A stretch of 64,000 nt of DNA from Alphaproteobacteria bacterium. GTDB taxonomy: Bacteria > Pseudomonadota > Alphaproteobacteria > GCA-2731375. Shown here piece by piece: positions 1-64,000 of the stretch. The notes beneath the pieces are model-generated. The model did no database searches. It was not told the DNA's origin and saw only the letters and a list, made by a program, of their open reading frames with translations. The DNA lies in the NCBI GenBank assembly GCA_965225945.1, contig CBDDBZ010000035.1, positions 96,001-160,000 on the forward strand, given 5' to 3'. How positions within the stretch are numbered: position 1 is the first letter of the stretch; each line of letters begins with the position of its first letter. The position numbers and the translations under genes were made by a program.

Positions 1-1
1 C

Positions 2-748
2 AACACGCTGCTGCCGGTGGCCCAGGTGGGGGGCGAATTTGTCCGTGCCCTGCTGCTGGCACGCGGCGGCGTGGCCGCGTCGCGGGCCGGCGCGGGGGTC
101 GTCGTCGACCTCACCCTCGGTCTCGCGACCCTGGTGGTCTTCGCCGCGCTGGGGGTGGTGATCGCCGTGCTGGGCCTGGGCGGCGGTGGTGGCGGCGGCG
201 GCGACACCGTGCTCGGCGCCGGCATCGCCACCCTGGTGTTCGCGGGGCTGGTCGGGGGCTTCCTCTGGGCCCAGCGCAAGGGTCTCTTCGGTGCCATGGC
301 GCATGCCATCGGCGGCTTCACCGTGGGCGCGCGCTGGCTCGCCGTGGTCGGCGGGGCCGAAGCCCTCGACCGGGAAATCGATGCGCTCTACCGCCGCCCC
401 CGGGCGATCGGCCACTGCGCCTTCTGGCGCCTGGTGGGCTGGCTCGTCGGCGTGCTCGAGGTCTGGGCGATTCTCTGGTTTCTCGGGCAGGACGCGAGCC
501 TGGCGGAGGCCCTGGTGCTGGAGAGCCTGGGCCAGATCATCCGCAACGCCGGTTTCGCCATACCGGGCGCTCTCGGCGTGCAGGAGGGCGGCTTCCTCGC
601 CGTCGCCCTGCTGCTGGGCATGGGGCCCGAGGTCGGCCTCGCGATCTCCTTCGCCAAGCGGGCGCGGAGCCTCGTCGTCGGCCTGCCGATCCTGCTCGTC
701 TGGCAGCTCTCGGAGGGCCGCGCGCTCGCCCGTCGCTTGGAGCGGTGA
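2..748 (+). CDS. Lysylphosphatidylglycerol synthase TM-domain / HpnL-like membrane protein (5' partial)
   Basis: Frame is open from the window start (NTLLPVAQVGGEFVRA). Multi-TM protein with family motifs LPVAQVGGE and FAIPGALGVQEGG. Confidence 0.75.
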   Translation, partial: NTLLPVAQVGGEFVRALLLARGGVAASRAGAGVVVDLTLGLATLVVFAALGVVIAVLGLGGGGGGGGDTVLGAGIATLVFAGLVGGFLWAQRKGLFGAMAHAIGGFTVGARWLAVVGGAEALDREIDALYRRPRAIGHCAFWRLVGWLVGVLEVWAILWFLGQDASLAEALVLESLGQIIRNAGFAIPGALGVQEGGFLAVALLLGMGPEVGLAISFAKRARSLVVGLPILLVWQLSEGRALARRLER

Positions 749-751
749 GCT

Positions 752-2794
752 TCAGTCCCCGACTTGGATGTCCAGCCAGCCGAGCGGCGTGACGACGGCG
801 CGATCGCCGGGGCGGAGCAGCACGGTGGTGGTCGCGCTCTCGACGATGGCCGGCCCCGCGACGGCCTGGCCCGCGACCAGGTCGCCCAGCCGATAAATCG
901 GCACCTCGCGCCAACCGTCGAGGTGGATTTGCCGCCGCTGGGCGGGCGGTGCCGGGGCGCCGGTGGCGATCTCCGGCTCAGCTGGCGCCGTCGCCATCAG
1001 GCCAACGGCCGCCAGCTTGGCGTTCACCAGCACCACGTCCGAAGCGGGCAAGGCATAGGTGAAAAGCTGTTCGTGGCGGGCATGGAAGGCGTCGGCCAGC
1101 CGATCCATCAGATTCCCCGCCGCCCAGTCGATCTCGTCCAACGGCACGTCGATCTCGAAGACCTGCTCGCCGTAGCGCATGTCGGCGGCGCGGCGGATCG
1201 CCACCTTGCCGTCGTGCCAGTCGGCCATGCGCGTGCGCGCGTCCGCCTCCAGCTCGCCGTAGAGGGCGCGAAGGGTGCCCGCGTCGATCCGGCGAGTGTC
1301 GCCGATATGGGTCCGCGCGACCTCGAAGCGCAGCTCGCTCGCCAGCATCCCCCAGGCCGAGAGCACCGAGGCCGCGCGCGGCACCACCACGCGGGTGATG
1401 TCGAGCTGGCGGGCGAGCGCGCTCGCGTGCAGGCCGGCCGCACCACCGAAGGCGAGCAGGGCGAAGCGGCGCGGATCGACCCCCCGGCGCACGACGGCGA
1501 GGCGAATCCCTTCCGCCATCTTGGTGTTGACCACCCGGTGGACGCCGGCCGCCGCCGCCACGCGGTCGAGCCCGAGGGACGCGGCCACGGGATCGAGCGC
1601 GGCCGCCGCCGCCGCCCGGTCCAACCGCACCCGGCCACCGAGGAAGTTCCCCGGATCGAGATAGCCCAGCACGAGGTTGGCGTCGGTCACCGTCGCCGAT
1701 CGGCCGCCCCGGCCGTAGCAGGCGGGTCCGGGATCGGCGCCGGCGCTGCCCGGCCCGACCTGGAGCACGCCGCCCGCGTCCACATTTGCGATCGAGCCGC
1801 CGCCGGCGCCCAGCGTCACGATGTCGAGGCTCGGCAGCGCGATCCTCTCGCCGGCGATGCCGCGATCGGCGGCCAGCGTCGGCTCGCCCTCGACGATCAG
1901 CGAGATGTCGGTGCTGGTGCCACCCATGTCGAAGGGAATGAGGTCACCGTGGCCGAGCAATCCGGCCGAGGCGCGCGCGCCCGCCACCCCGCCGGCGGGG
2001 CCCGACAGCACCGCGCCGGCGGCGACCCGCGTCGCCTCGGCGATCGGCACCACGCCGCCGTGCGACTGGATGATCAGGATCGGCGCCCGGCAGCCGAATT
2101 TCGCCATCCGCTCGCTCAGGCGCGCGAGATAGCCCTCGAGGATCGGCCCGACATAGGCGTTCGCCACCGTGGTCGAGACCCGCTCGAATTCCTTGAAGCG
2201 CGGATAGATCTCCGACGAGATCGAGACATAGGCCCGGGGGAGCGCGGCGCGCACCCGCATCGCGACCCGGCGTTCGTGGTCACCGTCGAGATAGGCGTGC
2301 AGGAAGGCGATCGCCACGGCCTCCACCCGGGCCCGCTTCAGGCGGCGCAGCGCGCGTTCGACGGAGGCCTCGTCGAGCGGGATCTCGACCCCGCCGTCGG
2401 CCCGGAGCCGCTCGGCGATCGGCAGCCTCAATTCGCGCGGGACCAAGGGGTCCGGCCGGGCGAGGCGGAGGTTGTAGCGGTCCCACTTCAGGCCCTCGCG
2501 CATCTCCAGGATGTCGCGATGGCCCTCCGTGGTCAGCAGCGCGGTGCGCGGTCCCCGGCGCTGCAACAGGGCGTTGGTGGCGACCGTGGTGCCGTGGACG
2601 ATCCGGGTGGTCTCGGCCAGCAGCCGCTCGGTTCCGATCCCCAGCGCCTCGGCCAGGCGTTTGAGTCCGTCGACCACGCCGAGCGAGGGGTCCTCCGGCG
2701 TCGAGGGTGCCTTGGCGATGGTGACCCGGCCGGCCTCGTCGAGGGAGACCAGATCGGTGAAGGTACCGCCGACGTCGATGCCGAGCAGATACAT
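752..2794 (-). CDS. Hydantoinase/5-oxoprolinase subunit A family
   Basis: GIDVGGTFTD, HGTTVATNA, SGPAGG, DMGGTSTD, GAGGGSIA and PGPACYG motifs; 680 aa. Confidence 0.93.
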   Translation of the reverse strand: MYLLGIDVGGTFTDLVSLDEAGRVTIAKAPSTPEDPSLGVVDGLKRLAEALGIGTERLLAETTRIVHGTTVATNALLQRRGPRTALLTTEGHRDILEMREGLKWDRYNLRLARPDPLVPRELRLPIAERLRADGGVEIPLDEASVERALRRLKRARVEAVAIAFLHAYLDGDHERRVAMRVRAALPRAYVSISSEIYPRFKEFERVSTTVANAYVGPILEGYLARLSERMAKFGCRAPILIIQSHGGVVPIAEATRVAAGAVLSGPAGGVAGARASAGLLGHGDLIPFDMGGTSTDISLIVEGEPTLAADRGIAGERIALPSLDIVTLGAGGGSIANVDAGGVLQVGPGSAGADPGPACYGRGGRSATVTDANLVLGYLDPGNFLGGRVRLDRAAAAAALDPVAASLGLDRVAAAAGVHRVVNTKMAEGIRLAVVRRGVDPRRFALLAFGGAAGLHASALARQLDITRVVVPRAASVLSAWGMLASELRFEVARTHIGDTRRIDAGTLRALYGELEADARTRMADWHDGKVAIRRAADMRYGEQVFEIDVPLDEIDWAAGNLMDRLADAFHARHEQLFTYALPASDVVLVNAKLAAVGLMATAPAEPEIATGAPAPPAQRRQIHLDGWREVPIYRLGDLVAGQAVAGPAIVESATTTVLLRPGDRAVVTPLGWLDIQVGD

Positions 2795-2797
2795 CGG

Positions 2798-4465
2798 CTA
2801 GCGCGTCTTGGCCGCGCGGGCGCGAATCAAGCCCTCGCGACGGTCGCGCGCGTCGAGGCCGGCGTCACGCTGCGGGGCCGGTCCCCAGCCGCCACCACCG
2901 CCCGAGTGGATCTCGAAAACGACGCCCGGTTCCACCACCACGCCTTCCTCCTTGGTCAGCAGGCGGCGGCGCCGTTTGCCGGGGCTGCGGATGGCGTAAT
3001 CGTGCGGCCGGCCGTCCTCGCCACCGTTCATGCCGCAGGCGCCGTGGCGGGCGCCGTCGCCGGCGGTATTGACCACGGCCGGTTTCGCCGTCTCCAGCCT
3101 GAGTTCCAGATCGACGCCGGCGCCGCCCCGGTACTTGCCGGCGCCACCGGAATCGGGGCGGAATTCGTGCCGGCCGAAATAAAGCGGATAGCGCGCCTCC
3201 GCCACCTCGATGCTGCCGAACTTCAAGCCGCCGGCGGAATGCCATTCGCCGACCGCGTGCCAGCCGTCGCCGCCGGCCGACGCCCCACCCCCCGGGCGGG
3301 CATGGAAGAGGTGCCAGATGAACTGCTTGCCGGTTCTCGGATCCTCACCCGAGATGGCGATCCGGAAGCGCCGGCCCCAGCCGGCCATGGCCCGCTCGGG
3401 ACAGGCCTGGGCCAGCGCCTTGACGATCGCCTCGATGATCTCCTGCGCGCAGTGCGAGGTGCACAGCGTCACCGGCGCCCCCGGCGCGGCCCAGACCACC
3501 GTGCCCTCCCGCGCTTTGACGGTGACGGCGCGCAACATGCCGTCGTTCTTCGCCACCTCCGGGTCCACCATGTAGGCGATCGCCATGGCCACGGCGGAGC
3601 GCATGTTGGCGTAACTCGAGTTGATGAAGCTGGTGGTCTGGGGATCGGAGCCCTCGAGATCGATCACCAATTCGGAGCCCCTTACCGTGACCTCGGCGCG
3701 GACGGTGATGTCCTCGTTGCCGCGGCCGTCGTCGTCCAGCATCGCGCTCCCGTGGTAGGTGCCGTCGGCCCAAGTCGCGAAGATGGCGCGGGCCTGGCGC
3801 TCGGCCGCGTCCATGATCCGTTCCCCGGCCGCCAGCACGACCTCGGGCCCATATTCCGCCATCAGGGCGCGGACCCGCCGCTCGCCGATATGGACCGAGC
3901 CGATCATGGCGAAGAGATCGCCCTTGAAGTCGCTCGGATGGCGGACGTTGGCGGACAGCATCTCCAACACGTCCTCGCGCAAGACCCCCTGGTCGTGCAG
4001 TTTCAAGGGCGGAATTCTCAGCCCCTCGTGCCAGATCTCCGTCGCGTTCGCGTTGTAGGCGCCGTGGGTGGCGCCGCCGATATCGCTCTGATGTGCCCGG
4101 TTGAGCGACCAGAAGGCCAACTGCCCATCGGCGAAGACGGGGACCACGGCGGTGATGTCGGGCAGGTGGCTGCCACCGTAACAGGGATCGTTCAGCAGGT
4201 AGACGTCGCCCGGCCGGGCCTGGGCGGCGAAGACCTCGGCGACGCTGCGGGCGGCCCAGGGCATGGCGCCGACATGCACGGGGATGTGCTCCGCCTGGGC
4301 CACCAGGTCGCCCTCGGCGGTACAGAGCGCGGCTGAAAAGTCGCGGCTGGAGTTCAGGATCTGGGAATAGGAGGTGCGCAGCATCGCCTCCCCCATCTCT
4401 TCCACGATGGCCGTCAAGCGGTGCTGCATCACCGAGACGGTGATGGGGTCGACGTCGATGGTCAT
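2798..4465 (-). CDS. Hydantoinase B/5-oxoprolinase subunit B family
   Basis: Start reassigned to ATG at 4465 (MTIDVDPITVSV). Motifs EMG..MLRTSYS, NDPCYGGSHLPD, HQSDIGG, EGLRIPP, DSGGAGKYRGG. Confidence 0.92.
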   Translation of the reverse strand: MTIDVDPITVSVMQHRLTAIVEEMGEAMLRTSYSQILNSSRDFSAALCTAEGDLVAQAEHIPVHVGAMPWAARSVAEVFAAQARPGDVYLLNDPCYGGSHLPDITAVVPVFADGQLAFWSLNRAHQSDIGGATHGAYNANATEIWHEGLRIPPLKLHDQGVLREDVLEMLSANVRHPSDFKGDLFAMIGSVHIGERRVRALMAEYGPEVVLAAGERIMDAAERQARAIFATWADGTYHGSAMLDDDGRGNEDITVRAEVTVRGSELVIDLEGSDPQTTSFINSSYANMRSAVAMAIAYMVDPEVAKNDGMLRAVTVKAREGTVVWAAPGAPVTLCTSHCAQEIIEAIVKALAQACPERAMAGWGRRFRIAISGEDPRTGKQFIWHLFHARPGGGASAGGDGWHAVGEWHSAGGLKFGSIEVAEARYPLYFGRHEFRPDSGGAGKYRGGAGVDLELRLETAKPAVVNTAGDGARHGACGMNGGEDGRPHDYAIRSPGKRRRRLLTKEEGVVVEPGVVFEIHSGGGGGWGPAPQRDAGLDARDRREGLIRARAAKTR

Positions 4466-4592
4466 GGCCGTCCTCGCGCGGGTTTTGGCTGGGCGAGGAT
4501 AGCCCGCATCCGACGGCGCACAAGGGGCGGGGATGGCTTGCCCTCCTGGATGGTCGTAAGCTCGCGACCGGCGCGGGCGGGGAAAGCGAGGC

Positions 4593-6113
4593 ATGGTCTC
4601 GAAAATCAACACGGTCGCCTTCCAGGGCATCGACGTGGTCGACGTCGACGTGCAAGTGCAGATCGCGGGTGGCCTGCCGACCTTCACCATCGTCGGCCTG
4701 CCCGACAAGGCGGTGGCGGAGAGCCGGGAGCGGGTGCGCGCCGCGCTCTCGGCGATCGGCCTGGCGCTGCCGCCCGAACGCATTACCGTCAACCTGGCGC
4801 CGGCCGACCCGCCGAAGGAGGGCAGCCACTTCGACCTGCCGATCGCCCTCGGCCTGCTGGCCGCGATGCGGGTGCTGCCGGACGGCGAGATGGCGGGCTA
4901 CCTGGCGCTGGGCGAACTGTCGCTCGACGGCTCGCTCACCGCCGTCGCTGGCGTGCTGCCGGCGGCGATCCACGCCAGCGCCAAGTCCCTGGGCCTGATC
5001 TGTCCCCGGGCGCAGGGGGGCGAGGCGGCCTGGGCGGCGGAGATCGAGATCCTGGCGCCGGCCGACCTCTTGGGGCTGATCAACCACGTCAAGGGCGATC
5101 AGGTGCTGACCTCGCCCGAGCCGCGCCTGATCGAGACGCCGAAAAGCGGCCTCGACCTCGCCGACATCAAGGGCCAGGAAAGCGCCAAGCGGGCGCTGGA
5201 GGTGGCGGCGGCCGGCGCCCACCATCTGCTGCTGATCGGCCCGCCGGGCGCCGGCAAGTCGATGCTGGCGGAGCGGCTCCCTGGCCTCCTGCCGAACCTC
5301 GACGCGGGCGAGGCGCTGGAGGTCTCGATGATCCATTCGCTCGCCGGCGCGCTGCCTGAAGGCGGGCTGGTGAGCCGGCGGCCCTATCGCAACCCGCATC
5401 ATTCCGCCTCGATGGCGGCGCTGGTGGGCGGCGGCCGGCGGGGCCGGCCGGGCGAGATTTCGCTGGCCCACATGGGCGTCCTGTTCCTGGACGAGCTGCC
5501 GGAATTTCAGCGCCAGGCGCTGGAGGCACTACGCCAACCGCTGGAGAGCGGGCGGGCCATCGTCGCCCGCGCCGACACCCACGTCCCCTACCCCTCGCGG
5601 GTGCAGCTGGTGGCGGCGATGAACCCCTGTAAATGCGGCTATCTGGACGACCCGGCGCAGGCCTGCCCCAGGGCGCCGCGCTGTGCCCGGGAGTATCAGT
5701 CGCGGATCTCCGGCCCGCTGTTGGACCGGATCGACATTCACGTCGAGGTGCCCGCCGTCAGCGCCGCCGACCTGGGCCTGCCGGCGCCAGCCGAGCGCTC
5801 GGCCGACATCGCCGCGCGGATCGCCGCCGCTCGGCTGATCCAGAAGCAACGCTACGCCGAGCTGGCGCCCGACGCCGGCATCCGCACCAACGCGGGGGCC
5901 AACGGCGAACTGTTGGAGCAGGTCGCGGCGCCCGATGCCGAGGGCCGGCGTCTGTTGGCCGAGGCGACGGGGACCATGCGGCTCTCCGCGCGGGGCTATC
6001 ACCGGGTCTTGAAGGTGGCGCGAAGCTTGGCGGATCTCGACGGCGGCGGCCCCGTCCGCCACCTCCACGTCGCCGAAGCGGTGAGTTATCGCCGGCAGCG
6101 GTTCGTGAACTGA
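4593..6113 (+). CDS. comM: YifB/ComM Mg-chelatase-like AAA+ ATPase
   Basis: IVGLPDKAVAESRERV, Walker A GPPGAGKS, PHHSAS, GEISLAH.GVLFLDE, NPCKCG, ISGPLLDRID, LSARGYHRVLKVAR. Confidence 0.93.
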   Translation: MVSKINTVAFQGIDVVDVDVQVQIAGGLPTFTIVGLPDKAVAESRERVRAALSAIGLALPPERITVNLAPADPPKEGSHFDLPIALGLLAAMRVLPDGEMAGYLALGELSLDGSLTAVAGVLPAAIHASAKSLGLICPRAQGGEAAWAAEIEILAPADLLGLINHVKGDQVLTSPEPRLIETPKSGLDLADIKGQESAKRALEVAAAGAHHLLLIGPPGAGKSMLAERLPGLLPNLDAGEALEVSMIHSLAGALPEGGLVSRRPYRNPHHSASMAALVGGGRRGRPGEISLAHMGVLFLDELPEFQRQALEALRQPLESGRAIVARADTHVPYPSRVQLVAAMNPCKCGYLDDPAQACPRAPRCAREYQSRISGPLLDRIDIHVEVPAVSAADLGLPAPAERSADIAARIAAARLIQKQRYAELAPDAGIRTNAGANGELLEQVAAPDAEGRRLLAEATGTMRLSARGYHRVLKVARSLADLDGGGPVRHLHVAEAVSYRRQRFVN

Positions 6114-6120
6114 GCGAGTC

Positions 6121-7989
6121 TCACGACCTCCCCTCCGGCATCTCGTCCTCGATATCGTCGAAGCTGGCGTAGTTCATCGCGTAGAGCCGGCTGTAGAGCC
6201 CGCCGCTCGCCATCAGGCCTGCGTGGTCGTCGATCTCGTTCACCCGGCCGTCCTGCAACACCACGATTCTGTCGGCGTTCCTGACCGTCGCCAGGCGATG
6301 GGCGATCACCAGCGCCGTCCGTCCCACCAACAGACGCGCCAGCGCGCGCTGGATCTGCAGCTCGGTATAGCTGTCGACGCTCGCCGTCGCCTCGTCCAGC
6401 ACCAATATCCGGGCATCGGCGACCAGCGCGCGGGCGAAGCTCAGCAACTGGCGCTGGCCGAGCGAGAGATTGACGCCGCCCTGCTCGAGCTCGCTTCCAT
6501 AGCCCTTTTCCAGCCGGCGGATGAAGGCGTCGGCGCCCACCGCCTCGGCCGCGCGGACCACCTCTTCCTCGCTCGCCTCCGGGCGGGCATAGCGGATGTT
6601 TTCCAGGATCGTGCCGGTGAAGAGATAGGGCTCCTGCAGGACCATGGCGATATGGCGCCCGAGGGAGGCTTGCGTGAGGTCGCGGACGTCGTGGCCGCCG
6701 ATCCGGACCTCGCCCTCCCAGACGTCGTAGAAGCGGTGCGCCAGCGCCATCAGGCTGGTCTTGCCGGAGCCGGTGGGTCCGACCACGGCGACCGTCTCGC
6801 CCGGCGCCACCCGGAAGGAGACGCCGTGCAGGATTGGCTGGCCCGGCACATAGCCGAAGGTGACGTCGCGGAATTCCACCGCGCCGTCGATTTTCCCCGG
6901 AGCCAGCGCGCCCGGGCGGTCCTCGACCTCGATCTCCACGTCCATCACCTCGAAGATGCGCTGCCCCGCCGCCATCGCCCGCTGCATGATGGAATATTGG
7001 ATGGTCAGCGAGCGGATCGGATCGAAGAAGCGCTGCACATAGAACAGGAAGGCGACCATCACGCCGACGTCGAGCGCGCGCTCCAGCACCAGGCCGCCGC
7101 CGACCACGACGACGATAGCCATCGCCGAGCCGGTCATCGTGTCGACGATCGGGATCATCACGTTGGTGAATTTGGAGGCGGCGAGATGCGCCTTCAGGTT
7201 GTTGCGGGCCTTGTCTTCGAAGAGGCTGAAGTTGACGTCCTCGCGCCGGAGCTCCTGCACCACGCGGACGCCGTGGACGTTCTCCGCCAAGGCGGCGTTG
7301 ACGGCGCTGCTGGCTTCCCTGGCGGCCATGAAGGCGCGCCTCGCCATGGGCAGCCAGACGATCCGCACCAGGAAGATGATCGGCACGACCGAGAGCGTCA
7401 GCGCGCCCAATCTCGGGTCGAGCGCGAGGAGCACACAGACGATGCCGAGCAGCAGGACGAAGTCGCCGATCGCGAAAATCGAGGATTCGAGGAATTCCTG
7501 CAGCGCGTAGACATCGCCCTGCAGGCGCGACATCAGCCGGCCCACCTCGGTCTTGTCCATGAAGGAGAGCGAGACCACCTGAAGATGCGCATACATCGCC
7601 CGGCGCAGGTCGAACAGCAGATGGCTCGCGACCCGGCCGACGATGGTCTCCTGCGTATGGTTGGCGACGTAGTTGACGACGACGACGGCGAGAAAGATCC
7701 CGACCATGAGATCGAGCAGCGCCCGGCCTTCCGCCCCGCTTCCCACCGCGTCGTCGATCGCGTGGCGGATCACCAGGGGAATGGTGAGCTGGCTCGCGGT
7801 GTAGACCATGACGGCGGCGACGGCGATCGCCAGCCGCCGGCGATAGGGCCAGACATAGCCGAACATGCGCCGGACGACCCATTGGTCGAAGACCCGGCCG
7901 AACAGCTCCTCGTCTTGGGAGATCTGCGAGCCGACGACGGCGAGCGGCGGGCGGCGCTCGGCGGGCTCCAGGGTCCGGCCGGCGGTCAC
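6121..7989 (-). CDS. ABC exporter, fused TMD-NBD (heterodimer subunit 2)
   Basis: Start is probably GTG at 7989, overlapping the upstream stop (GTGA). Walker A GPTGSGKT, signature LSLGQ, Walker B LVLDEATASVD. Confidence 0.9.
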   Translation of the reverse strand: MTAGRTLEPAERRPPLAVVGSQISQDEELFGRVFDQWVVRRMFGYVWPYRRRLAIAVAAVMVYTASQLTIPLVIRHAIDDAVGSGAEGRALLDLMVGIFLAVVVVNYVANHTQETIVGRVASHLLFDLRRAMYAHLQVVSLSFMDKTEVGRLMSRLQGDVYALQEFLESSIFAIGDFVLLLGIVCVLLALDPRLGALTLSVVPIIFLVRIVWLPMARRAFMAAREASSAVNAALAENVHGVRVVQELRREDVNFSLFEDKARNNLKAHLAASKFTNVMIPIVDTMTGSAMAIVVVVGGGLVLERALDVGVMVAFLFYVQRFFDPIRSLTIQYSIMQRAMAAGQRIFEVMDVEIEVEDRPGALAPGKIDGAVEFRDVTFGYVPGQPILHGVSFRVAPGETVAVVGPTGSGKTSLMALAHRFYDVWEGEVRIGGHDVRDLTQASLGRHIAMVLQEPYLFTGTILENIRYARPEASEEEVVRAAEAVGADAFIRRLEKGYGSELEQGGVNLSLGQRQLLSFARALVADARILVLDEATASVDSYTELQIQRALARLLVGRTALVIAHRLATVRNADRIVVLQDGRVNEIDDHAGLMASGGLYSRLYAMNYASFDDIEDEMPEGRS

Positions 7990-9872
7990 GGGCCCGCCTC
8001 GCCGCCCGCCCGCTCCGAGCCGGCGGCGCTGGCCTGTAGCCGATAGAGATCGCCATAGCGGCCGCCGAGCGCCAGCAGCTCGTCGTGGCTGCCGCGCTCG
8101 ATGATCCGTCCCGCCTCCAGGAACAGGATCTCGTCCGCGTGCATCAGCGAGCTGAGGCGATGGGCGATGATGACGACCGCCCGCTCCTGGACGATCTCTT
8201 TCAGCGCGGTGCGGATCCGCCGCTCGGTGGCGGCATCGACCGCGGCGGTGGAATCGTCGAACACGAGCACCCGGCTCTCCGGCAAAATGCCGCGCGCGAT
8301 CGCCAGGCGTTGGCGCTGACCGCCGGAGAGCGTCACGCCGCGCTCGCCGACCAGGGTGGCGTAACGTCCGGGGAGCCCGCGGATATAGTTGTGCAGCTGC
8401 GCCGCCGCCGAGGAGCGCTCGATGTCCGCGCGACCGGCCCAGGGATCGCCGTAGGCGACGTTGTGGTCGATGCTGGCGGTGAAGAGGAAGGGGTCCTGCT
8501 GCACGACCGCCACCGCCTGGCGCAGCGATCTGAGCGTGACCTCGCGGATGTCCTGGCCGTCGATGGTGATACGGCCGGCGTCGACGTCGTGGTAGCGGCC
8601 CATCAGATGGGCGATCGTCGTCTTGCCGCTGCCGGGCGGACCGACGATGCCGATGGTCTTGCCGGGCCGAGCCTCGAAGTCGATGCCCGAGAGCGTGCGG
8701 GCATCCGCCGCCCAGGCCGGGTAGCGGAAGTCCACGCCCTCGAAGCGCAGCACGCCGGCGCCGGCCTCCAGATCGGGGGCGCCCGGGCGGTCGGCGACCG
8801 AGGGCACCAGATCGAGAACGGCGAACAGCCGGCCACCGCAGGTCGACGCGCGGGCGAGCGAGTTGACCATCCAGCCGACCTGGCGCACCGGCATCTGCAG
8901 GATGGTCATGAAGGCGAGGAACTCGGCGAACTGGCCGAGCGTGATCTCGCCCTCGATGGTCTTGGCCCCGCCGACCCAGAGCACCAGTCCCAAGGTGAGA
9001 AAATAGACGAAGGTCATCTGCGTCGTGCTCTGGACGAAGTAGCCGATCCGCCGTTGCGAGATCGCCAGCGCGCGGGCCGAGATCACGTCGTAGCGCGCGA
9101 GCTCGTGCGCCTGCGCCGCGAAGGCACGGACGACGCGGATGCCGCCGAGGTTCTCCTCCATCACCTTGGTGAGCGCCGAAAGCTCGTCCTGAAGCGCGAG
9201 CCAGGTGTCCCTGAGCTTGAGCCGGGCGAAGGAGGCGCGGATGGCGACGATGGGCACGAAGCCGAGCGCCACGAGGCAGAGCGTGCCGTCGATCCGGTAG
9301 AGGATGGTGGCGCCGCCGCCGATCAGCACGGTCAGCAGGATCGATCGCAAGACGCCGGTGTCGACCCAGAGGCGGACCCCCTCGATGTCGAGGATGCCGC
9401 GAGTCATCAGGTCGCCGCTGTGCACCCGGTCGTGCCAGGAGAAACTCAGTTGCTGGAGCTTGCGATAGTAGGCCCGGCGCAGATCGAAGCCGATGCTCTG
9501 GCCCACCGCCTCGCCCTGGTAGTTCTGCATCATGGCGCAGAGGCCGCGGGCGACGCTGGCGCCGATCAGCAACATAGCGGTGGCGAACAGCGCCTCGGCC
9601 GCCGCCGCCTTGGCCGCCGCACCGCTGGTCTCGACCAGCAGGCCGTGGGCCTGGTCGATGGCGCGACCCAGAAACTGCGGCACGAACAACTGGAAGCTCG
9701 CGGCCATCAGCGTGGCCACGATGGCGATGGCCATGCGCAGGCGATGGCGGAACGCCATCGTGGTAATGCGCCACAGCACCGCCGAGTCGAGCCTGGAGAC
9801 GTCGATCCGATAGCTGGAGGACGCCTCGGTGTCGACCGTCCCGCGCCGCCGCGCGGCCCAATTCGATTCCAT
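7986..9872 (-). CDS. ABC exporter, fused TMD-NBD (heterodimer subunit 1)
   Basis: TM domain followed by GPPGSGKT, LSGGQRQR and degenerate Walker B VFDDSTAAVD. Exact start is uncertain. Confidence 0.9.
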   Translation of the reverse strand: MESNWAARRRGTVDTEASSSYRIDVSRLDSAVLWRITTMAFRHRLRMAIAIVATLMAASFQLFVPQFLGRAIDQAHGLLVETSGAAAKAAAAEALFATAMLLIGASVARGLCAMMQNYQGEAVGQSIGFDLRRAYYRKLQQLSFSWHDRVHSGDLMTRGILDIEGVRLWVDTGVLRSILLTVLIGGGATILYRIDGTLCLVALGFVPIVAIRASFARLKLRDTWLALQDELSALTKVMEENLGGIRVVRAFAAQAHELARYDVISARALAISQRRIGYFVQSTTQMTFVYFLTLGLVLWVGGAKTIEGEITLGQFAEFLAFMTILQMPVRQVGWMVNSLARASTCGGRLFAVLDLVPSVADRPGAPDLEAGAGVLRFEGVDFRYPAWAADARTLSGIDFEARPGKTIGIVGPPGSGKTTIAHLMGRYHDVDAGRITIDGQDIREVTLRSLRQAVAVVQQDPFLFTASIDHNVAYGDPWAGRADIERSSAAAQLHNYIRGLPGRYATLVGERGVTLSGGQRQRLAIARGILPESRVLVFDDSTAAVDAATERRIRTALKEIVQERAVVIIAHRLSSLMHADEILFLEAGRIIERGSHDELLALGGRYGDLYRLQASAAGSERAGGEAGP

Positions 9873-9989
9873 GCAAGCGAGATTACCGCAAGCCGCGTCC
9901 CCGCGCCGCATCGTCACCGCCGCCGCGACGATTTTTCCGGCGCGACGCGCCCGGCGCCGGTGGACGGCGCCACGGCGGGGAGGCTAGCG

Positions 9990-10190
9990 ATGGCCTTGGG
10001 GACGATAACGGTCGCGCGGCGGCCCCGGCCCGACGAGACTTACGTCATCGTCGCCTGCGAGACGGGACGCGAGGGCTGCAAGCTCCTGGCCGAGGCGGCA
10101 ATCCGAGACACGGACGGCGCCACCCTCGCGGTCGCCAAGGGCACCTGGATCCTGGTCGTGCGCGAAGTCCAACTCGACGCGGCGCCCTGA
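9990..10190 (+). pseudogene. C-terminal remnant of a hotdog-fold (PaaI-like) thioesterase
   Basis: LGTITVARRPRPDETYVIVACETGREGCKLLAEAAIRDTDGATLAVAKGTWI resembles the final beta-strands of hotdog-fold proteins. The N-terminal half is absent. Confidence 0.45.
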
Positions 10191-10206
10191 GGCGTGCCCG
10201 ACGCCT

Positions 10207-11403
10207 TCACACCACGCCGCGCTGCTTGAGGCTCTGATAGTCGCGCTCGCCGACGTCGCAGAGCTCGGCCAGCAGACCTTCCGTGTGCTCGCCCAGCATC
10301 GGTGGCCGCTCGATGTCGGCGGGCGAGGCCGAGAGCTTTATCGGGCACCCCACCGTCTTGTAGAGGCCGCGCGTCGGGTACTCCAATTCCACGATCATGT
10401 CGCGCGCCTCAAGGTGCGGGTCGGACAGCACCTCGCCGGTGTCCTGGCAGGCGCCGGACGGCACCCCGGCGGCGCCCAGGACGCGCATCACCTCGTGCTT
10501 GTCGCGCCCGAGCGTCCACTCGGTGACGATTCGCTCCAGCGCCTCGCGGTTCTCCCAGCGCGAGTCCGGGTTCTGGAAGCGTTCGTCCTCGGCCAGCTCC
10601 GGCCGCTCGATGGCCTGGACGAAGGCGGGCCACATCTGCGGCTGGCAGAAAATGAAGACATGGTCGTTGGGACCGCCCGGGGCGCAGGGAAAAGTCGTGC
10701 CCGGCACCGTCTTGCCGAGCTGGTTGCCGTTGCGTCCCTGCACCTCGCCGTGGCGCTGGTGGTCGCGCAGGCTGACCCGCATCAGGTTGACCACCGCATC
10801 CTGCATCGCCACCTCGACATGCTGGCCCTCGCCGGTGGCATGGCGTTGCTGCAAGGCCGCCAGAACGCCGACCACCATGTGCATGCCGGTGCCGGAATCT
10901 CCGATCGAGGGCCAGACGTAGGTCGGCGGATTGCCCGGATGGCCGGTCGTCGTCATCGCCCCGCCCATGGCCTGGGCGATCGGCTCGAACGACTTGAAAT
11001 CGCTGTAGGGCCCGTAGGTGCCGAAGCCCTTGATGGTGGCGTAGATGAAGCCGGGGTTGATCTCCTTCAACACCTCGTAGCCGAGGCCGAGGCGGTCGAG
11101 GGCGCCGGGCGCGAAGTTTTCGACCAGCACGTCCGACTTGGCGACCAATTGCTTGAACAGCTCCTTGCCCTCGTCGGCCTTCAGGTTCAGCGTCAGGCTC
11201 CGCTTGTTGGCGTTGAAGGAGAGGAAGAACAGGCTGTCGCTCTCGGGGATGTCGCGCAGGTTGGTACGGGCGACGTCGCCCTTGCCCGGCTGCTCGAGCT
11301 TGATCACTTCGGCGCCGAGCCAGGCCAGGATCTGGGTGCAGGCGGGACCGGCCTGATTGTGCGTCAGGTCGATGATGCGAATTCCGTCCAGCGCCTTGCT
11401 CAT
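10207..11403 (-). CDS. frc: Formyl-CoA transferase-like class III CoA-transferase (CaiB/BaiF)
   Basis: MSKALDGIRIIDLTHNQAGPACTQILAWLGA, NANKRSLTLNLK, ENFAPG, IGDSGTGMH, PPMLGEHT. SD GGAGG precedes the ATG at 11403. Confidence 0.8.
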   Translation of the reverse strand: MSKALDGIRIIDLTHNQAGPACTQILAWLGAEVIKLEQPGKGDVARTNLRDIPESDSLFFLSFNANKRSLTLNLKADEGKELFKQLVAKSDVLVENFAPGALDRLGLGYEVLKEINPGFIYATIKGFGTYGPYSDFKSFEPIAQAMGGAMTTTGHPGNPPTYVWPSIGDSGTGMHMVVGVLAALQQRHATGEGQHVEVAMQDAVVNLMRVSLRDHQRHGEVQGRNGNQLGKTVPGTTFPCAPGGPNDHVFIFCQPQMWPAFVQAIERPELAEDERFQNPDSRWENREALERIVTEWTLGRDKHEVMRVLGAAGVPSGACQDTGEVLSDPHLEARDMIVELEYPTRGLYKTVGCPIKLSASPADIERPPMLGEHTEGLLAELCDVGERDYQSLKQRGVV

Positions 11404-11476
11404 CTTCTTCCTCCCGCCTGTCAAACTCTCGCGAAACGCGGCCGGACGGTACCATGTCGCCACCCCGGCGGGCCAC

Positions 11477-12763
11477 TCAAGCCCAGGCGGCGACCCTCGG
11501 CGACGGCAGGATGGTGCCCGAAACCTCGCCGAAGCCGACCCGATGGCCCTCGCCCTGGCACCAGCCGGTGATGGTCACCGTGTCGCCGTCCTCCAGGAAC
11601 GTCCGCTCGCCACCACCCTCGAGGCGGAGCGGCGCCTGGCCGTTTCGCGTCAACTCCAGCAGGCTACCGAGGGAGTCCGGATCCGGCCCGCTGATGGTCC
11701 CGGAGCCCAGCAGATCACCCGGCGCCATGGCGCAGCCGCCGACCGCGTGGTGCGCGAGCTGCTGCGCGCCCGACCAATACATATGGCGGAAGTTGGTGCG
11801 GCAGATCACGCTTCCGCGCGATGCACCGGCCGGGCGAAGCGTGGTCTCCAGGTGGACGTCGAGGCCTCGTGGCTCCCCCTGGCGGAGGTAGGGCAGCGGT
11901 GGCGGTGCCTGCTCCGGGCCGGCCACGCGGAACGGCGCCAGCGCCTCAGCCGTCACCACCCAGGGCGAGATCGAGGTGGCGAAGACCTTGGACTGGAACG
12001 GCCCCAACGGCACGTATTCCCAGGTTTGAATATCGCGCGCGCTCCAATCGTTCAGCAGCACGTAGCCGAAGATCATCGCCTCGGCCTCGCCGAGGGTCAG
12101 CGGCCGGCCCATCGCGTTGCCGGTGCCGACCACGGCGCCCATCTCCAGCTCGATGTCGAGCTTGGCGCATGGCCCGAAGATCGGTGCCTCGGCCTCGGGT
12201 GGCTTGCTCTGGCCGAGCGGGCGGTGGATCGCGGTGCCGCTCGCGACGACGGTGCTGGCCCGGCCGTTGTAGCCGATCGGCAGATGCAGCCAGTTGGCGG
12301 GAAGCGCGTTCTCGGGCCCGCGAAACATCCGGCCGACGTTGCTGGCGTGCTCCTTGGAGGCATAGAAATCGGTGTAGCCGCCGACCTCGATCGGCAGGCG
12401 CAACCGCGCCTCGGGCGTCGGGACGAGCGCCCGGCCGCGCAGCGACTCGTCGTCCCGCAGGCGGTCGTTGTCGCAATCGAGCAGGTCCGCGACCGTGGCG
12501 CGGACCGAGGCCCAGACATGCGCGCCCCGGGCCATGAAGGCGTTGAGGCTGGCGCCCTCGAAGACCGCCTCGCCCGCGTCCACCAGGCCGGCCCGTTCCA
12601 ACACCGCGAGGTCGAGAATTTGCTCGCCGATGGCGATGCCGACGCGTGGCCCCGGCGCCGCCACCGTCTCGAAGACGCCAAGGGGAAGGTTCTGGATCGG
12701 AAAATGGCCTTCCGCGTCGTCGGCGCCGGCGACCAAACTCCGCCGTTCGGCGCCGATGCTCAC
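11477..12763 (-). CDS. fahA: Fumarylacetoacetase
   Basis: HFPIQNLPLGVF, YTDFYASKEHA.NVG, PIGYNGRAS, LDIELEMG, LLNDWSARDIQ.WEYVPLGPF, GDLLGSGTISG. GTG start overlaps the hmgA stop. Confidence 0.95.
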   Translation of the reverse strand: MSIGAERRSLVAGADDAEGHFPIQNLPLGVFETVAAPGPRVGIAIGEQILDLAVLERAGLVDAGEAVFEGASLNAFMARGAHVWASVRATVADLLDCDNDRLRDDESLRGRALVPTPEARLRLPIEVGGYTDFYASKEHASNVGRMFRGPENALPANWLHLPIGYNGRASTVVASGTAIHRPLGQSKPPEAEAPIFGPCAKLDIELEMGAVVGTGNAMGRPLTLGEAEAMIFGYVLLNDWSARDIQTWEYVPLGPFQSKVFATSISPWVVTAEALAPFRVAGPEQAPPPLPYLRQGEPRGLDVHLETTLRPAGASRGSVICRTNFRHMYWSGAQQLAHHAVGGCAMAPGDLLGSGTISGPDPDSLGSLLELTRNGQAPLRLEGGGERTFLEDGDTVTITGWCQGEGHRVGFGEVSGTILPSPRVAAWA

Positions 12764-13902
12764 TCCGCCGCGGCCTTCCAGCTGTCGACATAGGCCTCGT
12801 TCTCGACGCCCGGGGGAAGCTCGCCCAAATCCAAGGCGTCGCGGGTGTCGATCATGACGGCGTATTCGTCGCTCACCGGCTTCGGCTGGGTGAACATGTT
12901 GCGGAGCGCCTTGGGATGCGGTCCGTGGGTGAAGCCGCAAGGATGGAAGGTCATCATCCCGGCCTCGATGCCGTCGCGAGAGAAGAAGTCGCCGGCGTGA
13001 TAGAACAACACCTCGTCATAGTCGTGATTGTCGTGGAAGAACGGCACCTTGAGCGCGCCCGGATCACTCTCGAAGGGGCGGGGTGCAAAGGTGCAGACGA
13101 CGAAGCGGTCGGCCATGAACGTGGTATGGGCCGAGGGCGGCAGGTGGTAGCGGTGGCTCGTCAACGGCCGGATATCACGAACATTGAGGCGGACCGGCGA
13201 GAGATCGCCCTTCCAACCCACCGCGTCGAGCGGATTGAAGGGGAAGGTGACGGTGCTGACGGCGTCGCGCCGCTTGATCCGGATCCGCCATTCTTCGTCG
13301 GCCGCCTTCCCGTCGCGCTGCGCCCGGAAGGCCTCGTCCAGCGCCGGACGCGCCAGGGTCGCGGGATCGAAGATCGCGTGCGCCCCCACCAGCCCCCTGT
13401 CGGGCAGGCCGTAGCTCGCATTGGTCGCCTCGATCATCAGCGCGCTCAGCGGCGAGGTGCATTCGAGCCGCCACATCGTCGCCCGGGGCAGCATGACGTA
13501 GTCGCCCACCTCGAGCGCGAGATGGCCGAAATCGCAAAACAAATCGGCCGCGCCCTGGTGGATGAACAGCAGATCGTCGCCGTCGCCGTTCCGGGCCAGG
13601 TGGTCCATCCGCTCCGGCGCGCGCCAGAAGCGGATTTTGCAATGGGCGTTGTGGAGCACGGTGGGCGCGTCCCAGGGCGAGGCTTCGATGCGGTTCAGCG
13701 CGCATAGATCGAAGGCCCGGGGTCGAAGCGGCCCCTCCCAATCGATCCAGCCGGTCGGCGGGTTGCGGTGATAGATATGCGCCGCCGGGCCGAAGAATCC
13801 GTTCTTGCTGATTTCCCTCTCGTAGGTGCCCTCGGGCAAATCGGCATGGGCCTGGCGGGTCGCCTCGCCCTCGACATGATGGATGGCAATGGGGTTCTTC
13901 AT
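12760..13902 (-). CDS. hmgA: Homogentisate 1,2-dioxygenase
   Basis: RQAHADLPEGTYERE, RNGDGDDLLFIHQG, HRYHLPPSAH, PFFHDNHDYDEVLFYH, HPCGFTHGPHP, AVMIDTR. Confidence 0.93.
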   Translation of the reverse strand: MKNPIAIHHVEGEATRQAHADLPEGTYEREISKNGFFGPAAHIYHRNPPTGWIDWEGPLRPRAFDLCALNRIEASPWDAPTVLHNAHCKIRFWRAPERMDHLARNGDGDDLLFIHQGAADLFCDFGHLALEVGDYVMLPRATMWRLECTSPLSALMIEATNASYGLPDRGLVGAHAIFDPATLARPALDEAFRAQRDGKAADEEWRIRIKRRDAVSTVTFPFNPLDAVGWKGDLSPVRLNVRDIRPLTSHRYHLPPSAHTTFMADRFVVCTFAPRPFESDPGALKVPFFHDNHDYDEVLFYHAGDFFSRDGIEAGMMTFHPCGFTHGPHPKALRNMFTQPKPVSDEYAVMIDTRDALDLGELPPGVENEAYVDSWKAAAE

Positions 13903-13994
13903 CGTCGCTCTCCCGAAGTCGGCCGCGCCGTGCTTATGGTAGCATGCTCGGATCGTCTCGAGGCGACCCGCCGGACCCCTCGACTCAGGCTCCG

Positions 13995-15479
13995 TCAGTC
14001 CCTCCGGTCGCCGACGGCGCCGCGGTCGATCTGGTCGCGCTCGATCGATTCGAACAGTGCCTTGAAGTTACCCTCGCCGAAACCCTCGTCGCCCTTGCGC
14101 TGGATGAACTCGAAGAACACCGGCCCCAGCAGGGTCTGGGAGAAGATCTGCAGCAGCAGCCGGACGTCGCCCCCCATGGTGGTGCCGTCGAGCAGGATGC
14201 CGCGCGATTTCAAGCCCGCCACCGGTTCGCCGTGGCCGGGCAGGCGCTGCTCCAGCATGGCGTAGTAGGCATCGGACGGCGCCGGCATGAAGTCCAAGCC
14301 CGCCGAGCGCAACCTGTCGACGGTCGCCGGCAGGTCCTCGCAAGAAAGCGCGATGTGCTGAATGCCCTCGCCGTTGAAGGCCAGAAGAAACTCCTCGATC
14401 TGCCCCCCGCCGGCCCCAGATTCCTCGTTCAGGGGAATGCGGATCTTGCCGTCGGGCGCGGTGAGTGCTTTGCTGGTCAGGCCGGTGTATTCGCCCGAGA
14501 TGTCGAAATGGCGCAGTTCGCGGAAACCGAACAGATGCTCGTAGAAGCCCGCCCAATGCGCCATGCGGCCGCGATAGACATTGTGGGTCAGGTGATCGAT
14601 GAGCTTCAGGCCGTGCCCAACGGGGCGGCGCTCGGCCCCCTCGAGCCAACGAAAATCGATGTCGTAGATCGACGCGCCGTCCTCGAAGCGGTCGATCAGA
14701 TAGATCGACGCCCCGCCGATGCCCCGAATTGCCGGCAGCTTCAACTCCATGGGCCCGGTCGGAATGTCGATCGGTTGCGCGCCGAGCTCGATCGCCCGGG
14801 CGTGGGCGAGGTGCGAATCACCGACCCGGAAGGCCAGGCCACAGGCCGAAGGTCCGTGCTCGTCGGCGAAATAGGCGGCGAGCGACCGTGGTGCCTTGTT
14901 GACGATGAAGTTGATCCCGCCCTGACGCCAAAGATCGACCTCCTTCGAGCGATGGCGTGCGACCTTGGCAAAACCGAGCGTCGTGAAGGCTTGCTCGAGA
15001 AGTTCCGGGTTCGGTGCCGCGAACTCGACGAACTCGAAGCCCTCGAGCCCCATCGGGTTGTCCACCGTCGGCGCGGGCCGCGCGCCGACGGCGGAACTCG
15101 AGACGCTCGCCACCCCGGCTTCCGCCGCGTCGGTTTCCAGATCGATGAAATGCACGCCGAACTGATTGGCGGCCCGGTAGGCGACCTCGCACCACCTCGG
15201 TCCACTTTGGCCGAAATCGAGCTCAAACCGGTCGGGCACCTCCGACACCGTTTCGAAAAACAACCTGGCGCCGCTCCGCGACAGGTTTCGTACGGTGCAG
15301 TCGATCACGCTCTGGCGATCGTTGTAGATCACCTTGGCGGCAAGCAGCGTGCGTCGGCGACGGTCCGCCAACATTCGGCGCTCGTCGCCGCCGCGCTGCT
15401 CCGTCTCGGTCGGCGCCTCGACGATACGCCGCTCCTCACGGGCTCTGCGTTCCTCGGCTCGCCGACGTTTCTCGATCAC
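13995..15479 (-). CDS. hppD: 4-hydroxyphenylpyruvate dioxygenase with an N-terminal PilZ domain
   Basis: C-terminal ~355 aa is HppD ([70 protein letters not shown]). The in-frame N-terminal part is a PilZ domain ([10 protein letters not shown]...[14 protein letters not shown]...FGVHF). Likely start is GTG at 15479, after GGAGCGAGG. Confidence 0.88.
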
Positions 15480-15764
15480 GCCTCGCTCCCTATCTCGCTC
15501 TCGGCGTCGGCTCGTCCCGGCATTCGACGATATCCGAGCACCACGCGCGTTTCGCGACCGGTGCGCCTCGCCAAGCGCCATATTCGATTGTTGTTACGAA
15601 ATCCAACAATTCGAGCATGGCGATAACGGAATAGACTCACGGCGTAACCATATAATATTTGTGCCTATTAAGGAACCCGCGCTCAGACGATTTCATTGGT
15701 TTTGAAATCGATATCAAGACATGTTGAAAGAATAGAGTCGCCGACACTTCAATTCGTTTTGCCG

Positions 15765-15780
15765 TTAAGGTGTCATTAAC
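15765..15780 (+). promoter_or_regulatory. CtrA binding box (TTAA-N7-TTAAC)
   Basis: TTAA-GGTGTCA-TTAAC exactly matches the alphaproteobacterial CtrA consensus and lies in an AT-rich divergent intergenic region. Confidence 0.65.
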
Positions 15781-15798
15781 CCATCAAGTGGCGGGAGC

Positions 15799-16335
15799 GT
15801 GGTCCGGACCACGGGGCAGCAAGCGTGGGAGACGAACACAGATGACGGCGATCAAGGGTTTTGCGATAGGCGCGATCGCAATGGGAACCATGTCGACGGC
15901 GGCAAGCTGAACGGCGCCAATGGTCATGGGCTGCATCACGGCACCGGCGGCAATGGCGTCGCGATGCCACCGACGCATCTGGTTTCGACGAACGACCGCT
16001 TGGAAAACCACCGGGATCCCAGCCGCCCACGACTGATCGACTCGATTGTCGATACCCGGCAGGCGCCGGTCGAGCGGACACCGCCACGGGCGTTGCGCCC
16101 GAGTCCCCGGCGCTGGACGGTAACCGGCGGCGCGGGCGATGCCGAGCAGAATCTCGACCGGCAGGCGACGGACGACCCGATCAAGCTGGTGCAAAAGCTC
16201 AATCAGGCGATGAACGCGGCGGATCGGATCGGCCTTGTCGTCAAACCGAACATCTCGACCGCGACGTCGCAGTTCGGTGGCACAGGCTCGGCCGGCCACA
16301 TGGCGAGCATCAAGGTCTCTCGCAAGCTCTGCTAG
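15799..16335 (+). CDS. Hypothetical protein
   Basis: 178-aa ORF just downstream of the CtrA box. The C-terminal part looks protein-like (DDPIKLVQKLNQAMNAADRIGLVVKP). Start uncertain; no family recognised. Confidence 0.45.
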   Translation: MVRTTGQQAWETNTDDGDQGFCDRRDRNGNHVDGGKLNGANGHGLHHGTGGNGVAMPPTHLVSTNDRLENHRDPSRPRLIDSIVDTRQAPVERTPPRALRPSPRRWTVTGGAGDAEQNLDRQATDDPIKLVQKLNQAMNAADRIGLVVKPNISTATSQFGGTGSAGHMASIKVSRKLC

Positions 16336-16550
16336 AGCGTGCGACGGCCCTCACGAACAATTCTCCGCGCGGTCGCCCGCGACGGGGCGCGAGCGGGCAA
16401 ATGCCCGCTTGGCTTCGGTGCGCGCGTCTACAGGGTGGACGGTAATCGGCCTTGTCGTCAAACCGAACATCTCGACCGCGACGTCGCAGTTCGGTGGCAC
16501 AGGCTCGGCCGGCCACATGGCGAGCATCAAGGTCTCTCGCAAGCTCTGCT
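16228..16550. repeat. 106-bp perfect direct repeat (16228-16333 and 16445-16550)
   Basis: ATCGGCCTTGTCGTCAAACCG...CGCAAGCTCTGCT occurs twice, offset by 217 bp. Confidence 0.95.
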
Positions 16551-16597
16551 CGGGGGAGCGGCGCGGTCGGGACATCCGTCGATGGTATCACAAGGAG

Positions 16598-17869
16598 CTA
16601 CAGGATATCCGCCTTGGCGTACCAGGGCTCCGGGACCAAACTTTCGATCCCCAGCCATTCCGCTAGTTCGCGCGCCATGGTGGGACCACTACGGTCGCGC
16701 TCGGTGTCGATTTCCACGGCGACCGTCATGCCGGCGCGCAGCTTCGGCTGCCCTTCGGCCTGCTCCAGCTTGATCCTGACCGGCACCCGCTGCACCACCT
16801 TGACCCAGTTGCCCGAGGCGTTCTGCGGCGGCAGGAGAGAGAACTCGGCGCCGGTCGCGGGCGCGATGCTGTCGACCGTGCCGGTCCAGGTGACGTCGGG
16901 ATAGGAATCGACGACGAAATTGACCTTTTGGCCGATCACGACGTGCGTGAGCTGGGTTTCCTTCAGGTTCGCCTCGACCCAGGGCCGGTCGACCTGCACC
17001 AGCGAGAAGAGCGCATCTCCCTCTTCCACATACTCGCCCGCCTGCAGTTTGATGTTGGAGACGATGCCGTCGGCCGGCGCCATCACGTTGGTGCGATCGA
17101 AGTCGAGCTCGGCCCGATCCAGGGCGGCCAGCGCGCGCAGGAACTTCGGGTGATCCCCTACCTTGACCTTGGCGTTGCCGCCGAGCTCGGCTAACAGCAT
17201 GCGATTGCGCTCGCGCACCGTGTCGACCTCGCGCTTGGCCATCTCGGACAGATGCTCGGCCTGGTCGAGCTTGACGTTGGTGCCGACGCCGCGCCGGGTC
17301 AGGGTCTGCTGGCGCTTGTGCTCGGCGTCGAGATAGCGGACTCGTTCCTGCAATTGGTCGACCTGTCGGGCACCCGCGCGAAAGGCCGCCCGCATCGACT
17401 CGATCTCCGCGCGCACGCGATCGAGTTCCGCCTTTGCCTCCTGGATCTCGATCTCGAAGGGGCGGGGATCGATGCGGAACAGCACCTGTCCCCCGTTGAC
17501 CTGTTCGTTCTCGCGCACGTCGATGTCGATGATGCGGCCCCGCACATCGGTGCTGATGGCGATGACGTCGGCCTTCACATAGGCGTTTTCCGTCGTCACC
17601 CAACGCATGCTCTCGCCCCAGATCAGGGCGCCGTAGAACGCCGCCCAGAGCGGCAGGAGCACCATCAACACGAGGCGAATCAGCGGCCGAAAGAAGCGCA
17701 GGGTATGGCGCATCTTGTGCCGCGACCGGCTGGCCGTCGGTCCCTCGGAACGCGCCGGCGCGTCCGCGTCGGCCGCGAATTCCGGCGCGACCGGCTCGGC
17801 CGCGCTGTCCTGGTCGTCGTCCACCACCGCGACCGGAGCATCGCTCTTCCTCGCGGCCGGATCAGCCAT
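16598..17869 (-). CDS. HlyD/EmrA-family membrane fusion protein
   Basis: TM anchor, TTENAYVKAD, ANLKETQL, IAPATGAEFSLLPPQNASGNWVKVVQRVPVRI, LRAGMTV. Confidence 0.92.
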   Translation of the reverse strand: MADPAARKSDAPVAVVDDDQDSAAEPVAPEFAADADAPARSEGPTASRSRHKMRHTLRFFRPLIRLVLMVLLPLWAAFYGALIWGESMRWVTTENAYVKADVIAISTDVRGRIIDIDVRENEQVNGGQVLFRIDPRPFEIEIQEAKAELDRVRAEIESMRAAFRAGARQVDQLQERVRYLDAEHKRQQTLTRRGVGTNVKLDQAEHLSEMAKREVDTVRERNRMLLAELGGNAKVKVGDHPKFLRALAALDRAELDFDRTNVMAPADGIVSNIKLQAGEYVEEGDALFSLVQVDRPWVEANLKETQLTHVVIGQKVNFVVDSYPDVTWTGTVDSIAPATGAEFSLLPPQNASGNWVKVVQRVPVRIKLEQAEGQPKLRAGMTVAVEIDTERDRSGPTMARELAEWLGIESLVPEPWYAKADIL

Positions 17870-18362
17870 GGCCGCCAGCCGCCTGTTTTTCGTCGCCCTC
17901 GCCCGCTCCGTTGGAGGACGAGGAGAGTAAATTTCCCTTGATCTGGACCAGCAGCGAGATCAGAAGCTCCTGCTCCTCCTGGCCGACGCCGTCGAAGGCT
18001 TGGCCCCTGACCTCGGCCGCCTTGGCCCGCATGGTCTGCATCAGGACTTCGACCTCGCCCGTGAGATAGACCCGCTTGACCCGTCGGTCGTCGGGGTCCG
18101 GCCGCCGCTCGACCCAGCTCTTTTCCGCCAGCCGGTCCAGCAGGCGGCCGAGCGTCGCCCGCTCGACGTCCAGCAGACCGGAAAGCTCGGTTTGCGTGAT
18201 GCCCTCGTTGAAATATAGATAGGTCAGCACCCACCATTGGGAGCGGGTCAATCCCAGGTGCCGCATCTTGCGGTCGTAGTCGGTGCGCATCAGTCGGGCC
18301 ACGTCATGCAGCAGAAAGCCGATGTTGCGGTCCGCCGACTCGCGCTGATCAAGTCGGGGCAT
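17862..18362 (-). CDS. MarR/SlyA-family transcriptional regulator
   Basis: IGFLLHDVARLMR, GLTRSQWWVL, TLGRLLDRL...WVERRPDPDDRRVKRVYLT. Confidence 0.93.
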   Translation of the reverse strand: MPRLDQRESADRNIGFLLHDVARLMRTDYDRKMRHLGLTRSQWWVLTYLYFNEGITQTELSGLLDVERATLGRLLDRLAEKSWVERRPDPDDRRVKRVYLTGEVEVLMQTMRAKAAEVRGQAFDGVGQEEQELLISLLVQIKGNLLSSSSNGAGEGDEKQAAGGHG

Positions 18363-18398
18363 CTTTCGAGGGCCTCGGATCGTTGCGCGACGATTTTC

Positions 18399-18429
18399 GT
18401 TGCCTAAACAACAATAAGCAATCTTATTG
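18399..18429. promoter_or_regulatory. Putative MarR operator (adjacent inverted repeats)
   Basis: GTTG-CCTAAA-CAAC (18399-18412) and CAATAAG-CAAT-CTTATTG (18412-18429) lie in the marR/mtnA divergent region. Confidence 0.5.
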
Positions 18430-18481
18430 CGGCGTTCGCGACAATTTTCTCGGCCGGCGGTCGAAGAAAGGAGACCAGGCG

Positions 18482-19579
18482 ATGAAGGTGGGCGAACGAC
18501 ACTATCGCAGTATCTGGCGGGAGCCGGAGGGGGCCTGCGTGGCGGTGATCGACCAGACCCTGCTACCGCATGAATTCGCCATCCGGCGGCTCCGGAGCCT
18601 TGACGACGCGGTCGCGGCGATCCGCGACATGGTGGTCCGCGGCGCGCCGCTGATCGGCGCCACGGCCGCCTATGGAATCTGCCTGGCCCTGGCCGAGGAT
18701 TCGAGCGACGACACCTTCCGGACCGCGCGCGAGGCGCTGTTCCAGGCCCGCCCGACGGCGGTCAACCTGGGCTGGGCGTTGGACGACATGGCCGCCCACG
18801 TTCTGCCGTCGCCCCCGGGCGAGCGGCTCGAGGCGGCCTGGCGGCGGGCCGAGGCGATCGCGGACGACGACGTCGCGACTTGTGCCGCCATCGGCCGGCA
18901 CGGCGAGGCCCTGCTGCGCCGGGCCTGGCAGGCCAAGGGGGAGCGCGGCCGGGTCAACGTGTTGACCCACTGCAACGCCGGCTGGCTGGCGACGGTCGAT
19001 TGGGGCACCGCCTTGGCGCCGATCTACCGAACCCATGATGCCGGCATCCCGGTCCACGTCTGGGTCGACGAGACGCGGCCGCGCAACCAGGGCGCGGGCC
19101 TGACCGCCTGGGAGCTGCTGAGCCACGGCGTTCCCCACACCGTCATCGTCGACAACGCCGGCGGCCACCTGATGCAGGCCGGCGAGGTCGACCTCTGTAT
19201 CACCGGCACCGACCGGACGGCGGCGAACGGCGACGTCTGCAACAAGATCGGCACCTATCTGAAGGCACTCGCGGCGCACGACAACGAAGTGCCGTTCTAT
19301 GTGGCGCTGCCCCATTCGACGATCGACTGGGACCTGGAGGTAGGCGTCGGCCGGGTGGCGATCGAGGAGCGCGCGGCCGACGAGGTGACCCATCTCGCCG
19401 GCCGAACCGAGGACGGCTCCGTGGTGCGCGTCGCGCTGACGCCCGAGGCGACGCCCGCCGCCAACTTCGCCTTCGACGTGACACCGGCCCGCCTGGTCAC
19501 CGCGCTGATCACCGAGCGGGGCGTCTGCCGGGCCAGCGCGGAGGGCCTGCTGGGGCTCTATCCGGAGCGCGGCGAATAG
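18482..19579 (+). CDS. mtnA: S-methyl-5-thioribose-1-phosphate isomerase
   Basis: IDQTLLPH, MVVRGAPLIG, ARPTAVNL, LTHCNAGWLATVDWGTAL, DETRPRNQGA.LT.WE, NKIGTY, FDVTP. SD AAGGAG precedes the ATG at 18482. Confidence 0.95.
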   Translation: MKVGERHYRSIWREPEGACVAVIDQTLLPHEFAIRRLRSLDDAVAAIRDMVVRGAPLIGATAAYGICLALAEDSSDDTFRTAREALFQARPTAVNLGWALDDMAAHVLPSPPGERLEAAWRRAEAIADDDVATCAAIGRHGEALLRRAWQAKGERGRVNVLTHCNAGWLATVDWGTALAPIYRTHDAGIPVHVWVDETRPRNQGAGLTAWELLSHGVPHTVIVDNAGGHLMQAGEVDLCITGTDRTAANGDVCNKIGTYLKALAAHDNEVPFYVALPHSTIDWDLEVGVGRVAIEERAADEVTHLAGRTEDGSVVRVALTPEATPAANFAFDVTPARLVTALITERGVCRASAEGLLGLYPERGE

Positions 19580-19663
19580 CGCCGACGGCGCGTTGCCGGC
19601 GCGACGGGGATTGGCTACAAGGCGCCGACGCGCTCGAGCGATGCGCCTTCGGAAAAGGATCGG

Positions 19664-21343
19664 ATGGCCTCCTACCAGTACATCTACGTCATGCGCGATC
19701 TGCGCAAGGTGCTCGCCACCGGCAAAGAGGTGCTGGGCAGCATCACGCTGGCCTTCCTGCCCGGCGCCAAGATCGGCGTCCTCGGCCCGAACGGCGCCGG
19801 CAAGTCGACGTTGCTCAGGATCATGGCCGGCCTCGAGACCGAGTTCGCCGGCGAGGCCTTCGCCGCCGAGGGCGTCAAGGTCGGCCACTTGGCGCAGGAG
19901 CCGGAGCTCGACCCTTCCAAGGACGTGCTCGGCAACGTCATGGACGGGGTCGCCGAAGCCCGCGCCCTGGTCGAGACCTTCGACGCGGTGAGCGCGCGCT
20001 TCGCCGAGCCGATGGGGGGCGAGGAAATGAACACCCTGATCGAGGAGCAGGGCCGCCTGCAGGAGGCGATCGACGTCGCCGACGCCTGGAATCTGGAACG
20101 CCATATCGAAATCGCCATGGACGCGCTCCGCTGTCCGCCGGGCGACGCCGACGTCGCCACCCTCTCCGGCGGCGAGCGGCGGCGGGTGGCGCTCTGCCGG
20201 CTGCTGCTCGCGAAGCCCGACCTTCTGCTGCTCGACGAGCCGACCAACCATCTCGACGCCGAATCTGTCGCCTGGCTCGAGCGCCATTTGCACGATTATC
20301 GCGGCACCGTGGTCGCCATTACCCACGACCGCTACTTCCTCGACAACGTCGCCGGCTGGATTCTGGAGCTCGATCGCGGCCGGGGCGTCCCCTACGAGGG
20401 CAACTATTCCGGCTGGCTGGAGCAGAAGGAGCGCCGCCTGATCCAAGAGGGCCGCCAGGAGGAGGCGCGCCAACGCCGCCTGGGCTCGGAGCTGGAATGG
20501 ATCCGCCTCTCGCCCCGGGCCCGCCAGACCAAGAGCCGAGCCCGCATCCGCGCCTATGAGGAGCTACTGCAGGCCGGCCAGGCGCAGGGCCCGGCCCGCG
20601 CGCGAATCTTCATCCCGCCGGGTCCGCGCCTCGGCGATCTGGTGATCGAGGCGGAGGCCCTGTCGAAGGGCCACGGCGATCGGCTGCTGATCGACGGTTT
20701 GAGCTTCAAGCTGCCGCCCGGCGCCATCGTCGGCATCATCGGCCCCAACGGCGTCGGCAAGACGACGCTGCTGCGCATGATCACCGGCGAGGAGACGCCG
20801 GACAGGGGGACGCTACGCCTGGGCGAGACCGTTCAGCTCGGCTACGTCGACCAGAGCCGCGACGACCTGGCGGGCGGGTCAAGCGTCTGGAGCGAGATCT
20901 CGGGTGGCCTCGACGAACTGGAACTCGGCAAGCGCCGCGTGCCGTCGCGCGCCTATTGTAGCTGGTTCGGGTTCCGGGGCGCCGATCAGCAAAAGCCGGT
21001 GAGCCAGCTTTCCGGTGGCGAGCGAAATCGGCTGCACCTCGCCAAGATGCTGAAATCGGGCGCCAACGTGATCCTGCTCGACGAGCCGACCAACGACCTC
21101 GATGTCGATACGCTGCGCGCGCTCGAGGAAGCGCTGCTGGAGTTCGCCGGCTGCGCCCTGCTGGTCAGCCACGACCGCTGGTTCCTGGATCGCATCGCCA
21201 ACCACATCCTCGCCTTCGAGGGCGACAGCCGGGTCGAGTGGTTCGAGGGCAACCATGAGGCCTACGAGGCGGACCGCCGCCGCCGGCTCGGCGAGATGGC
21301 GGCTCGACCCCGGCGCATCAAGTACAAGCCGCTCAGCCGCTGA
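19664..21343 (+). CDS. ettA: Energy-dependent translational throttle ABC-F ATPase
   Basis: MASYQYIYVM, FLPGAKIGVLGPNGAGKS, AMDALRCPP, two NBDs, C-terminal RRIKYKPL. Confidence 0.95.
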   Translation: MASYQYIYVMRDLRKVLATGKEVLGSITLAFLPGAKIGVLGPNGAGKSTLLRIMAGLETEFAGEAFAAEGVKVGHLAQEPELDPSKDVLGNVMDGVAEARALVETFDAVSARFAEPMGGEEMNTLIEEQGRLQEAIDVADAWNLERHIEIAMDALRCPPGDADVATLSGGERRRVALCRLLLAKPDLLLLDEPTNHLDAESVAWLERHLHDYRGTVVAITHDRYFLDNVAGWILELDRGRGVPYEGNYSGWLEQKERRLIQEGRQEEARQRRLGSELEWIRLSPRARQTKSRARIRAYEELLQAGQAQGPARARIFIPPGPRLGDLVIEAEALSKGHGDRLLIDGLSFKLPPGAIVGIIGPNGVGKTTLLRMITGEETPDRGTLRLGETVQLGYVDQSRDDLAGGSSVWSEISGGLDELELGKRRVPSRAYCSWFGFRGADQQKPVSQLSGGERNRLHLAKMLKSGANVILLDEPTNDLDVDTLRALEEALLEFAGCALLVSHDRWFLDRIANHILAFEGDSRVEWFEGNHEAYEADRRRRLGEMAARPRRIKYKPLSR

Positions 21344-21453
21344 AGGAAGAGTCGGGCTCGAAAGTCCACTAGACCTCGGCGCGACGGGCGCGCGGCGGAT
21401 TCCGTGATGAAATGCGCTATAATCGTGGGCGCGCGAGGTTGCGGAGGCATCAG

Positions 21454-23088
21454 GTGGCGAAATTGCCCGACAGCGAGAAAAGCTCGGTCGGCTGGACCGG
21501 CCAGGTGGCCGATCGGCCGAACCTGGGCGTGCCCGTGGTGCTGCTGCTGATGGTCAGCACCGTGATGATGACCGTGCTGACCTTTGCCGGCGCCGCCAGG
21601 CTCGATCGTAACGCCGAGAGCTCGGCCCAGGCGATGGCCCAATCACTGCTGCTGCAGGCCCGTCGTGATCTCGCGCAATCGGCGCTCGACGTCGCCGGCA
21701 CCGGCGAGTTCGCGCACCGGCTCGCCGGTGATGGGCAAGAGGCCTGGCTCGCGAACTACCTGGGCGAACAGCTTCGCCACCCCCTCGGTCTCGACAGCGG
21801 CTGGATCCTGGACGGCGATAATCGCCCCCGGATCGGCTTCATCGGCGATCGACCGGCCGCGGCCGATCCGTTCGACGTGATGCCGTCCGGGCTCGTCGAC
21901 CTGGTCGCGGCGGCGCGACGCGAGCCCTCTCCCGCCACGACGGGGCACCATGGCCTGCTGCTGTTCGATGGCGCGATCCACGTGGTGGCCACGGTGGCGG
22001 TCGATTTGCCGGACACGCCGGGTTGGAAGCGGTCGGTCCTGGTCTTCACCAAGGCCCTCGAGGGGTCCTATCTATCGAAGCTGGAGGCGCTCAATTTCGT
22101 CGACGAGGTTGCCCTTGTCGGCACGCTCCCGGAGCCCCTGCCACCGACACCGCCGTCGGGTCTGTTCGACCCGGAGGGCAGGATTCTCGGCTACCTCAGC
22201 CTAGAAATCGTGCCGCCGGGAACCGATCTCTTAAAGCAGATCTGGCCGGCCGTGGCGAGCGCTTTCGCCTCCATGCTGCTGCTGGTCGGCCTCTTCGTGC
22301 GCCGCGTGGATCGGGCCCGCCAGCAGCGTCGACGGCTCGAGGAATCGCTGGATCGCGAGCGCGATCTGCGCCAGATCAAATCCCGCTTCGTCAACATGGT
22401 CAGCCACGAGATCCGCACGCCGCTGACGACGATCCGGGCGGCCACGGATCTCCTCGAGCGCTACGGCGAGCGGATGGAACGGGGCGAGCGGAGCCGAGAA
22501 TTGGCCGCGATCCAACACGAAATCGACGTCATAACCGTGCTGGTCGAAGACGTGATGGCAATCGGTCGCACCGAGGGCGAGGACTTCAGCCTGCGGCGGC
22601 GGGCGACCGACCCGGCGGAATTCACCAAGCGGATTTGGGAGGAGTTGGCCCGCGCCCACGGGACCACGCGACGGCTCGATCTCGATAGCGCGGAGGTGGG
22701 CGGCGAACTCGATCTCGACCCGACCTTGTTGAGGCCCATCCTCGCCAACCTGCTGGGCAACGCAATCAAGTTCTCGCCCGAGAACCAGCCCATCCATGTT
22801 CGACTGGCGAGCGACGAGAGGGAGCTCACACTCTCCGTCCGCGACCACGGGATCGGTATCCCCGCCGACCAGATGGAGGCGGTCTTCACGCCTTTTCATC
22901 GCGCCGACAACGTGGGCGCCGTTTCCGGCAGCGGCCTGGGGTTGACCATAACCAAGCAGGCGGTGGAACGTCACGGCGGGGTCTTGAAGATAGAGAGCAC
23001 CGTCGGCGAGGGGACGCGGGTGTTCGTGCGCCTGCCGCTGGTGGTGGACGGCGAGGACGCGACCGGGAGCGAGGCGGAGGTGGCCTGA
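21454..23088 (+). CDS. Membrane sensor histidine kinase (CHASE4-like periplasmic domain)
   Basis: Two TM segments, H-box VSHEIRTPL, N-box NLLGNAIKFS, G boxes DHGIGIP and GSGLGL. GTG at 21454 follows GGAGG. Confidence 0.9.
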   Translation: MAKLPDSEKSSVGWTGQVADRPNLGVPVVLLLMVSTVMMTVLTFAGAARLDRNAESSAQAMAQSLLLQARRDLAQSALDVAGTGEFAHRLAGDGQEAWLANYLGEQLRHPLGLDSGWILDGDNRPRIGFIGDRPAAADPFDVMPSGLVDLVAAARREPSPATTGHHGLLLFDGAIHVVATVAVDLPDTPGWKRSVLVFTKALEGSYLSKLEALNFVDEVALVGTLPEPLPPTPPSGLFDPEGRILGYLSLEIVPPGTDLLKQIWPAVASAFASMLLLVGLFVRRVDRARQQRRRLEESLDRERDLRQIKSRFVNMVSHEIRTPLTTIRAATDLLERYGERMERGERSRELAAIQHEIDVITVLVEDVMAIGRTEGEDFSLRRRATDPAEFTKRIWEELARAHGTTRRLDLDSAEVGGELDLDPTLLRPILANLLGNAIKFSPENQPIHVRLASDERELTLSVRDHGIGIPADQMEAVFTPFHRADNVGAVSGSGLGLTITKQAVERHGGVLKIESTVGEGTRVFVRLPLVVDGEDATGSEAEVA

Positions 23089-23091
23089 ATC

Positions 23092-23505
<414 letters not shown>

Positions 23506-23682
23506 GGCTTCGGCGCCTCGACCCAGGGGCGTTACACCAACCGCCATGAATGGCGGCCGGGACTTACGTCGATTGGCACGACAACACTCGTTGCAACGGC
23601 TCGTCCCAGTCGATAAAGAAAGCCACGCCGGGGGGCGATAACCGAGCGCCGTCGGGCCGGACACAAGCGAAGGGGGGGACGG

Positions 23683-25323
23683 ATGCGCGGATTGATGCAG
23701 GACCGGCCGCTTCTGATCTCGTCGCTGATCGACTATGCGGCCGAATACCACGGCGCAACCGAGATCGTCTCGAGGACGGTCGAGGGTCCGATTCATCGCC
23801 ATGACTATGGCGCGGCGCGGCGCCGCGCCATGCGGCTCGCGAACGCGTTGCAGGCCCTCGGCGTCGGCCAGGGTGATCGGATCGGCACGCTCGCCTGGAA
23901 CGGCTACCGCCACTTCGAGCTCTATTACGCCGTCTCCGGCATGGGCGCGGTGCTGCACACCATCAACCCGCGGCTCTTCGCGGAGCAGATTGTCTACATC
24001 GCCAATCATGCGGAGGACCGCTACATCTTTGCCGACCTCACCTTCGTGGCGCTGCTGGAGCAACTGGCGCCCGAGCTCGAAGGGGTCGCCGGCATCGTCG
24101 TGATGACCGACGAGGCGCATATGCCGGAAACGAACCTCGCGAACGTCCACTGTTACGAGACCCTGCTCGCCGGCGGCGCGGAAAGCTTCGATTGGCCGGC
24201 GTTGGACGAGAACGCCGCCTCCTCGCTCTGCTACACCTCGGGCACGACGGGAAACCCCAAGGGCGTGCTCTACAGCCATCGCTCGACCGTGCTGCACACC
24301 TATGCCGCCTGCATGCGCGACGTCATCGGGCTGGGCGCCGACGACGTGGTGATGCCGGTGGTGCCGATGTTCCACGCCAATTCCTGGGGCATCGCCTACG
24401 CCGCGCCGATGTCGGGCGCCAAGCTGGTGCTGCCGGGGCCCAGGATGGATGGCGCCAGCATTCACGAGCTGATGCGGGGGGAACGGGTCACCGTCTCCGC
24501 CGGCGTGCCGACGGTCTGGCTGATGTTGCTGCAATATTTGCGCGAGAGCGGCGAGAGCTTGCGCGATTTCAAGCGCTGCGTGATCGGCGGCTCGGCGGCG
24601 CCGCGCTCGATGATCGAGGCCTTCGAGACCGAGTACGACACCACCGTGCTGCATGCCTGGGGGATGACCGAGATGAGCCCCTTGGGCGTCGTCGGCACGA
24701 TGACGCCGGAGTTACTGCAACTGCCCTACGAACGCCAGCTCGACTACAAGGAAAAACAGGGTCGCGGCGTCTACGGCGTCGAGATGAAGATTATCGACGA
24801 CGACGGCAACGAGCTGCCACGCGACGGCGAGGCCTTCGGCCATCTGATGGCACGCGGGCCCTGGATCGCCAAGAGCTACTTCAAGGGCGAGGGTGGCGAG
24901 ATCCTGGACGGCGAGGATTGGTTCGATACCGGTGACGTCGCCACGCTCGACCCGTTGGGCTTCATGCACATCACCGACCGGGCCAAGGACGTCATCAAAT
25001 CGGGCGGCGAGTGGATCAGCTCGATCGACCTGGAGAACCTGGCGGTCGGCCATCCGGGCGTCGCCGAGGCGGCGGTGATCGGCGTGCCGCACCCGAAATG
25101 GGCCGAGCGGCCGCTGCTGATCGTGGTCCGCGCCGCTGGAGCCGAGCTCGGGGCCGCCGACCTGCTGAGGTACATGGACGGCAGAATCGCCAAGTGGTGG
25201 ATGCCGGACGACGTCGTCTTCGTCGAGGAGATCCCGCATACCGCGACCGGCAAGATCCAGAAGGTGCGCCTGCGCGAGCAATTCAAGGACCACCGGCTGC
25301 CGACCGTCGACGCGGCGCAATAG
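23683..25323 (+). CDS. Fatty acid-CoA ligase (AlkK/DmdB-like)
   Basis: [67 protein letters not shown]. Confidence 0.92.
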
Positions 25324-25655
25324 CCGCCGTCGACGGTTGGTCTGTGGCCGGTGGGCATCTCGGCGCGGGAAAGTCTGAAATGCCGCTAAAATTTTCGCAA
25401 AATTCGACGCGATTGCCGACCGGTGCCAGTGACGGCGGTCATTGTCGAAAGGGCGAGGGAACCCCAGATTGAAGGGAGGCCGCGCGGGCGTCGCGCCCCG
25501 GGCGAGAGATCAAGGGCGAGGAGGCTTGGAATTGTCCGACAAAGCCCGACGTCGAGAGTTCGCGAGGCCGGAAAACTTTCCGTTTCGCCACCACCATGGT
25601 GCTATCCGGCGGGGCGTCGAGGAGGGCTTGAGGGACGATTCACGAGGATTGAGAA

Positions 25656-27248
25656 ATGACCGATAGTTCGAAGCGCCGCCGGGGGGCGGAGACCCGTGCA
25701 CCGGGAGGCGGCCACCCCCGTGGAAAATTCATGGCCGACATGCGCCGCTTCGCCCGCGATCGCGGCGGTGCGGGCGCGATCATGTTCGCCTTCGCGCTGC
25801 CGATCATGATCCTCTTCACCGCCCTCGCGGCCGAGGTGGGCGTGTGGTATGTCGAGAAGCGTCGACTCCAGGAGGCCGCCGACTCGGGCGCGCTGATGGG
25901 CGCCTTCGAGGTCAGAAGCGACAGCACCCTCACCGAGGCAGGTCTGCAGACGCCGGTGGAAAATGCCGTCGAGAACAGCTATTCGCGGATCGACACCGAA
26001 GGCAGTATGAGCGAAGTCACGGTCAACTTCCCGCCACACCAGGGCAGCTTCACGGCTGATGTGGCGGCGGTCGAAGTGATCATCGACCGCGACCATCCAA
26101 CCTTTTTCCTGCAGCTTATCGGCCGGACGTCGATCCCGATGAACGCCCGCGCGGTGGCGACGCAAAACCCCTACGGAGGTATCGCCGACGCCTGTATCCT
26201 GGCCCTCGGTACTGGCGCCTGCCCGGCGATCAACATCGCCGGTAACTCGAATGTCCAATTGACGGATTGTGCGATACATTCAAACGGGCCGTGCGACCCG
26301 GCGGTGGATTTAGACGGTACCGTCACCATTGTTGCGGATTGCATCACAGCGAGCACCAGCCTGCATAGCGACGTGACGGACGCTTACGTAGGCGACATTG
26401 CCGACTACGATGGATCCACCTCCGGCATCTACATGGACTGCGGCAATTATCCCCCGCCCATGGGCCCAATTACCGATCCGTTCGTAGGTTTGACGTATAA
26501 CGATCCAGTCGGCATGTGCGACCCCACCTTCGCCTACCTGGAAGAAAAGCATTGGCTGATCAACTTCGCCGAAATGCTCAACCCGATTCCGGCGGCACGC
26601 GCCGGCAACCACGGCGGCGGCGGTGGCGGCTTGGCGACCGAGATCGGCCCCGGCTTCTACTGCGGCGGCGTGATCAACGCCGATTTCGATCTGCTTCCGG
26701 GCGTCTACTACTTCAGCGGCAATACCACCTTTCACGGCACTATCGCCAGCAAGGCGGACGCCAACGGCGTCGAAGGCGTCGTCATAATCATGGTCGACCC
26801 GAACGATTCCACCGCAAGGTTCGATTTAAGTATCAATGGCGACGCCGCGACGCCGCTGAAGGCGCCGACCCTCACCGACATCCAGAATGACCTCATGAAC
26901 GGCACGAACTACTACGCCGCGCTCGCTGGCGAACAAAGCACCAGGACGGGCAGGGAGGCCTGGGCCGGGATGCTCTATTACGCCGCCAATCCGGCCAGCA
27001 ATTCCTGCACCACGTTCAACGGAAACTCCGAGCTCGCCTTTCAGGGCGCCGTATACCAACCCGAGGGCTGCATGAAGTTCGCCGGCACGACCGACGCCAG
27101 CGGCAGTTCGTGCCTGTTCTTGGTAGGGGAAGAGATCAGAATTAGCGGCACCGCGGGCTTGGACGTCACTGGCTGCGGCACGCAATTCGGCCTCGGAGGC
27201 GGCAGCTTCGGCGCTTCGGGCGTACAGTCGGTCGGACTGGTCGAATAG
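25656..27248 (+). CDS. tadG: TadG-like Flp/Tad pilus minor pilin / tip protein
   Basis: RFARDRGGAGAIMFAF pilin-like N-terminus, LQEAADSGALMGA, PTFFLQLIG, ARAVA, ACILAL, C-terminal GLVE. Confidence 0.8.
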   Translation: MTDSSKRRRGAETRAPGGGHPRGKFMADMRRFARDRGGAGAIMFAFALPIMILFTALAAEVGVWYVEKRRLQEAADSGALMGAFEVRSDSTLTEAGLQTPVENAVENSYSRIDTEGSMSEVTVNFPPHQGSFTADVAAVEVIIDRDHPTFFLQLIGRTSIPMNARAVATQNPYGGIADACILALGTGACPAINIAGNSNVQLTDCAIHSNGPCDPAVDLDGTVTIVADCITASTSLHSDVTDAYVGDIADYDGSTSGIYMDCGNYPPPMGPITDPFVGLTYNDPVGMCDPTFAYLEEKHWLINFAEMLNPIPAARAGNHGGGGGGLATEIGPGFYCGGVINADFDLLPGVYYFSGNTTFHGTIASKADANGVEGVVIIMVDPNDSTARFDLSINGDAATPLKAPTLTDIQNDLMNGTNYYAALAGEQSTRTGREAWAGMLYYAANPASNSCTTFNGNSELAFQGAVYQPEGCMKFAGTTDASGSSCLFLVGEEIRISGTAGLDVTGCGTQFGLGGGSFGASGVQSVGLVE

Positions 27249-27249
27249 G

Positions 27250-27771
27250 ATGGTGGCAATGCGGAACGGGGACAGGACGAAGAGGCGGCCCGGATTGCTC
27301 GCCAGGTTGCTTGCCGATCATCGAGGCTCCATCGCGGTCGAGGGCGCCTTCGTCGTAATTGCGCTGATGGCCTTGATGATGCCGTTGGTCGACTTCTCCC
27401 GCTATGTCTCGACGCAGGTGGAGTTGAAACAGGCGCTCAGGGCCGGTGCCCAATACGCTCTCTACGACAGCAAAGCCACGGCCTCCGGCAACAACGGCCC
27501 CATCGAACAGGCGATCATCGCCGCAACCAACGTGACGATTACGGCCTCCGACATCACCATCGATCCCTTGAGCTGCGAGTGCACCGACGGAACCGCCACG
27601 GTTTGCGTCGGCGAGGCGAGCTATACCGGCTGTGGTACCGGTGGCCTGATCGCGCCGGCGCATTTCATGACGATCACCGTCTCGGTCACCTTCGATCCGT
27701 TCTTCCCGCATCTACCCTGGTTCTCGGAAAATATGACGTTGAGTGAAAAATTGACCATGCGGGTCAGGTGA
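27250..27771 (+). CDS. tadE: TadE/TadG-family pseudopilin
   Basis: DHRGSIAVEGAF prepilin-like site, hydrophobic helix, ALRAGAQYA, CECTDG. Confidence 0.8.
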   Translation: MVAMRNGDRTKRRPGLLARLLADHRGSIAVEGAFVVIALMALMMPLVDFSRYVSTQVELKQALRAGAQYALYDSKATASGNNGPIEQAIIAATNVTITASDITIDPLSCECTDGTATVCVGEASYTGCGTGGLIAPAHFMTITVSVTFDPFFPHLPWFSENMTLSEKLTMRVR

Positions 27772-27772
27772 G

Positions 27773-28366
27773 GTGTGGACAATGCGACTCCTCGAGATGA
27801 AAAGAGACGCGGACGGCAACGGGACCGCGAGGCGGCGGGGCATCCGCCTGGCCGTTCGCCGTATGATCCGTTCCGAGGTCGGTGCGGCGGCCATCGAGTT
27901 CGCCTTCATCGGGCCGATCATCATCCTCATGCTGATCGCGGTCATCGAGTTCGGCCGGATGTTCTATACCCAGGCGAATCTGCAATATACGGCGGACGAG
28001 GCCGGCCGGGCGGTCATGGCCCATTTCACCCGCGAATACTTCATCGAATCCGATTCCGGCAATTGCTACGCCAAGGCGGGCGAGGTGCCGACGGACCAAG
28101 AGTTCACCGATCTGACCACCTGCGTCAAGGCGGAAATAACCAACTACATCTCCCAGAACGTCGTCGGTTACGACGAAGGCGACATTGTGCCCGACGTGAC
28201 CCACGTTTTGCCGAGTTCCACCGGCGGCAACAGCGTTCCGGGATTCGTCCGGATCCGCTTGAACTACAGCTACAACTTCATAATTCCCGTACCCTACTTC
28301 GGCTGGACCGGCGGCATGCCGCTGCACGCGGAGACGCGCGTGCCCTTGATCTGGTGCCGGAGCTGA
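27773..28366 (+). CDS. tadE: TadE-family pseudopilin
   Basis: GAAAIEFAFIGPIIILMLIAVIEFGR motif. Start could be 27773, 27782 or 27797. Confidence 0.85.
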   Translation: MWTMRLLEMKRDADGNGTARRRGIRLAVRRMIRSEVGAAAIEFAFIGPIIILMLIAVIEFGRMFYTQANLQYTADEAGRAVMAHFTREYFIESDSGNCYAKAGEVPTDQEFTDLTTCVKAEITNYISQNVVGYDEGDIVPDVTHVLPSSTGGNSVPGFVRIRLNYSYNFIIPVPYFGWTGGMPLHAETRVPLIWCRS

Positions 28367-28809
28367 CGATCGGTACCCTGGCCCGATCCCCCGCCGCGGC
28401 GTTCCCGACGCTCGGACCCGGTTTGAAGGCTCCCTGACATGACCGGCGACGTCGAAGGCACGCGAGGAAGCCTTCCGCCGAGCTGTACCGACATGCGGAT
28501 CAACGCGGTCGGAATCCTCAACTTCCCTTGAACCCTGCCACCGTCGTTGTGCATGTGGAGATGTGGGCAAGTCACGGAACCAATTGTTCCATCACACCCA
28601 CGGGCCTGTTGCCTCGCTAGACCTCCGCCGGCGGGCGGTGACCCGTTCGCCTTCGTCGCTCACTCGGGGCGATTCTCAGGGGAATCGGAAGAAGTTAGGC
28701 TCTCGTGCCCGGGCGGAATTGCGACCGGCCGACCGCGCGCGGTCGACGCATGGCGGGGCACGGCAACGGGCGCACGACGACGGGATGGGCGTTCGGGCTC
28801 GGAGGCGTT

Positions 28810-29034
28810 ATGATGACGCCCATGATCCTGGCCTGGAGACGACTGGCGCTGATCGCCGCCCGCAAGCTCGCCGAGAACCCCGACGCGCGGGCCAAGGCGG
28901 CGGACCTCGCCCGCAAGGCGAGGCGCGAGGTCGGCCGCATCGTCGACAGCGACGATCCGGCCCATGCCGCCGGCCGCGCGGTCCGCCGCGCCCGCGACGA
29001 TCTGCGCCGCCGCTTGCGTGCGCGCGACCCGTAG
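28810..29034 (+). CDS. Small basic hypothetical protein
   Basis: SD GGAGG immediately upstream; 74-aa helical ORF (MMTPMILAWRRLALIAARKLAENPDARAKA...). Confidence 0.6.
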   Translation: MMTPMILAWRRLALIAARKLAENPDARAKAADLARKARREVGRIVDSDDPAHAAGRAVRRARDDLRRRLRARDP

Positions 29035-29094
29035 CGCCATAACCCGACTTCGGCGCCGCCGGACCCTGTGGCGCACCCTGGGGAGGACGAGCTG

Positions 29095-29910
29095 ATGGCG
29101 GTGGTCGAGACGGAAATCCACGGACAGATCATGATCGTGCGGATGAATCGGCCGGAGCGGCTGAACGCGCTCGGCGGCGAGATGCGCAATCTGCTGGCGG
29201 AGGCCTGGATCGATTTCCGCGAACGCGACGACTTGGAGGTCGCGATCCTCACCGGCACCGGCCGTGCCTTCTGCGCCGGCGAGGATATGAAGGAATCGCT
29301 CGCCGACGGCGCGCCGGGCGGCCGCCAGGCGGCGCGGGAGGATCCCTTCATGACCGGCGCCCTGGAGAAGCCGGTGATCGCGGCGGTGAACGGCTATGCC
29401 ATGGGCGGCGGCTTCATGCTGGTGGAGCGCACCGACCTCCGCGTCGCCCAGCGCGAGGCGATCTTCGAGGTCTCGGAGGCGAAGCGCTGGCTCTTGGGCG
29501 GCTACAACCACGGCCATATCGCGGCGCTGCCCTATCCGATCGCGATGGAGATGGCGCTCGGCTACCGTTTTACCGCCGAGCGGTTCCACCAGATCGGCTT
29601 CGTCAACCGTCTGGTCGAGGCGGACGCGCTGATCCCGACGGCGATCGAGATGGCGGAACATCTCTTGACGCTGCCCCCCGCCTCCCGGGTCAACACGGTG
29701 GCGATGATGCGCGAGATGCGCCCGCGCGTGGCGCCGGAATTGGAGCGGCTCGGCACCGCGCTGCACGAGCACGGCGCCAGAAGCGATTTGATGGAATCCC
29801 GCGCCGCCTTCGCCGAGAAGCGCCCGCCCGTCTTCAAGGGCTGGGACGACCCCGAGGACCGCCACAATCCCCCGACACTGGCCCCCGACACTGGAAAATC
29901 GACCGGGTAA
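29095..29910 (+). CDS. Enoyl-CoA hydratase/isomerase family
   Basis: MNRPERLNAL, LTGTGRAFCAGED, KPVIAAVNGYAMGGG, AFAEKRPPVF. Confidence 0.9.
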   Translation: MAVVETEIHGQIMIVRMNRPERLNALGGEMRNLLAEAWIDFRERDDLEVAILTGTGRAFCAGEDMKESLADGAPGGRQAAREDPFMTGALEKPVIAAVNGYAMGGGFMLVERTDLRVAQREAIFEVSEAKRWLLGGYNHGHIAALPYPIAMEMALGYRFTAERFHQIGFVNRLVEADALIPTAIEMAEHLLTLPPASRVNTVAMMREMRPRVAPELERLGTALHEHGARSDLMESRAAFAEKRPPVFKGWDDPEDRHNPPTLAPDTGKSTG

Positions 29911-29940
29911 AAGCCCCTCGGTAACGCCGGCGCGTCGCGT

Positions 29941-30807
29941 TCAGATCCCGAAGATGGAGGCGAGGCCGGCGCGTTCGGCGTGCGCGCCCATCAGGGTCGC
30001 GCCGGGCGCTTCGATCTCCTCGCCCGCCGCCCGCAACACCAGCGGCAACAGCGCGACGTCGCCGACCGAATTCAGGAACAGCCCGGGTTGCGCCAGCAGC
30101 CAATGTACCGCCTCGCGGATGTCGTCGGGCTCTTCCAGTGGCTGGTACCAAGTGGCCCGGTCGCGCGTCTGACCGGCGGCCCAGGGGCCCCGCGCGATGC
30201 CCTTGATGGTCTGCACTGCGAGGTTCCGCTCTTGGGCGATCGCCCGCACCGCCGCGAAATCACGGGCATAGGCCTCATGCGCGGCGCAGAACCAGTTCCA
30301 CGGCAGCAGCACCGAATCGAAGTCGAAGCGGTCCAGGCTACGGCGATGCATCGCGGCGACGTTCCAGCCGTGGCCGGTGACGCCGATGAAGCGGACGAGG
30401 CCTTCCTCGCGGGCCTCGATGGCCGCCGCCAGCGCGCCACCGGGACCCATTGCGCGGGCCCAATCGTCGGGGTGGGTCAGGGCGTGGAGCTGCAGCAGAT
30501 CGACCCGGTCGGTCCTCAGCCGCTCCAGCGAGCGATGGAGCTCCGCCTTGGCACTCCCGTGGTCGCGGAGACGAGTCTTGGTGGCGAGGAAGAAGTCGTC
30601 CCGGTGGCGCTCCATCCAAGGCCCGATGCGGAGCTCGCTCTCGCCGTAGCTGGGCGCCGTGTCGATATGGTTGATCTCGTGCGCCAACAGCAGCTCGAGG
30701 GTGCGGTCCGCGGTCGCCTGATCGACGTCCTTGAGCGCGGCGGCGCCGAAGATCACCGCCGTGCTCTGGTGACCGGTGCGCCCGAAGGGCCGTTTCTCGA
30801 TCGCCAT
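29941..30807 (-). CDS. Aldo/keto reductase
   Basis: [48 protein letters not shown]. Confidence 0.9.
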
Positions 30808-30826
30808 TCGCGCTGTCTTCCGCCTC

Positions 30827-31969
30827 TCAGTCGATCAGGCCGTAGAACTTGCCGGCATTCTCGCAGGTGATCTTCCGCACGACGTCGGCTGGGAGATGCG
30901 CGAACTGCTCCTCGATGTATTTCGAGCTCTCCGGCCAGACGCCGTCGCCGTGGGGATAGTCGGAGCCCCACATCACGGTCTCGACGCCGATGTCGTCGAC
31001 CAGCTTGGCGCCGATGACGTCGTACTGGAAGGTCGCCTTGCACTGGCGGCGCCAATACTCGCTCGGCTTCATCTTCAGACCGAGGTCCTGGAAGCGGTCC
31101 TCCCATTCGAAGTCCATCCGGTCGAGGGCATAGGCGAGCCAGCCGATGCCGCTCTCGCCCAGCGCGATGCGCAGATTCGGATAACGCTCCAGGACGGCGC
31201 CGCCGATGATCGCCGCGATGATGTTGATCAGGTTCATCTGAAACCCGGAGACCACGGTGAAGAAGGCCGCCCGGCGCGCCTTGCCGGTGAGGTTGACCAA
31301 CTGCGCCGGCGGCACCGCCGGGAAGGTGTGGAAGTGGAGCGGCAGGCCCACGTCGTCGACCGCCTTCCAAAGCGGCTCCCAGGACTCGTGATACATCGGC
31401 TCCATGTCCCACGAGCAGGAGAGCTCCAGGCCCTTGATGCCGAGATTGGTGCAGCGATAGACTTCGCTCGCCGCCGCCTCGACGTCGCCGTAGGGCAGAC
31501 TTCCGAGACCGATTTGGCGGTCCGGATAATGCTTGCAGAAGTCGGCCAGCCAGTCGTTGTAGATCCGGAACATCTCACTCGCCGCCTCGTGGTCGGCGAG
31601 GCGGGTGGCGGCGCCGAGGATACCGTACATCACCTCGGCGTCGACGCCGTCGAGTTCCATGTCCTTGATCCGCATATGCGGGTCGGAGATCCGGCGGATG
31701 TCCCGCTTGCCGTCCTCATAGAGGTTCGTCGCCGCCATCAGGTCGGCCCGGGCATGCTTGCCGGGCTCGTACTTCTGGCCGGCCGGCCCGACGCCGTTCT
31801 TCAGCCCGAAGGACATGCCGTTGCGCGCCGTCCAGTAGGGCCCGTCCGGCCCGTCGGTGACGTAGGGCATGCGCTCCTTCATCGCCGGCGTCGCCTCGGT
31901 GACGAACAGGTCGGGTGGCATCCATGGCAGGTCGATGTGGCAGTCGGCCGAAATCCGGTTGTATTGCAT
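30827..31969 (-). CDS. Amidohydrolase family protein
   Basis: [38 protein letters not shown]. Confidence 0.9.
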
Positions 31970-32270
31970 GGCAGTCCTCCCTACGTCACCGCGCCCGGGC
32001 GGGCCAACTCCCCCGGACGGTGGGACTATATAGCATGATCCCGCCCTGCGGAATTATGTGCTCGACATCGTGTAGGGGCCGCATTCGCCCGCCGTCGTCG
32101 AGCCCGGGGCGGAATTTCGCCAGGGGCGCGATTCGATGCTTGCAACCGTTCCGGGGCGGCGTATTGATTGCGTTCCGGACGTGGCCGCGCCCGGCGCCAG
32201 GGCGCCGGCCCGGGATGTCGGCCCAGGGCGCCGGCCCAGGGCGCCGGCGACGAGACGAGGCGGAATACCG

Positions 32271-33524
32271 ATGGATGGCGCCTTCCGCAATCTCGCGCCG
32301 CTCTTCGCCTCGGTCGGCATCCTGCTCGCGGGCAACGGCCTGCAGGGCACCTTGATCGCCGTCAGGGCCAATCTCGAGGGCTATTCGACCACCTTGATCG
32401 GCCTCATGGGGACGGCCTATTTCCTGGGCTTTATTTTCGGCTGTCTTTCGGCCGGGCACCTGGTCCGACGGGTCGGCCATATCCGGGTCTTCGCCGCCTT
32501 CGCGGCGACGGCGGCGGCCACGACGTTGGCGATGGTGGTCATCGTCGACCCCTGGTCCTGGATGGCGATCCGCCTGGTGCAGGGCGCCTGCTTCGCGGTC
32601 CTGGTGACGGTGGTCGAAAGCTGGCTCTCCGAGAGCAGCCGCAACGCCGACCGGGCCCGGGTGCTGGCGACCTACAACATGGTCGACTTGGTCTCGGTAC
32701 TGGGCGCCCAGTTCATCCTGCCGCTGGCGGGACCGGAAGGCTTCCTCGCCTTTTCGTTGATCGCCATGGCCTATTCGCTGGCCGTGGTGCCGGTCTCGCT
32801 CGCCCGGGTGGCGAGCCCGAACCTGCCGGCGACGGGCCGGGTCAGGCTCGCCAAGGCCTGGGCGGTCTCGCCGATGGCGGTCTTCGGCTGCGTCACCATC
32901 GGCATGACCAGCGGCGCCTTCCGCGCCATGGGGCCGGTCTACGCCCAGGAGATCGGCTTCGACGTCAGCCAAGTGGCGCTCTTCATCGGCGCCGGGATCC
33001 TGGGCGGAGCGGTGGCGCAGTATCCGCTGGGCGCTTTCTCCGACCGCTTCGATCGACGCTGGGTGCTGACGCTGGTCACCGCCGGGGCGATGCTCTCCGG
33101 CCTCTTCCTGGGCGCGCTCGACCTCGATGCCGGCGCCTGGATGGTCTATGGCGGCGCCTTCGTTTTCGGCGCCTTCGCCATGCCGCTCTATTCGCTCTCG
33201 GTGGCGCACGCCAACGACTTCAACACCGATGGCGACTACGTCGGACTGTCGGCGGCGCTGATCCTGTCCTATTCGCTCGGCGCGGCGGCCGGCCCCTTCA
33301 TCGTCTCGGTGGCGCTCGACCTGTTCGGCCCGCGCTCCTTCTTCCTCTACACCAGCATCTGTCACGGTGCCCTGGTGCTGTTCGGCCTCTACCGGATGAC
33401 CCAGCGCGATACCGTGGCGGCGGAACGGACCACCCGCTTCGTCGCCCTGCTCAGGACCTCGCCGACCCTCTCCCGCCTGGTCCGGCGCCAAGCCATGCGC
33501 CGAGGCGCGCCGAAGATCGAATAG
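32271..33524 (+). CDS. MFS transporter (YcaD-like)
   Basis: LLAGNGLQGTL, RRVGHIRVFA, VVESWL, SDRFDRR, PLYSLSVAHAND. Confidence 0.9.
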   Translation: MDGAFRNLAPLFASVGILLAGNGLQGTLIAVRANLEGYSTTLIGLMGTAYFLGFIFGCLSAGHLVRRVGHIRVFAAFAATAAATTLAMVVIVDPWSWMAIRLVQGACFAVLVTVVESWLSESSRNADRARVLATYNMVDLVSVLGAQFILPLAGPEGFLAFSLIAMAYSLAVVPVSLARVASPNLPATGRVRLAKAWAVSPMAVFGCVTIGMTSGAFRAMGPVYAQEIGFDVSQVALFIGAGILGGAVAQYPLGAFSDRFDRRWVLTLVTAGAMLSGLFLGALDLDAGAWMVYGGAFVFGAFAMPLYSLSVAHANDFNTDGDYVGLSAALILSYSLGAAAGPFIVSVALDLFGPRSFFLYTSICHGALVLFGLYRMTQRDTVAAERTTRFVALLRTSPTLSRLVRRQAMRRGAPKIE

Positions 33525-33923
33525 CGTCGCGAGGCGGGTCGACGGCCGCCCGCGACGATTCGTTGAAACAAACGAAACTGTAATATCGCGGCTGGAGCTC
33601 GGCCAAATTCTTCGACGACACAGTATTCGCCAAGAAAGGCGCAAACAGCTTAGTGGATTGAGAGATAACGGAAAGTTCCCCCTCGTCATCAACAGTTATT
33701 TCGAATTGTTTCCGTAACCTAGCCCGAATACTCGAGTGAGGCTAAAATGATTCGATTCTGCGCGTCGATCTTCGACGGCGGTCCAAAGGAATGTGGCAAA
33801 GGTACTGTAAATGTCGTCTTGCAATCGCCTGACCATTCGTGCTCAAAACGGGCTCCCTCTCGGACCGGGGGGGACGGTGGGAATGCGTAGCGTGCCGGCG
33901 GCGACAGAATAGGGCGGGTCCCA

Positions 33924-35240
33924 GTGAAGAATGACACCAGCGCCAGCGGCGAGGCGGCGGCTTTCGAGGACGCCGGCACCGTTCGCGAGCATTCGGCGGC
34001 CGCCGGCCTGCCGGACACGCCGACGGTCTTCGCGCGGTTCTCGGCTTACAAGCAGCTCATGCGGCGGTTCCGCGAGGTCGAGGAGAAGCAGATCTCGCTG
34101 CCCTACTTCCTCCCCCGCGACAGCATCAACGACAGCGTCGTCAAGTGGGCGGACGGCCAGTACATTAACTGGTCCGGCTACAACTATCTGGGTCTCTCCG
34201 GGCATCCCGAGGTCTCCCGAGCGGCCAAGGACGCGATCGACCAATACGGCACCTCCGCCTCGGCCAGCCGCATCGTCTCCGGCCAGCTCGCGCTGCACGA
34301 GGAGCTGGAGCGCGAGATCGCCGATTTCCTCGGCGTCGAGGACTGCATCATTTTCGTCAGCGGCTACGGCACCAACGTCACCACGATCGGCCATCTCTTC
34401 GGGCGCAACGATCTGGTGATGCACGACACGCTGGCTCACAACAGCATCATCGCCGGCTGCGTGCAGTCGGAGGCGCGCCGCCTCAGCTTCCATCACAACG
34501 ACTGGGACCAGATGGATGCCGTGTTGCAGGCGCAGCGCACGAAGCATCGCAACGTCCTCGTCACGGTCGAGGCTGTCTACTCCATGGAGGGCGACATCGC
34601 GGACGTTCGCCGCGCCATCGAGATCAAGCGCAAGCACGACGCCCTGCTGATGGTCGACGAGGCCCACTCGCTCGGCATCCTCGGCGCCAACGGCGGTGGC
34701 ATCTGCGAGCATTTCGGCATCGACCCCCGGGATATCGACATCCATATGGGGACCTTGTCCAAGACCTTCGCGAGCTGCGGCGGCTTCATCGCCGGCGAGC
34801 GGGCGCTGGTCCAGTTGCTGCGCTATACCGCGCCCGGCTTCATCTTCTCGGTCGGGCTTTCGCCACCGGACACGGCGGCGGCGCTCGCGGCCCTTCGGGT
34901 CCTCCGCCGCGAGGGCAACCGGGTCGGCGAGCTGCGCCAGCGCGCCCGCTTCTTCCGCGACTGCGCGCGGGAATACGGCCTGAACATGGGCTCCGACGAC
35001 GACACGCCGATCGTGCCGCTGGTCGTCGGCGACCCGCATCGCTGCATGCGTTTGAGCCAACGGCTGTTCGAACTCGGCATCCACGTCCAGCCGATCGTCT
35101 ATCCGGCGGTCAAGGCGGACGCGGCCAGGCTTCGCTTCTTCATCACGATCAACCACACCGAGGAGCAGACCCGCCACACCATGGCGACGGTCGCCCGAGA
35201 GTTGGCGAAGCTCCACTCGGAGGGCGACGCCGCCAACTGA
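33924..35240 (+). CDS. PLP-dependent alpha-oxoamine synthase (SPT/BioF/WcbT-RkpG-like)
   Basis: YNYLGL, GTSASASRIVSG, AHNSI, FHHND, VYSMEGD, VDEAHSLG, GTLSKTFASCGG (PLP Lys), ARLRFF. Confidence 0.9.
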   Translation: MKNDTSASGEAAAFEDAGTVREHSAAAGLPDTPTVFARFSAYKQLMRRFREVEEKQISLPYFLPRDSINDSVVKWADGQYINWSGYNYLGLSGHPEVSRAAKDAIDQYGTSASASRIVSGQLALHEELEREIADFLGVEDCIIFVSGYGTNVTTIGHLFGRNDLVMHDTLAHNSIIAGCVQSEARRLSFHHNDWDQMDAVLQAQRTKHRNVLVTVEAVYSMEGDIADVRRAIEIKRKHDALLMVDEAHSLGILGANGGGICEHFGIDPRDIDIHMGTLSKTFASCGGFIAGERALVQLLRYTAPGFIFSVGLSPPDTAAALAALRVLRREGNRVGELRQRARFFRDCAREYGLNMGSDDDTPIVPLVVGDPHRCMRLSQRLFELGIHVQPIVYPAVKADAARLRFFITINHTEEQTRHTMATVARELAKLHSEGDAAN

Positions 35241-36046
35241 TGCGGCCCGGCCATGCCATCGTCAGCGGCGGCTCCAGCGGAATCGGCCTGGCACTCTCGC
35301 GCCGCCTCTCCGCCGCCGGCTGGTCTCTCACCATCATCGCCCGCGATCTCGCGCGGCTGGAGGCGGCGCGCGAGGAATTGACGCGTACCGGTGGCGGCGA
35401 GGTCCATTTGGAAAGCGCCGACGTCGCCGACTCCTCGGCGATCGAGGCCGCCGTCGGCCGGGCGATCCAGCGCTTGGGACCGCCCGGCCTCGTGGTCGCC
35501 AGCGCCGGCACGGCGCAACCCGGCTATTTCGAGGAGTTGCCGCTCGAGGTCTTCGAGCGCGCCATGGCGGTCAACTATTTCGGCGCGCTGCATCTCGTCC
35601 GTGCCGCCCTGCCGGCGCTGCGGGCAGCGCGGTCGGGGCGGATCGTGCTGATCGGCTCCGGCGCGGGGCTCGTCGGCCTGTTCGGCTACGCCGCCTATTC
35701 GCCGAGCAAGTTCGCGCTCCGGGGCTTCGCCGAAGCGCTCCGGGCGGAACTCCGGCCGGCGGGCGTCGGGGTCTCGATCGTCTATCCGCCCGACACCGAC
35801 ACGCCGCAACTCGCGGCCGAGAACGAAACCAAGCCGGCCGAGACCCGGGCCATCACCAAGGCCGGCGGCGTCATGAGCCCCGAGGCGGTCGCGGGCGCGA
35901 TTCTGAAGGGGATCGAACGCGGCCGCTTCTGCATTACCCCCGGCTGGGAGATGACCCTGCTGGCGCCGCTCGCCGGCCCGCTGGCACCGCTGCTGCGGAG
36001 ATATTTCGACCATCTGGCGCGCCGCGCCGCCCGCAAGAGAAGGTAG
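35240..36046 (+). CDS. KDSR-like short-chain dehydrogenase/reductase
   Basis: SGGSSGIG, catalytic YSPSK, and YPPDTDTP...ENETKPAET typical of 3-ketodihydrosphingosine reductase-like SDRs. TGATG overlap with the upstream gene. Confidence 0.85.
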   Translation: [268 protein letters not shown]

Positions 36047-36054
36047 CGATCGAC

Positions 36055-36867
36055 ATGACCGACAAACTCGCCGACTTCGGTGGCGGCATACCCGCGAACT
36101 ACGACCATGGCCTCGGGCCGCACATCTTCGTCGACTATGCCGCCGATCCCGCGGCCCGCGTCGCCGGGGGTGCGCCGGTGGACGTGCTCGAGCTGGCGGC
36201 GGGCACGGGCATCGTCAGCCGGGCGCTCCGCGACGCACTAGCGCCGACGGCGCGGCTGCTGGCGAGCGACCTGTCGGAGGGCATGCTGGCGGTGGCGCGC
36301 GGCAAGTTCGGCGCGGGTGAGCGGGTCGAGTTCCGGACTGCCGACGCGACGGCGCTGCCGTTCGAGGGCGATAGCTTCGACGCCGTCGCCTGTCAATTCG
36401 GCGTGATGTTCTTTCCCGACCAGGACGAGGGGTATCGCGAGGCATGGCGGGTGTTGCGCTGCGGCGGCCACTATCATTTCAACGTCTCGGATTCCATCGA
36501 CCACAATCCCTTCGCCCGGGTGACCGGCGAGGTCGCGACCGGGTTTTTTCCCGAGGATCCGCCCCGGTTTTACGATGTACCGTTCGGCTATTACCGGATC
36601 GAGCCGGTCAAGGAGGCCCTGTTGGCGGCCGGCTTCGCCGATATCGAGGCCGCCGTGGTGACGATCGACAAGGAGATCCCGGAGGCGGCGGTGTTTGCCC
36701 GGGGCTTAGTCCATGGCAATCCGTTGATCGAGGAGATCAAGTCGCGCGGCGGCGTCGAGCCCGAGGCGGTGGTGGAGGCACTCACGCGCGCCCTCCAGGA
36801 CGCCTTCGGCGCCGATCCCGGCCGCATGCCCCTCCAGGCGATCGTCTTTTCCGCTCGCAAGCCCTGA
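36055..36867 (+). CDS. Class I SAM-dependent methyltransferase
   Basis: VLELAAGTG, ADATALPF, FDAVACQFGVMFFPD. Confidence 0.9.
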   Translation: MTDKLADFGGGIPANYDHGLGPHIFVDYAADPAARVAGGAPVDVLELAAGTGIVSRALRDALAPTARLLASDLSEGMLAVARGKFGAGERVEFRTADATALPFEGDSFDAVACQFGVMFFPDQDEGYREAWRVLRCGGHYHFNVSDSIDHNPFARVTGEVATGFFPEDPPRFYDVPFGYYRIEPVKEALLAAGFADIEAAVVTIDKEIPEAAVFARGLVHGNPLIEEIKSRGGVEPEAVVEALTRALQDAFGADPGRMPLQAIVFSARKP

Positions 36868-36878
36868 CCGCGTCACCC

Positions 36879-37925
36879 CTAACGCCGTTCGCGCCGGGGC
36901 AAGAGACGCGCCAGCGCCGCCGCCGGCAGGAAGCTCAGGCCGTTGCAGAAGATCACCAGCATCACCGCATGGATCACGCCCCCGGCACCGTAGTGGAGCA
37001 GCAGCTCGAGCAGGTCCGGCATGTTGGCGAGCACCGCCTCGCGCCAGGCGGGGGAACAGCTCGTGGCGAGGAGAAGCGGCAGGACGACGAGCGAGGTCAG
37101 GGCGAGCAGCCAGTTGAGCCCGCCCATCCGCTCCCGGCCTCGGCGAAATTCGAAATAATTGTAGATGCCGTAGAGCACCAGCGTCGGCCAGATCAGCAGG
37201 TCGAGCTGACGGTCGATCAGCATCTCCCGCGCGAGGCCCCGGCTGGGACAGAGCTCCCCCAGCAGGCGCGAAGGGTTGATCGCCAGGGTCTCCACGAGCG
37301 CGACCCACGCCTCGAAGCTGTCGGGGCGCTGGTGGGCGAGCCAGAGCAAGCCTGCGGTATAGCCCGCCACCAGCACCAGATAGCCGAGCGCCAGCCAGTC
37401 GGAGACGAAGAGCACCACCTCTTCCTCGTCGTCATCCTCGGGCGCATCCGCCTGCCGGTCGCCGGCGATCGCGGCGCGGGCCGCCAGCTCGCGGGCGATC
37501 TCCGCCACGTTCCCGGCGTTGGTGCCGCCGTCGAACAGTTGCAGGCGCTTCGGCCGGCTTCGCACCCGGACCTCGCTGCGCCCGGCGGCGGTCGGCGCGA
37601 CGCGGATCGAGACGACCTCGCCAAAGCTCTGCTCGCCGGCCGCCGTGCGGGCGACCAGCTCGGGCACCGGTCCCTCGTTCGCCTCGATCTCGGGACGCCC
37701 CGGCAACGTGGCGAGGGCGGCCCAGCCATGATCGACCGTCTCCTCCGCTCGCGGCGAGAGTGTCAGCGTCTTCTGGAATTGGCAGAAGCCGGGTGCGAGC
37801 TCGACGCCCAGGCGCTCGGCGTGGCGCCTCGCCACCCGACGGCTGGCGAGGCGAAGCACGACCAACGCCACGACCGCCACCGCGATGGCGAGGGATGTCC
37901 AAAGCGCGACGTCGATGAGCGTCAT
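36879..37925 (-). CDS. Hypothetical membrane protein
   Basis: N-terminal TM, soluble domain (SFGEVVSIRV...SEVRVRSRP...DGGTNAGNV), acidic linker, multi-TM C-terminus. Confidence 0.7.
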   Translation of the reverse strand: MTLIDVALWTSLAIAVAVVALVVLRLASRRVARRHAERLGVELAPGFCQFQKTLTLSPRAEETVDHGWAALATLPGRPEIEANEGPVPELVARTAAGEQSFGEVVSIRVAPTAAGRSEVRVRSRPKRLQLFDGGTNAGNVAEIARELAARAAIAGDRQADAPEDDDEEEVVLFVSDWLALGYLVLVAGYTAGLLWLAHQRPDSFEAWVALVETLAINPSRLLGELCPSRGLAREMLIDRQLDLLIWPTLVLYGIYNYFEFRRGRERMGGLNWLLALTSLVVLPLLLATSCSPAWREAVLANMPDLLELLLHYGAGGVIHAVMLVIFCNGLSFLPAAALARLLPRRERR

Positions 37926-37954
37926 CACCAATCAGACTGAGTTTCGCCGCGCCG

Positions 37955-39031
37955 TCAGTCCTTGTCCCCGCGTTGGCGATCGAGTTGCAGGCGGGCCATG
38001 AACGGCAGGAAGGGGTGGACGCCGAGCGCGTGCATCCTCGCCTCGTCCAAGGACATCAGCGCCGCCCGTTCCGCCTCGCTCAAGGCGTGCCCGCGGGCGA
38101 AGGCTTGCGTGTCGGCGAGATAGCGGGCCCGCGCCTCGGCGTCGTTGGCGAGCGTGTGCAGGGCCGCGCTCAAGGCCACCCGGTCGGCCCGGATCTCGGG
38201 ATAGTGCGGCGGGGCTGCGCTCATCCCCGGCGGCGTCCACCAGGCGAGGGTCGCATAATCGTGGTGCCAGGACGGGTCGAGCGAAGCCATGTCCGGCTTG
38301 CGCTCCCCCAGCATGCCGGCGGCGACGGCCCAGCAGCGAAGCTCGATGTTGCCGGTCCGGTCCAAGCTCGCCTCGTCGAGCGAGAGCAGCCAGCGGAGAT
38401 TGCCGGCCTCGAGCTCGGCCATCAATTTTCGGTCGAAGGCGAGATCGGGGTGGGCATAGCGCTCGGTGCCGGGAAAGTGGGAGAGCCCACCGCTCGCCAC
38501 CACCACCGCGCGGAGCCCGAGCACCGCGAGCCCCCGCGCCAGCGCCCGGCCGAAGCCATGGCAGCGCTCGATCGACGGCTGCGGCGGGATATAGGCGTTG
38601 ACATAGACCGGGAGGATCGGGCCGACGACGCCGAGAAAATCCAGCGGGATGCCGAAGGCGTAATCGAGCGCGGCGTTGGAGGAGAACGCCGGATCGAAGC
38701 CTTCGGCCTGCAGATGGCGGATCAGGGCGCTGGAGGCCTCGTGCGCGACCTCGTGGCGAAACTCCCGGCCGGCGAAGCCGCCCACCGCCTCCGGGCCCCG
38801 ATGCAGCATGAAGGGCGGCACGCAGTGCAGCAGGAACTGGTTGGCGTGATCGTTGGCGATGACGACGTGGAGGTCCGGTTGCAGAGCCTGGAGCCGGCGT
38901 CCGTTGTCGGCGGCCAGCGCGCGGACGCGTTCGACCGTCGCCTTGTCCTCGGTTTCCGGCAAGGTGAAAAACTGCGGCGCGTGCGCCATGAAGACGCCGC
39001 CCAATATCGTCGTGGTCGTGGCCGTCGTCAT
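37955..39031 (-). CDS. Class III extradiol ring-cleavage dioxygenase, LigB domain fused to a C-terminal LigA-like domain
   Basis: MAHAP, NDH, ASGGLSH.PG, GNIELRCW; C-terminal ARYLAD...LSEAERAAL...LGVHPFL. Confidence 0.82.
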   Translation of the reverse strand: MTTATTTTILGGVFMAHAPQFFTLPETEDKATVERVRALAADNGRRLQALQPDLHVVIANDHANQFLLHCVPPFMLHRGPEAVGGFAGREFRHEVAHEASSALIRHLQAEGFDPAFSSNAALDYAFGIPLDFLGVVGPILPVYVNAYIPPQPSIERCHGFGRALARGLAVLGLRAVVVASGGLSHFPGTERYAHPDLAFDRKLMAELEAGNLRWLLSLDEASLDRTGNIELRCWAVAAGMLGERKPDMASLDPSWHHDYATLAWWTPPGMSAAPPHYPEIRADRVALSAALHTLANDAEARARYLADTQAFARGHALSEAERAALMSLDEARMHALGVHPFLPFMARLQLDRQRGDKD

Positions 39032-39136
39032 GTCTGGGCCTCGCCGCCTTCCCCGTCCATGCCACATCTTAAAGCGCCCGGGGGCCGCGTGATAGGATGG
39101 CCGCCGTCGTGGGGCGCCGGGGTCGGACGTGGCGAG

Positions 39137-40009
39137 ATGAACGAGGTTGTCGGTCTTTTCGTTCTGTCGCTGCTGGCGCTCGGCGCCGTCGTGGTGCTGG
39201 TCCTGCCGCGCGTGGCGCCGACGCGGATGGAGGCCGGTCCCCTCTGGCGGCTCTATGGCGCGCAACTCGTCATCGTCGGCTTTATCCTGGGCCCGGCCTA
39301 TCTCGGTGGCTGGGCGCACCTCGCCGCCCTCGTCGTGCTCGTCGTCCGCGCGCAGTGGGAGTTCCTGCGCCTCACCAAGCCGGGAGGCACCTGGAGCCAT
39401 GCCACCCTGGCGCTCGGCGTCGTCGGCTTGCTGGCGGCGGGTTGGCTGGATTCGACTAGTGGCTGGTCGGCCTTTCTGCTGGCGCCGCTCGCCGGGCTCG
39501 CCCTGATCCCCCGCTCGGCGACGCGACCCTTCGCGCTCGAGGCGGCGAGCCTGGTGATCCCCGCCACCCTGGTCGCGAGCCTGGCGCTCCTGGGCCAATT
39601 CGAGAACGGCTTCGCCTGGATCGCCTTCGTCTACGTGGTGGTGGAGGTGAACGACACCGCCGCCTACCTTCTAGGCAAGGCCTTCGGCCGGCGGCGGATC
39701 CTGCCGCGCCTCAGTCCCTCCAAGACCGGAGCGGGGCTCGCCGGCGGCATTGCCTCGGCGCTCCTCGCCGGCCTCGCCGTCGCTGTCTTGGCCCTGGACC
39801 TTCCGTGGGCAATCGCGCTCGGCGCCGTGCTCGCGGCGCTCTTGGGCGGCATCGCCGGCGATCTCGCCACGTCCTGGATCAAGCGGCGGTGGGAGGCGAA
39901 GGATTTCCCCGCGCTGCACCCGGCGCTCGGCGGCGCGCTGGACATCTACGATTCACTGCTCTTCGCGGCGCCGCCGGTCTGTCTTTACCACCGCCTCGTC
40001 GTCGCCTGA
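39137..40009 (+). CDS. Phosphatidate cytidylyltransferase (CdsA/YnbB-like)
   Basis: NDTAAYLLGKAFGR, PRLSPSKT, GDLATSWIKR...KDF....P..GGALDIYDSL (CTP_transf_1 signature). Confidence 0.85.
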   Translation: MNEVVGLFVLSLLALGAVVVLVLPRVAPTRMEAGPLWRLYGAQLVIVGFILGPAYLGGWAHLAALVVLVVRAQWEFLRLTKPGGTWSHATLALGVVGLLAAGWLDSTSGWSAFLLAPLAGLALIPRSATRPFALEAASLVIPATLVASLALLGQFENGFAWIAFVYVVVEVNDTAAYLLGKAFGRRRILPRLSPSKTGAGLAGGIASALLAGLAVAVLALDLPWAIALGAVLAALLGGIAGDLATSWIKRRWEAKDFPALHPALGGALDIYDSLLFAAPPVCLYHRLVVA

Positions 40010-41701
40010 CGTCCCGGCGGCGGCGAGCACGCTGCCGTCCTCGGCGACCAACGCCGGCGTCCGGCCGCCTTGGTGGTCGCTCATCTGGACGATCCGCCCG
40101 TAGTCCATCTTGATCAGTCGGTCGCAGGCGTGGAAGTAGGCGTCGTCGTGGGTCACCGCGATCACCGTCTTGCCGCGCGCCTTCAGCTCGGGCAGCAGAT
40201 CGTTGTAGAAGAATTGTCGGAAGCCCGGATCCTGGTCGGCGGCGAATTCGTCCAGCACGTAGATCTGGCGGTCTTCCAGCGCGGCCACGGCGTAGGCCAG
40301 GCGCTTTCGCTGCCCCGTCGACAAGGCCACGGTCGTGAAGGCGTCGCCATCGAAGCGCGTCTTGCGCGCCAGTTGCATCAGTCGGAGCAAGCGGTCGAGC
40401 TGCCCCAGGTCCGGGTCGGCCATGCCGTGGAGACGGCGGAAGAGGTGGAAGTCGTTGTAGATGGCCGAGAACATCTCCCGGTAGGCCTGCCGCTCGGCGA
40501 CAGGTACCGGCCGGCCGTCGACCAGGATCTGCCCGGCGCTGGCTGTGTAGAGCGCGGTCAGCACCTTGAGCAAGGTGGTCTTGCCCGAGCCGTTGCCGCC
40601 GACGATGAACAGCACCTCGCCACGCCGGATCTCCAGATCCACCGGTCCGAGGTCGAAGGCATCGTCGCTTCCGGCCTCGGCGAAATCGAACTCGATGCCT
40701 TGGAGGCTCAGCGTCTCGAAGGTCATCGCCTCGACCGCCCTGGCCCGGTTCTCGTCCGCCGCCACCTCGGCGTCGAGCGCGGCTTCCAGCTCCCGGACCT
40801 TGCGTAGCGACACCCGGGCCTTGGTCAGGCGTGGGATGGCGGTGACCAGGCTCTCCACCGGGCCGATCAGGAACAGGATGGCGGCGAGGAAGGAGAAGAC
40901 GGTGGCGCCGATCTCCGGCAGCACCTGGGGCAGGATGAAAATGAACACGCCGATCAAGCCGAAGAGGAAGATCTGCGAGGTCATGAAGCCCCGGATGAAG
41001 AGGATCTCCGCGCCGACGTTGAGGTCGCGGTAGTCGCTGGAGACTGCGTCGATCGCATCCTCGACGTCGACGTGGCGGGCCCGATTGAGCTTGATCTCCT
41101 TGTAGCCGTCGAGGATGTCCTTGATGCCGGTGAAGAATTCGGCCTCCTGGGCCCGGGCCGCCCGCACCTTGCTCGCCGCGCGGCGGGCCTGGGCGACGTA
41201 GACCAGGACACCGGCGACGAGGGCGGCGATGGTGCACGACAGCGCCGCCGGCGAGAGCCAGCCGATGTAGCCGAGGCAAAACAGCAGCAGCACCACGTTC
41301 TGCACCGCTTTCAGGAACTTGATCGCCGAGCGGGCAACCTGGGTGATGTCGGTGGTGAGGCGCGCGTAGATCTCGCCGTTCCCTTGGGCTTCGATGAAGC
41401 GCAGGTTGGTGAACAGCAGCTTTTCCGAAATCCGCATGCGCAGTTGCTTGGTCATCTCCTCGACCATCATCTGCATGCGGCTGAGGGCATAGTAGTTGAC
41501 CGCCGCAAACAACAGGACGAAGAAGATGAAGGCGCCGAAATAGCCCCATTCGAACTGGCTCGCCATCACCGCCGCCGCGCCGGCGTTGATCGTCGTCAAG
41601 ATCATGCCGCGCGCCAGGCCCGAGGCCATCGAGGCCCCCATGACGCGGAGCCGCGAGCCCGGTATCTCGCGATAGAAGAAGCGGACGAGTTCGAATGCCA
41701 T
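39953..41701 (-). CDS. SyrD/PvdE/YojI-type cyclic-peptide export ABC transporter
   Basis: GYKEIKLN, FDLGPVDL, FIVGGNGSGKTT, LSTGQRKRLA, LDEFAADQDPGFR..FY, VTHDDAYF. ATG at 41701. Confidence 0.9.
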   Translation of the reverse strand: MAFELVRFFYREIPGSRLRVMGASMASGLARGMILTTINAGAAAVMASQFEWGYFGAFIFFVLLFAAVNYYALSRMQMMVEEMTKQLRMRISEKLLFTNLRFIEAQGNGEIYARLTTDITQVARSAIKFLKAVQNVVLLLFCLGYIGWLSPAALSCTIAALVAGVLVYVAQARRAASKVRAARAQEAEFFTGIKDILDGYKEIKLNRARHVDVEDAIDAVSSDYRDLNVGAEILFIRGFMTSQIFLFGLIGVFIFILPQVLPEIGATVFSFLAAILFLIGPVESLVTAIPRLTKARVSLRKVRELEAALDAEVAADENRARAVEAMTFETLSLQGIEFDFAEAGSDDAFDLGPVDLEIRRGEVLFIVGGNGSGKTTLLKVLTALYTASAGQILVDGRPVPVAERQAYREMFSAIYNDFHLFRRLHGMADPDLGQLDRLLRLMQLARKTRFDGDAFTTVALSTGQRKRLAYAVAALEDRQIYVLDEFAADQDPGFRQFFYNDLLPELKARGKTVIAVTHDDAYFHACDRLIKMDYGRIVQMSDHQGGRTPALVAEDGSVLAAAGTSGDDEAVVKTDRRRREEQ

Positions 41702-41730
41702 GGTCGTGGTGGCCGGGTCTCCCAGGGGGC

Positions 41731-42357
41731 CTAGCCGTTCTTCTCCACCTGCGACTCGATCATCCGACGCGCACGGAAAAACCGCTGGATCGCCGTTGCG
41801 TGCGTCAGAATCGCGAGCAAGATCAATAGGTAATAGAGCGGACCCGGGGTAATTTCCAGCCAAATCTGGAGCAGCGGATCGAGCACCAGGGCGAGGCAGA
41901 GAAAGACGATCCGCTCCAACCGCTCCATCAGGTCGGGCCATTTCACGTTGTCGATCGGCACCTCGATGGCGGCCCGCGCCTTCAGATAGCTGATCAGCAG
42001 CGAGCCGGTGAGCGCCAACAACGCCGGTCCCCAATAGTCGTTCACCCAGGCGATCGCCAGGAAGACCACGATCTCCTGATAGCGGTCGACCACGGCGTCG
42101 AGATAGCCGCCGAAGCGGCTCGCGCGGCCGGTGACCCGGGCGAGCGCGCCGTCCAGCGCGTCGAAGGCGAAGGTGAGGGCGAGCAGCAGCCCGAAGACGG
42201 CGTGGTTTCGATGCCAGGCGTAGAAGGCGCAGTTCGCCAGCACCAGGGCCAAGCCTAGCAGCGTCACCTGATTGGGACTGATGCCGAGCACGGCGATAGG
42301 CCGCGCCACGGCGTCCCAATAGCGATCCGTCGCCGCCTTGTTCAGCCCGTCCAACAT
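41731..42357 (-). CDS. CDP-alcohol phosphatidyltransferase family
   Basis: SPNQVT, signature DALDGALAR.....SRFGGYLDAVVDR, LISYLKARA, ERLER. Confidence 0.92.
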   Translation of the reverse strand: MLDGLNKAATDRYWDAVARPIAVLGISPNQVTLLGLALVLANCAFYAWHRNHAVFGLLLALTFAFDALDGALARVTGRASRFGGYLDAVVDRYQEIVVFLAIAWVNDYWGPALLALTGSLLISYLKARAAIEVPIDNVKWPDLMERLERIVFLCLALVLDPLLQIWLEITPGPLYYLLILLAILTHATAIQRFFRARRMIESQVEKNG

Positions 42358-42454
42358 GGTCCATACGCCATGGCGTTGTGGTGAATCGGCCCCCAGAATA
42401 GCGCATGCGCGAAATCGTCGGAAGTGGACGCCCTCGGGGGCCGCGCTCACGCGC

Positions 42455-43999
42455 TCAGGATGCGCCGGGACCTCGCCATCGCCGGCCAGACCGCGCGACC
42501 TCGAGGAAGCGCCGGTAGCGCATATCGTAGCGGGCCGCCTGCGAGGGGTCGGGCTGGTAGCGCTCGGCTTCCCGCGTCATGGCACCGGCTGCCGCCAGGT
42601 CGGAGCTCCAGCCAAGCGCCACCGCCGCCAGCATCGCGACCCCCCGGGCGCCCGCGAGATCGGGTTCCGCCGTCCGGGCGAGCGCGAGCCCGGTCACATC
42701 TGCGATGATCCGGCACCAGAGGTCGCTGACGGCGCCGCCGCCCACGATCCGCGCCGTCGACGGCGCCGCGCGCAGGGATTTTTCCATCGCCTCCAGCGCC
42801 CAGCGCGCGTTCAGCGCCACGCCCTCCAGCACCGCCCGCGCCAATTCGCCCCGCCCGCTCGAGAGCGCCAAGCCGATGAAGCCGGCCCTCAAGTCCGGGT
42901 CGTCCACCGGCACCCGCTCGCCCTGCAGCCAGGGCAGGAACAGCGGGCCGTCGGGCCCGCTCCCGGCCTCTCGCGCGGCGGCGTCGAAGGCGGCCAAGTT
43001 GCCGCCGAAGCCGAGGGCGTTCGCGGCCCAGGCGACGGCGGCGCCGGCCGATTCCTGCGTCGCCACGAGCAGATAACGGTCCCGCTCCGCCGCCGCGAGC
43101 GTGCCGATCCCCCGCGCGACGTCGACCTTCGGGCGGTCCCGGTGCGCGCCCCACCAACTGCTGGTGCCGAGGTAGAGGTAGAGCGCCTCCGTCGCCCGGA
43201 CCCCGGCCCCCAGCGCCGAGGCCAGGACGTCGCCCGCCCCCGCCACCATCGGCGTTCCCGCCCGCAGGCCCAGGTCGTCGGCCGCCTCCGGCCGCAAGCC
43301 GCCGACGAACTCGGCGGCCGGGCGAATCTCGGAAAGCCGCGCGCGGTCCAGTCCGACGCGGCGCAGCAACGCCTCCGACCATTCCCAGCGTCCCGGTCGG
43401 GCATCCATCAGCCAGGTGAGATGGGCGCAATCGGGCGTCGTCGCCCATTCGCCGGTGGCGCGATGGAGCAGATACTCCTTGACGTCGGGAAGGCGTCGCG
43501 CCCGCGCCCAGAGCGCCGCTTGCTCGTCGCGGAGCCAGAGCATCTTGGAGAGAGGGTCCTTGCCCGAAAGGTTGGGCGCGCCGTTGGTCAGCCGGAGCCA
43601 AGAGAGCAGCGCAAAGACGCCGTAGCCGTGTATGCGCGGCCAGCCGGCCATCAGGCGGCGGGCTTGGCCCGCGCTTCGGGTATCGAGCCAGATCATGGCG
43701 TCCTGGAGCGCCGCGCCGGCCTCGTCGACCGCCACCACGCCCCCCATCTGGGCGGCAATCGCCACGGCGGCGACGGAATCGGGTGCGATCTCCGCCTCGG
43801 CCAGCATGCGCCGGCTCGCCCGCGCCATCGCTTCCCACCAATCGTCGGGCCGCTGTTCGGCCCAACCCGGCTCCGGCTGGAACAGCGGATAGCTCTCGCG
43901 CGCCCGTGCCGCCACCCGGCCCTCGGCGTCGAACAGGGCCGACTTGACGGACGAGGTGCCGAAGTCGTAACCGAGGATCAGATCGCCGCCCGGGGTCAT
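42455..43999 (-). CDS. FGGY-family carbohydrate kinase (xylulokinase-like)
   Basis: LGYDFGTSSVK, PGWAEQ.P, WLDTRS, AGAGD, YLGTSSW, FLPWLQGER.P, RAVLEGVA, GGGA.S.LW..IIADV. Confidence 0.9.
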   Translation of the reverse strand: MTPGGDLILGYDFGTSSVKSALFDAEGRVAARARESYPLFQPEPGWAEQRPDDWWEAMARASRRMLAEAEIAPDSVAAVAIAAQMGGVVAVDEAGAALQDAMIWLDTRSAGQARRLMAGWPRIHGYGVFALLSWLRLTNGAPNLSGKDPLSKMLWLRDEQAALWARARRLPDVKEYLLHRATGEWATTPDCAHLTWLMDARPGRWEWSEALLRRVGLDRARLSEIRPAAEFVGGLRPEAADDLGLRAGTPMVAGAGDVLASALGAGVRATEALYLYLGTSSWWGAHRDRPKVDVARGIGTLAAAERDRYLLVATQESAGAAVAWAANALGFGGNLAAFDAAAREAGSGPDGPLFLPWLQGERVPVDDPDLRAGFIGLALSSGRGELARAVLEGVALNARWALEAMEKSLRAAPSTARIVGGGAVSDLWCRIIADVTGLALARTAEPDLAGARGVAMLAAVALGWSSDLAAAGAMTREAERYQPDPSQAARYDMRYRRFLEVARSGRRWRGPGAS

Positions 44000-44095
44000 G
44001 GCCCGCTCGGCCACCCGGACCGGGGCGCGGGGCGGCACGGCCGCCGCCCGCGCCGCCGGCGGGCCTGGTGGACGACACCTGGGGAAGATTGCCGT

Positions 44096-45178
44096 ATGGC
44101 TTCGATCATCGCCGCCCCGGTTGTATTCGTGCTCGTGCTTCTGGGGCTGGTCTTCTTCTGGAACTACTGGCCCCTGCGCAAATACGTCTATATCAAGACC
44201 AGCCCGTCATGGAAGCGGCTGGCCCGGATCCAGACCTTCGATCCGGCGGCGGAGGCGGCGGAGGAGCGGAACCTCTTCGTCTCCTCGACGGTGATGCGCG
44301 AGGCTTGCGACATCGTCTGGCACGAGGGCGAGGAGAGCCCGCCCGAGGCGCTGCTGGAACCGCTCGCCCACGGCACCGTGGTTCACCTCAATTCCAAGCA
44401 CGTCCAGCGCTTCGCGGAGGCGGTGTTGCCCCGACTGCGAGCGCCGATCGTACTGGTGGTGGGCTGCGATACCGTGACCCCCCGGGTGCCGGGGTTCGAG
44501 GCCATCCTCGCCGCCGACAGGATCCTGCATTGGTTCCTGCAGAACGACGATCTGGGCGCCGAACATCGCGACCGCGTGAGCCAACTGCCGCTCGGCCTCG
44601 ACTATCACAAGCTGGAGCCGGCGGGCGACAACACCAGCAGCGACATGGGCCTGCCGTCGCGCGCCGGCAACCAGCAGCTCACCCTGCGGGCGATCCGCGA
44701 CACCATCGCGCCGCTTCGAGCGCGGCCGGCCCGGGTCTATGCCAACTTCCACCTGAACATGGACAGCTTCCTCCGCTCCCAGGAGGCGCTGAAACGCCGC
44801 CAGGCCCGCCAGGAGGCATGGGACGTGCTCCGGGATGCCGCCTTCATGGATTTCGAGCGCCAGCAGACGCCGCGCAACGAGGTCTGGCGGCGCCACGTCG
44901 ACGTCGCCTTCGAGGCCTCGCCCCACGGCAACGGCCTCGACTGCCATCGCACCTGGGAGGCGCTGCTGCTGAAGACGGTGCCGATCGTCAAGACCAGCGT
45001 GCTCGATTCCCTTTACGACGGCCTGCCGGTGGTGATCGTCGAGGACTGGCCGGAGATCACCACCGAAGCGCTGGAGGCCTGGCGCGAGGAATACGCCGAG
45101 GCCTTCGACGGGCCGATCCCGGAGGTGCTGTTCTCCAACCATTGGATCGAGCGGTTCAACGCCTGGAAAAGCCAATAA
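44096..45178 (+). CDS. Membrane-anchored exostosin/GT47-like hypothetical protein
   Basis: N-terminal TM, HWFLQN, LPLGLDYH, FEASPHGNGLDCHRTWEALLL...PIVK...LPVVIVEDW.EIT. Confidence 0.65.
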   Translation: MASIIAAPVVFVLVLLGLVFFWNYWPLRKYVYIKTSPSWKRLARIQTFDPAAEAAEERNLFVSSTVMREACDIVWHEGEESPPEALLEPLAHGTVVHLNSKHVQRFAEAVLPRLRAPIVLVVGCDTVTPRVPGFEAILAADRILHWFLQNDDLGAEHRDRVSQLPLGLDYHKLEPAGDNTSSDMGLPSRAGNQQLTLRAIRDTIAPLRARPARVYANFHLNMDSFLRSQEALKRRQARQEAWDVLRDAAFMDFERQQTPRNEVWRRHVDVAFEASPHGNGLDCHRTWEALLLKTVPIVKTSVLDSLYDGLPVVIVEDWPEITTEALEAWREEYAEAFDGPIPEVLFSNHWIERFNAWKSQ

Positions 45179-45244
45179 CGGCCGCGCGCCCTGGACGGGT
45201 GTCGCCGCGCCTGTTACCGACGGGGCCGAGAGGAGAGGGATGCC

Positions 45245-47293
45245 ATGGTATGGGTGATCGGCGTCGATGTCGGCGGCACCTTCACTGATTTTCACGCCTT
45301 CGACGACGAAACCGGCGTCGTCCATGTCCACAAGACGCCGTCGACGCCGGACGATCCCGCGCGCGCGGTGTCGGCGGGCTTGTCGCGGCTGGCCGCCGAC
45401 AACGATATCGATCTCGGCCAACTGCGCCGCCTTTCGCACGGCACCACCGTCGCCACCAACGCGCTGATCCAGGGCAGGGGCGGTGGAATCGCCCTCGTCA
45501 CCACGGCCGGGTTCCGTGATCTGCTGGAGATCGGCCGCCAGATCCGCCCGCACATGTTCGATTTCCAGAAGGATTACCCACCGCCCCTGGTGCCGCGCGA
45601 GCTTCGCTTCGAGGCTGCCGAGCGGGTTCTGGCCGACGGCTCGGTCCATATCGGGCTGGACGAGGCGGAGATCGAACGCGTCGTCGAGGCGGTGCGGGGA
45701 GCCAAGGCGGTGGCCTGCGCGATCTGTTTTCTCTTCGCCTTCGTCAATCCGGCGCACGAGCGCCGCCTGCGCGACGCACTCGCCCGGGCGTTGCCGGAAC
45801 TGGAGATCTCCATCTCCTCCGAGGTGCAGCCCGAATTCCGCGAATACGAGCGGCTCTCGACCACGGTGCTGAACGCCTATCTGCAGCCGGTGATGTCGCG
45901 CTACATGGGCGCTTTCGAGCGCGGTTTGGCCGAGCTGGCGCCCGAGGCCGGGCTCGGCATCAACCAGTCGGCGGGCGGCCTGATGTCGCCGGCCCGCGCA
46001 AGGGAGTTGCCGATCCGAACGGCGCTTTCCGGCCCGGCGGCGGGCGCCGTCGGCGCCATTCACGCGGCCGGACTCGCCGGCGAGGCCGACGTCATCACCC
46101 TCGACATGGGCGGGACCAGCGCCGATGTCTGCCTGATCCGAGGCGGCCGAGCGGAGATGACCTTCGAGCGCTGGATCGCGGGCTATCCGGCCCGCATCGC
46201 CAGCCTCGATATCAACTCCGTCGGCGCCGGGGGCGGCTCGATCGCCTGGTTCGACCGCGACGGCTCGATGAAGGTCGGCCCGGCCAGCGCCGGCGCGATG
46301 CCGGGGCCTGCGTGTTACGGCCAGGGTGGCGCCGAGCCGACGGTGACGGACGCCAACCTGGTGCTGGGCCGGCTGTCGCCGGAGGGCCTGCTGGGGGGCG
46401 GCATGGCGCTGGACGTCGAGGCCGCGCGTGGCGCGCTCGCCCCGGCGGCCGAACGCCTCGAACTTTCGATCGAGCGGACGGCGCAAGGCGTCATCGCCAT
46501 CGTCGTCGCCAACATGATCCGCGCGCTGCGCGCGATCTCGGTGGAACGCGGGCACGATCCCCGCGAATTCGTGCTGTTGCCGTTCGGCGGCGCCGGCGGC
46601 TTGCATGCGAGCGACGTCGCCCGCGCCCTCGGCGTCGCCCGCTTCGTGGTGCCGCCCGCGCCTGGCATTCTCTGCGCCAAGGGCCTCGTGGTCTCGGATT
46701 CGACAGAGAGCTTCGTGGTGAGCAGTCTGACGCCGCTCGCGCCCGAGACCGAGGGCCGGATCGCCGCCGTGCTCGCCGATCTTTCGGTCCCGGCCGAGGA
46801 CTGGTTCGCCCGCGAGGCGGTGGCGCGCGAGGCTCGCGTGATCCAGGTGACGCTCGACATGCGCTATGTCGGCCAGAACTACGAGCTGCAGGTGGACATC
46901 GACGAGGCCGACGCCCGGGAGCCCACCGTCGAGGCCTTGTCGAAGCGTTTCTTCGCCCAGCACGAGCAGAGCTACGGCTACCACAACGCGCAAGACCCGA
47001 TCGAGATCGTCAACTACCGTTTGCGGGCGCTCGGCCGCCTGCGCCGCCCGCCGGAATCTGCCGTCGCCGCCGCTGCCGATCCCGCGCCGCCGCTTGCCGC
47101 CCGCCGCCCGGTGACCTTCGCCGAAGGCGGGACGATCGAGACCGCCCAGATCGAGCGCGACCAACTCCAGCCCGGCCACCGAATCGAGGGCCCGGCGGTG
47201 ATCGAGCAGCTCGACGCAACGACGCTTCTCCATCCCGGCGACCGGCTGGTCGTCGACGACAACCTCAATCTGATCGTGGAGGTCGGCGCATGA
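45245..47293 (+). CDS. Hydantoinase/5-oxoprolinase subunit A family
   Basis: GVDVGGTFTD, HGTTVATNA, SGPAAG, DMGGTSAD, GAGGGSIA, PGPACYG. Confidence 0.93.
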   Translation: MVWVIGVDVGGTFTDFHAFDDETGVVHVHKTPSTPDDPARAVSAGLSRLAADNDIDLGQLRRLSHGTTVATNALIQGRGGGIALVTTAGFRDLLEIGRQIRPHMFDFQKDYPPPLVPRELRFEAAERVLADGSVHIGLDEAEIERVVEAVRGAKAVACAICFLFAFVNPAHERRLRDALARALPELEISISSEVQPEFREYERLSTTVLNAYLQPVMSRYMGAFERGLAELAPEAGLGINQSAGGLMSPARARELPIRTALSGPAAGAVGAIHAAGLAGEADVITLDMGGTSADVCLIRGGRAEMTFERWIAGYPARIASLDINSVGAGGGSIAWFDRDGSMKVGPASAGAMPGPACYGQGGAEPTVTDANLVLGRLSPEGLLGGGMALDVEAARGALAPAAERLELSIERTAQGVIAIVVANMIRALRAISVERGHDPREFVLLPFGGAGGLHASDVARALGVARFVVPPAPGILCAKGLVVSDSTESFVVSSLTPLAPETEGRIAAVLADLSVPAEDWFAREAVAREARVIQVTLDMRYVGQNYELQVDIDEADAREPTVEALSKRFFAQHEQSYGYHNAQDPIEIVNYRLRALGRLRRPPESAVAAAADPAPPLAARRPVTFAEGGTIETAQIERDQLQPGHRIEGPAVIEQLDATTLLHPGDRLVVDDNLNLIVEVGA

Positions 47294-48987
47294 CCGTCAA
47301 GGCCCGAGAGATCGATCCGATCACCCTCGAGATCCTGCACAATGGGCTGCGCTCCGTCACCGACGAGAGCTACATCGCCATCACCAAGGCGGCCTATTCC
47401 ACCAATATCAAGGAACGGCGCGACCATTCGACCGCGATCATGGACGTGCGCGGCCGACTGATCGTGCAGGCGGAGAATTCGCTGCCGATCCATCTCGCCT
47501 CCATGCTGGGGCTGATGGAATGCCTCTTGGCCAAGTATCCGCCCGAAACCATCCATGAAGGCGACATATTCGTCGCCAACGATCCCTACCAGGCCGGCGG
47601 CACCCACCTGCCGGACGTCAACCTGGCGATGCCGGTTTTCACCGAGGGCAATCTGCTCGGCTTCGTCTGCAATCTCGCCCACCACGCCGACATCGGCGGC
47701 ATGGCGCCGGGCTCGATGGCGGGCGGGATGTCGGAGATCTATCAGGAGGGACTGAGAATTCCGGTGGTCAAACTCTTCAGCCGGGGCGAGCTGGTGCGGG
47801 ACCTGTTCGACATCCTGTTGCTGAACGTCCGCGTGCCGGAGGAGCGCCGCGGCGACTACTATGCCCAGATCGCCGCTTGCCGGCTCGGCGCGCGCCGGCT
47901 CGACGAGTTGCTCCAGCGCCACGGCGCCGAGCGCCTGAACGTCGCCTTCGAGACCATCCTCGACCTCACCGAGAACCGCATCCGCGCGGCGATCGCCGAG
48001 ATTCCCGACGGCACCTATCGCTTCGAGGACGTGCTCGACAACGACGGGATGGGCACCGACGACATCGCGATCCGGGTGACGGTGGAAATCGCCGGCGACG
48101 CGGCCCGCTTCGATTTCGCCGGCACCGGCCCGCAGGTGCGCGGCAACATCAACGTCACCCTGAACGCAACCCAGTCGGCGGTCTACTACACGCTCAAGGG
48201 GATGCTCGATCCCGATATTCCCAACAATCACGGCCTGATCCGCTCGGTCGAGATCACCGCGCCCGAGGGCACGATCGTCAACGCCCGCTTCCCCGCCGCC
48301 GTGGCCGGGCGGGCCAACACCACGCAGCGGATCGTCGATGTGCTGATCGGCGCGCTGGCCCAGGCGCTCCCCGAACGGGCGGTGGGGGCGGCCAACGGCG
48401 CCAACACCACCGCCGTCTTCTTCGGCGACGATCCCAGTGGCGGCGGCTCGTATCTCTATCTGGAGACGCTGGGCGGCGGCTTCGGCGGGCGCGCGAGCAA
48501 GGACGGCAAGGACGGCGTCCAGGTCCACATCACCAACACCTCCAATCTGCCGGTCGAGGCGATCGAGATGGAATACCCCCTGATGGTCGAGAGTTACGGC
48601 CTGATCGAGGATTCCGGTGGCGCCGGCACCCACAGGGGCGGCATGGGGCTTCGCCGGGTGATCCGCCCGGTCGGCCACGAGGCCGTCTTCTCCGGCATGG
48701 GGGAGCGGTTCCGCCACCAGCCCTGGGGCATCTTCGGTGGCGGCCCCGGCGCCACGGGGCGCTTCGCGCTCAGGGACGCGGACGGCAACGAAACCGCGCT
48801 CGACGACAAGCCCTCGGGGGTCCGCTTCGGGCCGAGCGAGGCGATCGTCATGGAGACCCCCGGGGCCGGCGGTTACGGCCCGCCGGAGGCACGCACGGCG
48901 GAGGCGCTGGCCGCCGACCGGCGTGGCGGCAAGTTCACCGACGAATACCTGGCGCGTCACTATCCGGGCGCGGCGGGGAAGGACTGA
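47290..48987 (+). CDS. Hydantoinase B/5-oxoprolinase subunit B family
   Basis: ATGA overlap at 47290. DPITLEI, NDPYQAGGTHLPD, HHADIGG, QEGLRIP, NTSNLPVE, DSGGAG. Confidence 0.93.
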   Translation: MTVKAREIDPITLEILHNGLRSVTDESYIAITKAAYSTNIKERRDHSTAIMDVRGRLIVQAENSLPIHLASMLGLMECLLAKYPPETIHEGDIFVANDPYQAGGTHLPDVNLAMPVFTEGNLLGFVCNLAHHADIGGMAPGSMAGGMSEIYQEGLRIPVVKLFSRGELVRDLFDILLLNVRVPEERRGDYYAQIAACRLGARRLDELLQRHGAERLNVAFETILDLTENRIRAAIAEIPDGTYRFEDVLDNDGMGTDDIAIRVTVEIAGDAARFDFAGTGPQVRGNINVTLNATQSAVYYTLKGMLDPDIPNNHGLIRSVEITAPEGTIVNARFPAAVAGRANTTQRIVDVLIGALAQALPERAVGAANGANTTAVFFGDDPSGGGSYLYLETLGGGFGGRASKDGKDGVQVHITNTSNLPVEAIEMEYPLMVESYGLIEDSGGAGTHRGGMGLRRVIRPVGHEAVFSGMGERFRHQPWGIFGGGPGATGRFALRDADGNETALDDKPSGVRFGPSEAIVMETPGAGGYGPPEARTAEALAADRRGGKFTDEYLARHYPGAAGKD

Positions 48988-48997
48988 GGCGGTGGCC

Positions 48998-49435
48998 ATG
49001 GATCGGAGCTATCCCGATCGGCCCTTCGTCGGCGTCGGCGTCGTCGTCTACAAGGGCGACGAGGTGCTGTTGATCCAGCGCGGCAAGCCGCCCCGAAGCG
49101 GCCAATGGAGCCTTCCGGGCGGGGTACAGGAGTTGGGTGAAACGGTGCGGCAAGCGGCGCACCGCGAGGTGATGGAGGAAACCAGCGTCGAGATCGAGCT
49201 TCTGGGCCTGGTCGATGTCATCGATTCGATCCGCCACGACGCCGCCGGCAAAGTCCGCTTTCACTTCACCCTGGTCGATATGGCGGCCGAATGGCGCGCC
49301 GGCGAGCCCCGCGCGGGGGACGACGCTGCCGGCGTCGAGTGGGTGGCGCTGGGCGAGATCGAGGACTACCTCGCCTGGTCCGAGACGGTACGGGTGATCC
49401 GCGAGGGCGTGTCGCTTCGCGCTCCTGCCAGGTAG
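48998..49435 (+). CDS. NUDIX hydrolase
   Basis: YPDRPFVGVG and Nudix box WSLPGG..ELGET...AAHREVMEET. Confidence 0.92.
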   Translation: MDRSYPDRPFVGVGVVVYKGDEVLLIQRGKPPRSGQWSLPGGVQELGETVRQAAHREVMEETSVEIELLGLVDVIDSIRHDAAGKVRFHFTLVDMAAEWRAGEPRAGDDAAGVEWVALGEIEDYLAWSETVRVIREGVSLRAPAR

Positions 49436-49474
49436 CGCGTTTCGGGCACCTGGCGTCGTCCGACCCCGCCGCTC

Positions 49475-50406
49475 TCAGGCACCGGTGTAGCCCGCTCGGC
49501 GCGCCTCGTCGTCGAGAAATTCCAGGATCCGGCGCATCGCCCGGGGATCGCTCATCACGTCGTGACGGGCGCCTTCTTGCAGCACGATCGAGTTCGAGCG
49601 GGGTCGCCCGGCGCCGAAGAAGGCACCGCAGTCGCCGGCCCGCCGGCGCGAGCGGCCGCGCGCGTACCAGGGATCGTTGGCCCGGACCAGGGCCAGCACC
49701 GGCTCGTCCGGCGGCGCCCCCAGCCCGCGCACCAGGGGCGAGCCTTGGCAGGTCCACTCGGCAACCACCCGGGCGCGGAAGGCGCTGCCCCGGTGCTGCG
49801 CGGCGGCGAGCCCGCCCTCGGAGACGCCGACAAGGAAGAGCTTCTTCTTGTCGATCCAGGGGAGTTTATTAAACCGCGTGAGCGCGTAGCTGAGCTCCGC
49901 CGCGCGGAAGTCGAAGACATAGTAGTTGCGGCCGCCACGACGGGTCTTCGTGTCGCATTGCTTGGGCCGGAGTTGGTCGGCACGGCGCTAGCGCCGTTCC
50001 CGCGCCGGGCGTAGCTGTCGGGCGCGATCACCGCGAAGCCGCGCCGCGCCATCGCCCTGAGCGGCGTCAGCCCCGCGAGGCCGTCACAGCCGTGCAGATA
50101 GAGCACCGTCGGATAGCGCCGCCCCCGCTCGGCCGCGAGCCTGGCCTGGAGCGCCGGCGTGTGCATTTTGGCGACCAGCGACGGACCGCCGCCGGCACCC
50201 GGCAAGACGACGATCGCCTGGTCGAAGGTGCGGGCGATCTCGCTCTCGCGCTCGGAGACCCGGCGCGGCTGCTTCGCCGGTGCCGGCGGAGGCGGTTGCG
50301 GCGCCTCAACCTGCTTCGCCGGCTCCGGCGGAGGCCGTGGCGGTTCCTCGGAGGCACAGGCCGCGAGCGCGGAAAACAGCACCAGCATCATTACCGGGCG
50401 GAGCAT
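49475..50406 (-). pseudogene. Dienelactone-hydrolase-like (alpha/beta) lipoprotein, frameshifted by a 30-nt insertion
   Basis: Lipobox ALAAC, YLHGCDG, GFAVIAPDS, nucleophile GVSEGG. Removing the net +29 nt at 49972-50001 gives a continuous 300-aa ORF. Confidence 0.8.
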
Positions 50407-50772
50407 GCCAATGTCCTCCGAGCTTGGGGGCGTGGAGGCGACGCGCCGCCACACGAGAGTGGTAGCCGATGGCCCCAATTCGGTCCAGCCCCTCGAGGCC
50501 AAGCCCGGTCGAAGACATAGTAGTTGCGGCCGCCACGACGGGTCTTCGTGTCGCATTGCTTGGGCCGGAAGCGCCGGGCGTAGCTGTCGGGCGCGATCAC
50601 CGCGAAGCCGCGCCGCGCCATCGCCCTGAGCGGCGTCAGCCCCGCGAGGCCGTCACAGCCGTGCAGATAGAGCACCGTCGGATAGCGCCGCCCCCGCTCG
50701 GCCGCGAGCCTGGCCTGGAGCGCCGGCGTGTGCATTTTGGCGACCAGCGACGGACCGCCGCCGGCACCCGGC
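49910..50772. repeat. 265-bp internal gene duplication (49910-50203 and 50508-50772)
   Basis: The copies are identical except that a 30-nt insert replaces one A in the first copy. Confidence 0.93.
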
Positions 50773-50787
50773 GCGGCCCGGCGGCGC

Positions 50788-50991
50788 GATAGGCGGGTCG
50801 GCGCGGGTGATGCCGGGACCGCCCTTGCGCGGGATCTTGTCGCCGGCCGCGACGTCGACGACGTAGATGGTGAGGGCGGCGCGCTCCGGGCCGAAGGTGG
50901 CGGCCGGATTGTCACCGCCGGATTCGATCAAGCAGAGCTCGCCCTGGGGGTACAGCGCCCCCATCTCCGCCAGGGTCGCCAGGTTCATCGA
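50788..50991 (-). pseudogene. ureG: Internal fragment of urease accessory GTPase UreG
   Basis: SMNLA...[42 protein letters not shown] matches the UreG core; both termini are missing. Confidence 0.85.
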
Positions 50992-51234
50992 ATGGATAGA
51001 GCACCTTCGCGCCTTGCAGCAGGTCCCCGAGATCCTCGAATTGCACCAGAAAATCAACGGTTTGGTTGAACGCCTCGGCCGCCTTCGCACGCCTGAGCGC
51101 CATCTCCGTGATCCTCCTTGCGAAACAAGTAGATCAACAGAGATCCGGGACTTTCTCCCGCGGTCACGCTCGAACTCACCCGATCGCCCGGCGCGCATTG
51201 GTTTACTTACTGCCGAGGGGCCGCTATACTTTTT

Positions 51235-52258
51235 CCTGATTACGCACTTTACTCAGCCGGATTGATGTGGTACAAATCGTGAACATTTGGTGGTTTTTCT
51301 GGAGGTTCACAATGCCACGCAACAAGGTTCAGTTCCAGAAGGGGCTCAGCGAGCCGCGTTTTCGTGAGTTGTACGGTACCGAGGAGCAGTGTCGCGAGGC
51401 CCTGTTCCGCTGGCGCTGGCCGGAGGGGTTCGCCTGCCCCCGATGTGGCGCCACGCGCCATTGCGAGATCGCCGGGCGAAAACTCTACCAATGCGCCGCC
51501 TGCCGTCATCAAGTCTCGCTGACCGCCGGCACGCTCTTCCACGCGACCAAGCTGGCGCTGACCCTGTGGTTCTCGGCGATCTATCACATGACCCAATCGA
51601 AGAAAGGGATCTCCTCCCTCGAACTCGGCCGGCGGCTCGGCGTCACCCAGACCACGGCCTGGAAGATCAAGCAGAAACTGATGCAGTCCATGCTCGAGCG
51701 CGATGCCAAATTGCCGCTCACCGGGCGGGTGGAGATGGACGATGCCTACCTCGGCGGCCGCCGTTCCGGGGCCAAGCGCGGCCGGGGCGCGCCGGGCAAG
51801 ACGCCGTTCGTCGCCGCCGTCCAGACCACGGCGGAGGGCCAGCCCGTGCGCATCAAGCTGCGCCGCGTCAAGGGCTTCCGCAAGAGCGAGATCGCCAAGA
51901 TGGCCAAGCGCGACCTGAGCCCTGGGGCGAGCGTCTTCAGCGACGGGCTCAACTGCTTCACCGCCGTCACCACGCGGGGCTGTGCGCATCATCCGATATC
52001 CACCGGACCCGGGGCCGTCGCCGGGCCCGCCTTCAAATGGGTCAACACGACCCTCGGCAACCTCAAAAACACCCTGCGCGGTACCTACCATGCGATCCGA
52101 CCCAAGCATGTGCCGCGCTACCTGGCGGCGTTCCAGTACCGATACAACCGCCGCTACCGGCTCGCCGACATGATCGAAGCCCTCGGCCGCGATGCCCTGC
52201 ATACGCCGCCCATGCCATATCGGCTCCTGAAGTTGGCTGAGGTTAGTGCGTAATCAGG
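51235..52258 (+). mobile_element. IS1595-family insertion sequence (1024 bp)
   Basis: 24-bp IRs CCTGATTACGCACTTTACTCAGCC / GGCTGAGGTTAGTGCGTAATCAGG (21/24 match); 8-bp TSD TACTTTTT at 51227-51234 and 52259-52266. Confidence 0.95.
51312..52253 (+). CDS. IS1595-family transposase
   Basis: NKVQFQKGLS, Zn ribbon CPRC/CAAC, VEMDDAYLGG, SDG, WVNT.LGNLK, YLAAFQYRYNRR. Confidence 0.95.
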   Translation: MPRNKVQFQKGLSEPRFRELYGTEEQCREALFRWRWPEGFACPRCGATRHCEIAGRKLYQCAACRHQVSLTAGTLFHATKLALTLWFSAIYHMTQSKKGISSLELGRRLGVTQTTAWKIKQKLMQSMLERDAKLPLTGRVEMDDAYLGGRRSGAKRGRGAPGKTPFVAAVQTTAEGQPVRIKLRRVKGFRKSEIAKMAKRDLSPGASVFSDGLNCFTAVTTRGCAHHPISTGPGAVAGPAFKWVNTTLGNLKNTLRGTYHAIRPKHVPRYLAAFQYRYNRRYRLADMIEALGRDALHTPPMPYRLLKLAEVSA

Positions 52259-52295
52259 TACTTTTTTGCATGGGAGAACGCGTCGAGGCGCATTT

Positions 52296-52551
52296 ATGAC
52301 AAATTCGCCCCTGCTGCGCGTGTCCGGTCTGAAGACCCACTTCATGATCAAGGAAGGGACCGTGCGCGCCGTCGACGGAGTCAGTTTCACGGTCGACGCA
52401 GGCGAAGTCTTGGGCATCGTCGGCGAATCCGGTTGCGGCAAGAGCGTGACCGCCAGATCGATATTGCGCCTCGTTCCCGACCCCCCTGGCCGCATCGTCG
52501 GCGGCGAGATCGAGTTCGACGGCACCGATATCCTAAGTTTGTCGAGTAGGG
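52296..52551 (+). pseudogene. OppD/DppD-type ABC ATPase, 5' fragment truncated by IS21
   Basis: RAVDGVSF...[20 protein letters not shown] ends at the TGT of the IS21 left end. Confidence 0.85.
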
Positions 52552-52950
52552 TGTAATCGGCGGAGCAAAAATACACCACTGAGGCGGCCGGTTTGTCTGG
52601 CTGCGGGCGGAGTGAAAATCCGCCATTGGATAGCCTTTCATCGTCTGGATGGAAGGCTGGAGGATGTACTCAGTGGAGCTTTATCGGAAGATCAGACTTG
52701 CCTGTCGCCATGAGGGCCTGAGCGGGCATGAGGCGGCGCGGCGATTTGGGGTTGATCGAAGGACGGTGGCGAAGATCCTGGCGCACTCGGTTCCGCCGGG
52801 CTACCGGCGCAGCCAGCCGCCGAAGCGGCCGAAGCTGGATGCGTTCACGGACGTCATCGACCGCATCCTGGAAGAGGATCTGACGCGTCCCAAGAAGCAG
52901 CGGCACACCGCCAAGCGGATCCGTGAGCGGCTTCGCGACGAGCATGGCTT
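52552..52950 (+). mobile_element. istA: IS21-family element: left end plus truncated istA
   Basis: TGTAATCGGCGGAGCAAAAATACACCA end with an internal GGCGGAG..AAAAT repeat. ORF from 52664 (MYSVELYRKIR...PKLD...PKKQRHTAKRI) is cut at 52950. Confidence 0.85.
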
Positions 52951-53294
52951 GAATTACGGTGACGAATTACGGTGACAGTGCACTTAATCAGCGCAAGGCG
53001 AGGCCCCAGGCCCCGAGCGTGCCGTCGCGCTTCAAGCGCGGAACCGGCACGTCGGCTGCCCCGTGGAGGGCATGACGCGCCATTGGCGTCGTCGTCGGAG
53101 GGAAGGCGATCGGCTCCGTCGTGACCGTGGTCCGCCCGTCATCCCCAGGTTGCCGCCACAGCCCAGGGGATGAAGGGCGCCTCCTGACTCTCGGTGAGTT
53201 TTGTGTGGCCTCGATGCCCGGCGTCGAGGTGGGGTGAAATCGGTCCCCTGAAATCCTCGGGTTGAGTGCACTGTCACCGTAATTCACCGTAATT
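52951..53294. repeat. REPIN/MITE-like element with 24-bp terminal inverted repeats and outward-duplicated ends
   Basis: GAATTACGGTGACAGTGCACTTAA (52964-52987) vs TTGAGTGCACTGTCACCGTAATTC (53262-53285). Extra tandem copies GAATTACGGTGAC (52951-52963) and CACCGTAATT (53285-53294). Confidence 0.8.
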
Positions 53295-53803
53295 AGTCGG
53301 CCGTTAAATTCCCGAATTTCGGCGGCATCGTTGGTGTATTCGTCGTGAGGCACGGTTCGAGTTTGCAAGAAATCGCCTGAGGCAAGGTGGATTTCTTGCA
53401 ATTTCGTTTGATTTTATGTTCTATTTTTCGCTGATTCATGTTATAGTCAAGCTCGTGATTATGAGGGCTCCCATGCGACCGAAGCAGTCTCCCAAGGCCG
53501 ATCACGACGACCTCTTCCGTTCGCGCCTCGACCACATCATCAACATGCGCCACCCGCTCGTCCTCTTGGCCGAGAGGATCGATTGGGCCTGGATCGAGGA
53601 ACACCTGACGGACCGCTTCGCCGACAACGGCCGACCCGCCGAGCCGGTCCGCTTCATGATCGGCATGTTCGTGCTGAAGCACACCTACACGCTCTCCGAC
53701 GAGCAGCTCTGGGAGCGTTGGGAGCACGATCCCTACTTCCAGTACTTCACCGGCGAGGAATTCTTCCAGCACGGGCTCCCCCACGAACGCTCGGGATTGA
53801 GCC
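53294..53803 (+). mobile_element. IS5-family element: left end plus truncated transposase
   Basis: TAGTCGGCCGTTAAA end. ORF from 53473 (MRPK...DDLFRSRLDHIINMRHPLVLLAERIDW...LSDEQL...PYFQYFTGEEFFQH) is truncated. Confidence 0.85.
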
Positions 53804-53857
53804 GGGAAAGGGGTCATTGTACTTTATTCGGCGGCACGGATGCGTTGGGATCGGCGC

Positions 53858-54048
53858 ATGCCTCGCACCACAAGCGCCGCCGACATGGCCTATCACGTCA
53901 TCACCTGAGGCAACGGCATGGCGAGGGTATTCCACGACGATGACGATTTCGCCGCCTTCCACCGCTCGAGCGGTTCGCATCGCATCGCCATGCGCATCGC
54001 CGCCTAAATGCGTCATGCCCAACCCTTTTCATCTCGTCCTCTGGCCGC
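53858..54048 (+). pseudogene. RAYT / IS200-like Y1 (HUH) transposase remnant
   Basis: MPR...YHVIT*GNG..RVFHDDDDF...MRIAA* then a frameshift to CVMPNPFHLVLWP; two stops and one frameshift. Confidence 0.75.
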
Positions 54049-54236
54049 CCGCATCGAAAGCGCCGGAGGTCGACGAAGATGTGGACGGAAGCGCGGGGCG
54101 GCGTGGTGGGACAAGGTCCGGGGAAATAGAGATCACTTTTCGAGGTACTTCCGGCCATGGAAACGCTCACGTCCGAAGTCGCGACGAGGACCCCGTCGCT
54201 GGCCGTGTCGATAAAAAATGCTTCGACCGGCCCCGC

Positions 54237-54764
54237 CTACGTCGGCCAGGCGTCGCGGATCGGCTCGCTGCCGTCCCAGGCGGTGGCGATCTCGTGGATC
54301 GCCTCGAACTGGCGGCGCCGCGTCTCGGTGTAGGCGGCGAGCTCGACCACCGTGCCGGGATGGCTCTCGGTCGCCAGGTAGACGAAGGGTCCCCGGTTGG
54401 TGCTTCCCTGCTGGGCGATCACGTAGCCGTCGGCCAGCGCCTTGCTCACCATGGCGTCGTAGTCCTCGGGGAAATAGCAGATGTGCTGCAGCCCCTCGTG
54501 GCCGGCGGCGACGAAGTCGCGGTACATCGAGGGCGCGTCGTTGCGCTGCTGGATCAGCTCGACCTGGACGGCGCCCGAATAGGTGATGGCGATGGAGACA
54601 TGGGGCGCGGACGGCTCGCCGTAATAGCGGAAGTCGGTCACCGCCAAGCGCTCGACATAGAACCAGGGGCCGACGTCGAAGACCTCCAGCCAATGGCGCA
54701 TCGCCGCCTCGATGTCCCCCACGACATAGCCCAACTGGCACAAATTCCCGAAGCGCCGGCTCAT
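54237..54764 (-). CDS. VOC/glyoxalase family protein
   Basis: QLGYVVGDIEAAM..W, GPWF, VQVELIQQ, GLQHI, GTVVEL. Confidence 0.88.
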   Translation of the reverse strand: MSRRFGNLCQLGYVVGDIEAAMRHWLEVFDVGPWFYVERLAVTDFRYYGEPSAPHVSIAITYSGAVQVELIQQRNDAPSMYRDFVAAGHEGLQHICYFPEDYDAMVSKALADGYVIAQQGSTNRGPFVYLATESHPGTVVELAAYTETRRRQFEAIHEIATAWDGSEPIRDAWPT

Positions 54765-54864
54765 GATCTTTCTCCCCCGTTGCGGCTCGATCATCCGATA
54801 CCATCGAGCGCCACAATTGGCCATGCCCGGCCGCCCCACTCCGCCGTTCGAGCCGCTCGCGCTC

Positions 54865-55758
54865 TCAGGCGGCGATCACGGGGGCCTCGCCGGCCACGCT
54901 GGTCCGGTGCATCACCCGGCGTTCGCTCGGGTCATGGGGCGTGACCAGGTGCATCGTGCAGCGGTTGTCCCACATCACGATGTCGTCGCTCTCCCAGCCA
55001 TGGCGATAGACGAATTCGTCGCGCTCGGCGAACGCCGTCAATTCCCCGATCAGCGCCGCGCCGTCAGCCCCCGACATGCCCTCTACCCGGTCGTTGTAGA
55101 TCGGGCTGATGTAGAGCGAAGCCCGGCCGGTGACGGGGTGGCGGCGCACCATGGGCTGCCACACGGGCGGCATCGCCTCGCGCTCATCCGGGGTGAGGGG
55201 CTTCAACTTGGCGAAGGCGTGCAGATAGCCGAAGTCGTGGCGTGCCGCGCGCCCCTCGATTCCGCGGCGCAGGCGCTCCGGCAGCGCGTCGAGGACCCGG
55301 TACATGTTGGTGAAGCAGGTCTCGCCGCCGCTCCGGCTGACCTCGAGCCCCCGCAGGATCGAGGCCATGGAGGGGATCGGGCGAAAGCTGCTGTCGGTGT
55401 GCCAGCGCCGGGCCTGGGCGAGCTGGGCGATGGTGGGATGCGTGGGCGCCATCATCTCGCCGTCGTCGCCGACGTTGGAGACGCGGAAGATTTCCGGCGC
55501 GCGGGCGGAACGGATGATGTTCTGGTGGTGCACCTCCAGCTCGCCGAAGCCGCGGGAGAAGGCGATCTGCTCCTCGTCGCTGATCGCTTGTCCCGGAAAC
55601 ACGAGGACCAAATTGTCCATCCAGGCGTCGTGGACGGCGTCGCGAACTTCGGGCGTCAACGGCCGCGTCAGATCGAGCCCCCGCACCTCGGCGCCGAGTG
55701 CGGGATGCAGTTTGCGGATCTGGAGTGCCCGGGTCGAGCTCTCCCGCGCGATGGCCAT
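54865..55758 (-). CDS. TauD/TfdA Fe(II)/2-oxoglutarate dioxygenase
   Basis: LGAEVRGLDL, WHTDSSF, GGET.F, VRRHPVTGR.SLY, MWDNRCTMH, R.MHRT. Confidence 0.92.
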   Translation of the reverse strand: MAIARESSTRALQIRKLHPALGAEVRGLDLTRPLTPEVRDAVHDAWMDNLVLVFPGQAISDEEQIAFSRGFGELEVHHQNIIRSARAPEIFRVSNVGDDGEMMAPTHPTIAQLAQARRWHTDSSFRPIPSMASILRGLEVSRSGGETCFTNMYRVLDALPERLRRGIEGRAARHDFGYLHAFAKLKPLTPDEREAMPPVWQPMVRRHPVTGRASLYISPIYNDRVEGMSGADGAALIGELTAFAERDEFVYRHGWESDDIVMWDNRCTMHLVTPHDPSERRVMHRTSVAGEAPVIAA

Positions 55759-55926
55759 GTCTGAACTCCCTCGATTGGCGCGCCGACCTTCAATCGTCGA
55801 CGAACTCGCTTTCCACGGTGCGGGCGCATTCGAGCATACCGCTCTCCCTGCCGGCGACGGGGGCGGCTTCGCTCGGTTGATGCTCGCATATATCGCGCTG
55901 GCTTTGAAGGCCGGCCGGGTCGGGTA

Positions 55927-56286
55927 CCAGGGCAATCGCGTGAACGCGATTGCCCTGGATTGTTCTTGTTCCCTCAGACGCCGGGCGCGCCCATCCGGGC
56001 GCTCGGGCGCTGCTCGCATAAGCTCGCGGGGCCTCAATGGCCCGTTGGCGGCGGTTGACGCGGTATCAAGGCCGTGGCCATCACTTCTGGCGATTGCCCT
56101 GGGGATTCGAACAGGGCAATCGCGTGAACGCGATCACCCTGGATTCTTCTTGTTCCCTCAGACGCCGGGCGCGCCCATTCGGGCGCTCGGGCGCTGCTCG
56201 CATGGGCTCGCGGGGCCTCAATGGCCCATTCGCGGCGGTTGACGCGGTATCAAGGCCGTGTCCATCACTTCACGCGATTGCCCCGG
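55927..56286. repeat. Two tandem diverged ~175-bp MITE-like units (period 184 bp)
   Basis: Each unit starts CAGGGCAATCGCGTGAA and ends GCGATTGCCC(T/C)GG. Unit 1 has a perfect 14-bp hairpin CCAGGGCAATCGCG-TGAA-CGCGATTGCCCTGG (55927-55958). Confidence 0.85.
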
Positions 56287-56300
56287 GTCGGGCACGGACT

Positions 56301-56849
56301 CTACGTCTCTTCCCCGTGATAGCTCACTTGCTGCTCCAGAATGCGGTGCATTTCAGCCGGCCGGATACCCAGCATGGCGATGGAAATCTGCACCGTCGGA
56401 TAGCCCGCCATCTCGCCGCGATAGCGCATCAGCTCCGGGCTCATCAGCAGCGAGCCGACCTCGCGGCGAAGCTGTTCCGCGTGCTCGGGCGCCAACGCCG
56501 CCTTGTCGTAGGCGATGATCAGCGCGGTCCGGTGGAAGCTGGCGCGCCCCAAACCGATGCCGGTGATGGCGGGCCAGGGGAGGTGGCCGAAATTCGGCCG
56601 GCGACAGGTGATCCCTTCGCCGTCTATCACTAGGACCGGCTTGGGCGAAAATCCGATCATCGCCATGCCGATGCCGCAGACGATGCCGGTGACGATCATC
56701 GCCACGCCGAGCGTCGTCGTCTCGCCCGGCTGTTGCAGGACCTTCCAGCCGAGCAGGGTGACGTAGAAGCAGGCGAGCGCGACGAGGCCGTGCTTGAACC
56801 GCGAGGCGTGGATCTCGACCCGACCCTCCGATGGCGCGGGCGCTTTCAC
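56301..56849 (-). CDS. Hypothetical membrane protein (two TMs plus a PH-like tail)
   Basis: GTG start, two hydrophobic helices, PVLVIDGEGI...LPWPAI motif. Confidence 0.7.
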   Translation of the reverse strand: MKAPAPSEGRVEIHASRFKHGLVALACFYVTLLGWKVLQQPGETTTLGVAMIVTGIVCGIGMAMIGFSPKPVLVIDGEGITCRRPNFGHLPWPAITGIGLGRASFHRTALIIAYDKAALAPEHAEQLRREVGSLLMSPELMRYRGEMAGYPTVQISIAMLGIRPAEMHRILEQQVSYHGEET

Positions 56850-58088
56850 GCGCCAGCCTCGGGTTTGGCGGCGTCGTGATGCGGATAGAACACGATCGAG
56901 ACCAGCGACATCGCCATCATCGACGCTCCGGCGTGCCAGCCGCGGGCGATCGGCCCAACGGGTAGGCGTCGCCCGCTTGCAAATCCTCGAAACAGCGCAT
57001 CTCGGCTCCCGCTCCCGGGGAGGGAACATAGTGTGGTTCCCCCTCGCATGAAATGCCTAGTGTTCCGATCCTAACAAAAGTTTCCCAAAGGGCTTGCGTT
57101 CTGCGATTCTGGGGGAATGACGAAGACATTGGCATGCATCTGGCTGTCTCCCGCGGAGCGGGCGACGCTGGAAGGGTTGGTTTCTGGGCGGAACACGCCG
57201 CAGAAGCTGGTTTGGCGGGCACGGATAGTGTTGCTGTCGGCTGACGGGATTGGCACGATGACGATCGTCCGGTTGGTCGGCAAAAGTAAGGTGACGGTGT
57301 GGCGCTGGCAGGAGCGCTACCTTGCCAAAGGCATCGCCGGACTGCGCCGCGATGCGACGCGACCGGGACGCAAGCCGCCGCTGAGCGCCGAGGTGATCGA
57401 GCGGGTTGTGCATAAGACCTTGCACGAGACGCCGGAGGCGGCGACGCATTGGAGCATCCGCAAGATGGCCCGTGCCGTCGGCCTCAGCTACACCAGCGTG
57501 CAGCGGATCTGGAAGGCGCACGGCCTCAAGCCGCACCTGGTGAAGACCTTCAAGCTGTCGAATGACGAACACTTCGTCGAGAAGGTGCGCGATATCGTCG
57601 GTCTCTATCTCGATCCGCCGGACAAGGCGCTGGTTCTCTCGGTCGACGAGAAGAGCCAGATCCAGGCGCTCGACCGCACACAGCCCGGCTTGCCGATCAA
57701 GAAGGGCCGAGCCGGCACCATGACGCATGACTACAAGCGCCACGGCACGACGACATTGTTCGCCGCGCTCGACGTCGCCACCGGCAAGGTCATCGGCCAC
57801 TGCATGAAGCGGCACCGCCATCAGGAATGGCTGAAATTCCTGCGCCGTATCGACGCCGAGACGCCCAAGAAGCTCGACCTGCATCTGATCGCCGACAACT
57901 ACGCCACCCACAAGCATCCCAAGGTCAAGGCGTGGTTGGCAAAACATCCTCGCTTCCATATGCACTTCACTCCGACATCCGCCTCCTGGCTCAGCCAGGT
58001 CGAACGCTTCTTCGGCCTGATCACCAGCGATCAAATCCGTTGCGGCGTGTTCAAGAGCGTCGCCGAACTCGAAACAGCCATTCAGAAA

Positions 58089-59113
58089 GGCTCAATTCGT
58101 GAATTGTATGCGTCACCTTGTTACGGCGGCGGCGAGGCAGGCTCGGTCATTGGCGCCGGGGGCGAGGCCGACGAGGTGGAACCAGCTCAGGTAGTTGTCC
58201 AGATAGCGGGTGGCGATGCCGCGGCGGGGACGCAGGAAGTCCTTCAACCGGCTGTGGCGGCTGTTCACCGTCTGCACATGCAGATCGCCCCGAACCCGTT
58301 CCCCCATCGAGCGGTTGAGTGCTTCGTGGCTCACCCCGAGCGCGGCGGCGCACGGTGGGTAGCTCGCGCCGCCGTCGGAGACCAGCAGGGCGTCCTTCGC
58401 GACCACCGGGTCGAGGGCAGCCGTGAGCGCCGCCGCATCGACCCTGGGCAGCACCGCGCTGACCGTCGTTCCGCTCCGGTCCGCCGCCATGAGAACCGGT
58501 ACCTGCTCGCGCGAGAGGCCGCGCTTCTTCGCCTTGCCGCCCCGCCGCCGTGCCTTGCGCCCCAGCCCGCGCGCGCCCTTCCGGCTCTCCAGGACGTAGG
58601 TCTCGTCCGCTTCCACGATCCCCTTGAGCACCTCCGAATCGCTCCGCGCCGCCGCCAGAAACCGGTGACGCCAGCGGAACGCCGTGCTCACCGCCACGTC
58701 GCAGCGCGCCGCCGAGGCCTTCACCGTCTCCCCCTTCGCCAGCGACGCCCCGAACGACAGCCAGCGTTCCTTGTGGTGCAAGCCCGACAGCGGCGTACCG
58801 CTCAGCGCGTTGAAGGTCCTGCCGCAGCCCTTGCACTGGTAGCGCCGCAGACCCCGCGCCATACCGCCCGAAACCGCCCCCTCGCTCGAGCAGTGCGGAC
58901 AGCGCCGGGCCTCGTCCACACCAAGCTCGATCGCGGCCTTCGATGCCTCGCCCTCGCTCCGGCCCGACAGCACCGCGAGCGCCTCGCGCCGCTGCGCGCG
59001 CGTCAGCCCGCGCGCCGCCGAAAGCCACACCTGGAAACCCTTGCCGTCCATAACCCAACCTCCTGACGTTCCAGGCACTCTATCACTAATGCATACAATT
59101 CACGAATTGAGCC
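58089..59113 (-). mobile_element. IS1595-family insertion sequence (1025 bp)
   Basis: Perfect 23-bp IRs GGCTCAATTCGTGAATTGTATGC; 8-bp TSD TTCAGAAA at 58081-58088 and 59114-59121. Confidence 0.96.
58113..59051 (-). CDS. IS1595-family transposase
   Basis: CPHC/CKGC Zn ribbon, TAFRWRHRFL, IVEADETY, VSDG, HVQTVNSRHSRLK, GIATRYLDNYL. SD AGGAGG. Confidence 0.93.
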   Translation of the reverse strand: MDGKGFQVWLSAARGLTRAQRREALAVLSGRSEGEASKAAIELGVDEARRCPHCSSEGAVSGGMARGLRRYQCKGCGRTFNALSGTPLSGLHHKERWLSFGASLAKGETVKASAARCDVAVSTAFRWRHRFLAAARSDSEVLKGIVEADETYVLESRKGARGLGRKARRRGGKAKKRGLSREQVPVLMAADRSGTTVSAVLPRVDAAALTAALDPVVAKDALLVSDGGASYPPCAAALGVSHEALNRSMGERVRGDLHVQTVNSRHSRLKDFLRPRRGIATRYLDNYLSWFHLVGLAPGANDRACLAAAVTR

Positions 59114-59306
59114 TTCAGAAATACCTCGAGCACCACAATGCCGATCCAAAACCCTTCGTATGGACCGCTTCCGCCACCGCCATACTCGAAAAAGTCGCTC
59201 GTGGGCGACAGGCGTTAGAGTCGGTACACTAGGTCCTTGGCCCCAGGTCCTTGGCCGGGTCAGCCCGGAGCCAGCCGGTCGAGGCGCAGGCGATGGCGGG
59301 CGTCGG

Positions 59307-59800
59307 TCAGTCGGTGGACGCCCACCAGGACAGCGAAACCCGCGCCGAGGTCGGCTCATCCAGCAACAGAACGCGCGGCGCGCGCTCCACTGCGCGCAAC
59401 AGGGCCAATCGCTGTCGCTCGCCGGTGGAGATGGCATCGACCATCGCCTCGCCGATGGCTCCGGGCAACAGCAACGCCGCCGCGCTGGCCCGGAGCGCCG
59501 GCCAATCCTCGAAGTGGTCCCCGACCCGATCGGCCCACCAGCCGGCATCGGCGGCGAGATAGCCGACCGACGCGCGCCATTGCGGCCCACTCATCTCGTC
59601 GCGCGCGCGACCGTCGAGTCGTCGCGCGCGCGACCGTCGAGGCTGATTTCGCCCACCGTGGGGTCGAGGTCCGCGAGCGCGCGAAGCAGCAGGGTCTTGC
59701 CGCTGCCCGAGCGGCCGCGAACGGCCAGGCATTCACCTCGAGCGAGCTCGAAGGAACTCGGCTGGAGGCCCGGTCGGGCGAGGTCTCGCACCTGCGGCAC
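59307..59800 (-). pseudogene. FetA/YbbL-like ABC ATPase pseudogene
   Basis: GRSGSGKTLLLRALADLDP, then a 23-bp tandem duplication (59596-59641) shifts the frame to WRASVGY...ISTGERQRLALLRA...LLLDEPTSA. C-terminus degraded. Confidence 0.8.
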
Positions 59801-59929
59801 GTTTGGCCACCGATAGCGTGTTTGGACACGGGCGTAGGCTTGCAGCATAGCGCCGATTGCGCTTTGCTCGCCGCGCTGATTGCGCCGATTGCGCTTTGAG
59901 GAGATCGGGAACCGAGGAGGAGACACGCC

Positions 59930-60823
59930 ATGGCCAAGCAGACGATCGCCGTCCTCAGCCCCGGCGATATGGGGCATGCCGTCGGCCGGGCCCTGATCGC
60001 GGGTGGGCACCGGGCCGTTACCTGTCTCGCCGGGCGGAGCGAGCGAACCCGGAGGCTCGCGGCGAAGGGCGGGCTGGAGGATCTCCGGGATCTCGACACG
60101 GTGGTGGGAAATGCCGATCTGGTGCTGTCGATCCTGCCGCCCGCGGATGCGCCCGTGCTGGCGCGGGCGGTGGCCGAGGCGATGGGGCGGACCGGCGCGC
60201 GCCCGCTCTATGCCGACTGCAACGCCGTCGCGCCGACCACCGTCGCCGGCATTGCCGACACGATTCGGAACGCCGGCGCCCCCTTCATCGACGCCGGCAT
60301 CATCGGTGCCGCCCCCGGCAAGGGAACACCGACCCGCTTCTACGTCAGCGGGCCGGACACGGGGCCCATGGAAGCATTGCAGGTGCCCGAGATTTGGGTG
60401 AAGCCGCTCGGGCCCGAGATCGGTCGCGCCTCGGCGATCAAGATGTGTTACGCCTCGATGACCAAGGGGACCAACGCACTCCATGTCGCGGTGCTGACGG
60501 CGGCCGAACGTCTGGGCCTCGCGGCGGAGCTGCGCGAGGAGTTCGAGTTCTCTCAGAAGGCGACGCTCGACAAGATGGCTGCGGTGGTGCCGTTTCTGCC
60601 CGCCGACGCGGCGCGCTGGGTCGGCGAGATGTGGGAGATCGCCGAGACCTACCGCGCTGCCGGCCTGCCGCCCGGCTTCCACGAGGGCGCGGCCGCCGTC
60701 TTCGAGCTGCTGGCGGCGACGCCCTTCGCCCAGGAGACGCGGGAGACTCTGGACCGCGGCCGAACCTTGGATGCCGCCGTCCGCGTCTTCGCCGCGACCC
60801 GAGCGCAAGCCGCCGAGGAATAG
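59930..60823 (+). CDS. NAD(P)-dependent oxidoreductase (6PGD/HIBADH-like, DUF1932-type)
   Basis: VLSPGDMGHAVG, DCNAVAP, DAGIIG, ASAIKMCYASMTKG, RWVGEMWEIA. SD GAGGAG. Confidence 0.88.
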   Translation: MAKQTIAVLSPGDMGHAVGRALIAGGHRAVTCLAGRSERTRRLAAKGGLEDLRDLDTVVGNADLVLSILPPADAPVLARAVAEAMGRTGARPLYADCNAVAPTTVAGIADTIRNAGAPFIDAGIIGAAPGKGTPTRFYVSGPDTGPMEALQVPEIWVKPLGPEIGRASAIKMCYASMTKGTNALHVAVLTAAERLGLAAELREEFEFSQKATLDKMAAVVPFLPADAARWVGEMWEIAETYRAAGLPPGFHEGAAAVFELLAATPFAQETRETLDRGRTLDAAVRVFAATRAQAAEE

Positions 60824-60944
60824 CGCGAGCCCGCCGCGCCGCGCCCGCGAAACCGGAGGTCGTCGAGACCGTCCGCGGCGCGGGCTAGTGAATTCTATCC
60901 ACTAGATCCTCGTGTCGGACGAAGGGGGATGAAGCAAGACGACC

Positions 60945-61634
60945 CTACCGCGCCGTCGTCAGGGTCCATTGGACCGAGCGGCGCAGGACCTTGCCGAGCG
61001 CGGCATCGAAGGCGGTGATCACCGCGTCCATCGAGTTCGCGCTGGCCTGCGCCGTCGCCTCGAAGTTCTCGGAGGCGATGATGGTCCGTCGCGGCTGCTT
61101 GATCAGCTTGGCGTTGAGGCGAACCCGCACGAGCGGCGGCGCGCCCTCGCTCGCGTATTCGGCCTGGAATTCGCGCAGCTCGCTCTTCAGGTTGAAGTCG
61201 GAGCGCAGGCCAATCGCCTGGCGGCCGACGGCGACGATGTTGCCGCTGTTCTCGAAGCTTTCGACCAGCAAGGTTTGGACCATGCGCGGCGCCCGCGCGG
61301 TCCACTGCACCCCGGCGAAGTAGTCGAGCCGCATGGGACCGGTGCGGAGCGCGATCCGGGCGACGTTGAGCCCGCCGGCGGCCAGCGGTTCCTCGACCAC
61401 GAGCTGCCAGGCGACCGGGCGGATCGAATTATCGAATGTGCTCTTGGGCGTCAGTGTGTAGAGGTTCGGCGGCGGACCGCTCCCCGGGAGCAAGCCCTCG
61501 CAGGCGGCGAGCCCGCCCAACAGGCCCGCGAGCACCAGCACTCGCGCCCACCGAGCGATCATGAACCGTTCCCGAGCGCTCGAGGCCGAGGCCCATCGCC
61601 ATGAGATCCCGCTCGTCTCGCCTCCCTGCGTCAT
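60945..61634 (-). CDS. ABC-type transport auxiliary lipoprotein (PqiC-like)
   Basis: Lipobox GLAAC, LVVEEP, W..RAP.MVQ..L..SFENSG, ELREFQA. Start is 61634 (overlaps the mlaD stop) or 61562. Confidence 0.85.
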   Translation of the reverse strand: MTQGGETSGISWRWASASSARERFMIARWARVLVLAGLLGGLAACEGLLPGSGPPPNLYTLTPKSTFDNSIRPVAWQLVVEEPLAAGGLNVARIALRTGPMRLDYFAGVQWTARAPRMVQTLLVESFENSGNIVAVGRQAIGLRSDFNLKSELREFQAEYASEGAPPLVRVRLNAKLIKQPRRTIIASENFEATAQASANSMDAVITAFDAALGKVLRRSVQWTLTTAR

Positions 61635-62641
61635 TGGGTCTCCACGCCCCCCCTCTGTCGGCCGAACAGGAACTGCGCCGGATCCTGGCCGATATCGTCC
61701 ATCAGCCGAGTGGCGCTGCCGACCAGGATCCGCGCCTCCTCGACGAACTTGGTGAGCTCGACCAGGCCGTCCGAGGCGAAGACGTCGATCGATTCCCGAT
61801 TGGTCGTGATCACGTCCTCGACCTCGGTGGTCAAGCGGTCGAGGCTCTGGGCCGTGGCGCGAAAGTCGGCCACCAGCAGGCGCAGATCGTTCCCGACCAC
61901 CCCGTCCAGCGTGCCGAGCGTGCCCCGGGTCACCGCCAGGGTCGCGCTCACCTCGTCGATCGCTTCCCTGAACTCCGGCACCAGGGCGCGCAAGTCGGCG
62001 GCCGCCGCCGAGAGATCGGCCGTCATCTTGTTGATGTTGTCGATGGCCGACTCGATCTCCGGTCCCTTCGCCGCGACATGGCGGCTGACGATTTCCACGT
62101 TATCCAGGATATTGGTGAGATGAGCGAGGTTCTTGTCGCTGACCATCAGGACCGCGCGATTGACCAGAATGGCGAAGCGGTCGATCAGCTCCGGCGCGCC
62201 GGTGAAGAGTTCCTGGATCGCGGACGGCATGGAGGCGATTTTCGGCACCTCGCCGGCGCGCGCGGGCGGCCAGAGCAGTTTCTTCTCGGCGCTGCCGCCC
62301 GAGAGCTGAATGTAGGAGACACCGGTGATTCCCTGGAACTCGAGCGAGGCCACCGTGTCCTCGCGTACCGGCGTGTCGGCCCCCAACTCGACGGCCACCA
62401 AGACGCGGCTCAAATTCTCGCGGTCGATCTTGATCCGAGCCACCTCGCCGACGCGGATGCCGTTGAAGCGGACGTCGCCGCCGACGGAGAGGCCGGTGAC
62501 GGCATTGTCGAAGGTGATGTCGTAGGTCGCGACCTGGCGATCGATGTCGATCTTCGCCAGCCAGATCACGAAGCCGAAAAGTCCGGCCACGACCGCCAGG
62601 ACGAAGCAGCCGATAACGACGTGGTTGGCCTTGGTCTCCAT
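61631..62641 (-). CDS. mlaD: MlaD/MCE-family protein
   Basis: METKANHVVIGCFVL, VTGLSVGGDVRFNGIRVGEV, QGITGVSYIQL.GG, C-terminal DPAQFLFG. Confidence 0.92.
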   Translation of the reverse strand: METKANHVVIGCFVLAVVAGLFGFVIWLAKIDIDRQVATYDITFDNAVTGLSVGGDVRFNGIRVGEVARIKIDRENLSRVLVAVELGADTPVREDTVASLEFQGITGVSYIQLSGGSAEKKLLWPPARAGEVPKIASMPSAIQELFTGAPELIDRFAILVNRAVLMVSDKNLAHLTNILDNVEIVSRHVAAKGPEIESAIDNINKMTADLSAAAADLRALVPEFREAIDEVSATLAVTRGTLGTLDGVVGNDLRLLVADFRATAQSLDRLTTEVEDVITTNRESIDVFASDGLVELTKFVEEARILVGSATRLMDDIGQDPAQFLFGRQRGGVETQ

Positions 62642-62656
62642 CGCCCGGACGCCGCT

Positions 62657-63509
62657 TCAGTCCGCCATGGCCGGAACGCTATCGTTCCCGGGGCCATCGT
62701 TCCCGGCGCCGGCGGCCATCGTGTCCTGGGCCGCGCGGGCCCGGGGTCCGTGGAAGTATTCGTGCACCCAGGGGTGCGTCACCCGCAACATTTCCGCCAT
62801 CGGTCCCACGACGAGCACGCGATTTTCCGCCAGCACGGCGATTCGATCGCAGACAGCCCAGCACGGCGATTCGATCGCAGACAGCATAGAGCGTGTCGAG
62901 GTCGTGCGTCACCATCATCACCGTGAGGCCCAGGTTGCGCTGCAGGCGGCGGATCAGTTGGTCGAAGGCGGCCGCGCCGATCGGGTCGAGGCCTGCCGTC
63001 GGCTCGTCGAGGAACAGCAGGTCCGGATCCAGCGCCAGGGCCCGGGCGAGGCCGGCCCGCTTACGCATCCCGCCGGAGAGCTCCGAGGGAAACTTCGAGC
63101 CCGCCTCGCCCGGCAGGCCGGCCATGGCGATCTTCAGCGCCGCGATCTCGTCCATCAACGATTGCCCCAGCCTCAGATGCTCGCGCAGCGGCACCTGCAC
63201 GTTCTGCGTCACGGTGAGCGAGCTGAATAGCGCGCCGTCCTGGAACAGGACCCCCCAGCGGGTTTCGATCCGCCGACGCTGGGCCGGCTTCGCCTTGCCC
63301 ATGTCGAGGCCGAAGACCTCGATCGTGCCCGCGACCGGCCGGTTGAGGCCGACGATAGTGCGCAGCAACACGGACTTGCCGGTGCCAGAGCCGCCGACGA
63401 TGGCCAGAATTTCGCCTTTGGCGACGTCGAGATCCAGTCCGTCGTGCACCACCTGCGAGCCGAACTGATTGCGCAGTCCCCGGACGCGAATGATCGGCTG
63501 CTCGCTCAC
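62657..63509 (-). pseudogene. mlaF: MlaF-type ABC ATPase frameshifted by a 28-bp tandem duplication
   Basis: GGSGTGKS, PSELSGGMRKR, DEPTAGLDP, VTHDLD. CCAGCACGGCGATTCGATCGCAGACAGC occurs twice at 62830-62885; removing one copy gives 274 aa including HPWVHEYFHGPR. Confidence 0.88.
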
Positions 63510-63593
63510 GCTCCGCCTCCCTTCAACATCGATCGCGCCCGCCCGCTTTCCCCCCCCTGCCGCTTTCCCGGTTCGCCTCGAACATGAAACCCG

Positions 63594-64000
63594 CTAGACC
63601 CCCACGGTCGAGAAGAAGACGGAAAACAGCGCGTCGGCGACGATGACGAGGAACAGCGAGGTGACCACGGCGCGGGTGGTCTGGCGGCCGACGCTCTCGG
63701 CGCTGCCGGAGACGCGGAAGCCCTCGAGGCAGCCGACGATGGCGATGATCACGCCGAACACCGGCGCCTTGATCATGCCGGTCCAGAAGCTCCAGATACC
63801 GACCGCATCGCCCAGGCGTTCGAGATAGACCGTGGGCGCGATGTCCAGCACGGCCCAAGTCATGATACCGCCGCCCAAGAGCCCCATCATGTCGGCGAAA
63901 AAGGCGAGCAACGGCAGGGCAATGGCGAGCGCCAGGAGGCGCGGCAGCACCAGCACCTCCATCGGGTCGAGACCGAGCGTGCGCATCGCGTCGACTTCCT
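63594..64000 (-). CDS. mlaE: MlaE-family ABC permease (5' partial)
   Basis: EVDAMRTLGLDP...LVLPR, KAPVFG, GSAESVG..TT.AVV.SLF.VIV.DA.F. Confidence 0.92.
   Translation of the reverse strand, partial: EVDAMRTLGLDPMEVLVLPRLLALAIALPLLAFFADMMGLLGGGIMTWAVLDIAPTVYLERLGDAVGIWSFWTGMIKAPVFGVIIAIVGCLEGFRVSGSAESVGRQTTRAVVTSLFLVIVADALFSVFFSTVGV

Follow-up and report, generated by a model that had tools for sequence, protein, structure and literature searches.

The locus analysed here raises the question of whether a receptor domain for c-di-GMP has been joined to an enzyme of tyrosine catabolism, and whether that enzyme could thereby come under the direct control of the second messenger. In the window, i.e. 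the whole 64,000-nucleotide stretch of alphaproteobacterial DNA that was analysed, a minus-strand gene had been predicted to encode a PilZ domain and 4-hydroxyphenylpyruvate dioxygenase (HppD) in a single reading frame. According to the ORF list, an uninterrupted open frame of 528 codons runs on this strand from ATG 15581 to the stop codon at 13995-13997, with no stop inside; residue numbers refer to this 528-aa frame unless otherwise stated. The true start is most likely GTG 15479, the start that had been chosen originally, because the first 34 codons are not conserved, the similarity to the orthologs in genomes G001 and G002 starts at residue 32, and the public gene calls (P0002 and P0163) are 494 aa in length. 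GGGAG (15486-15490) and GAGG (15481-15484) are both located just 5' of this GTG, and no Shine-Dalgarno site was seen ahead of ATG 15581 upon reading of the sequence. The 34-codon extension is probably an untranslated leader. The AT-rich region further 5' is likely to be the promoter region; a consensus scan for promoters (sigma-70) and terminators returned 0 sites. The features of the locus are listed in Table 1.

Table 1. Coordinates of the features identified at the PilZ-HppD locus
Feature	Position in the window	Strand	Description
AT-rich intergenic region 5' of the fusion gene	15582..15798		G+C content of 0.42 vs 0.68 in the whole window
In-frame 34-codon upstream extension from ATG 15581	15480..15581	-	Without conservation in G001 and G002
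Shine-Dalgarno-like sequence GGGAGCGAGG	15481..15490	-	Directly 5' of the GTG start; sequence read
PilZ-HppD fusion CDS	13995..15479	-	494 aa plus stop, GTG start at 15479-15477; ORF list, public gene calls and ortholog similarity
Arg/Glu-rich N-terminal tail (residues 35-66)	15384..15479	-	(D/E)RR pairs about 6 residues apart
Arg motif (residues 67-77)	15351..15383	-	Non-canonical version of the PilZ RxxxR motif
PilZ domain PF07238 (residues 77-152)	15126..15353	-	Pfam, 25.7 bits vs cut-off of 22.5; E-value 1.5e-5
NLSRSG, [D/N]hSxxG motif (N99-G104)	15270..15287	-	Sequence read
Ala/Ser/Gly/Pro low-complexity linker (residues 153-172)	15066..15125	-	pLDDT <50 in the full-length model
Complete HppD domain (residues 173-528)	13998..15065	-	TIGR01263, 375.9 bits vs 277
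IDHLTHN	14580-14600	-	HppD motif; its His is invariant in an 11-sequence alignment
GIQHIA	14349-14366	-	HppD motif; its His is invariant in an 11-sequence alignment
FFEFIQ	14100-14117	-	HppD motif; its Glu is invariant in an 11-sequence alignment
HmgA-like divergent dioxygenase (380 aa)	12760..13902	-	TIGR01015, 73 bits vs cut-off of 510.75
Fumarylacetoacetase gene fahA	11477..12940 (as listed ORF)	-	TIGR01266, 555.1 bits vs 375.3

Upstream of the fusion gene, the ORFs at 15799-16332 and 16235-16663 matched no Pfam family. An EmrA-like gene and a MarR-family gene were observed farther upstream, past the AT-rich gap and these unassigned ORFs.

The encoded protein begins with an Arg/Glu-rich tail and a PilZ domain, which are followed by a disordered linker of about 20 residues and then by a complete HppD. 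The single-ORF fusion is borne out, as one open frame was found and the two parts are fused in all three genomes of the genus (G000, G001 and G002). The predicted low-complexity linker was found between the two domains, and the completeness predicted for HppD is supported by a TIGR01263 (equivalog) match above the curated cut-off that covers profile positions 2-352 of 353. Pfam likewise identified Glyoxalase_5 (HPPD N-terminal; residues 174-310, 205.9 bits) and Glyoxalase (residues 328-443). The two-His-one-Glu iron site of HppD is presumably made up of the His in IDHLTHN, that in GIQHIA and the Glu in FFEFIQ. As judged from the sequence, the HppD half of the fusion is catalytically complete. 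The full-length AlphaFold2 (AF2) prediction, which carries no domain-contact information, contains two folded domains joined by the linker, with a mean pLDDT of 53-73 over its five models. The tail is predicted to be helical (pLDDT of 87, then 72; AF2), and its RR pairs do not vary among the three fused proteins and three stand-alone homologs.

The PilZ match by itself is marginal, being only 3 bits above the Pfam cut-off (PF07238 scores 29 bits in the six-frame genome search), but the predicted fold is that of a PilZ domain. The AF2 core comprises strands at 46-52, 57-64, 70-75, 84-88, 94-103 and 106-111 followed by a helix at 114-121 (model numbering), that is, the six-stranded barrel and C-terminal helix, with block means of pLDDT between 79 and 96. 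In a Foldseek search, the first 25 matches listed were all PilZ proteins with a probability of 1.00, ahead of the first non-PilZ match, and every E-value was at least 1.2e-3. The top matches include BcsA, VCA0042, YcgR, Alg44, MapZ, PA0012 and PlzA, many of which were solved with c-di-GMP.

Two motifs bear on whether this module can bind c-di-GMP. The N-x-S-x-x-G motif had been called intact, and NLSRSG indeed matches [D/N]hSxxG. In 13 homologs, S67 and G70 (alignment numbering) do not vary and L66 shows at least 90% conservation; in a set of 116 sequences, G70 again does not vary and S67 shows at least 90% conservation. The second motif deviates from the norm. The 116 sequences give the PilZ subfamily consensus ERRxxxRxRTL, and a profile alignment places its RxxxR on RKEPR of VCA0042. 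The window departs from this register: with R75 as the last Arg, L71 occupies the first-Arg position and R68/R69 are situated two residues upstream. The original reading of R-x4-R in place of an exact RxxxR is correct if R74 is taken as the last Arg. The displaced first Arg pair (RR-x5-R, or x4 to the nearest Arg) is found in the window, in the representatives of G001 and G002, and in the three closest stand-alone homologs. No variation in the segment E-RR-x3-D-RRR was seen among three fused and three stand-alone proteins, and the segment is disordered in the AF2 model. One ortholog, P0169, which belongs to the same 90% cluster as the protein of G001, reads ERRRSADRRRTL, an exact canonical RRxxxR; close relatives thus differ in the Arg spacing but retain the Arg cluster. 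Because NLSxxG is intact but the first Arg pair of RxxxR is displaced, with one close ortholog canonical, binding of c-di-GMP by the PilZ module is regarded as plausible and no firmer than that. A co-folding job with the HppD domain, two c-di-GMP molecules and the PilZ fragment gave a score of 0.00, but the job rates protein partners only and the result was counted neither way.

It is also conceivable that the fusion is real and that its PilZ domain no longer binds c-di-GMP, acting instead as a ligand-independent adaptor, e.g. in oligomerisation, partner docking or localisation. Such adaptor roles are played by the PilZ protein that gave the family its name and by other PilZ domains with degenerate motifs. 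The broken register with L71 at the first-Arg position and the marginal Pfam score would suit such a role, as would two statements in a PilZ survey, namely that PilZ domains without the motifs or with disrupted motifs do not bind c-di-GMP and that motif loss can happen within a single genus (10.1101/814665). We nevertheless consider it rather unlikely, given the fully intact NLSxxG, the exact RRxxxR spacing of P0169, and the invariance of the Arg segment across six sequences; because this segment is invariant and yet unstructured in the model, its conservation is hard to explain without a ligand.

We prefer a reading in which the binding of a cyclic dinucleotide (most likely c-di-GMP) to the PilZ module alters the output of HppD, in a fusion kept by selection; we put the chances of this at about even. 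The stricter proposal, that c-di-GMP, or another cyclic dinucleotide read by the off-register Arg motif, directly switches the only HppD of the cell, is put forward more tentatively. The genetic background is of interest here, as the genome (96.5% complete) contains 12 PilZ and 15 GGDEF matches over their cut-offs, 11 of the PilZ matches lying outside the fusion. No HppD other than the fused gene exceeds the cut-off in this genome, and any control would therefore act on all HppD of the cell.

In the preferred reading, the cyclic dinucleotide, most likely c-di-GMP, would be bound via the Arg cluster and NLSxxG. By analogy to BcsA, binding may order the Arg segment against the barrel, so that the seat of the PilZ domain on the HppD domain or oligomer would shift. 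The shifted contact between PilZ and HppD would then raise or lower the formation of homogentisate (the sign is not told by the sequence), and the homogentisate supply would follow the c-di-GMP state of the cell. The homogentisate formed would feed the catabolic genes for the HmgA-like and FahA proteins downstream or, on accumulation, could auto-oxidise to pyomelanin.

The downstream genes had been given as hmgA and fahA. The second assignment holds, as fahA was identified by TIGR01266; its true start is probably further in than that of the listed ORF, because the family match begins at residue 77. The gene taken for hmgA, in contrast, encodes only a divergent HmgA-like protein, whose TIGR01015 match spans profile positions 129-424 only and lies far under the equivalog cut-off. 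Pfam HgmA_N is over its cut-off in this protein (50 bits) and HgmA_C scores 19.4 vs 21, and the E-values to homogentisate dioxygenases in the PDB range from 1e-8 to 1e-9. The HmgA-like gene is also located directly downstream of hppD in G001 and G002, and was not found within the examined flanks of nine unfused hppD loci. A genome search of G000 revealed no canonical hmgA; two maiA matches were found elsewhere in that genome.

Selection on the parts of the fusion was estimated from the three orthologs (G000, G001 and G002; Nei-Gojobori method). The dN/dS values are 0.14-0.20 for the PilZ core (at dS of 0.8-1.3), 0.10-0.13 for HppD, 0.61-0.81 for the linker and 0.45-0.76 for the Arg/Glu tail. 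The sole length difference at the junction among the three species is a 9-nt indel, which is in frame. These estimates reveal purifying selection on the PilZ core in each of the three species, and they indicate that the fusion has been selected as a unit.

An internal start, at the Met of NPMG or a nearby GTG, could also or mainly be used, in which case free HppD would be made and the long fusion would be minor or conditional. An in-frame GTG (V173) and ATG (M177) do exist at the beginning of the HppD domain, truncation at this point would cost only about 4-7 residues relative to unfused HppD, and a variant contig described below has the two halves out of frame. The use of such a start is nonetheless quite improbable. 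As originally stated for the VDNPMG start, no Shine-Dalgarno sequence precedes it, and this was true in all three species, in none of which a GGAG/GAGG/AGGA-like site was found ahead of the internal ATG of NPMG. The GTG of the window is replaced by GCC in G001 and by CCG in G002. Unfused relatives begin with MADLFENPMGL, so that the Met of NPMG is internal and conserved in unfused HppDs, which have their own start 8 residues upstream of it, and that start codon is gone from all three fused genes. In addition, all three species have kept the frame and show purifying selection on PilZ.

The integrity of the junction was examined by comparing contigs from four public runs (X1, X5, X10 and X12) over 13900-15750. 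A single 3487-nt contig of X1, which may be the source of the window, spans the whole region with 0 differences. A 1326-nt contig of X5, from another study, covers 14625-15750, and a 639-nt contig of the metatranscriptome X10 covers 14889-15527, both crossing the junction with 0 differences. The run X12, labelled as a sponge metagenome, yielded six contigs, all with at least 99% likeness, one of which covers 15077-15429 and hence part of the linker. For none of the four runs was an insertion or deletion listed. The junction was thereby checked on independent sequence and no misassembly was detected. The X10 contig is only a hint that the fusion gene is transcribed, because an RNA library can contain DNA.

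Fused gene calls were also found in a collection of 5.8 billion proteins. Using residues 1-175 as a query, three clusters, all carrying PilZ and HppD Pfam matches, were identified among 3425 candidates of 290-924 aa. These three 90% clusters contain 13 distinct fused sequences (464-494 aa) and a single 251-aa piece, none of them named. Whole-genome searches of G000, G001 and G002 showed the fusion to be in frame and free of stops, so that separate pilZ and hppD genes, which would have been expected in relatives if the junction were spurious, were not seen within the genus. The exception is a 1959-nt variant contig with a frameshift exactly at the junction. Its P0005 product (276 aa) shows 99% identity over the PilZ part and goes out of frame immediately behind DNP, and the contig also encodes P0167, a 251-aa HppD piece; either the contig is wrongly assembled or the two halves have become uncoupled in this strain. 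A misassembly or a recently lost stop joining two separate genes, for which this one short contig could be cited, has next to no probability and is effectively refuted by the contigs of different studies and an RNA library that cross the junction unchanged, the 13 independent fused gene calls, the retention of the fusion in two further species at dS of 0.7-1.3, and the finding that G000, G001 and G002 each have a single copy of its PilZ subtype, which is the fused one and not a stand-alone gene. The PilZ-HppD fusion is confirmed as real and as one polypeptide; it is more than a chance product, because purifying selection acts on the PilZ core and the one indel at the junction preserves the frame.

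The distribution of the fusion was examined in overlapping samples at three taxonomic levels. Among 33 genomes searched in the order, 19 have an HppD-level match, of which three, all from the genus (g1), are fused, and the other 16 matches begin at residue 162 or later. In the even samples of the class and the phylum (401 genomes each), HppD-level matches were found in 115 and 138 genomes, respectively; G000 is the only fused case in each, the remaining 114 and 137 matches beginning at residues 146 and 140 or later, respectively, with the reservation that a very divergent fused PilZ might escape alignment to the query. The phylum tally includes G785, a genome flagged as unpublished, with a match start at residue 172. 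On these counts, the fusion is confined to one alphaproteobacterial genus, and it is therefore not a widespread solution. Five frames of 547-717 aa upstream of HppD in other genomes were considered as further candidates and rejected, since each is a shadow frame that precedes an ordinary MPDL(W/F)DNP-type start.

The ESM Atlas returned unfused HppD clusters only (score of 0.76). Using a six-sequence PilZ alignment as the query, a scan of genome contigs, which did not return the genus itself, detected only three distant PilZ loci, none of them fused to HppD. Eight PilZ loci were obtained from metagenomes with this query, and neither of the two closest, which were examined, adjoins hppD. A representative protein library contained 1916 PilZ relatives at E-values of 0.001 or less; among the 150 listed, the sole member of the fused family is the frameshifted 276-aa variant, and the library cannot be used to count fusions because full-length fused proteins are probably hidden in HppD clusters. 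No PilZ was detected by an HMM of the PilZ alignment within 1.5 kb of the unfused hppD in nine relatives (L004-L012), so that no trace of an ancestral state with separate, neighbouring pilZ and hppD genes was seen. Because the fusion occurs only in the genus, these nine unfused loci are without a nearby PilZ and stand-alone homologs occur elsewhere, it looks as if the PilZ module was recruited once to the 5' end of hppD, in the ancestor of the genus.

The partners under control in known PilZ fusions are polysaccharide synthases, secretion adaptors, motility brakes and other signalling domains. The original prediction knew of no described PilZ-HppD fusion, which agrees with the full-text literature: PilZ, HppD, homogentisate, c-di-GMP and pyomelanin are co-mentioned only incidentally in the papers listed, and no paper describing this architecture was found in full-text searches, with the proviso that rare architectures might be listed in the supplementary tables of surveys. 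The accessible part of the PilZ survey gives REC, GGDEF, EAL, HD-GYP, MCP, CheC, HlyD-type proteins and cellulose synthase as fusion partners, and the word 'dioxygenase' is absent from that text (10.1101/814665). The receptor fusion is of a known kind, with HppD as an output domain new to it; its mechanism is one that we infer.

If direct control does take place, the breakdown of aromatic amino acids and the homogentisate/pyomelanin output would be under the control, at the level of the enzyme, of a lifestyle second messenger. The fusion would then be the first PilZ-controlled catabolic dioxygenase, and direct control by c-di-GMP would extend into central aromatic metabolism and pigment formation; the one-genus distribution limits the reach of this claim for now. 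The fusion also offers a compact, single-polypeptide system for the control of an unrelated catalytic domain by a PilZ barrel. The off-register but conserved Arg motif, together with the canonical ortholog, provides a natural test of how much variation in spacing the RxxxR loop tolerates.

Each half of the protein has close counterparts on its own. Residues 173-523 align end to end with the bacterial HPPDs 1CJX, which we take to be the Pseudomonas fluorescens enzyme, and 9QMF (E-values of 3e-169 and 5e-174, respectively), but these are proteins of 357-361 aa without an N-terminal regulatory domain. Stand-alone PilZ proteins with an ERR-repeat tail (P0006, P0007 and P0014; 113-126 aa) share 48-50% identity with the fusion over the tail and core and contain the same Arg segment, E-RR-x3-D-RRRR-TLL, and NLSxxG; unlike the fusion, they end after the PilZ helix. 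Two of the three are not next to hppD, their neighbours being genes for an Iso_dh-family dehydrogenase and AlaRS in one case and for Meth_synt_2 and SDR proteins in the other.

Two known kinds of protein resemble the fusion in carrying PilZ and an enzyme on one chain. The PilZ-PAS-GGDEF cyclases (P0155; locus L013 of Bradyrhizobium sp. LTSP885) have a PilZ domain of the same subfamily N-terminal to an enzyme, but their output is a c-di-GMP-making domain, a fusion type described in the survey (10.1101/814665), and not a metabolic enzyme. Structurally, the modelled PilZ core comes closest to BcsA (PDB 9FP0, 4P00 and 4HG6; Foldseek E-value of 1.2e-3), a protein in which PilZ and an enzyme are likewise linked covalently. 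In BcsA, the binding of c-di-GMP to PilZ gates catalysis. Its PilZ domain is C-terminal and its enzyme is a membrane glycosyltransferase, whereas the fusion combines an N-terminal PilZ domain with an off-register Arg motif, a disordered linker and a soluble Fe(II) dioxygenase of amino-acid catabolism.

Directly behind the fused PilZ-HppD gene, between hppD and fahA, lies a gene for a very divergent HmgA-like protein (coordinates of this and other features are listed in the table below). In a profile search, the 380-aa product scored 73 bits against TIGR01015, compared with a cut-off of 510.75, and no canonical hmgA was found in a search of the genome from which the window is derived. The HmgA-like gene accompanies the fused hppD in both further species of the genus that carry the fusion (G001 and G002) and is absent beside unfused hppD genes (0 of 9 loci, within the flanks covered). 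The protein may represent an unrecognised type of homogentisate-cleaving dioxygenase and is regarded here as a candidate.

Features associated with the PilZ-HppD fusion and its PilZ subfamily.
Feature	Location	Strand	Remarks
N-terminal tail with (D/E)RR pairs	15384-15479	-	Spacing of ~6 residues; also in stand-alone PilZ homologs P0006, P0007, and P0014
HmgA-like protein gene	12760-13902	-	380 aa; very divergent; between hppD and fahA
Direct repeat	16228-16346 and 16445-16563		2 copies of 119 nt; upstream region of the fusion gene
544-aa ORF	L013, 2947-4581	+	Bradyrhizobium sp. LTSP885; N-terminal PilZ of the fusion's subfamily

HppD of the fused genus shares 67-72% identity with that of genus g5, which belongs to the same family (f1), and 73-76% identity with HppDs of G208, G025, and G316, which represent three further families within the class, whereas identity to HppD of the sister genera g3, g6, g7, and g8 is only 56-57%. 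These identities suggest the presence of two HppD lineages, or lateral transfer, in family f1.

Variation was also found among publicly called fused proteins. Relative to the protein encoded in the window, P0002 (a cluster representative of 494 aa) has Lys instead of the His of the HppD motif IDHLTHN, which is presumably an iron-ligand position, and a second member, P0164, contains a Leu-to-Arg substitution two residues before that position. These substitutions could be sequencing errors or could mark inactive alleles. In another variant (P0005; 99% identity), the frame is lost at the PilZ-HppD junction, directly behind DNP, and the rest of HppD was called as a separate gene (P0167) on the same 1,959-nt public contig. 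This variant reflects either a fault in the assembly or a naturally occurring allele in which the two halves are uncoupled.

The two copies of the direct repeat are 96% identical, with a start-to-start distance of 217 nt, and represent a duplication of the 3' end of an unassigned plus-strand ORF (15799-16335) that yielded no Pfam match.

In the N-terminal tail, Arg residues occupy positions 5-6, 11-12, 17-18, 29, 34-35, and 40-42 (fragment numbering), and the RR pairs are invariant in all six aligned sequences. The non-canonical Arg motif of the PilZ domain looks like the final unit of this (D/E)RR repeat. The Bradyrhizobium ORF is similar in sequence to P0155, in which a Pfam scan identified the domain order PilZ-PAS-GGDEF, and may share this order.

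Follow-up and report, generated by a model that had tools for sequence, protein, structure and literature searches.

A putative sphingoid-base operon pairing an RkpG/SgaB-type alpha-oxoamine synthase with a KDSR-like reductase in an alphaproteobacterium

Organization of the operon and its surroundings

The DNA analysed here, a 64-kb stretch from an alphaproteobacterium (hereafter the window), carries an operon of three plus-strand genes at positions 33924-36867, encoding an alpha-oxoamine synthase (AOS), a KDSR-like short-chain dehydrogenase/reductase (SDR) and a methyltransferase (MT) (Table 1). The TGA stop codon of the AOS gene (35238-35240) and the ATG start codon of the SDR gene (35240-35242) have an A in common, giving a 1-nt TGATG overlap at the junction CAACTGATGCGG, and 8 nt (CGATCGAC) separate the TAG stop codon of the SDR gene from the ATG of the MT gene. 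Given this overlap, the short spacer and the shared strand, the three genes are best read as a single transcription unit; a convergent gene lies directly 3' of the MT gene. Their third-position GC contents (0.91, 0.88 and 0.86 for AOS, SDR and MT, respectively) are coding-like for a window of 67.8% GC. The spacer upstream of the AOS gene has 54.9% GC, with a core of 47%, and is a presumed promoter region, in which a simple sigma-70 consensus scan returned no promoter-like site. No Rfam family was found in the whole 64-kb window. An earlier note on this DNA had described these operon features, including an AT-richer upstream region of about 400 bp and the letters ENETKPAET in the SDR, and all of them were recovered, the letters exactly as quoted.

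Table 1 Coordinates of the operon and of neighbouring features in the window
Feature	Position	Strand	Size or start	Family evidence or remark
AT-richer intergenic stretch, presumed promoter region	33525..33923	+	399 nt	
AOS (PLP-dependent, RkpG/SgaB-type)	33924..35240	+	438 aa, GTG start	Pfam Aminotran_1_2, 9.5e-43
KDSR-like classical SDR (RkpH-type)	35240..36046	+	268 aa	Pfam adh_short, 9.5e-47
Class I SAM-dependent MT, co-transcribed accessory (predicted)	36055..36867	+	270 aa	Pfam Methyltransf_25, 4.1e-20
Convergent membrane protein	36879..37931	-	350 aa	Outside the conserved module
LigB/LigA-like class III extradiol dioxygenase family protein	37955..39031	-	Start 39031	Pfam LigB, 1.3e-26; LigA, 4.8e-06
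Divergent CdsA-like cytidylyltransferase, candidate head-group activation enzyme	39137..40009	+		Pfam CTP_transf_1, 1.3e-40
Fused permease/ATPase ABC exporter	39953..41701	-	ATG start 41701	TIGR01194, 367.9 bits (cut-off 286)
PIP-synthase-like CDP-alcohol phosphatidyltransferase	41731..42450	-		Pfam CDP-OH_P_transf, 4.1e-13
FGGY-family carbohydrate kinase	42455..44038	-	Probable start 43999	XylB model, 307.8 bits (cut-off 380)

For comparison, 80 SDR loci were gathered with the patterns PPDTDTPQ and [TS]GGSSGIG[LK]A; because these two patterns retrieved it, the set is biased to the subfamily of the window SDR. The convergent membrane protein belongs to no Pfam or NCBIfam family, has no usable Atlas match and occurs in 0 of the 80 loci, and the LigB/LigA-like protein, also found in 0 of the 80, is probably unrelated to the module. 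An MFS transporter gene, located upstream of the operon on the same strand, is likewise found in none of them.

The genes for the CdsA-like enzyme, the PIP-synthase-like transferase, the FGGY kinase and the ABC exporter recur with the SDR gene in marine alphaproteobacteria, where they are accompanied by an inositol-phosphate synthase (MIPS) gene. Homologues of the CdsA-like protein, which scored 67.5 bits against an NCBIfam cut-off of 385 for phosphatidate cytidylyltransferase, are encoded directly 3' of the SDR gene in seven alphaproteobacterial loci; in these the SDR gene sits between the MIPS and CTP_transf_1 genes, and three of them (L049, L059 and L070) show no AOS gene in the locus DNA examined. 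The transferase is under the NCBIfam cut-offs for archaetidylinositol-phosphate synthase (140.5 against 180 bits) and PIP synthase (90.8 against 170). Its homologues, with 46-55% identity, occur within 10 kb of the SDR gene in 5 of the 80 loci, and its pairing with the kinase is kept in L021, L023, L024, L049 and L070, while homologues of the ABC exporter lie near the SDR gene in L023 and L059. A plus-strand ORF (42338-45178) that overlaps the FGGY kinase gene is its shadow over that stretch. No MIPS gene was found in the window, no PKS gene or KpsS/KpsC/KpsF-like gene was found among the window ORFs scanned, and no N-acyltransferase or ceramide-synthase-like gene was recognised near the operon.

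Family placement of the encoded proteins

The AOS has the Aminotran_1_2 domain, the PLP-binding lysine and the His/Asp/His PLP cage of the PLP-dependent fold-type I superfamily. Its top PDB match is the Sphingobacterium SPT 8guh (4.5e-69), and its His, Asp, His and Thr-x-Ser-Lys residues lie opposite His138, Asp210, His213, Thr241, Ser243 and Lys244, which are named for this S. multivorum enzyme in PMC10196870; such residues are common to the AOS family, and the amino-acid specificity is not fixed by sequence. The enzyme is probably a serine (or other small amino acid) C-acyltransferase. It scored below the cut-offs of three NCBIfam SPT models, namely NF047600 (324 against 640 bits), NF047599 (275 against 500) and NF047603 (222 against 670 on this alphaproteobacterial model), whereas the control AOSs of P. 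distasonis (684 against 640) and R. mucosa (626 against 500) passed. The highest-scoring NCBIfam model was that of BioF (TIGR00858), at 356 bits with a cut-off of 426, and the AOS reached no NCBIfam cut-off. A scan of ORFs between 16.6 and 52 kb found no KS, FAAL or ACP gene, and none adjoins the AOS gene to provide acyl chains.

In a tree of 40 AOS rows, the window AOS fell within a clade of 20 rows with 99% SH-aLRT support, which takes in ten PKS-linked AOSs from Pseudomonas, Burkholderia, Sinorhizobium (rkp-1 region) and cyanobacteria. With a Pseudomonas plasmid AOS whose gene comes after a type I PKS it shares 50% identity, and with the AOS encoded in the S. meliloti rkp-1 region 43%. A separate clade (98%) holds two NCBIfam-validated SPTs together with Chloroflexi and Spirochaete AOSs and leaves the window AOS outside. 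AU tests rejected a clade of the AOS with BioF (p 0.0029) and with BioF and Kbl (p 6e-6). Judged by its sequence, the AOS is a member of the RkpG/SgaB-type (PKS-associated) clade. Two other assignments were rejected: canonical bacterial SPT, on the grounds of the three cut-offs and the position outside the validated-SPT clade, and BioF, on the grounds of its cut-off, the AU result and the lack of bioA/B/C/D in the window. In tblastn searches, E. coli BioA, BioB, BioC, BioD and Tdh had no match in the window at E<=1e-3, which agrees with the absence of bio genes reported before, and E. coli BioF and Kbl matched only the operon AOS, at 32-33% identity. Many AOS homologues carry the JGI label '8-amino-7-oxononanoate synthase'. 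The earlier view of the AOS as SPT-like rather than BioF is upheld by the tree and the AU tests, but the enzyme lies outside the canonical SPT clade; the likeness to WcbT/RkpG, formerly added as a caveat, has become the main result.

The second protein is a classical SDR, in which GGSSGIG, N112, S140, Y153 and K157 are invariant across a 22-sequence alignment, and it contains the motifs PPDTDTP and ENETKPAET. Its top PDB match by sequence is the Cryptococcus 3-ketodihydrosphingosine reductase TSC10 (8jat; 4.7e-29, aligned over residues 3-234), with a modest margin for the single sequence (105.3 bits versus 102.6 for other SDRs). With a family profile of the 22 sequences, 8jat again came first at 156.7 bits (next, 142.6 and 133.0), and the alignment extended to residue 237. 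TSC10 shares the AEN.TKP segment with the window SDR and lacks PPDTDTP. By contrast, a Foldseek search with the SDR model returned generic SDRs and 11beta-/17beta-HSDs at the top, and 8jat was absent among the matches listed (to rank 48). The KDSR-like label given previously is thus supported by the nearest solved sequence relative, a eukaryotic KDSR, but not by the fold ranking. The SDR is probably an NADPH-dependent 3-keto reductase for the AOS product. It belongs to the same family as the rkp-1 SDR of S. meliloti, to which it is 43% identical; in the SDR tree it falls in a 95% clade with all seven SDRs flanked by MIPS and CTP_transf_1 genes. Its nearest relatives among the 80 loci (L045 and L046) adjoin a Hint-module gene, one of which is rhodanese-fused. 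Many SDR homologues have been automatically named '3-dehydrosphinganine reductase'.

The third protein matches the Pfam families Methyltransf_25, 11, 12 and 31 and has a SAM-binding Rossmann-like domain. Its closest solved relatives are the fungal thiol methyltransferases GtmA and TmtA (9.5e-11 by sequence), and its structural model (pLDDT 83.8) has a methyltransferase fold that matches GtmA with a TM score of 0.68. It belongs to a large family at 60-66% identity. No homologue occurs in any of the 80 SDR loci, and we therefore regard it as a local accessory. Its target could be the sphingoid base or something made later in the pathway, and methylation of the base is a conjecture.

Recurrence of the AOS-SDR pair and comparison with known systems

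In the 80 loci, biased as they are to this SDR subfamily, an AOS gene is present in 33 and lies within 3 kb of the SDR gene in 29, and the remaining 47 have none in the locus DNA examined. The linkage spans Cyanobacteriota, Chloroflexota, Spirochaetota, Rhizobiaceae, Roseobacteraceae/Stappiaceae and Burkholderiaceae; either gene order occurs, and both AOS clades are represented. For the Chloroflexi and Spirochaete partners the best model is the CFB-type SPT (520 and 489 bits). Because the pairing recurs across phyla, we read it as most likely a two-step route, condensation and then reduction, that ends in a sphingoid-type amino alcohol. Reduction might come before N-acylation, the eukaryote-like order put forward in the earlier note. 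Since the window AOS falls in the RkpG/SgaB clade and the SDR belongs to the rkp-1 SDR family, the pair represents a module that is widespread in bacteria rather than an isolated import of eukaryote-like type. On the best reading of the sequences, this module also covers the Sinorhizobium rkp-1 pair and the cyanobacterial PKS/FAAL-AOS-SDR clusters.

The S. meliloti rkp-1 region, whose sequence record leaves the gene names rkpA/G/H/I/J unannotated, has the same AOS-then-SDR order, and the rhizobial SDR has PPDTETP. However, its cluster (PKS-AOS-SDR-...-KpsS-like) contains a PKS of 2,500 aa and capsule genes that were not found among the window ORFs scanned, and its SDR lacks AEN.TKP and falls in another subclade. 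The Caulobacter-type pathway consists of Spt, bCerS and CerR together with an ACP and an ACP synthetase; it shares with the window the alphaproteobacterial setting and an AOS as the first step, but the window AOS is below the alphaproteobacterial SPT cut-off and has no adjacent ACP. The eukaryotic SPT-then-KDSR (TSC10/FVT1) route has the same two reaction types as those proposed here, and TSC10 is the solved structure that comes closest to the SDR in sequence, at low identity and with a match that reaches through the C-terminal region on the substrate side; the window AOS, in contrast, is a bacterial enzyme of the soluble homodimer type, and the genes are operonic.

PMC12134224 describes SgaA/SgaB/SgaC of P. 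fluorescens MYb115, which lead to PKS-derived sphinganines, and proposed already in 2025 a reductase step by a KDSR homologue in this AOS cluster. The window AOS shares a clade with such PKS-adjacent AOSs, among them the Pseudomonas plasmid AOS of the same arrangement, yet in the window the AOS is not preceded by an iterative PKS, and genes for KpsC/KpsS, a GNAT or an LTA synthase are absent; the SDR of the plasmid PKS-AOS cluster also differs, lacking the C-terminal PPDTDTP/AEN.TKP and aligning only to residue 183. In Bacteroides, according to PMC9278070, SPT is followed by the SDR BT_0972 (KDSR), which reduces 3-KDS to sphinganine, is unlinked to SPT and is about 16-30% identical to eukaryotic KDSRs; by NCBIfam score, the AOS of the window falls outside the CFB SPT type. 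The Bacteroides inositol-lipid cluster comprises MIPS, the PIP synthase BT_1523, a PIP phosphatase and an IPC synthase (PMC9246714). It resembles the window in having a PIP-synthase-like transferase near sphingoid-base genes, and the related alphaproteobacterial loci also have MIPS; the window itself differs in lacking MIPS, in a transferase below the PIP synthase cut-offs and in the presence of the CdsA-like enzyme and the FGGY kinase. As the module is already widespread and partly described, the operon is a plausible variant of it rather than a new kind of pathway.

Proposed pathway, alternative readings and implications

We favour, with moderate confidence, the reading that the first two products of the operon form a long-chain 2-amino-3-hydroxy lipid base of the sphinganine type as a PKS-independent AOS/SDR module, with the MT as an accessory and the neighbouring genes serving head-group formation and export. 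The AOS would join a fatty acyl thioester and a small amino acid by condensation into a 3-keto long-chain base. By analogy with the characterised PfSgaB of the same kind of cluster, the amino acid would most likely be L-serine and the acyl thioester long-chain; the thioester would be drawn from the general pool, as no PKS, FAAL or ACP gene adjoins the AOS gene. The SDR would then reduce the 3-keto group with NADPH, and the MT would act as a lineage-specific accessory. The CdsA-like, PIP-synthase-like and FGGY kinase proteins could plausibly add a phospho-polyol head group, and the ABC exporter could plausibly export the lipid.

Rather doubtful is the view that the operon yields, instead of a membrane sphingolipid precursor, a signal or other natural product: an amino alcohol or amino ketone of small size, possibly methylated and exported, and built from a medium-chain acyl donor and alanine, glycine or some other amino acid. 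It would account for a co-transcribed MT resembling the natural-product methyltransferases GtmA/TmtA, OxaG and RoqN, for the MFS transporter gene on the operon strand and for the lack of a recognised ceramide-synthase-like gene nearby, and AOSs of other clades do yield such products, although the window AOS reached only 194.5 bits on the CqsA model (cut-off 428). However, neither the MFS nor the MT gene recurs in the related loci, lipid head-group genes do recur with the SDR, and the nearest solved relative of the SDR works on long-chain 3-keto bases. In addition, the AOS clade contains SgaB, for which PMC12134224 gives a near-exclusive preference for L-serine in vitro, with C16-C20 acyl-CoA as donors and 3-keto bases as products.

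A bolder form of the sphingoid-base reading strikes us as unlikely: the operon would be the reduced form of an undescribed alphaproteobacterial pathway for phospho-inositol (GIPC-like) or phospho-polyol sphingolipids, in which the RkpG-type AOS and the KDSR-like reductase would build the long-chain base in the eukaryote-like order and the CdsA-like and PIP-synthase-like enzymes would add the head group by way of a CDP-activated lipid, possibly of the CDP-ceramide type. The FGGY kinase would take the place of MIPS in providing the polyol phosphate, and the MT would yield an N- or O-methylated base.

A long-standing proposal for the rkp-1 (Sinorhizobium) and wcb-type clusters is that their product serves as the lipid primer or anchor of a surface polysaccharide. 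That the product here is such a primer or anchor seems improbable: both the AOS and the SDR share 43% identity with their counterparts in a S. meliloti region with a large PKS, a KpsS-like capsule-synthesis protein and KpsF, and 6 of the 80 loci have KpsS-like genes no more than 3 kb from the SDR gene, but the scanned window ORFs include no PKS or KpsS/KpsC/KpsF-like gene and the SDR of the window falls with those of the inositol clusters, not with the rhizobial ones. It is very improbable that the SDR acts on another substrate, such as an inositol- or polyol-derived ketone, next to the AOS by chance. The seven loci with the SDR gene between MIPS and CTP_transf_1, three of them showing no AOS gene in the locus DNA examined, and the 47 loci that likewise show none would fit this, but the TGATG coupling in the window, the AOS adjacency in 29 loci of several phyla with two AOS clades, and the full-length sequence match to a 3-keto long-chain-base reductase speak against it. 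A primary-metabolic AOS, that is, BioF for biotin or Kbl for threonine degradation, can practically be dismissed, since the top-scoring BioF model and the JGI names of many homologues are outweighed by the sub-cut-off score, the AU tests, the absence of bioA/B/C/D and tdh from the window and the low identity to E. coli BioF and Kbl.

Two bacterial sphingolipid routes have been described, that of Caulobacter, which acylates and then reduces, and that of Bacteroides, with SPT and an unlinked KDSR. If the sphinganine-type reading is true, an RkpG-type AOS and a KDSR-like reductase in one operon, independent of a PKS, would be a third arrangement, common in environmental bacteria. The recurrent link to MIPS, CdsA-like and PIP-synthase-like genes in marine alphaproteobacteria suggests inositol-type sphingolipids beyond Bacteroidota; a targeted literature search found no published account of a cluster of this kind. 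The pair would also provide a two-gene handle for predicting sphingoid-base producers from genomes and metagenomes, as well as a simple system in which the function of the rhizobial rkp-1 AOS/SDR pair could be tested.

Reductase and operon layout

The genes for an alpha-oxoamine synthase (AOS), a short-chain reductase (SDR) and a SAM methyltransferase (MT) form three tightly packed open reading frames on the forward strand (33924-36867), with a third-position GC of 0.86-0.91. The arrangement described in the earlier note was confirmed at its coordinates, including the TGATG in which the stop codon of the AOS overlaps the start codon of the SDR, the 8 nt between the SDR stop and the MT start, and the reductase motifs, which recurred verbatim; the convergent neighbouring gene begins 12 nt past the MT stop. 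The proposed 400-bp AT-richer promoter region held for length and composition (399 nt and 54.9% GC, compared with 67.8% for the window), but a sigma-70 consensus scan of this spacer gave no match. A terminator scan, and a repeat search of the spacer, yielded nothing informative, and no Rfam family matched across the entire 64-kb window. The MT is certainly co-transcribed with the AOS and SDR.

The SDR carries the classical-SDR cofactor motif and catalytic residues. Among all PDB sequences, its best match was the Cryptococcus 3-ketodihydrosphingosine reductase TSC10 (8jat, 4.7e-29), with an alignment that reaches residue 234 and spans the AEN.TKPA.T segment, whereas that of the runner-up, 2jah, stops at residue 190. 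The lead of TSC10 widened when a profile of 22 bacterial relatives was searched against PDB (156.7 bits versus 142.6 and 133.0). Foldseek with the confident structure model (pLDDT 88) did not single out KDSR in PDB by fold; because all SDRs are alike in fold, this search does not discriminate for KDSR membership. Bacterial homologues at 55-62% identity number in the thousands, many automatically named '3-dehydrosphinganine reductase', and an Atlas search returned bacterial clusters only, their names being automatic as well.

Phylogenetic position of the synthase

With the AOS as query, no NCBIfam model reached its cut-off: BioF scored 356 (cut-off 426), CFB-type SPT 324 (640), beta-type 275 (500) and alpha-type 222 (670). 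The top solved relative is the Sphingobacterium multivorum SPT (4.5e-69), whose residues around PLP and the substrate carboxylate are described as His138, Asp210, His213, Thr241, Ser243, Lys244 and Ser81 (PMC10196870). All of them are matched in the aligned AOS; since they are common to the AOS superfamily, the amino-acid substrate is not fixed by them.

A tree of 40 sequences was then built from the window AOS, 31 AOSs adjoining SDR relatives (the partial ones of loci L023 and L027 were left out) and references, namely E. coli BioF and Kbl, Agrobacterium ALAS, PKS-adjacent AOSs of Pseudomonas, Burkholderia and S. meliloti, and two SPTs above the NCBIfam SPT cut-offs (Parabacteroides, 684>640; Roseomonas, 626>500). 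A BioF identity was rejected by AU tests, both for a clade of the window AOS with BioF (p 0.0029) and for one with BioF and Kbl (6e-6); moreover, E. coli BioA, BioB, BioC, BioD and Tdh found no match in the window, in agreement with the earlier remark that bio genes are missing. A place for the synthase among the canonical SPTs did not hold: the validated SPTs formed a separate 98% clade together with the Chloroflexi and Spirochaete AOSs, and an exclusive clade of the window AOS and the two validated SPTs was rejected (AU, 5e-10). Instead, the window AOS fell inside a 20-row clade (99% SH-aLRT) with PKS-linked AOSs, an Acaryochloris FAAL/ACP-linked AOS and the Stappia/Shimia inositol-cluster AOSs, which bears out the caveat that it resembles RkpG. 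It is 50% identical to a Pseudomonas plasmid AOS downstream of a type I PKS and 43% identical to the AOS of the Sinorhizobium meliloti rkp-1 region, and the nearest relatives in database searches are 83-99% (AOS) and 70-94% (SDR) identical. For SgaB, the AOS of a cluster of this PKS-AOS kind in Pseudomonas fluorescens MYb115, in vitro work showed L-serine to be nearly the sole amino acid used and 3-keto long-chain bases to be the products (PMC12134224).

AOS-SDR pairing across bacteria

The pairing was examined in 80 loci from a pattern-based genome scan with the SDR alignment, with one genome per species and a bias to the PPDTDTPQ subfamily. An AOS homologue was present in 33 loci, lying ≤3 kb from the SDR in 29 of the 80; no AOS was found within the DNA stretch of the other 47, which counts against the link. 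Pfam scans of the neighbours revealed at least four architectures. Rhizobiaceae have PKS-AOS-SDR-sulfatase domain-KpsS-like-KpsF, the rkp-1 layout, and Cyanobacteria have PKS-AOS-SDR, a PKS-AOS fusion plus SDR, FAAL-ACP-AOS-...-SDR, or a FAAL-ACP-AOS fusion plus SDR. In Chloroflexi and Spirochaetes, the SDR precedes an AOS that scores highest with the CFB-type SPT model (520 and 489 bits), while Stappia/Shimia show AOS-DUF4833-inositol-phosphate synthase (MIPS)-SDR-CTP_transf_1-LptF/G-like-glycosyltransferase-FGGY kinase-PIP-synthase-like transferase-ABC exporter. Partners of the SDR thus come from either AOS clade, and either gene of the pair may come first; nothing argues more strongly for the AOS product as the substrate of the SDR. 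The SDR of the rkp-1 region is a counterpart of this KDSR-like family, whereas that of one Pseudomonas plasmid PKS-AOS-capsule-type cluster (L082:16371-17156) is of a different kind, outside the KDSR-like subfamily, without the PPDTDTP/AEN.TKP segment and with an alignment that ends at residue 183.

The MT comes from a very large family, with matches in the thousands and 66% identity for the best of them. Of the solved structures, those of the fungal thiol methyltransferases GtmA/TmtA come closest (sequence 9.5e-11; fold TM 0.68), and sequence and Foldseek searches place the MT among small-molecule methyltransferases, nothing narrower. No MT homologue occurred in the 80 SDR loci, and no MT match lay on the contig that carries both an 83% AOS and a 77% SDR relative. 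A functional tie of the MT to the sphingoid base is a conjecture.

Candidate head-group genes around the operon

Features of the window, including the genes that follow the operon
Feature	Position	Strand	Remarks
HpnL-like hopanoid-associated membrane protein, fragment	17-748	+	left edge
Hydantoinase/oxoprolinase-type gene set	752-4792	-	best NCBIfam caprolactamase subunits, below cut-off
Formyl-CoA transferase gene adjoining aromatic amino-acid catabolism block	10207-15581	-	block: fumarylacetoacetase, homogentisate-dioxygenase-like gene, 4-hydroxyphenylpyruvate dioxygenase
Acyl-CoA ligase	23683-25323		above 3-(methylthio)propionyl-CoA ligase cut-off; upstream of Tad genes
Three TadE/TadG-like Flp-pilus assembly genes	25656-28366	+	also upstream: CHASE4 histidine kinase and its response regulator
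AOS	33924-35240	+	438 aa; first ORF of operon
SDR	35240-36046	+	268 aa; second ORF
MT, class I	36055-36867	+	270 aa; third ORF
Membrane protein, 350 aa	36879-37931	-	no family; first gene after operon
LigB/LigA-like protein	37955-39031	-	
Divergent CdsA-like cytidylyltransferase	39137-40009	+	Pfam 1.3e-40; 67.5 bits versus CdsA cut-off 385
ABC exporter	39953-41701	-	
PIP-synthase-like CDP-alcohol transferase	41731-42450	-	140.5 versus cut-off 180
FGGY kinase	42455-44038	-	
360-aa protein, N-terminal membrane anchor	44096-45178	+	no Pfam family; divergent from FGGY kinase
Hydantoinase/oxoprolinase-type gene set	45245-47293	+	as for the first set
Lower G+C	51-54 kb		about 61-63%
IS1595-family transposase	51267-52253	+	
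IS1595-family transposase	58113-59078	-	
Mla/MCE-type lipid-transport genes	61631-63986	-	MlaD-, MlaF-, MlaE-like; right edge

Long shadow ORFs opposite real genes are common in high-GC DNA. The forward ORFs 42338-45178 and 37973-40009 are partly such shadows, gene-like only at the 360-aa protein and the CdsA-like gene, respectively. As a single gene, 42338-45178 ('unk946') was rejected over the stretch occupied by the FGGY kinase on the opposite strand, and its 3′ part does look genuine; ORF 37955-39598 was cut back to 39031 once the CdsA-like gene had been recognised opposite it. The 360-aa protein has a weak match (E 5e-5) adjoining the PIP-synthase-like gene of L049, and the 350-aa membrane protein gave nothing usable in an Atlas search and permissive Pfam. 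The MFS transporter of the window, the 350-aa protein and the LigB-like gene were each absent from all 80 SDR loci.

The FGGY kinase and PIP-synthase-like transferase occur as a pair ≤10 kb from the SDR in 5 of the 80 loci (39-55% identity), and a CdsA-like gene lies directly downstream of the SDR in 7. No MIPS, DUF4833 or LptF/G homologue was found in the window. In an SDR tree of 84 rows, the window SDR and all seven MIPS-linked SDRs share a 20-member clade (95% support). Its nearest relatives in the 80-locus set (L045:8443-11113 and L046:8599-11254) have an extended C-terminus, with a rhodanese domain in L046, and are preceded by a Hint-module protein, with no AOS nearby.

The MIPS-SDR-CTP_transf_1 core is conserved in marine and other alphaproteobacteria (L021, L023, L024, L044, and also L049, L059 and L070), at about position 10000 of each locus except L023 (~2600) and L059 (~6500). 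Alongside it are LptF/G-like permeases, glycosyltransferases, NTP transferases, an FGGY kinase and PIP-synthase-like transferases, with a GINT1_N-domain protein in L070 and a Stealth-family protein in L021 as extras. These loci suggest the production of glycosylated inositol-phospho-sphingolipids. In Stappia, the AOS is immediately preceded (L021:2101-6011) by genes for a PEP mutase, a phosphonopyruvate-decarboxylase-like TPP enzyme and an aminotransferase, a set that hints at a 2-aminoethylphosphonate head group.

The enzyme table of a 2018 review gives KDSRs as eukaryotic only (PMC6148460), BT_0972, unlinked to SPT, was put forward as the first bacterial KDSR (PMC9278070), and a 2025 Pseudomonas paper, which counts 6,101 homologous PKS clusters, proposes SgaC of a PKS-AOS cluster as a KDSR homologue (PMC12134224). 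In the literature searched, which leaves out most subscription journals, we found no paper on rkpG/rkpH function and no description of a PKS-less AOS-KDSR-like-MT operon or of MIPS-SDR-CdsA-like clusters.

Overall, the sphingoid-base reading of the earlier note is reasonable at its core, but its singular eukaryote-type pathway gives way: the operon is a member of a widespread, partly described bacterial AOS-SDR module. What is new in it is the absence of a PKS, the added MT and the linkage to CdsA-like and PIP-synthase-like genes, and the lead with more novelty is the inositol/polyol head-group neighbourhood of the alphaproteobacteria.
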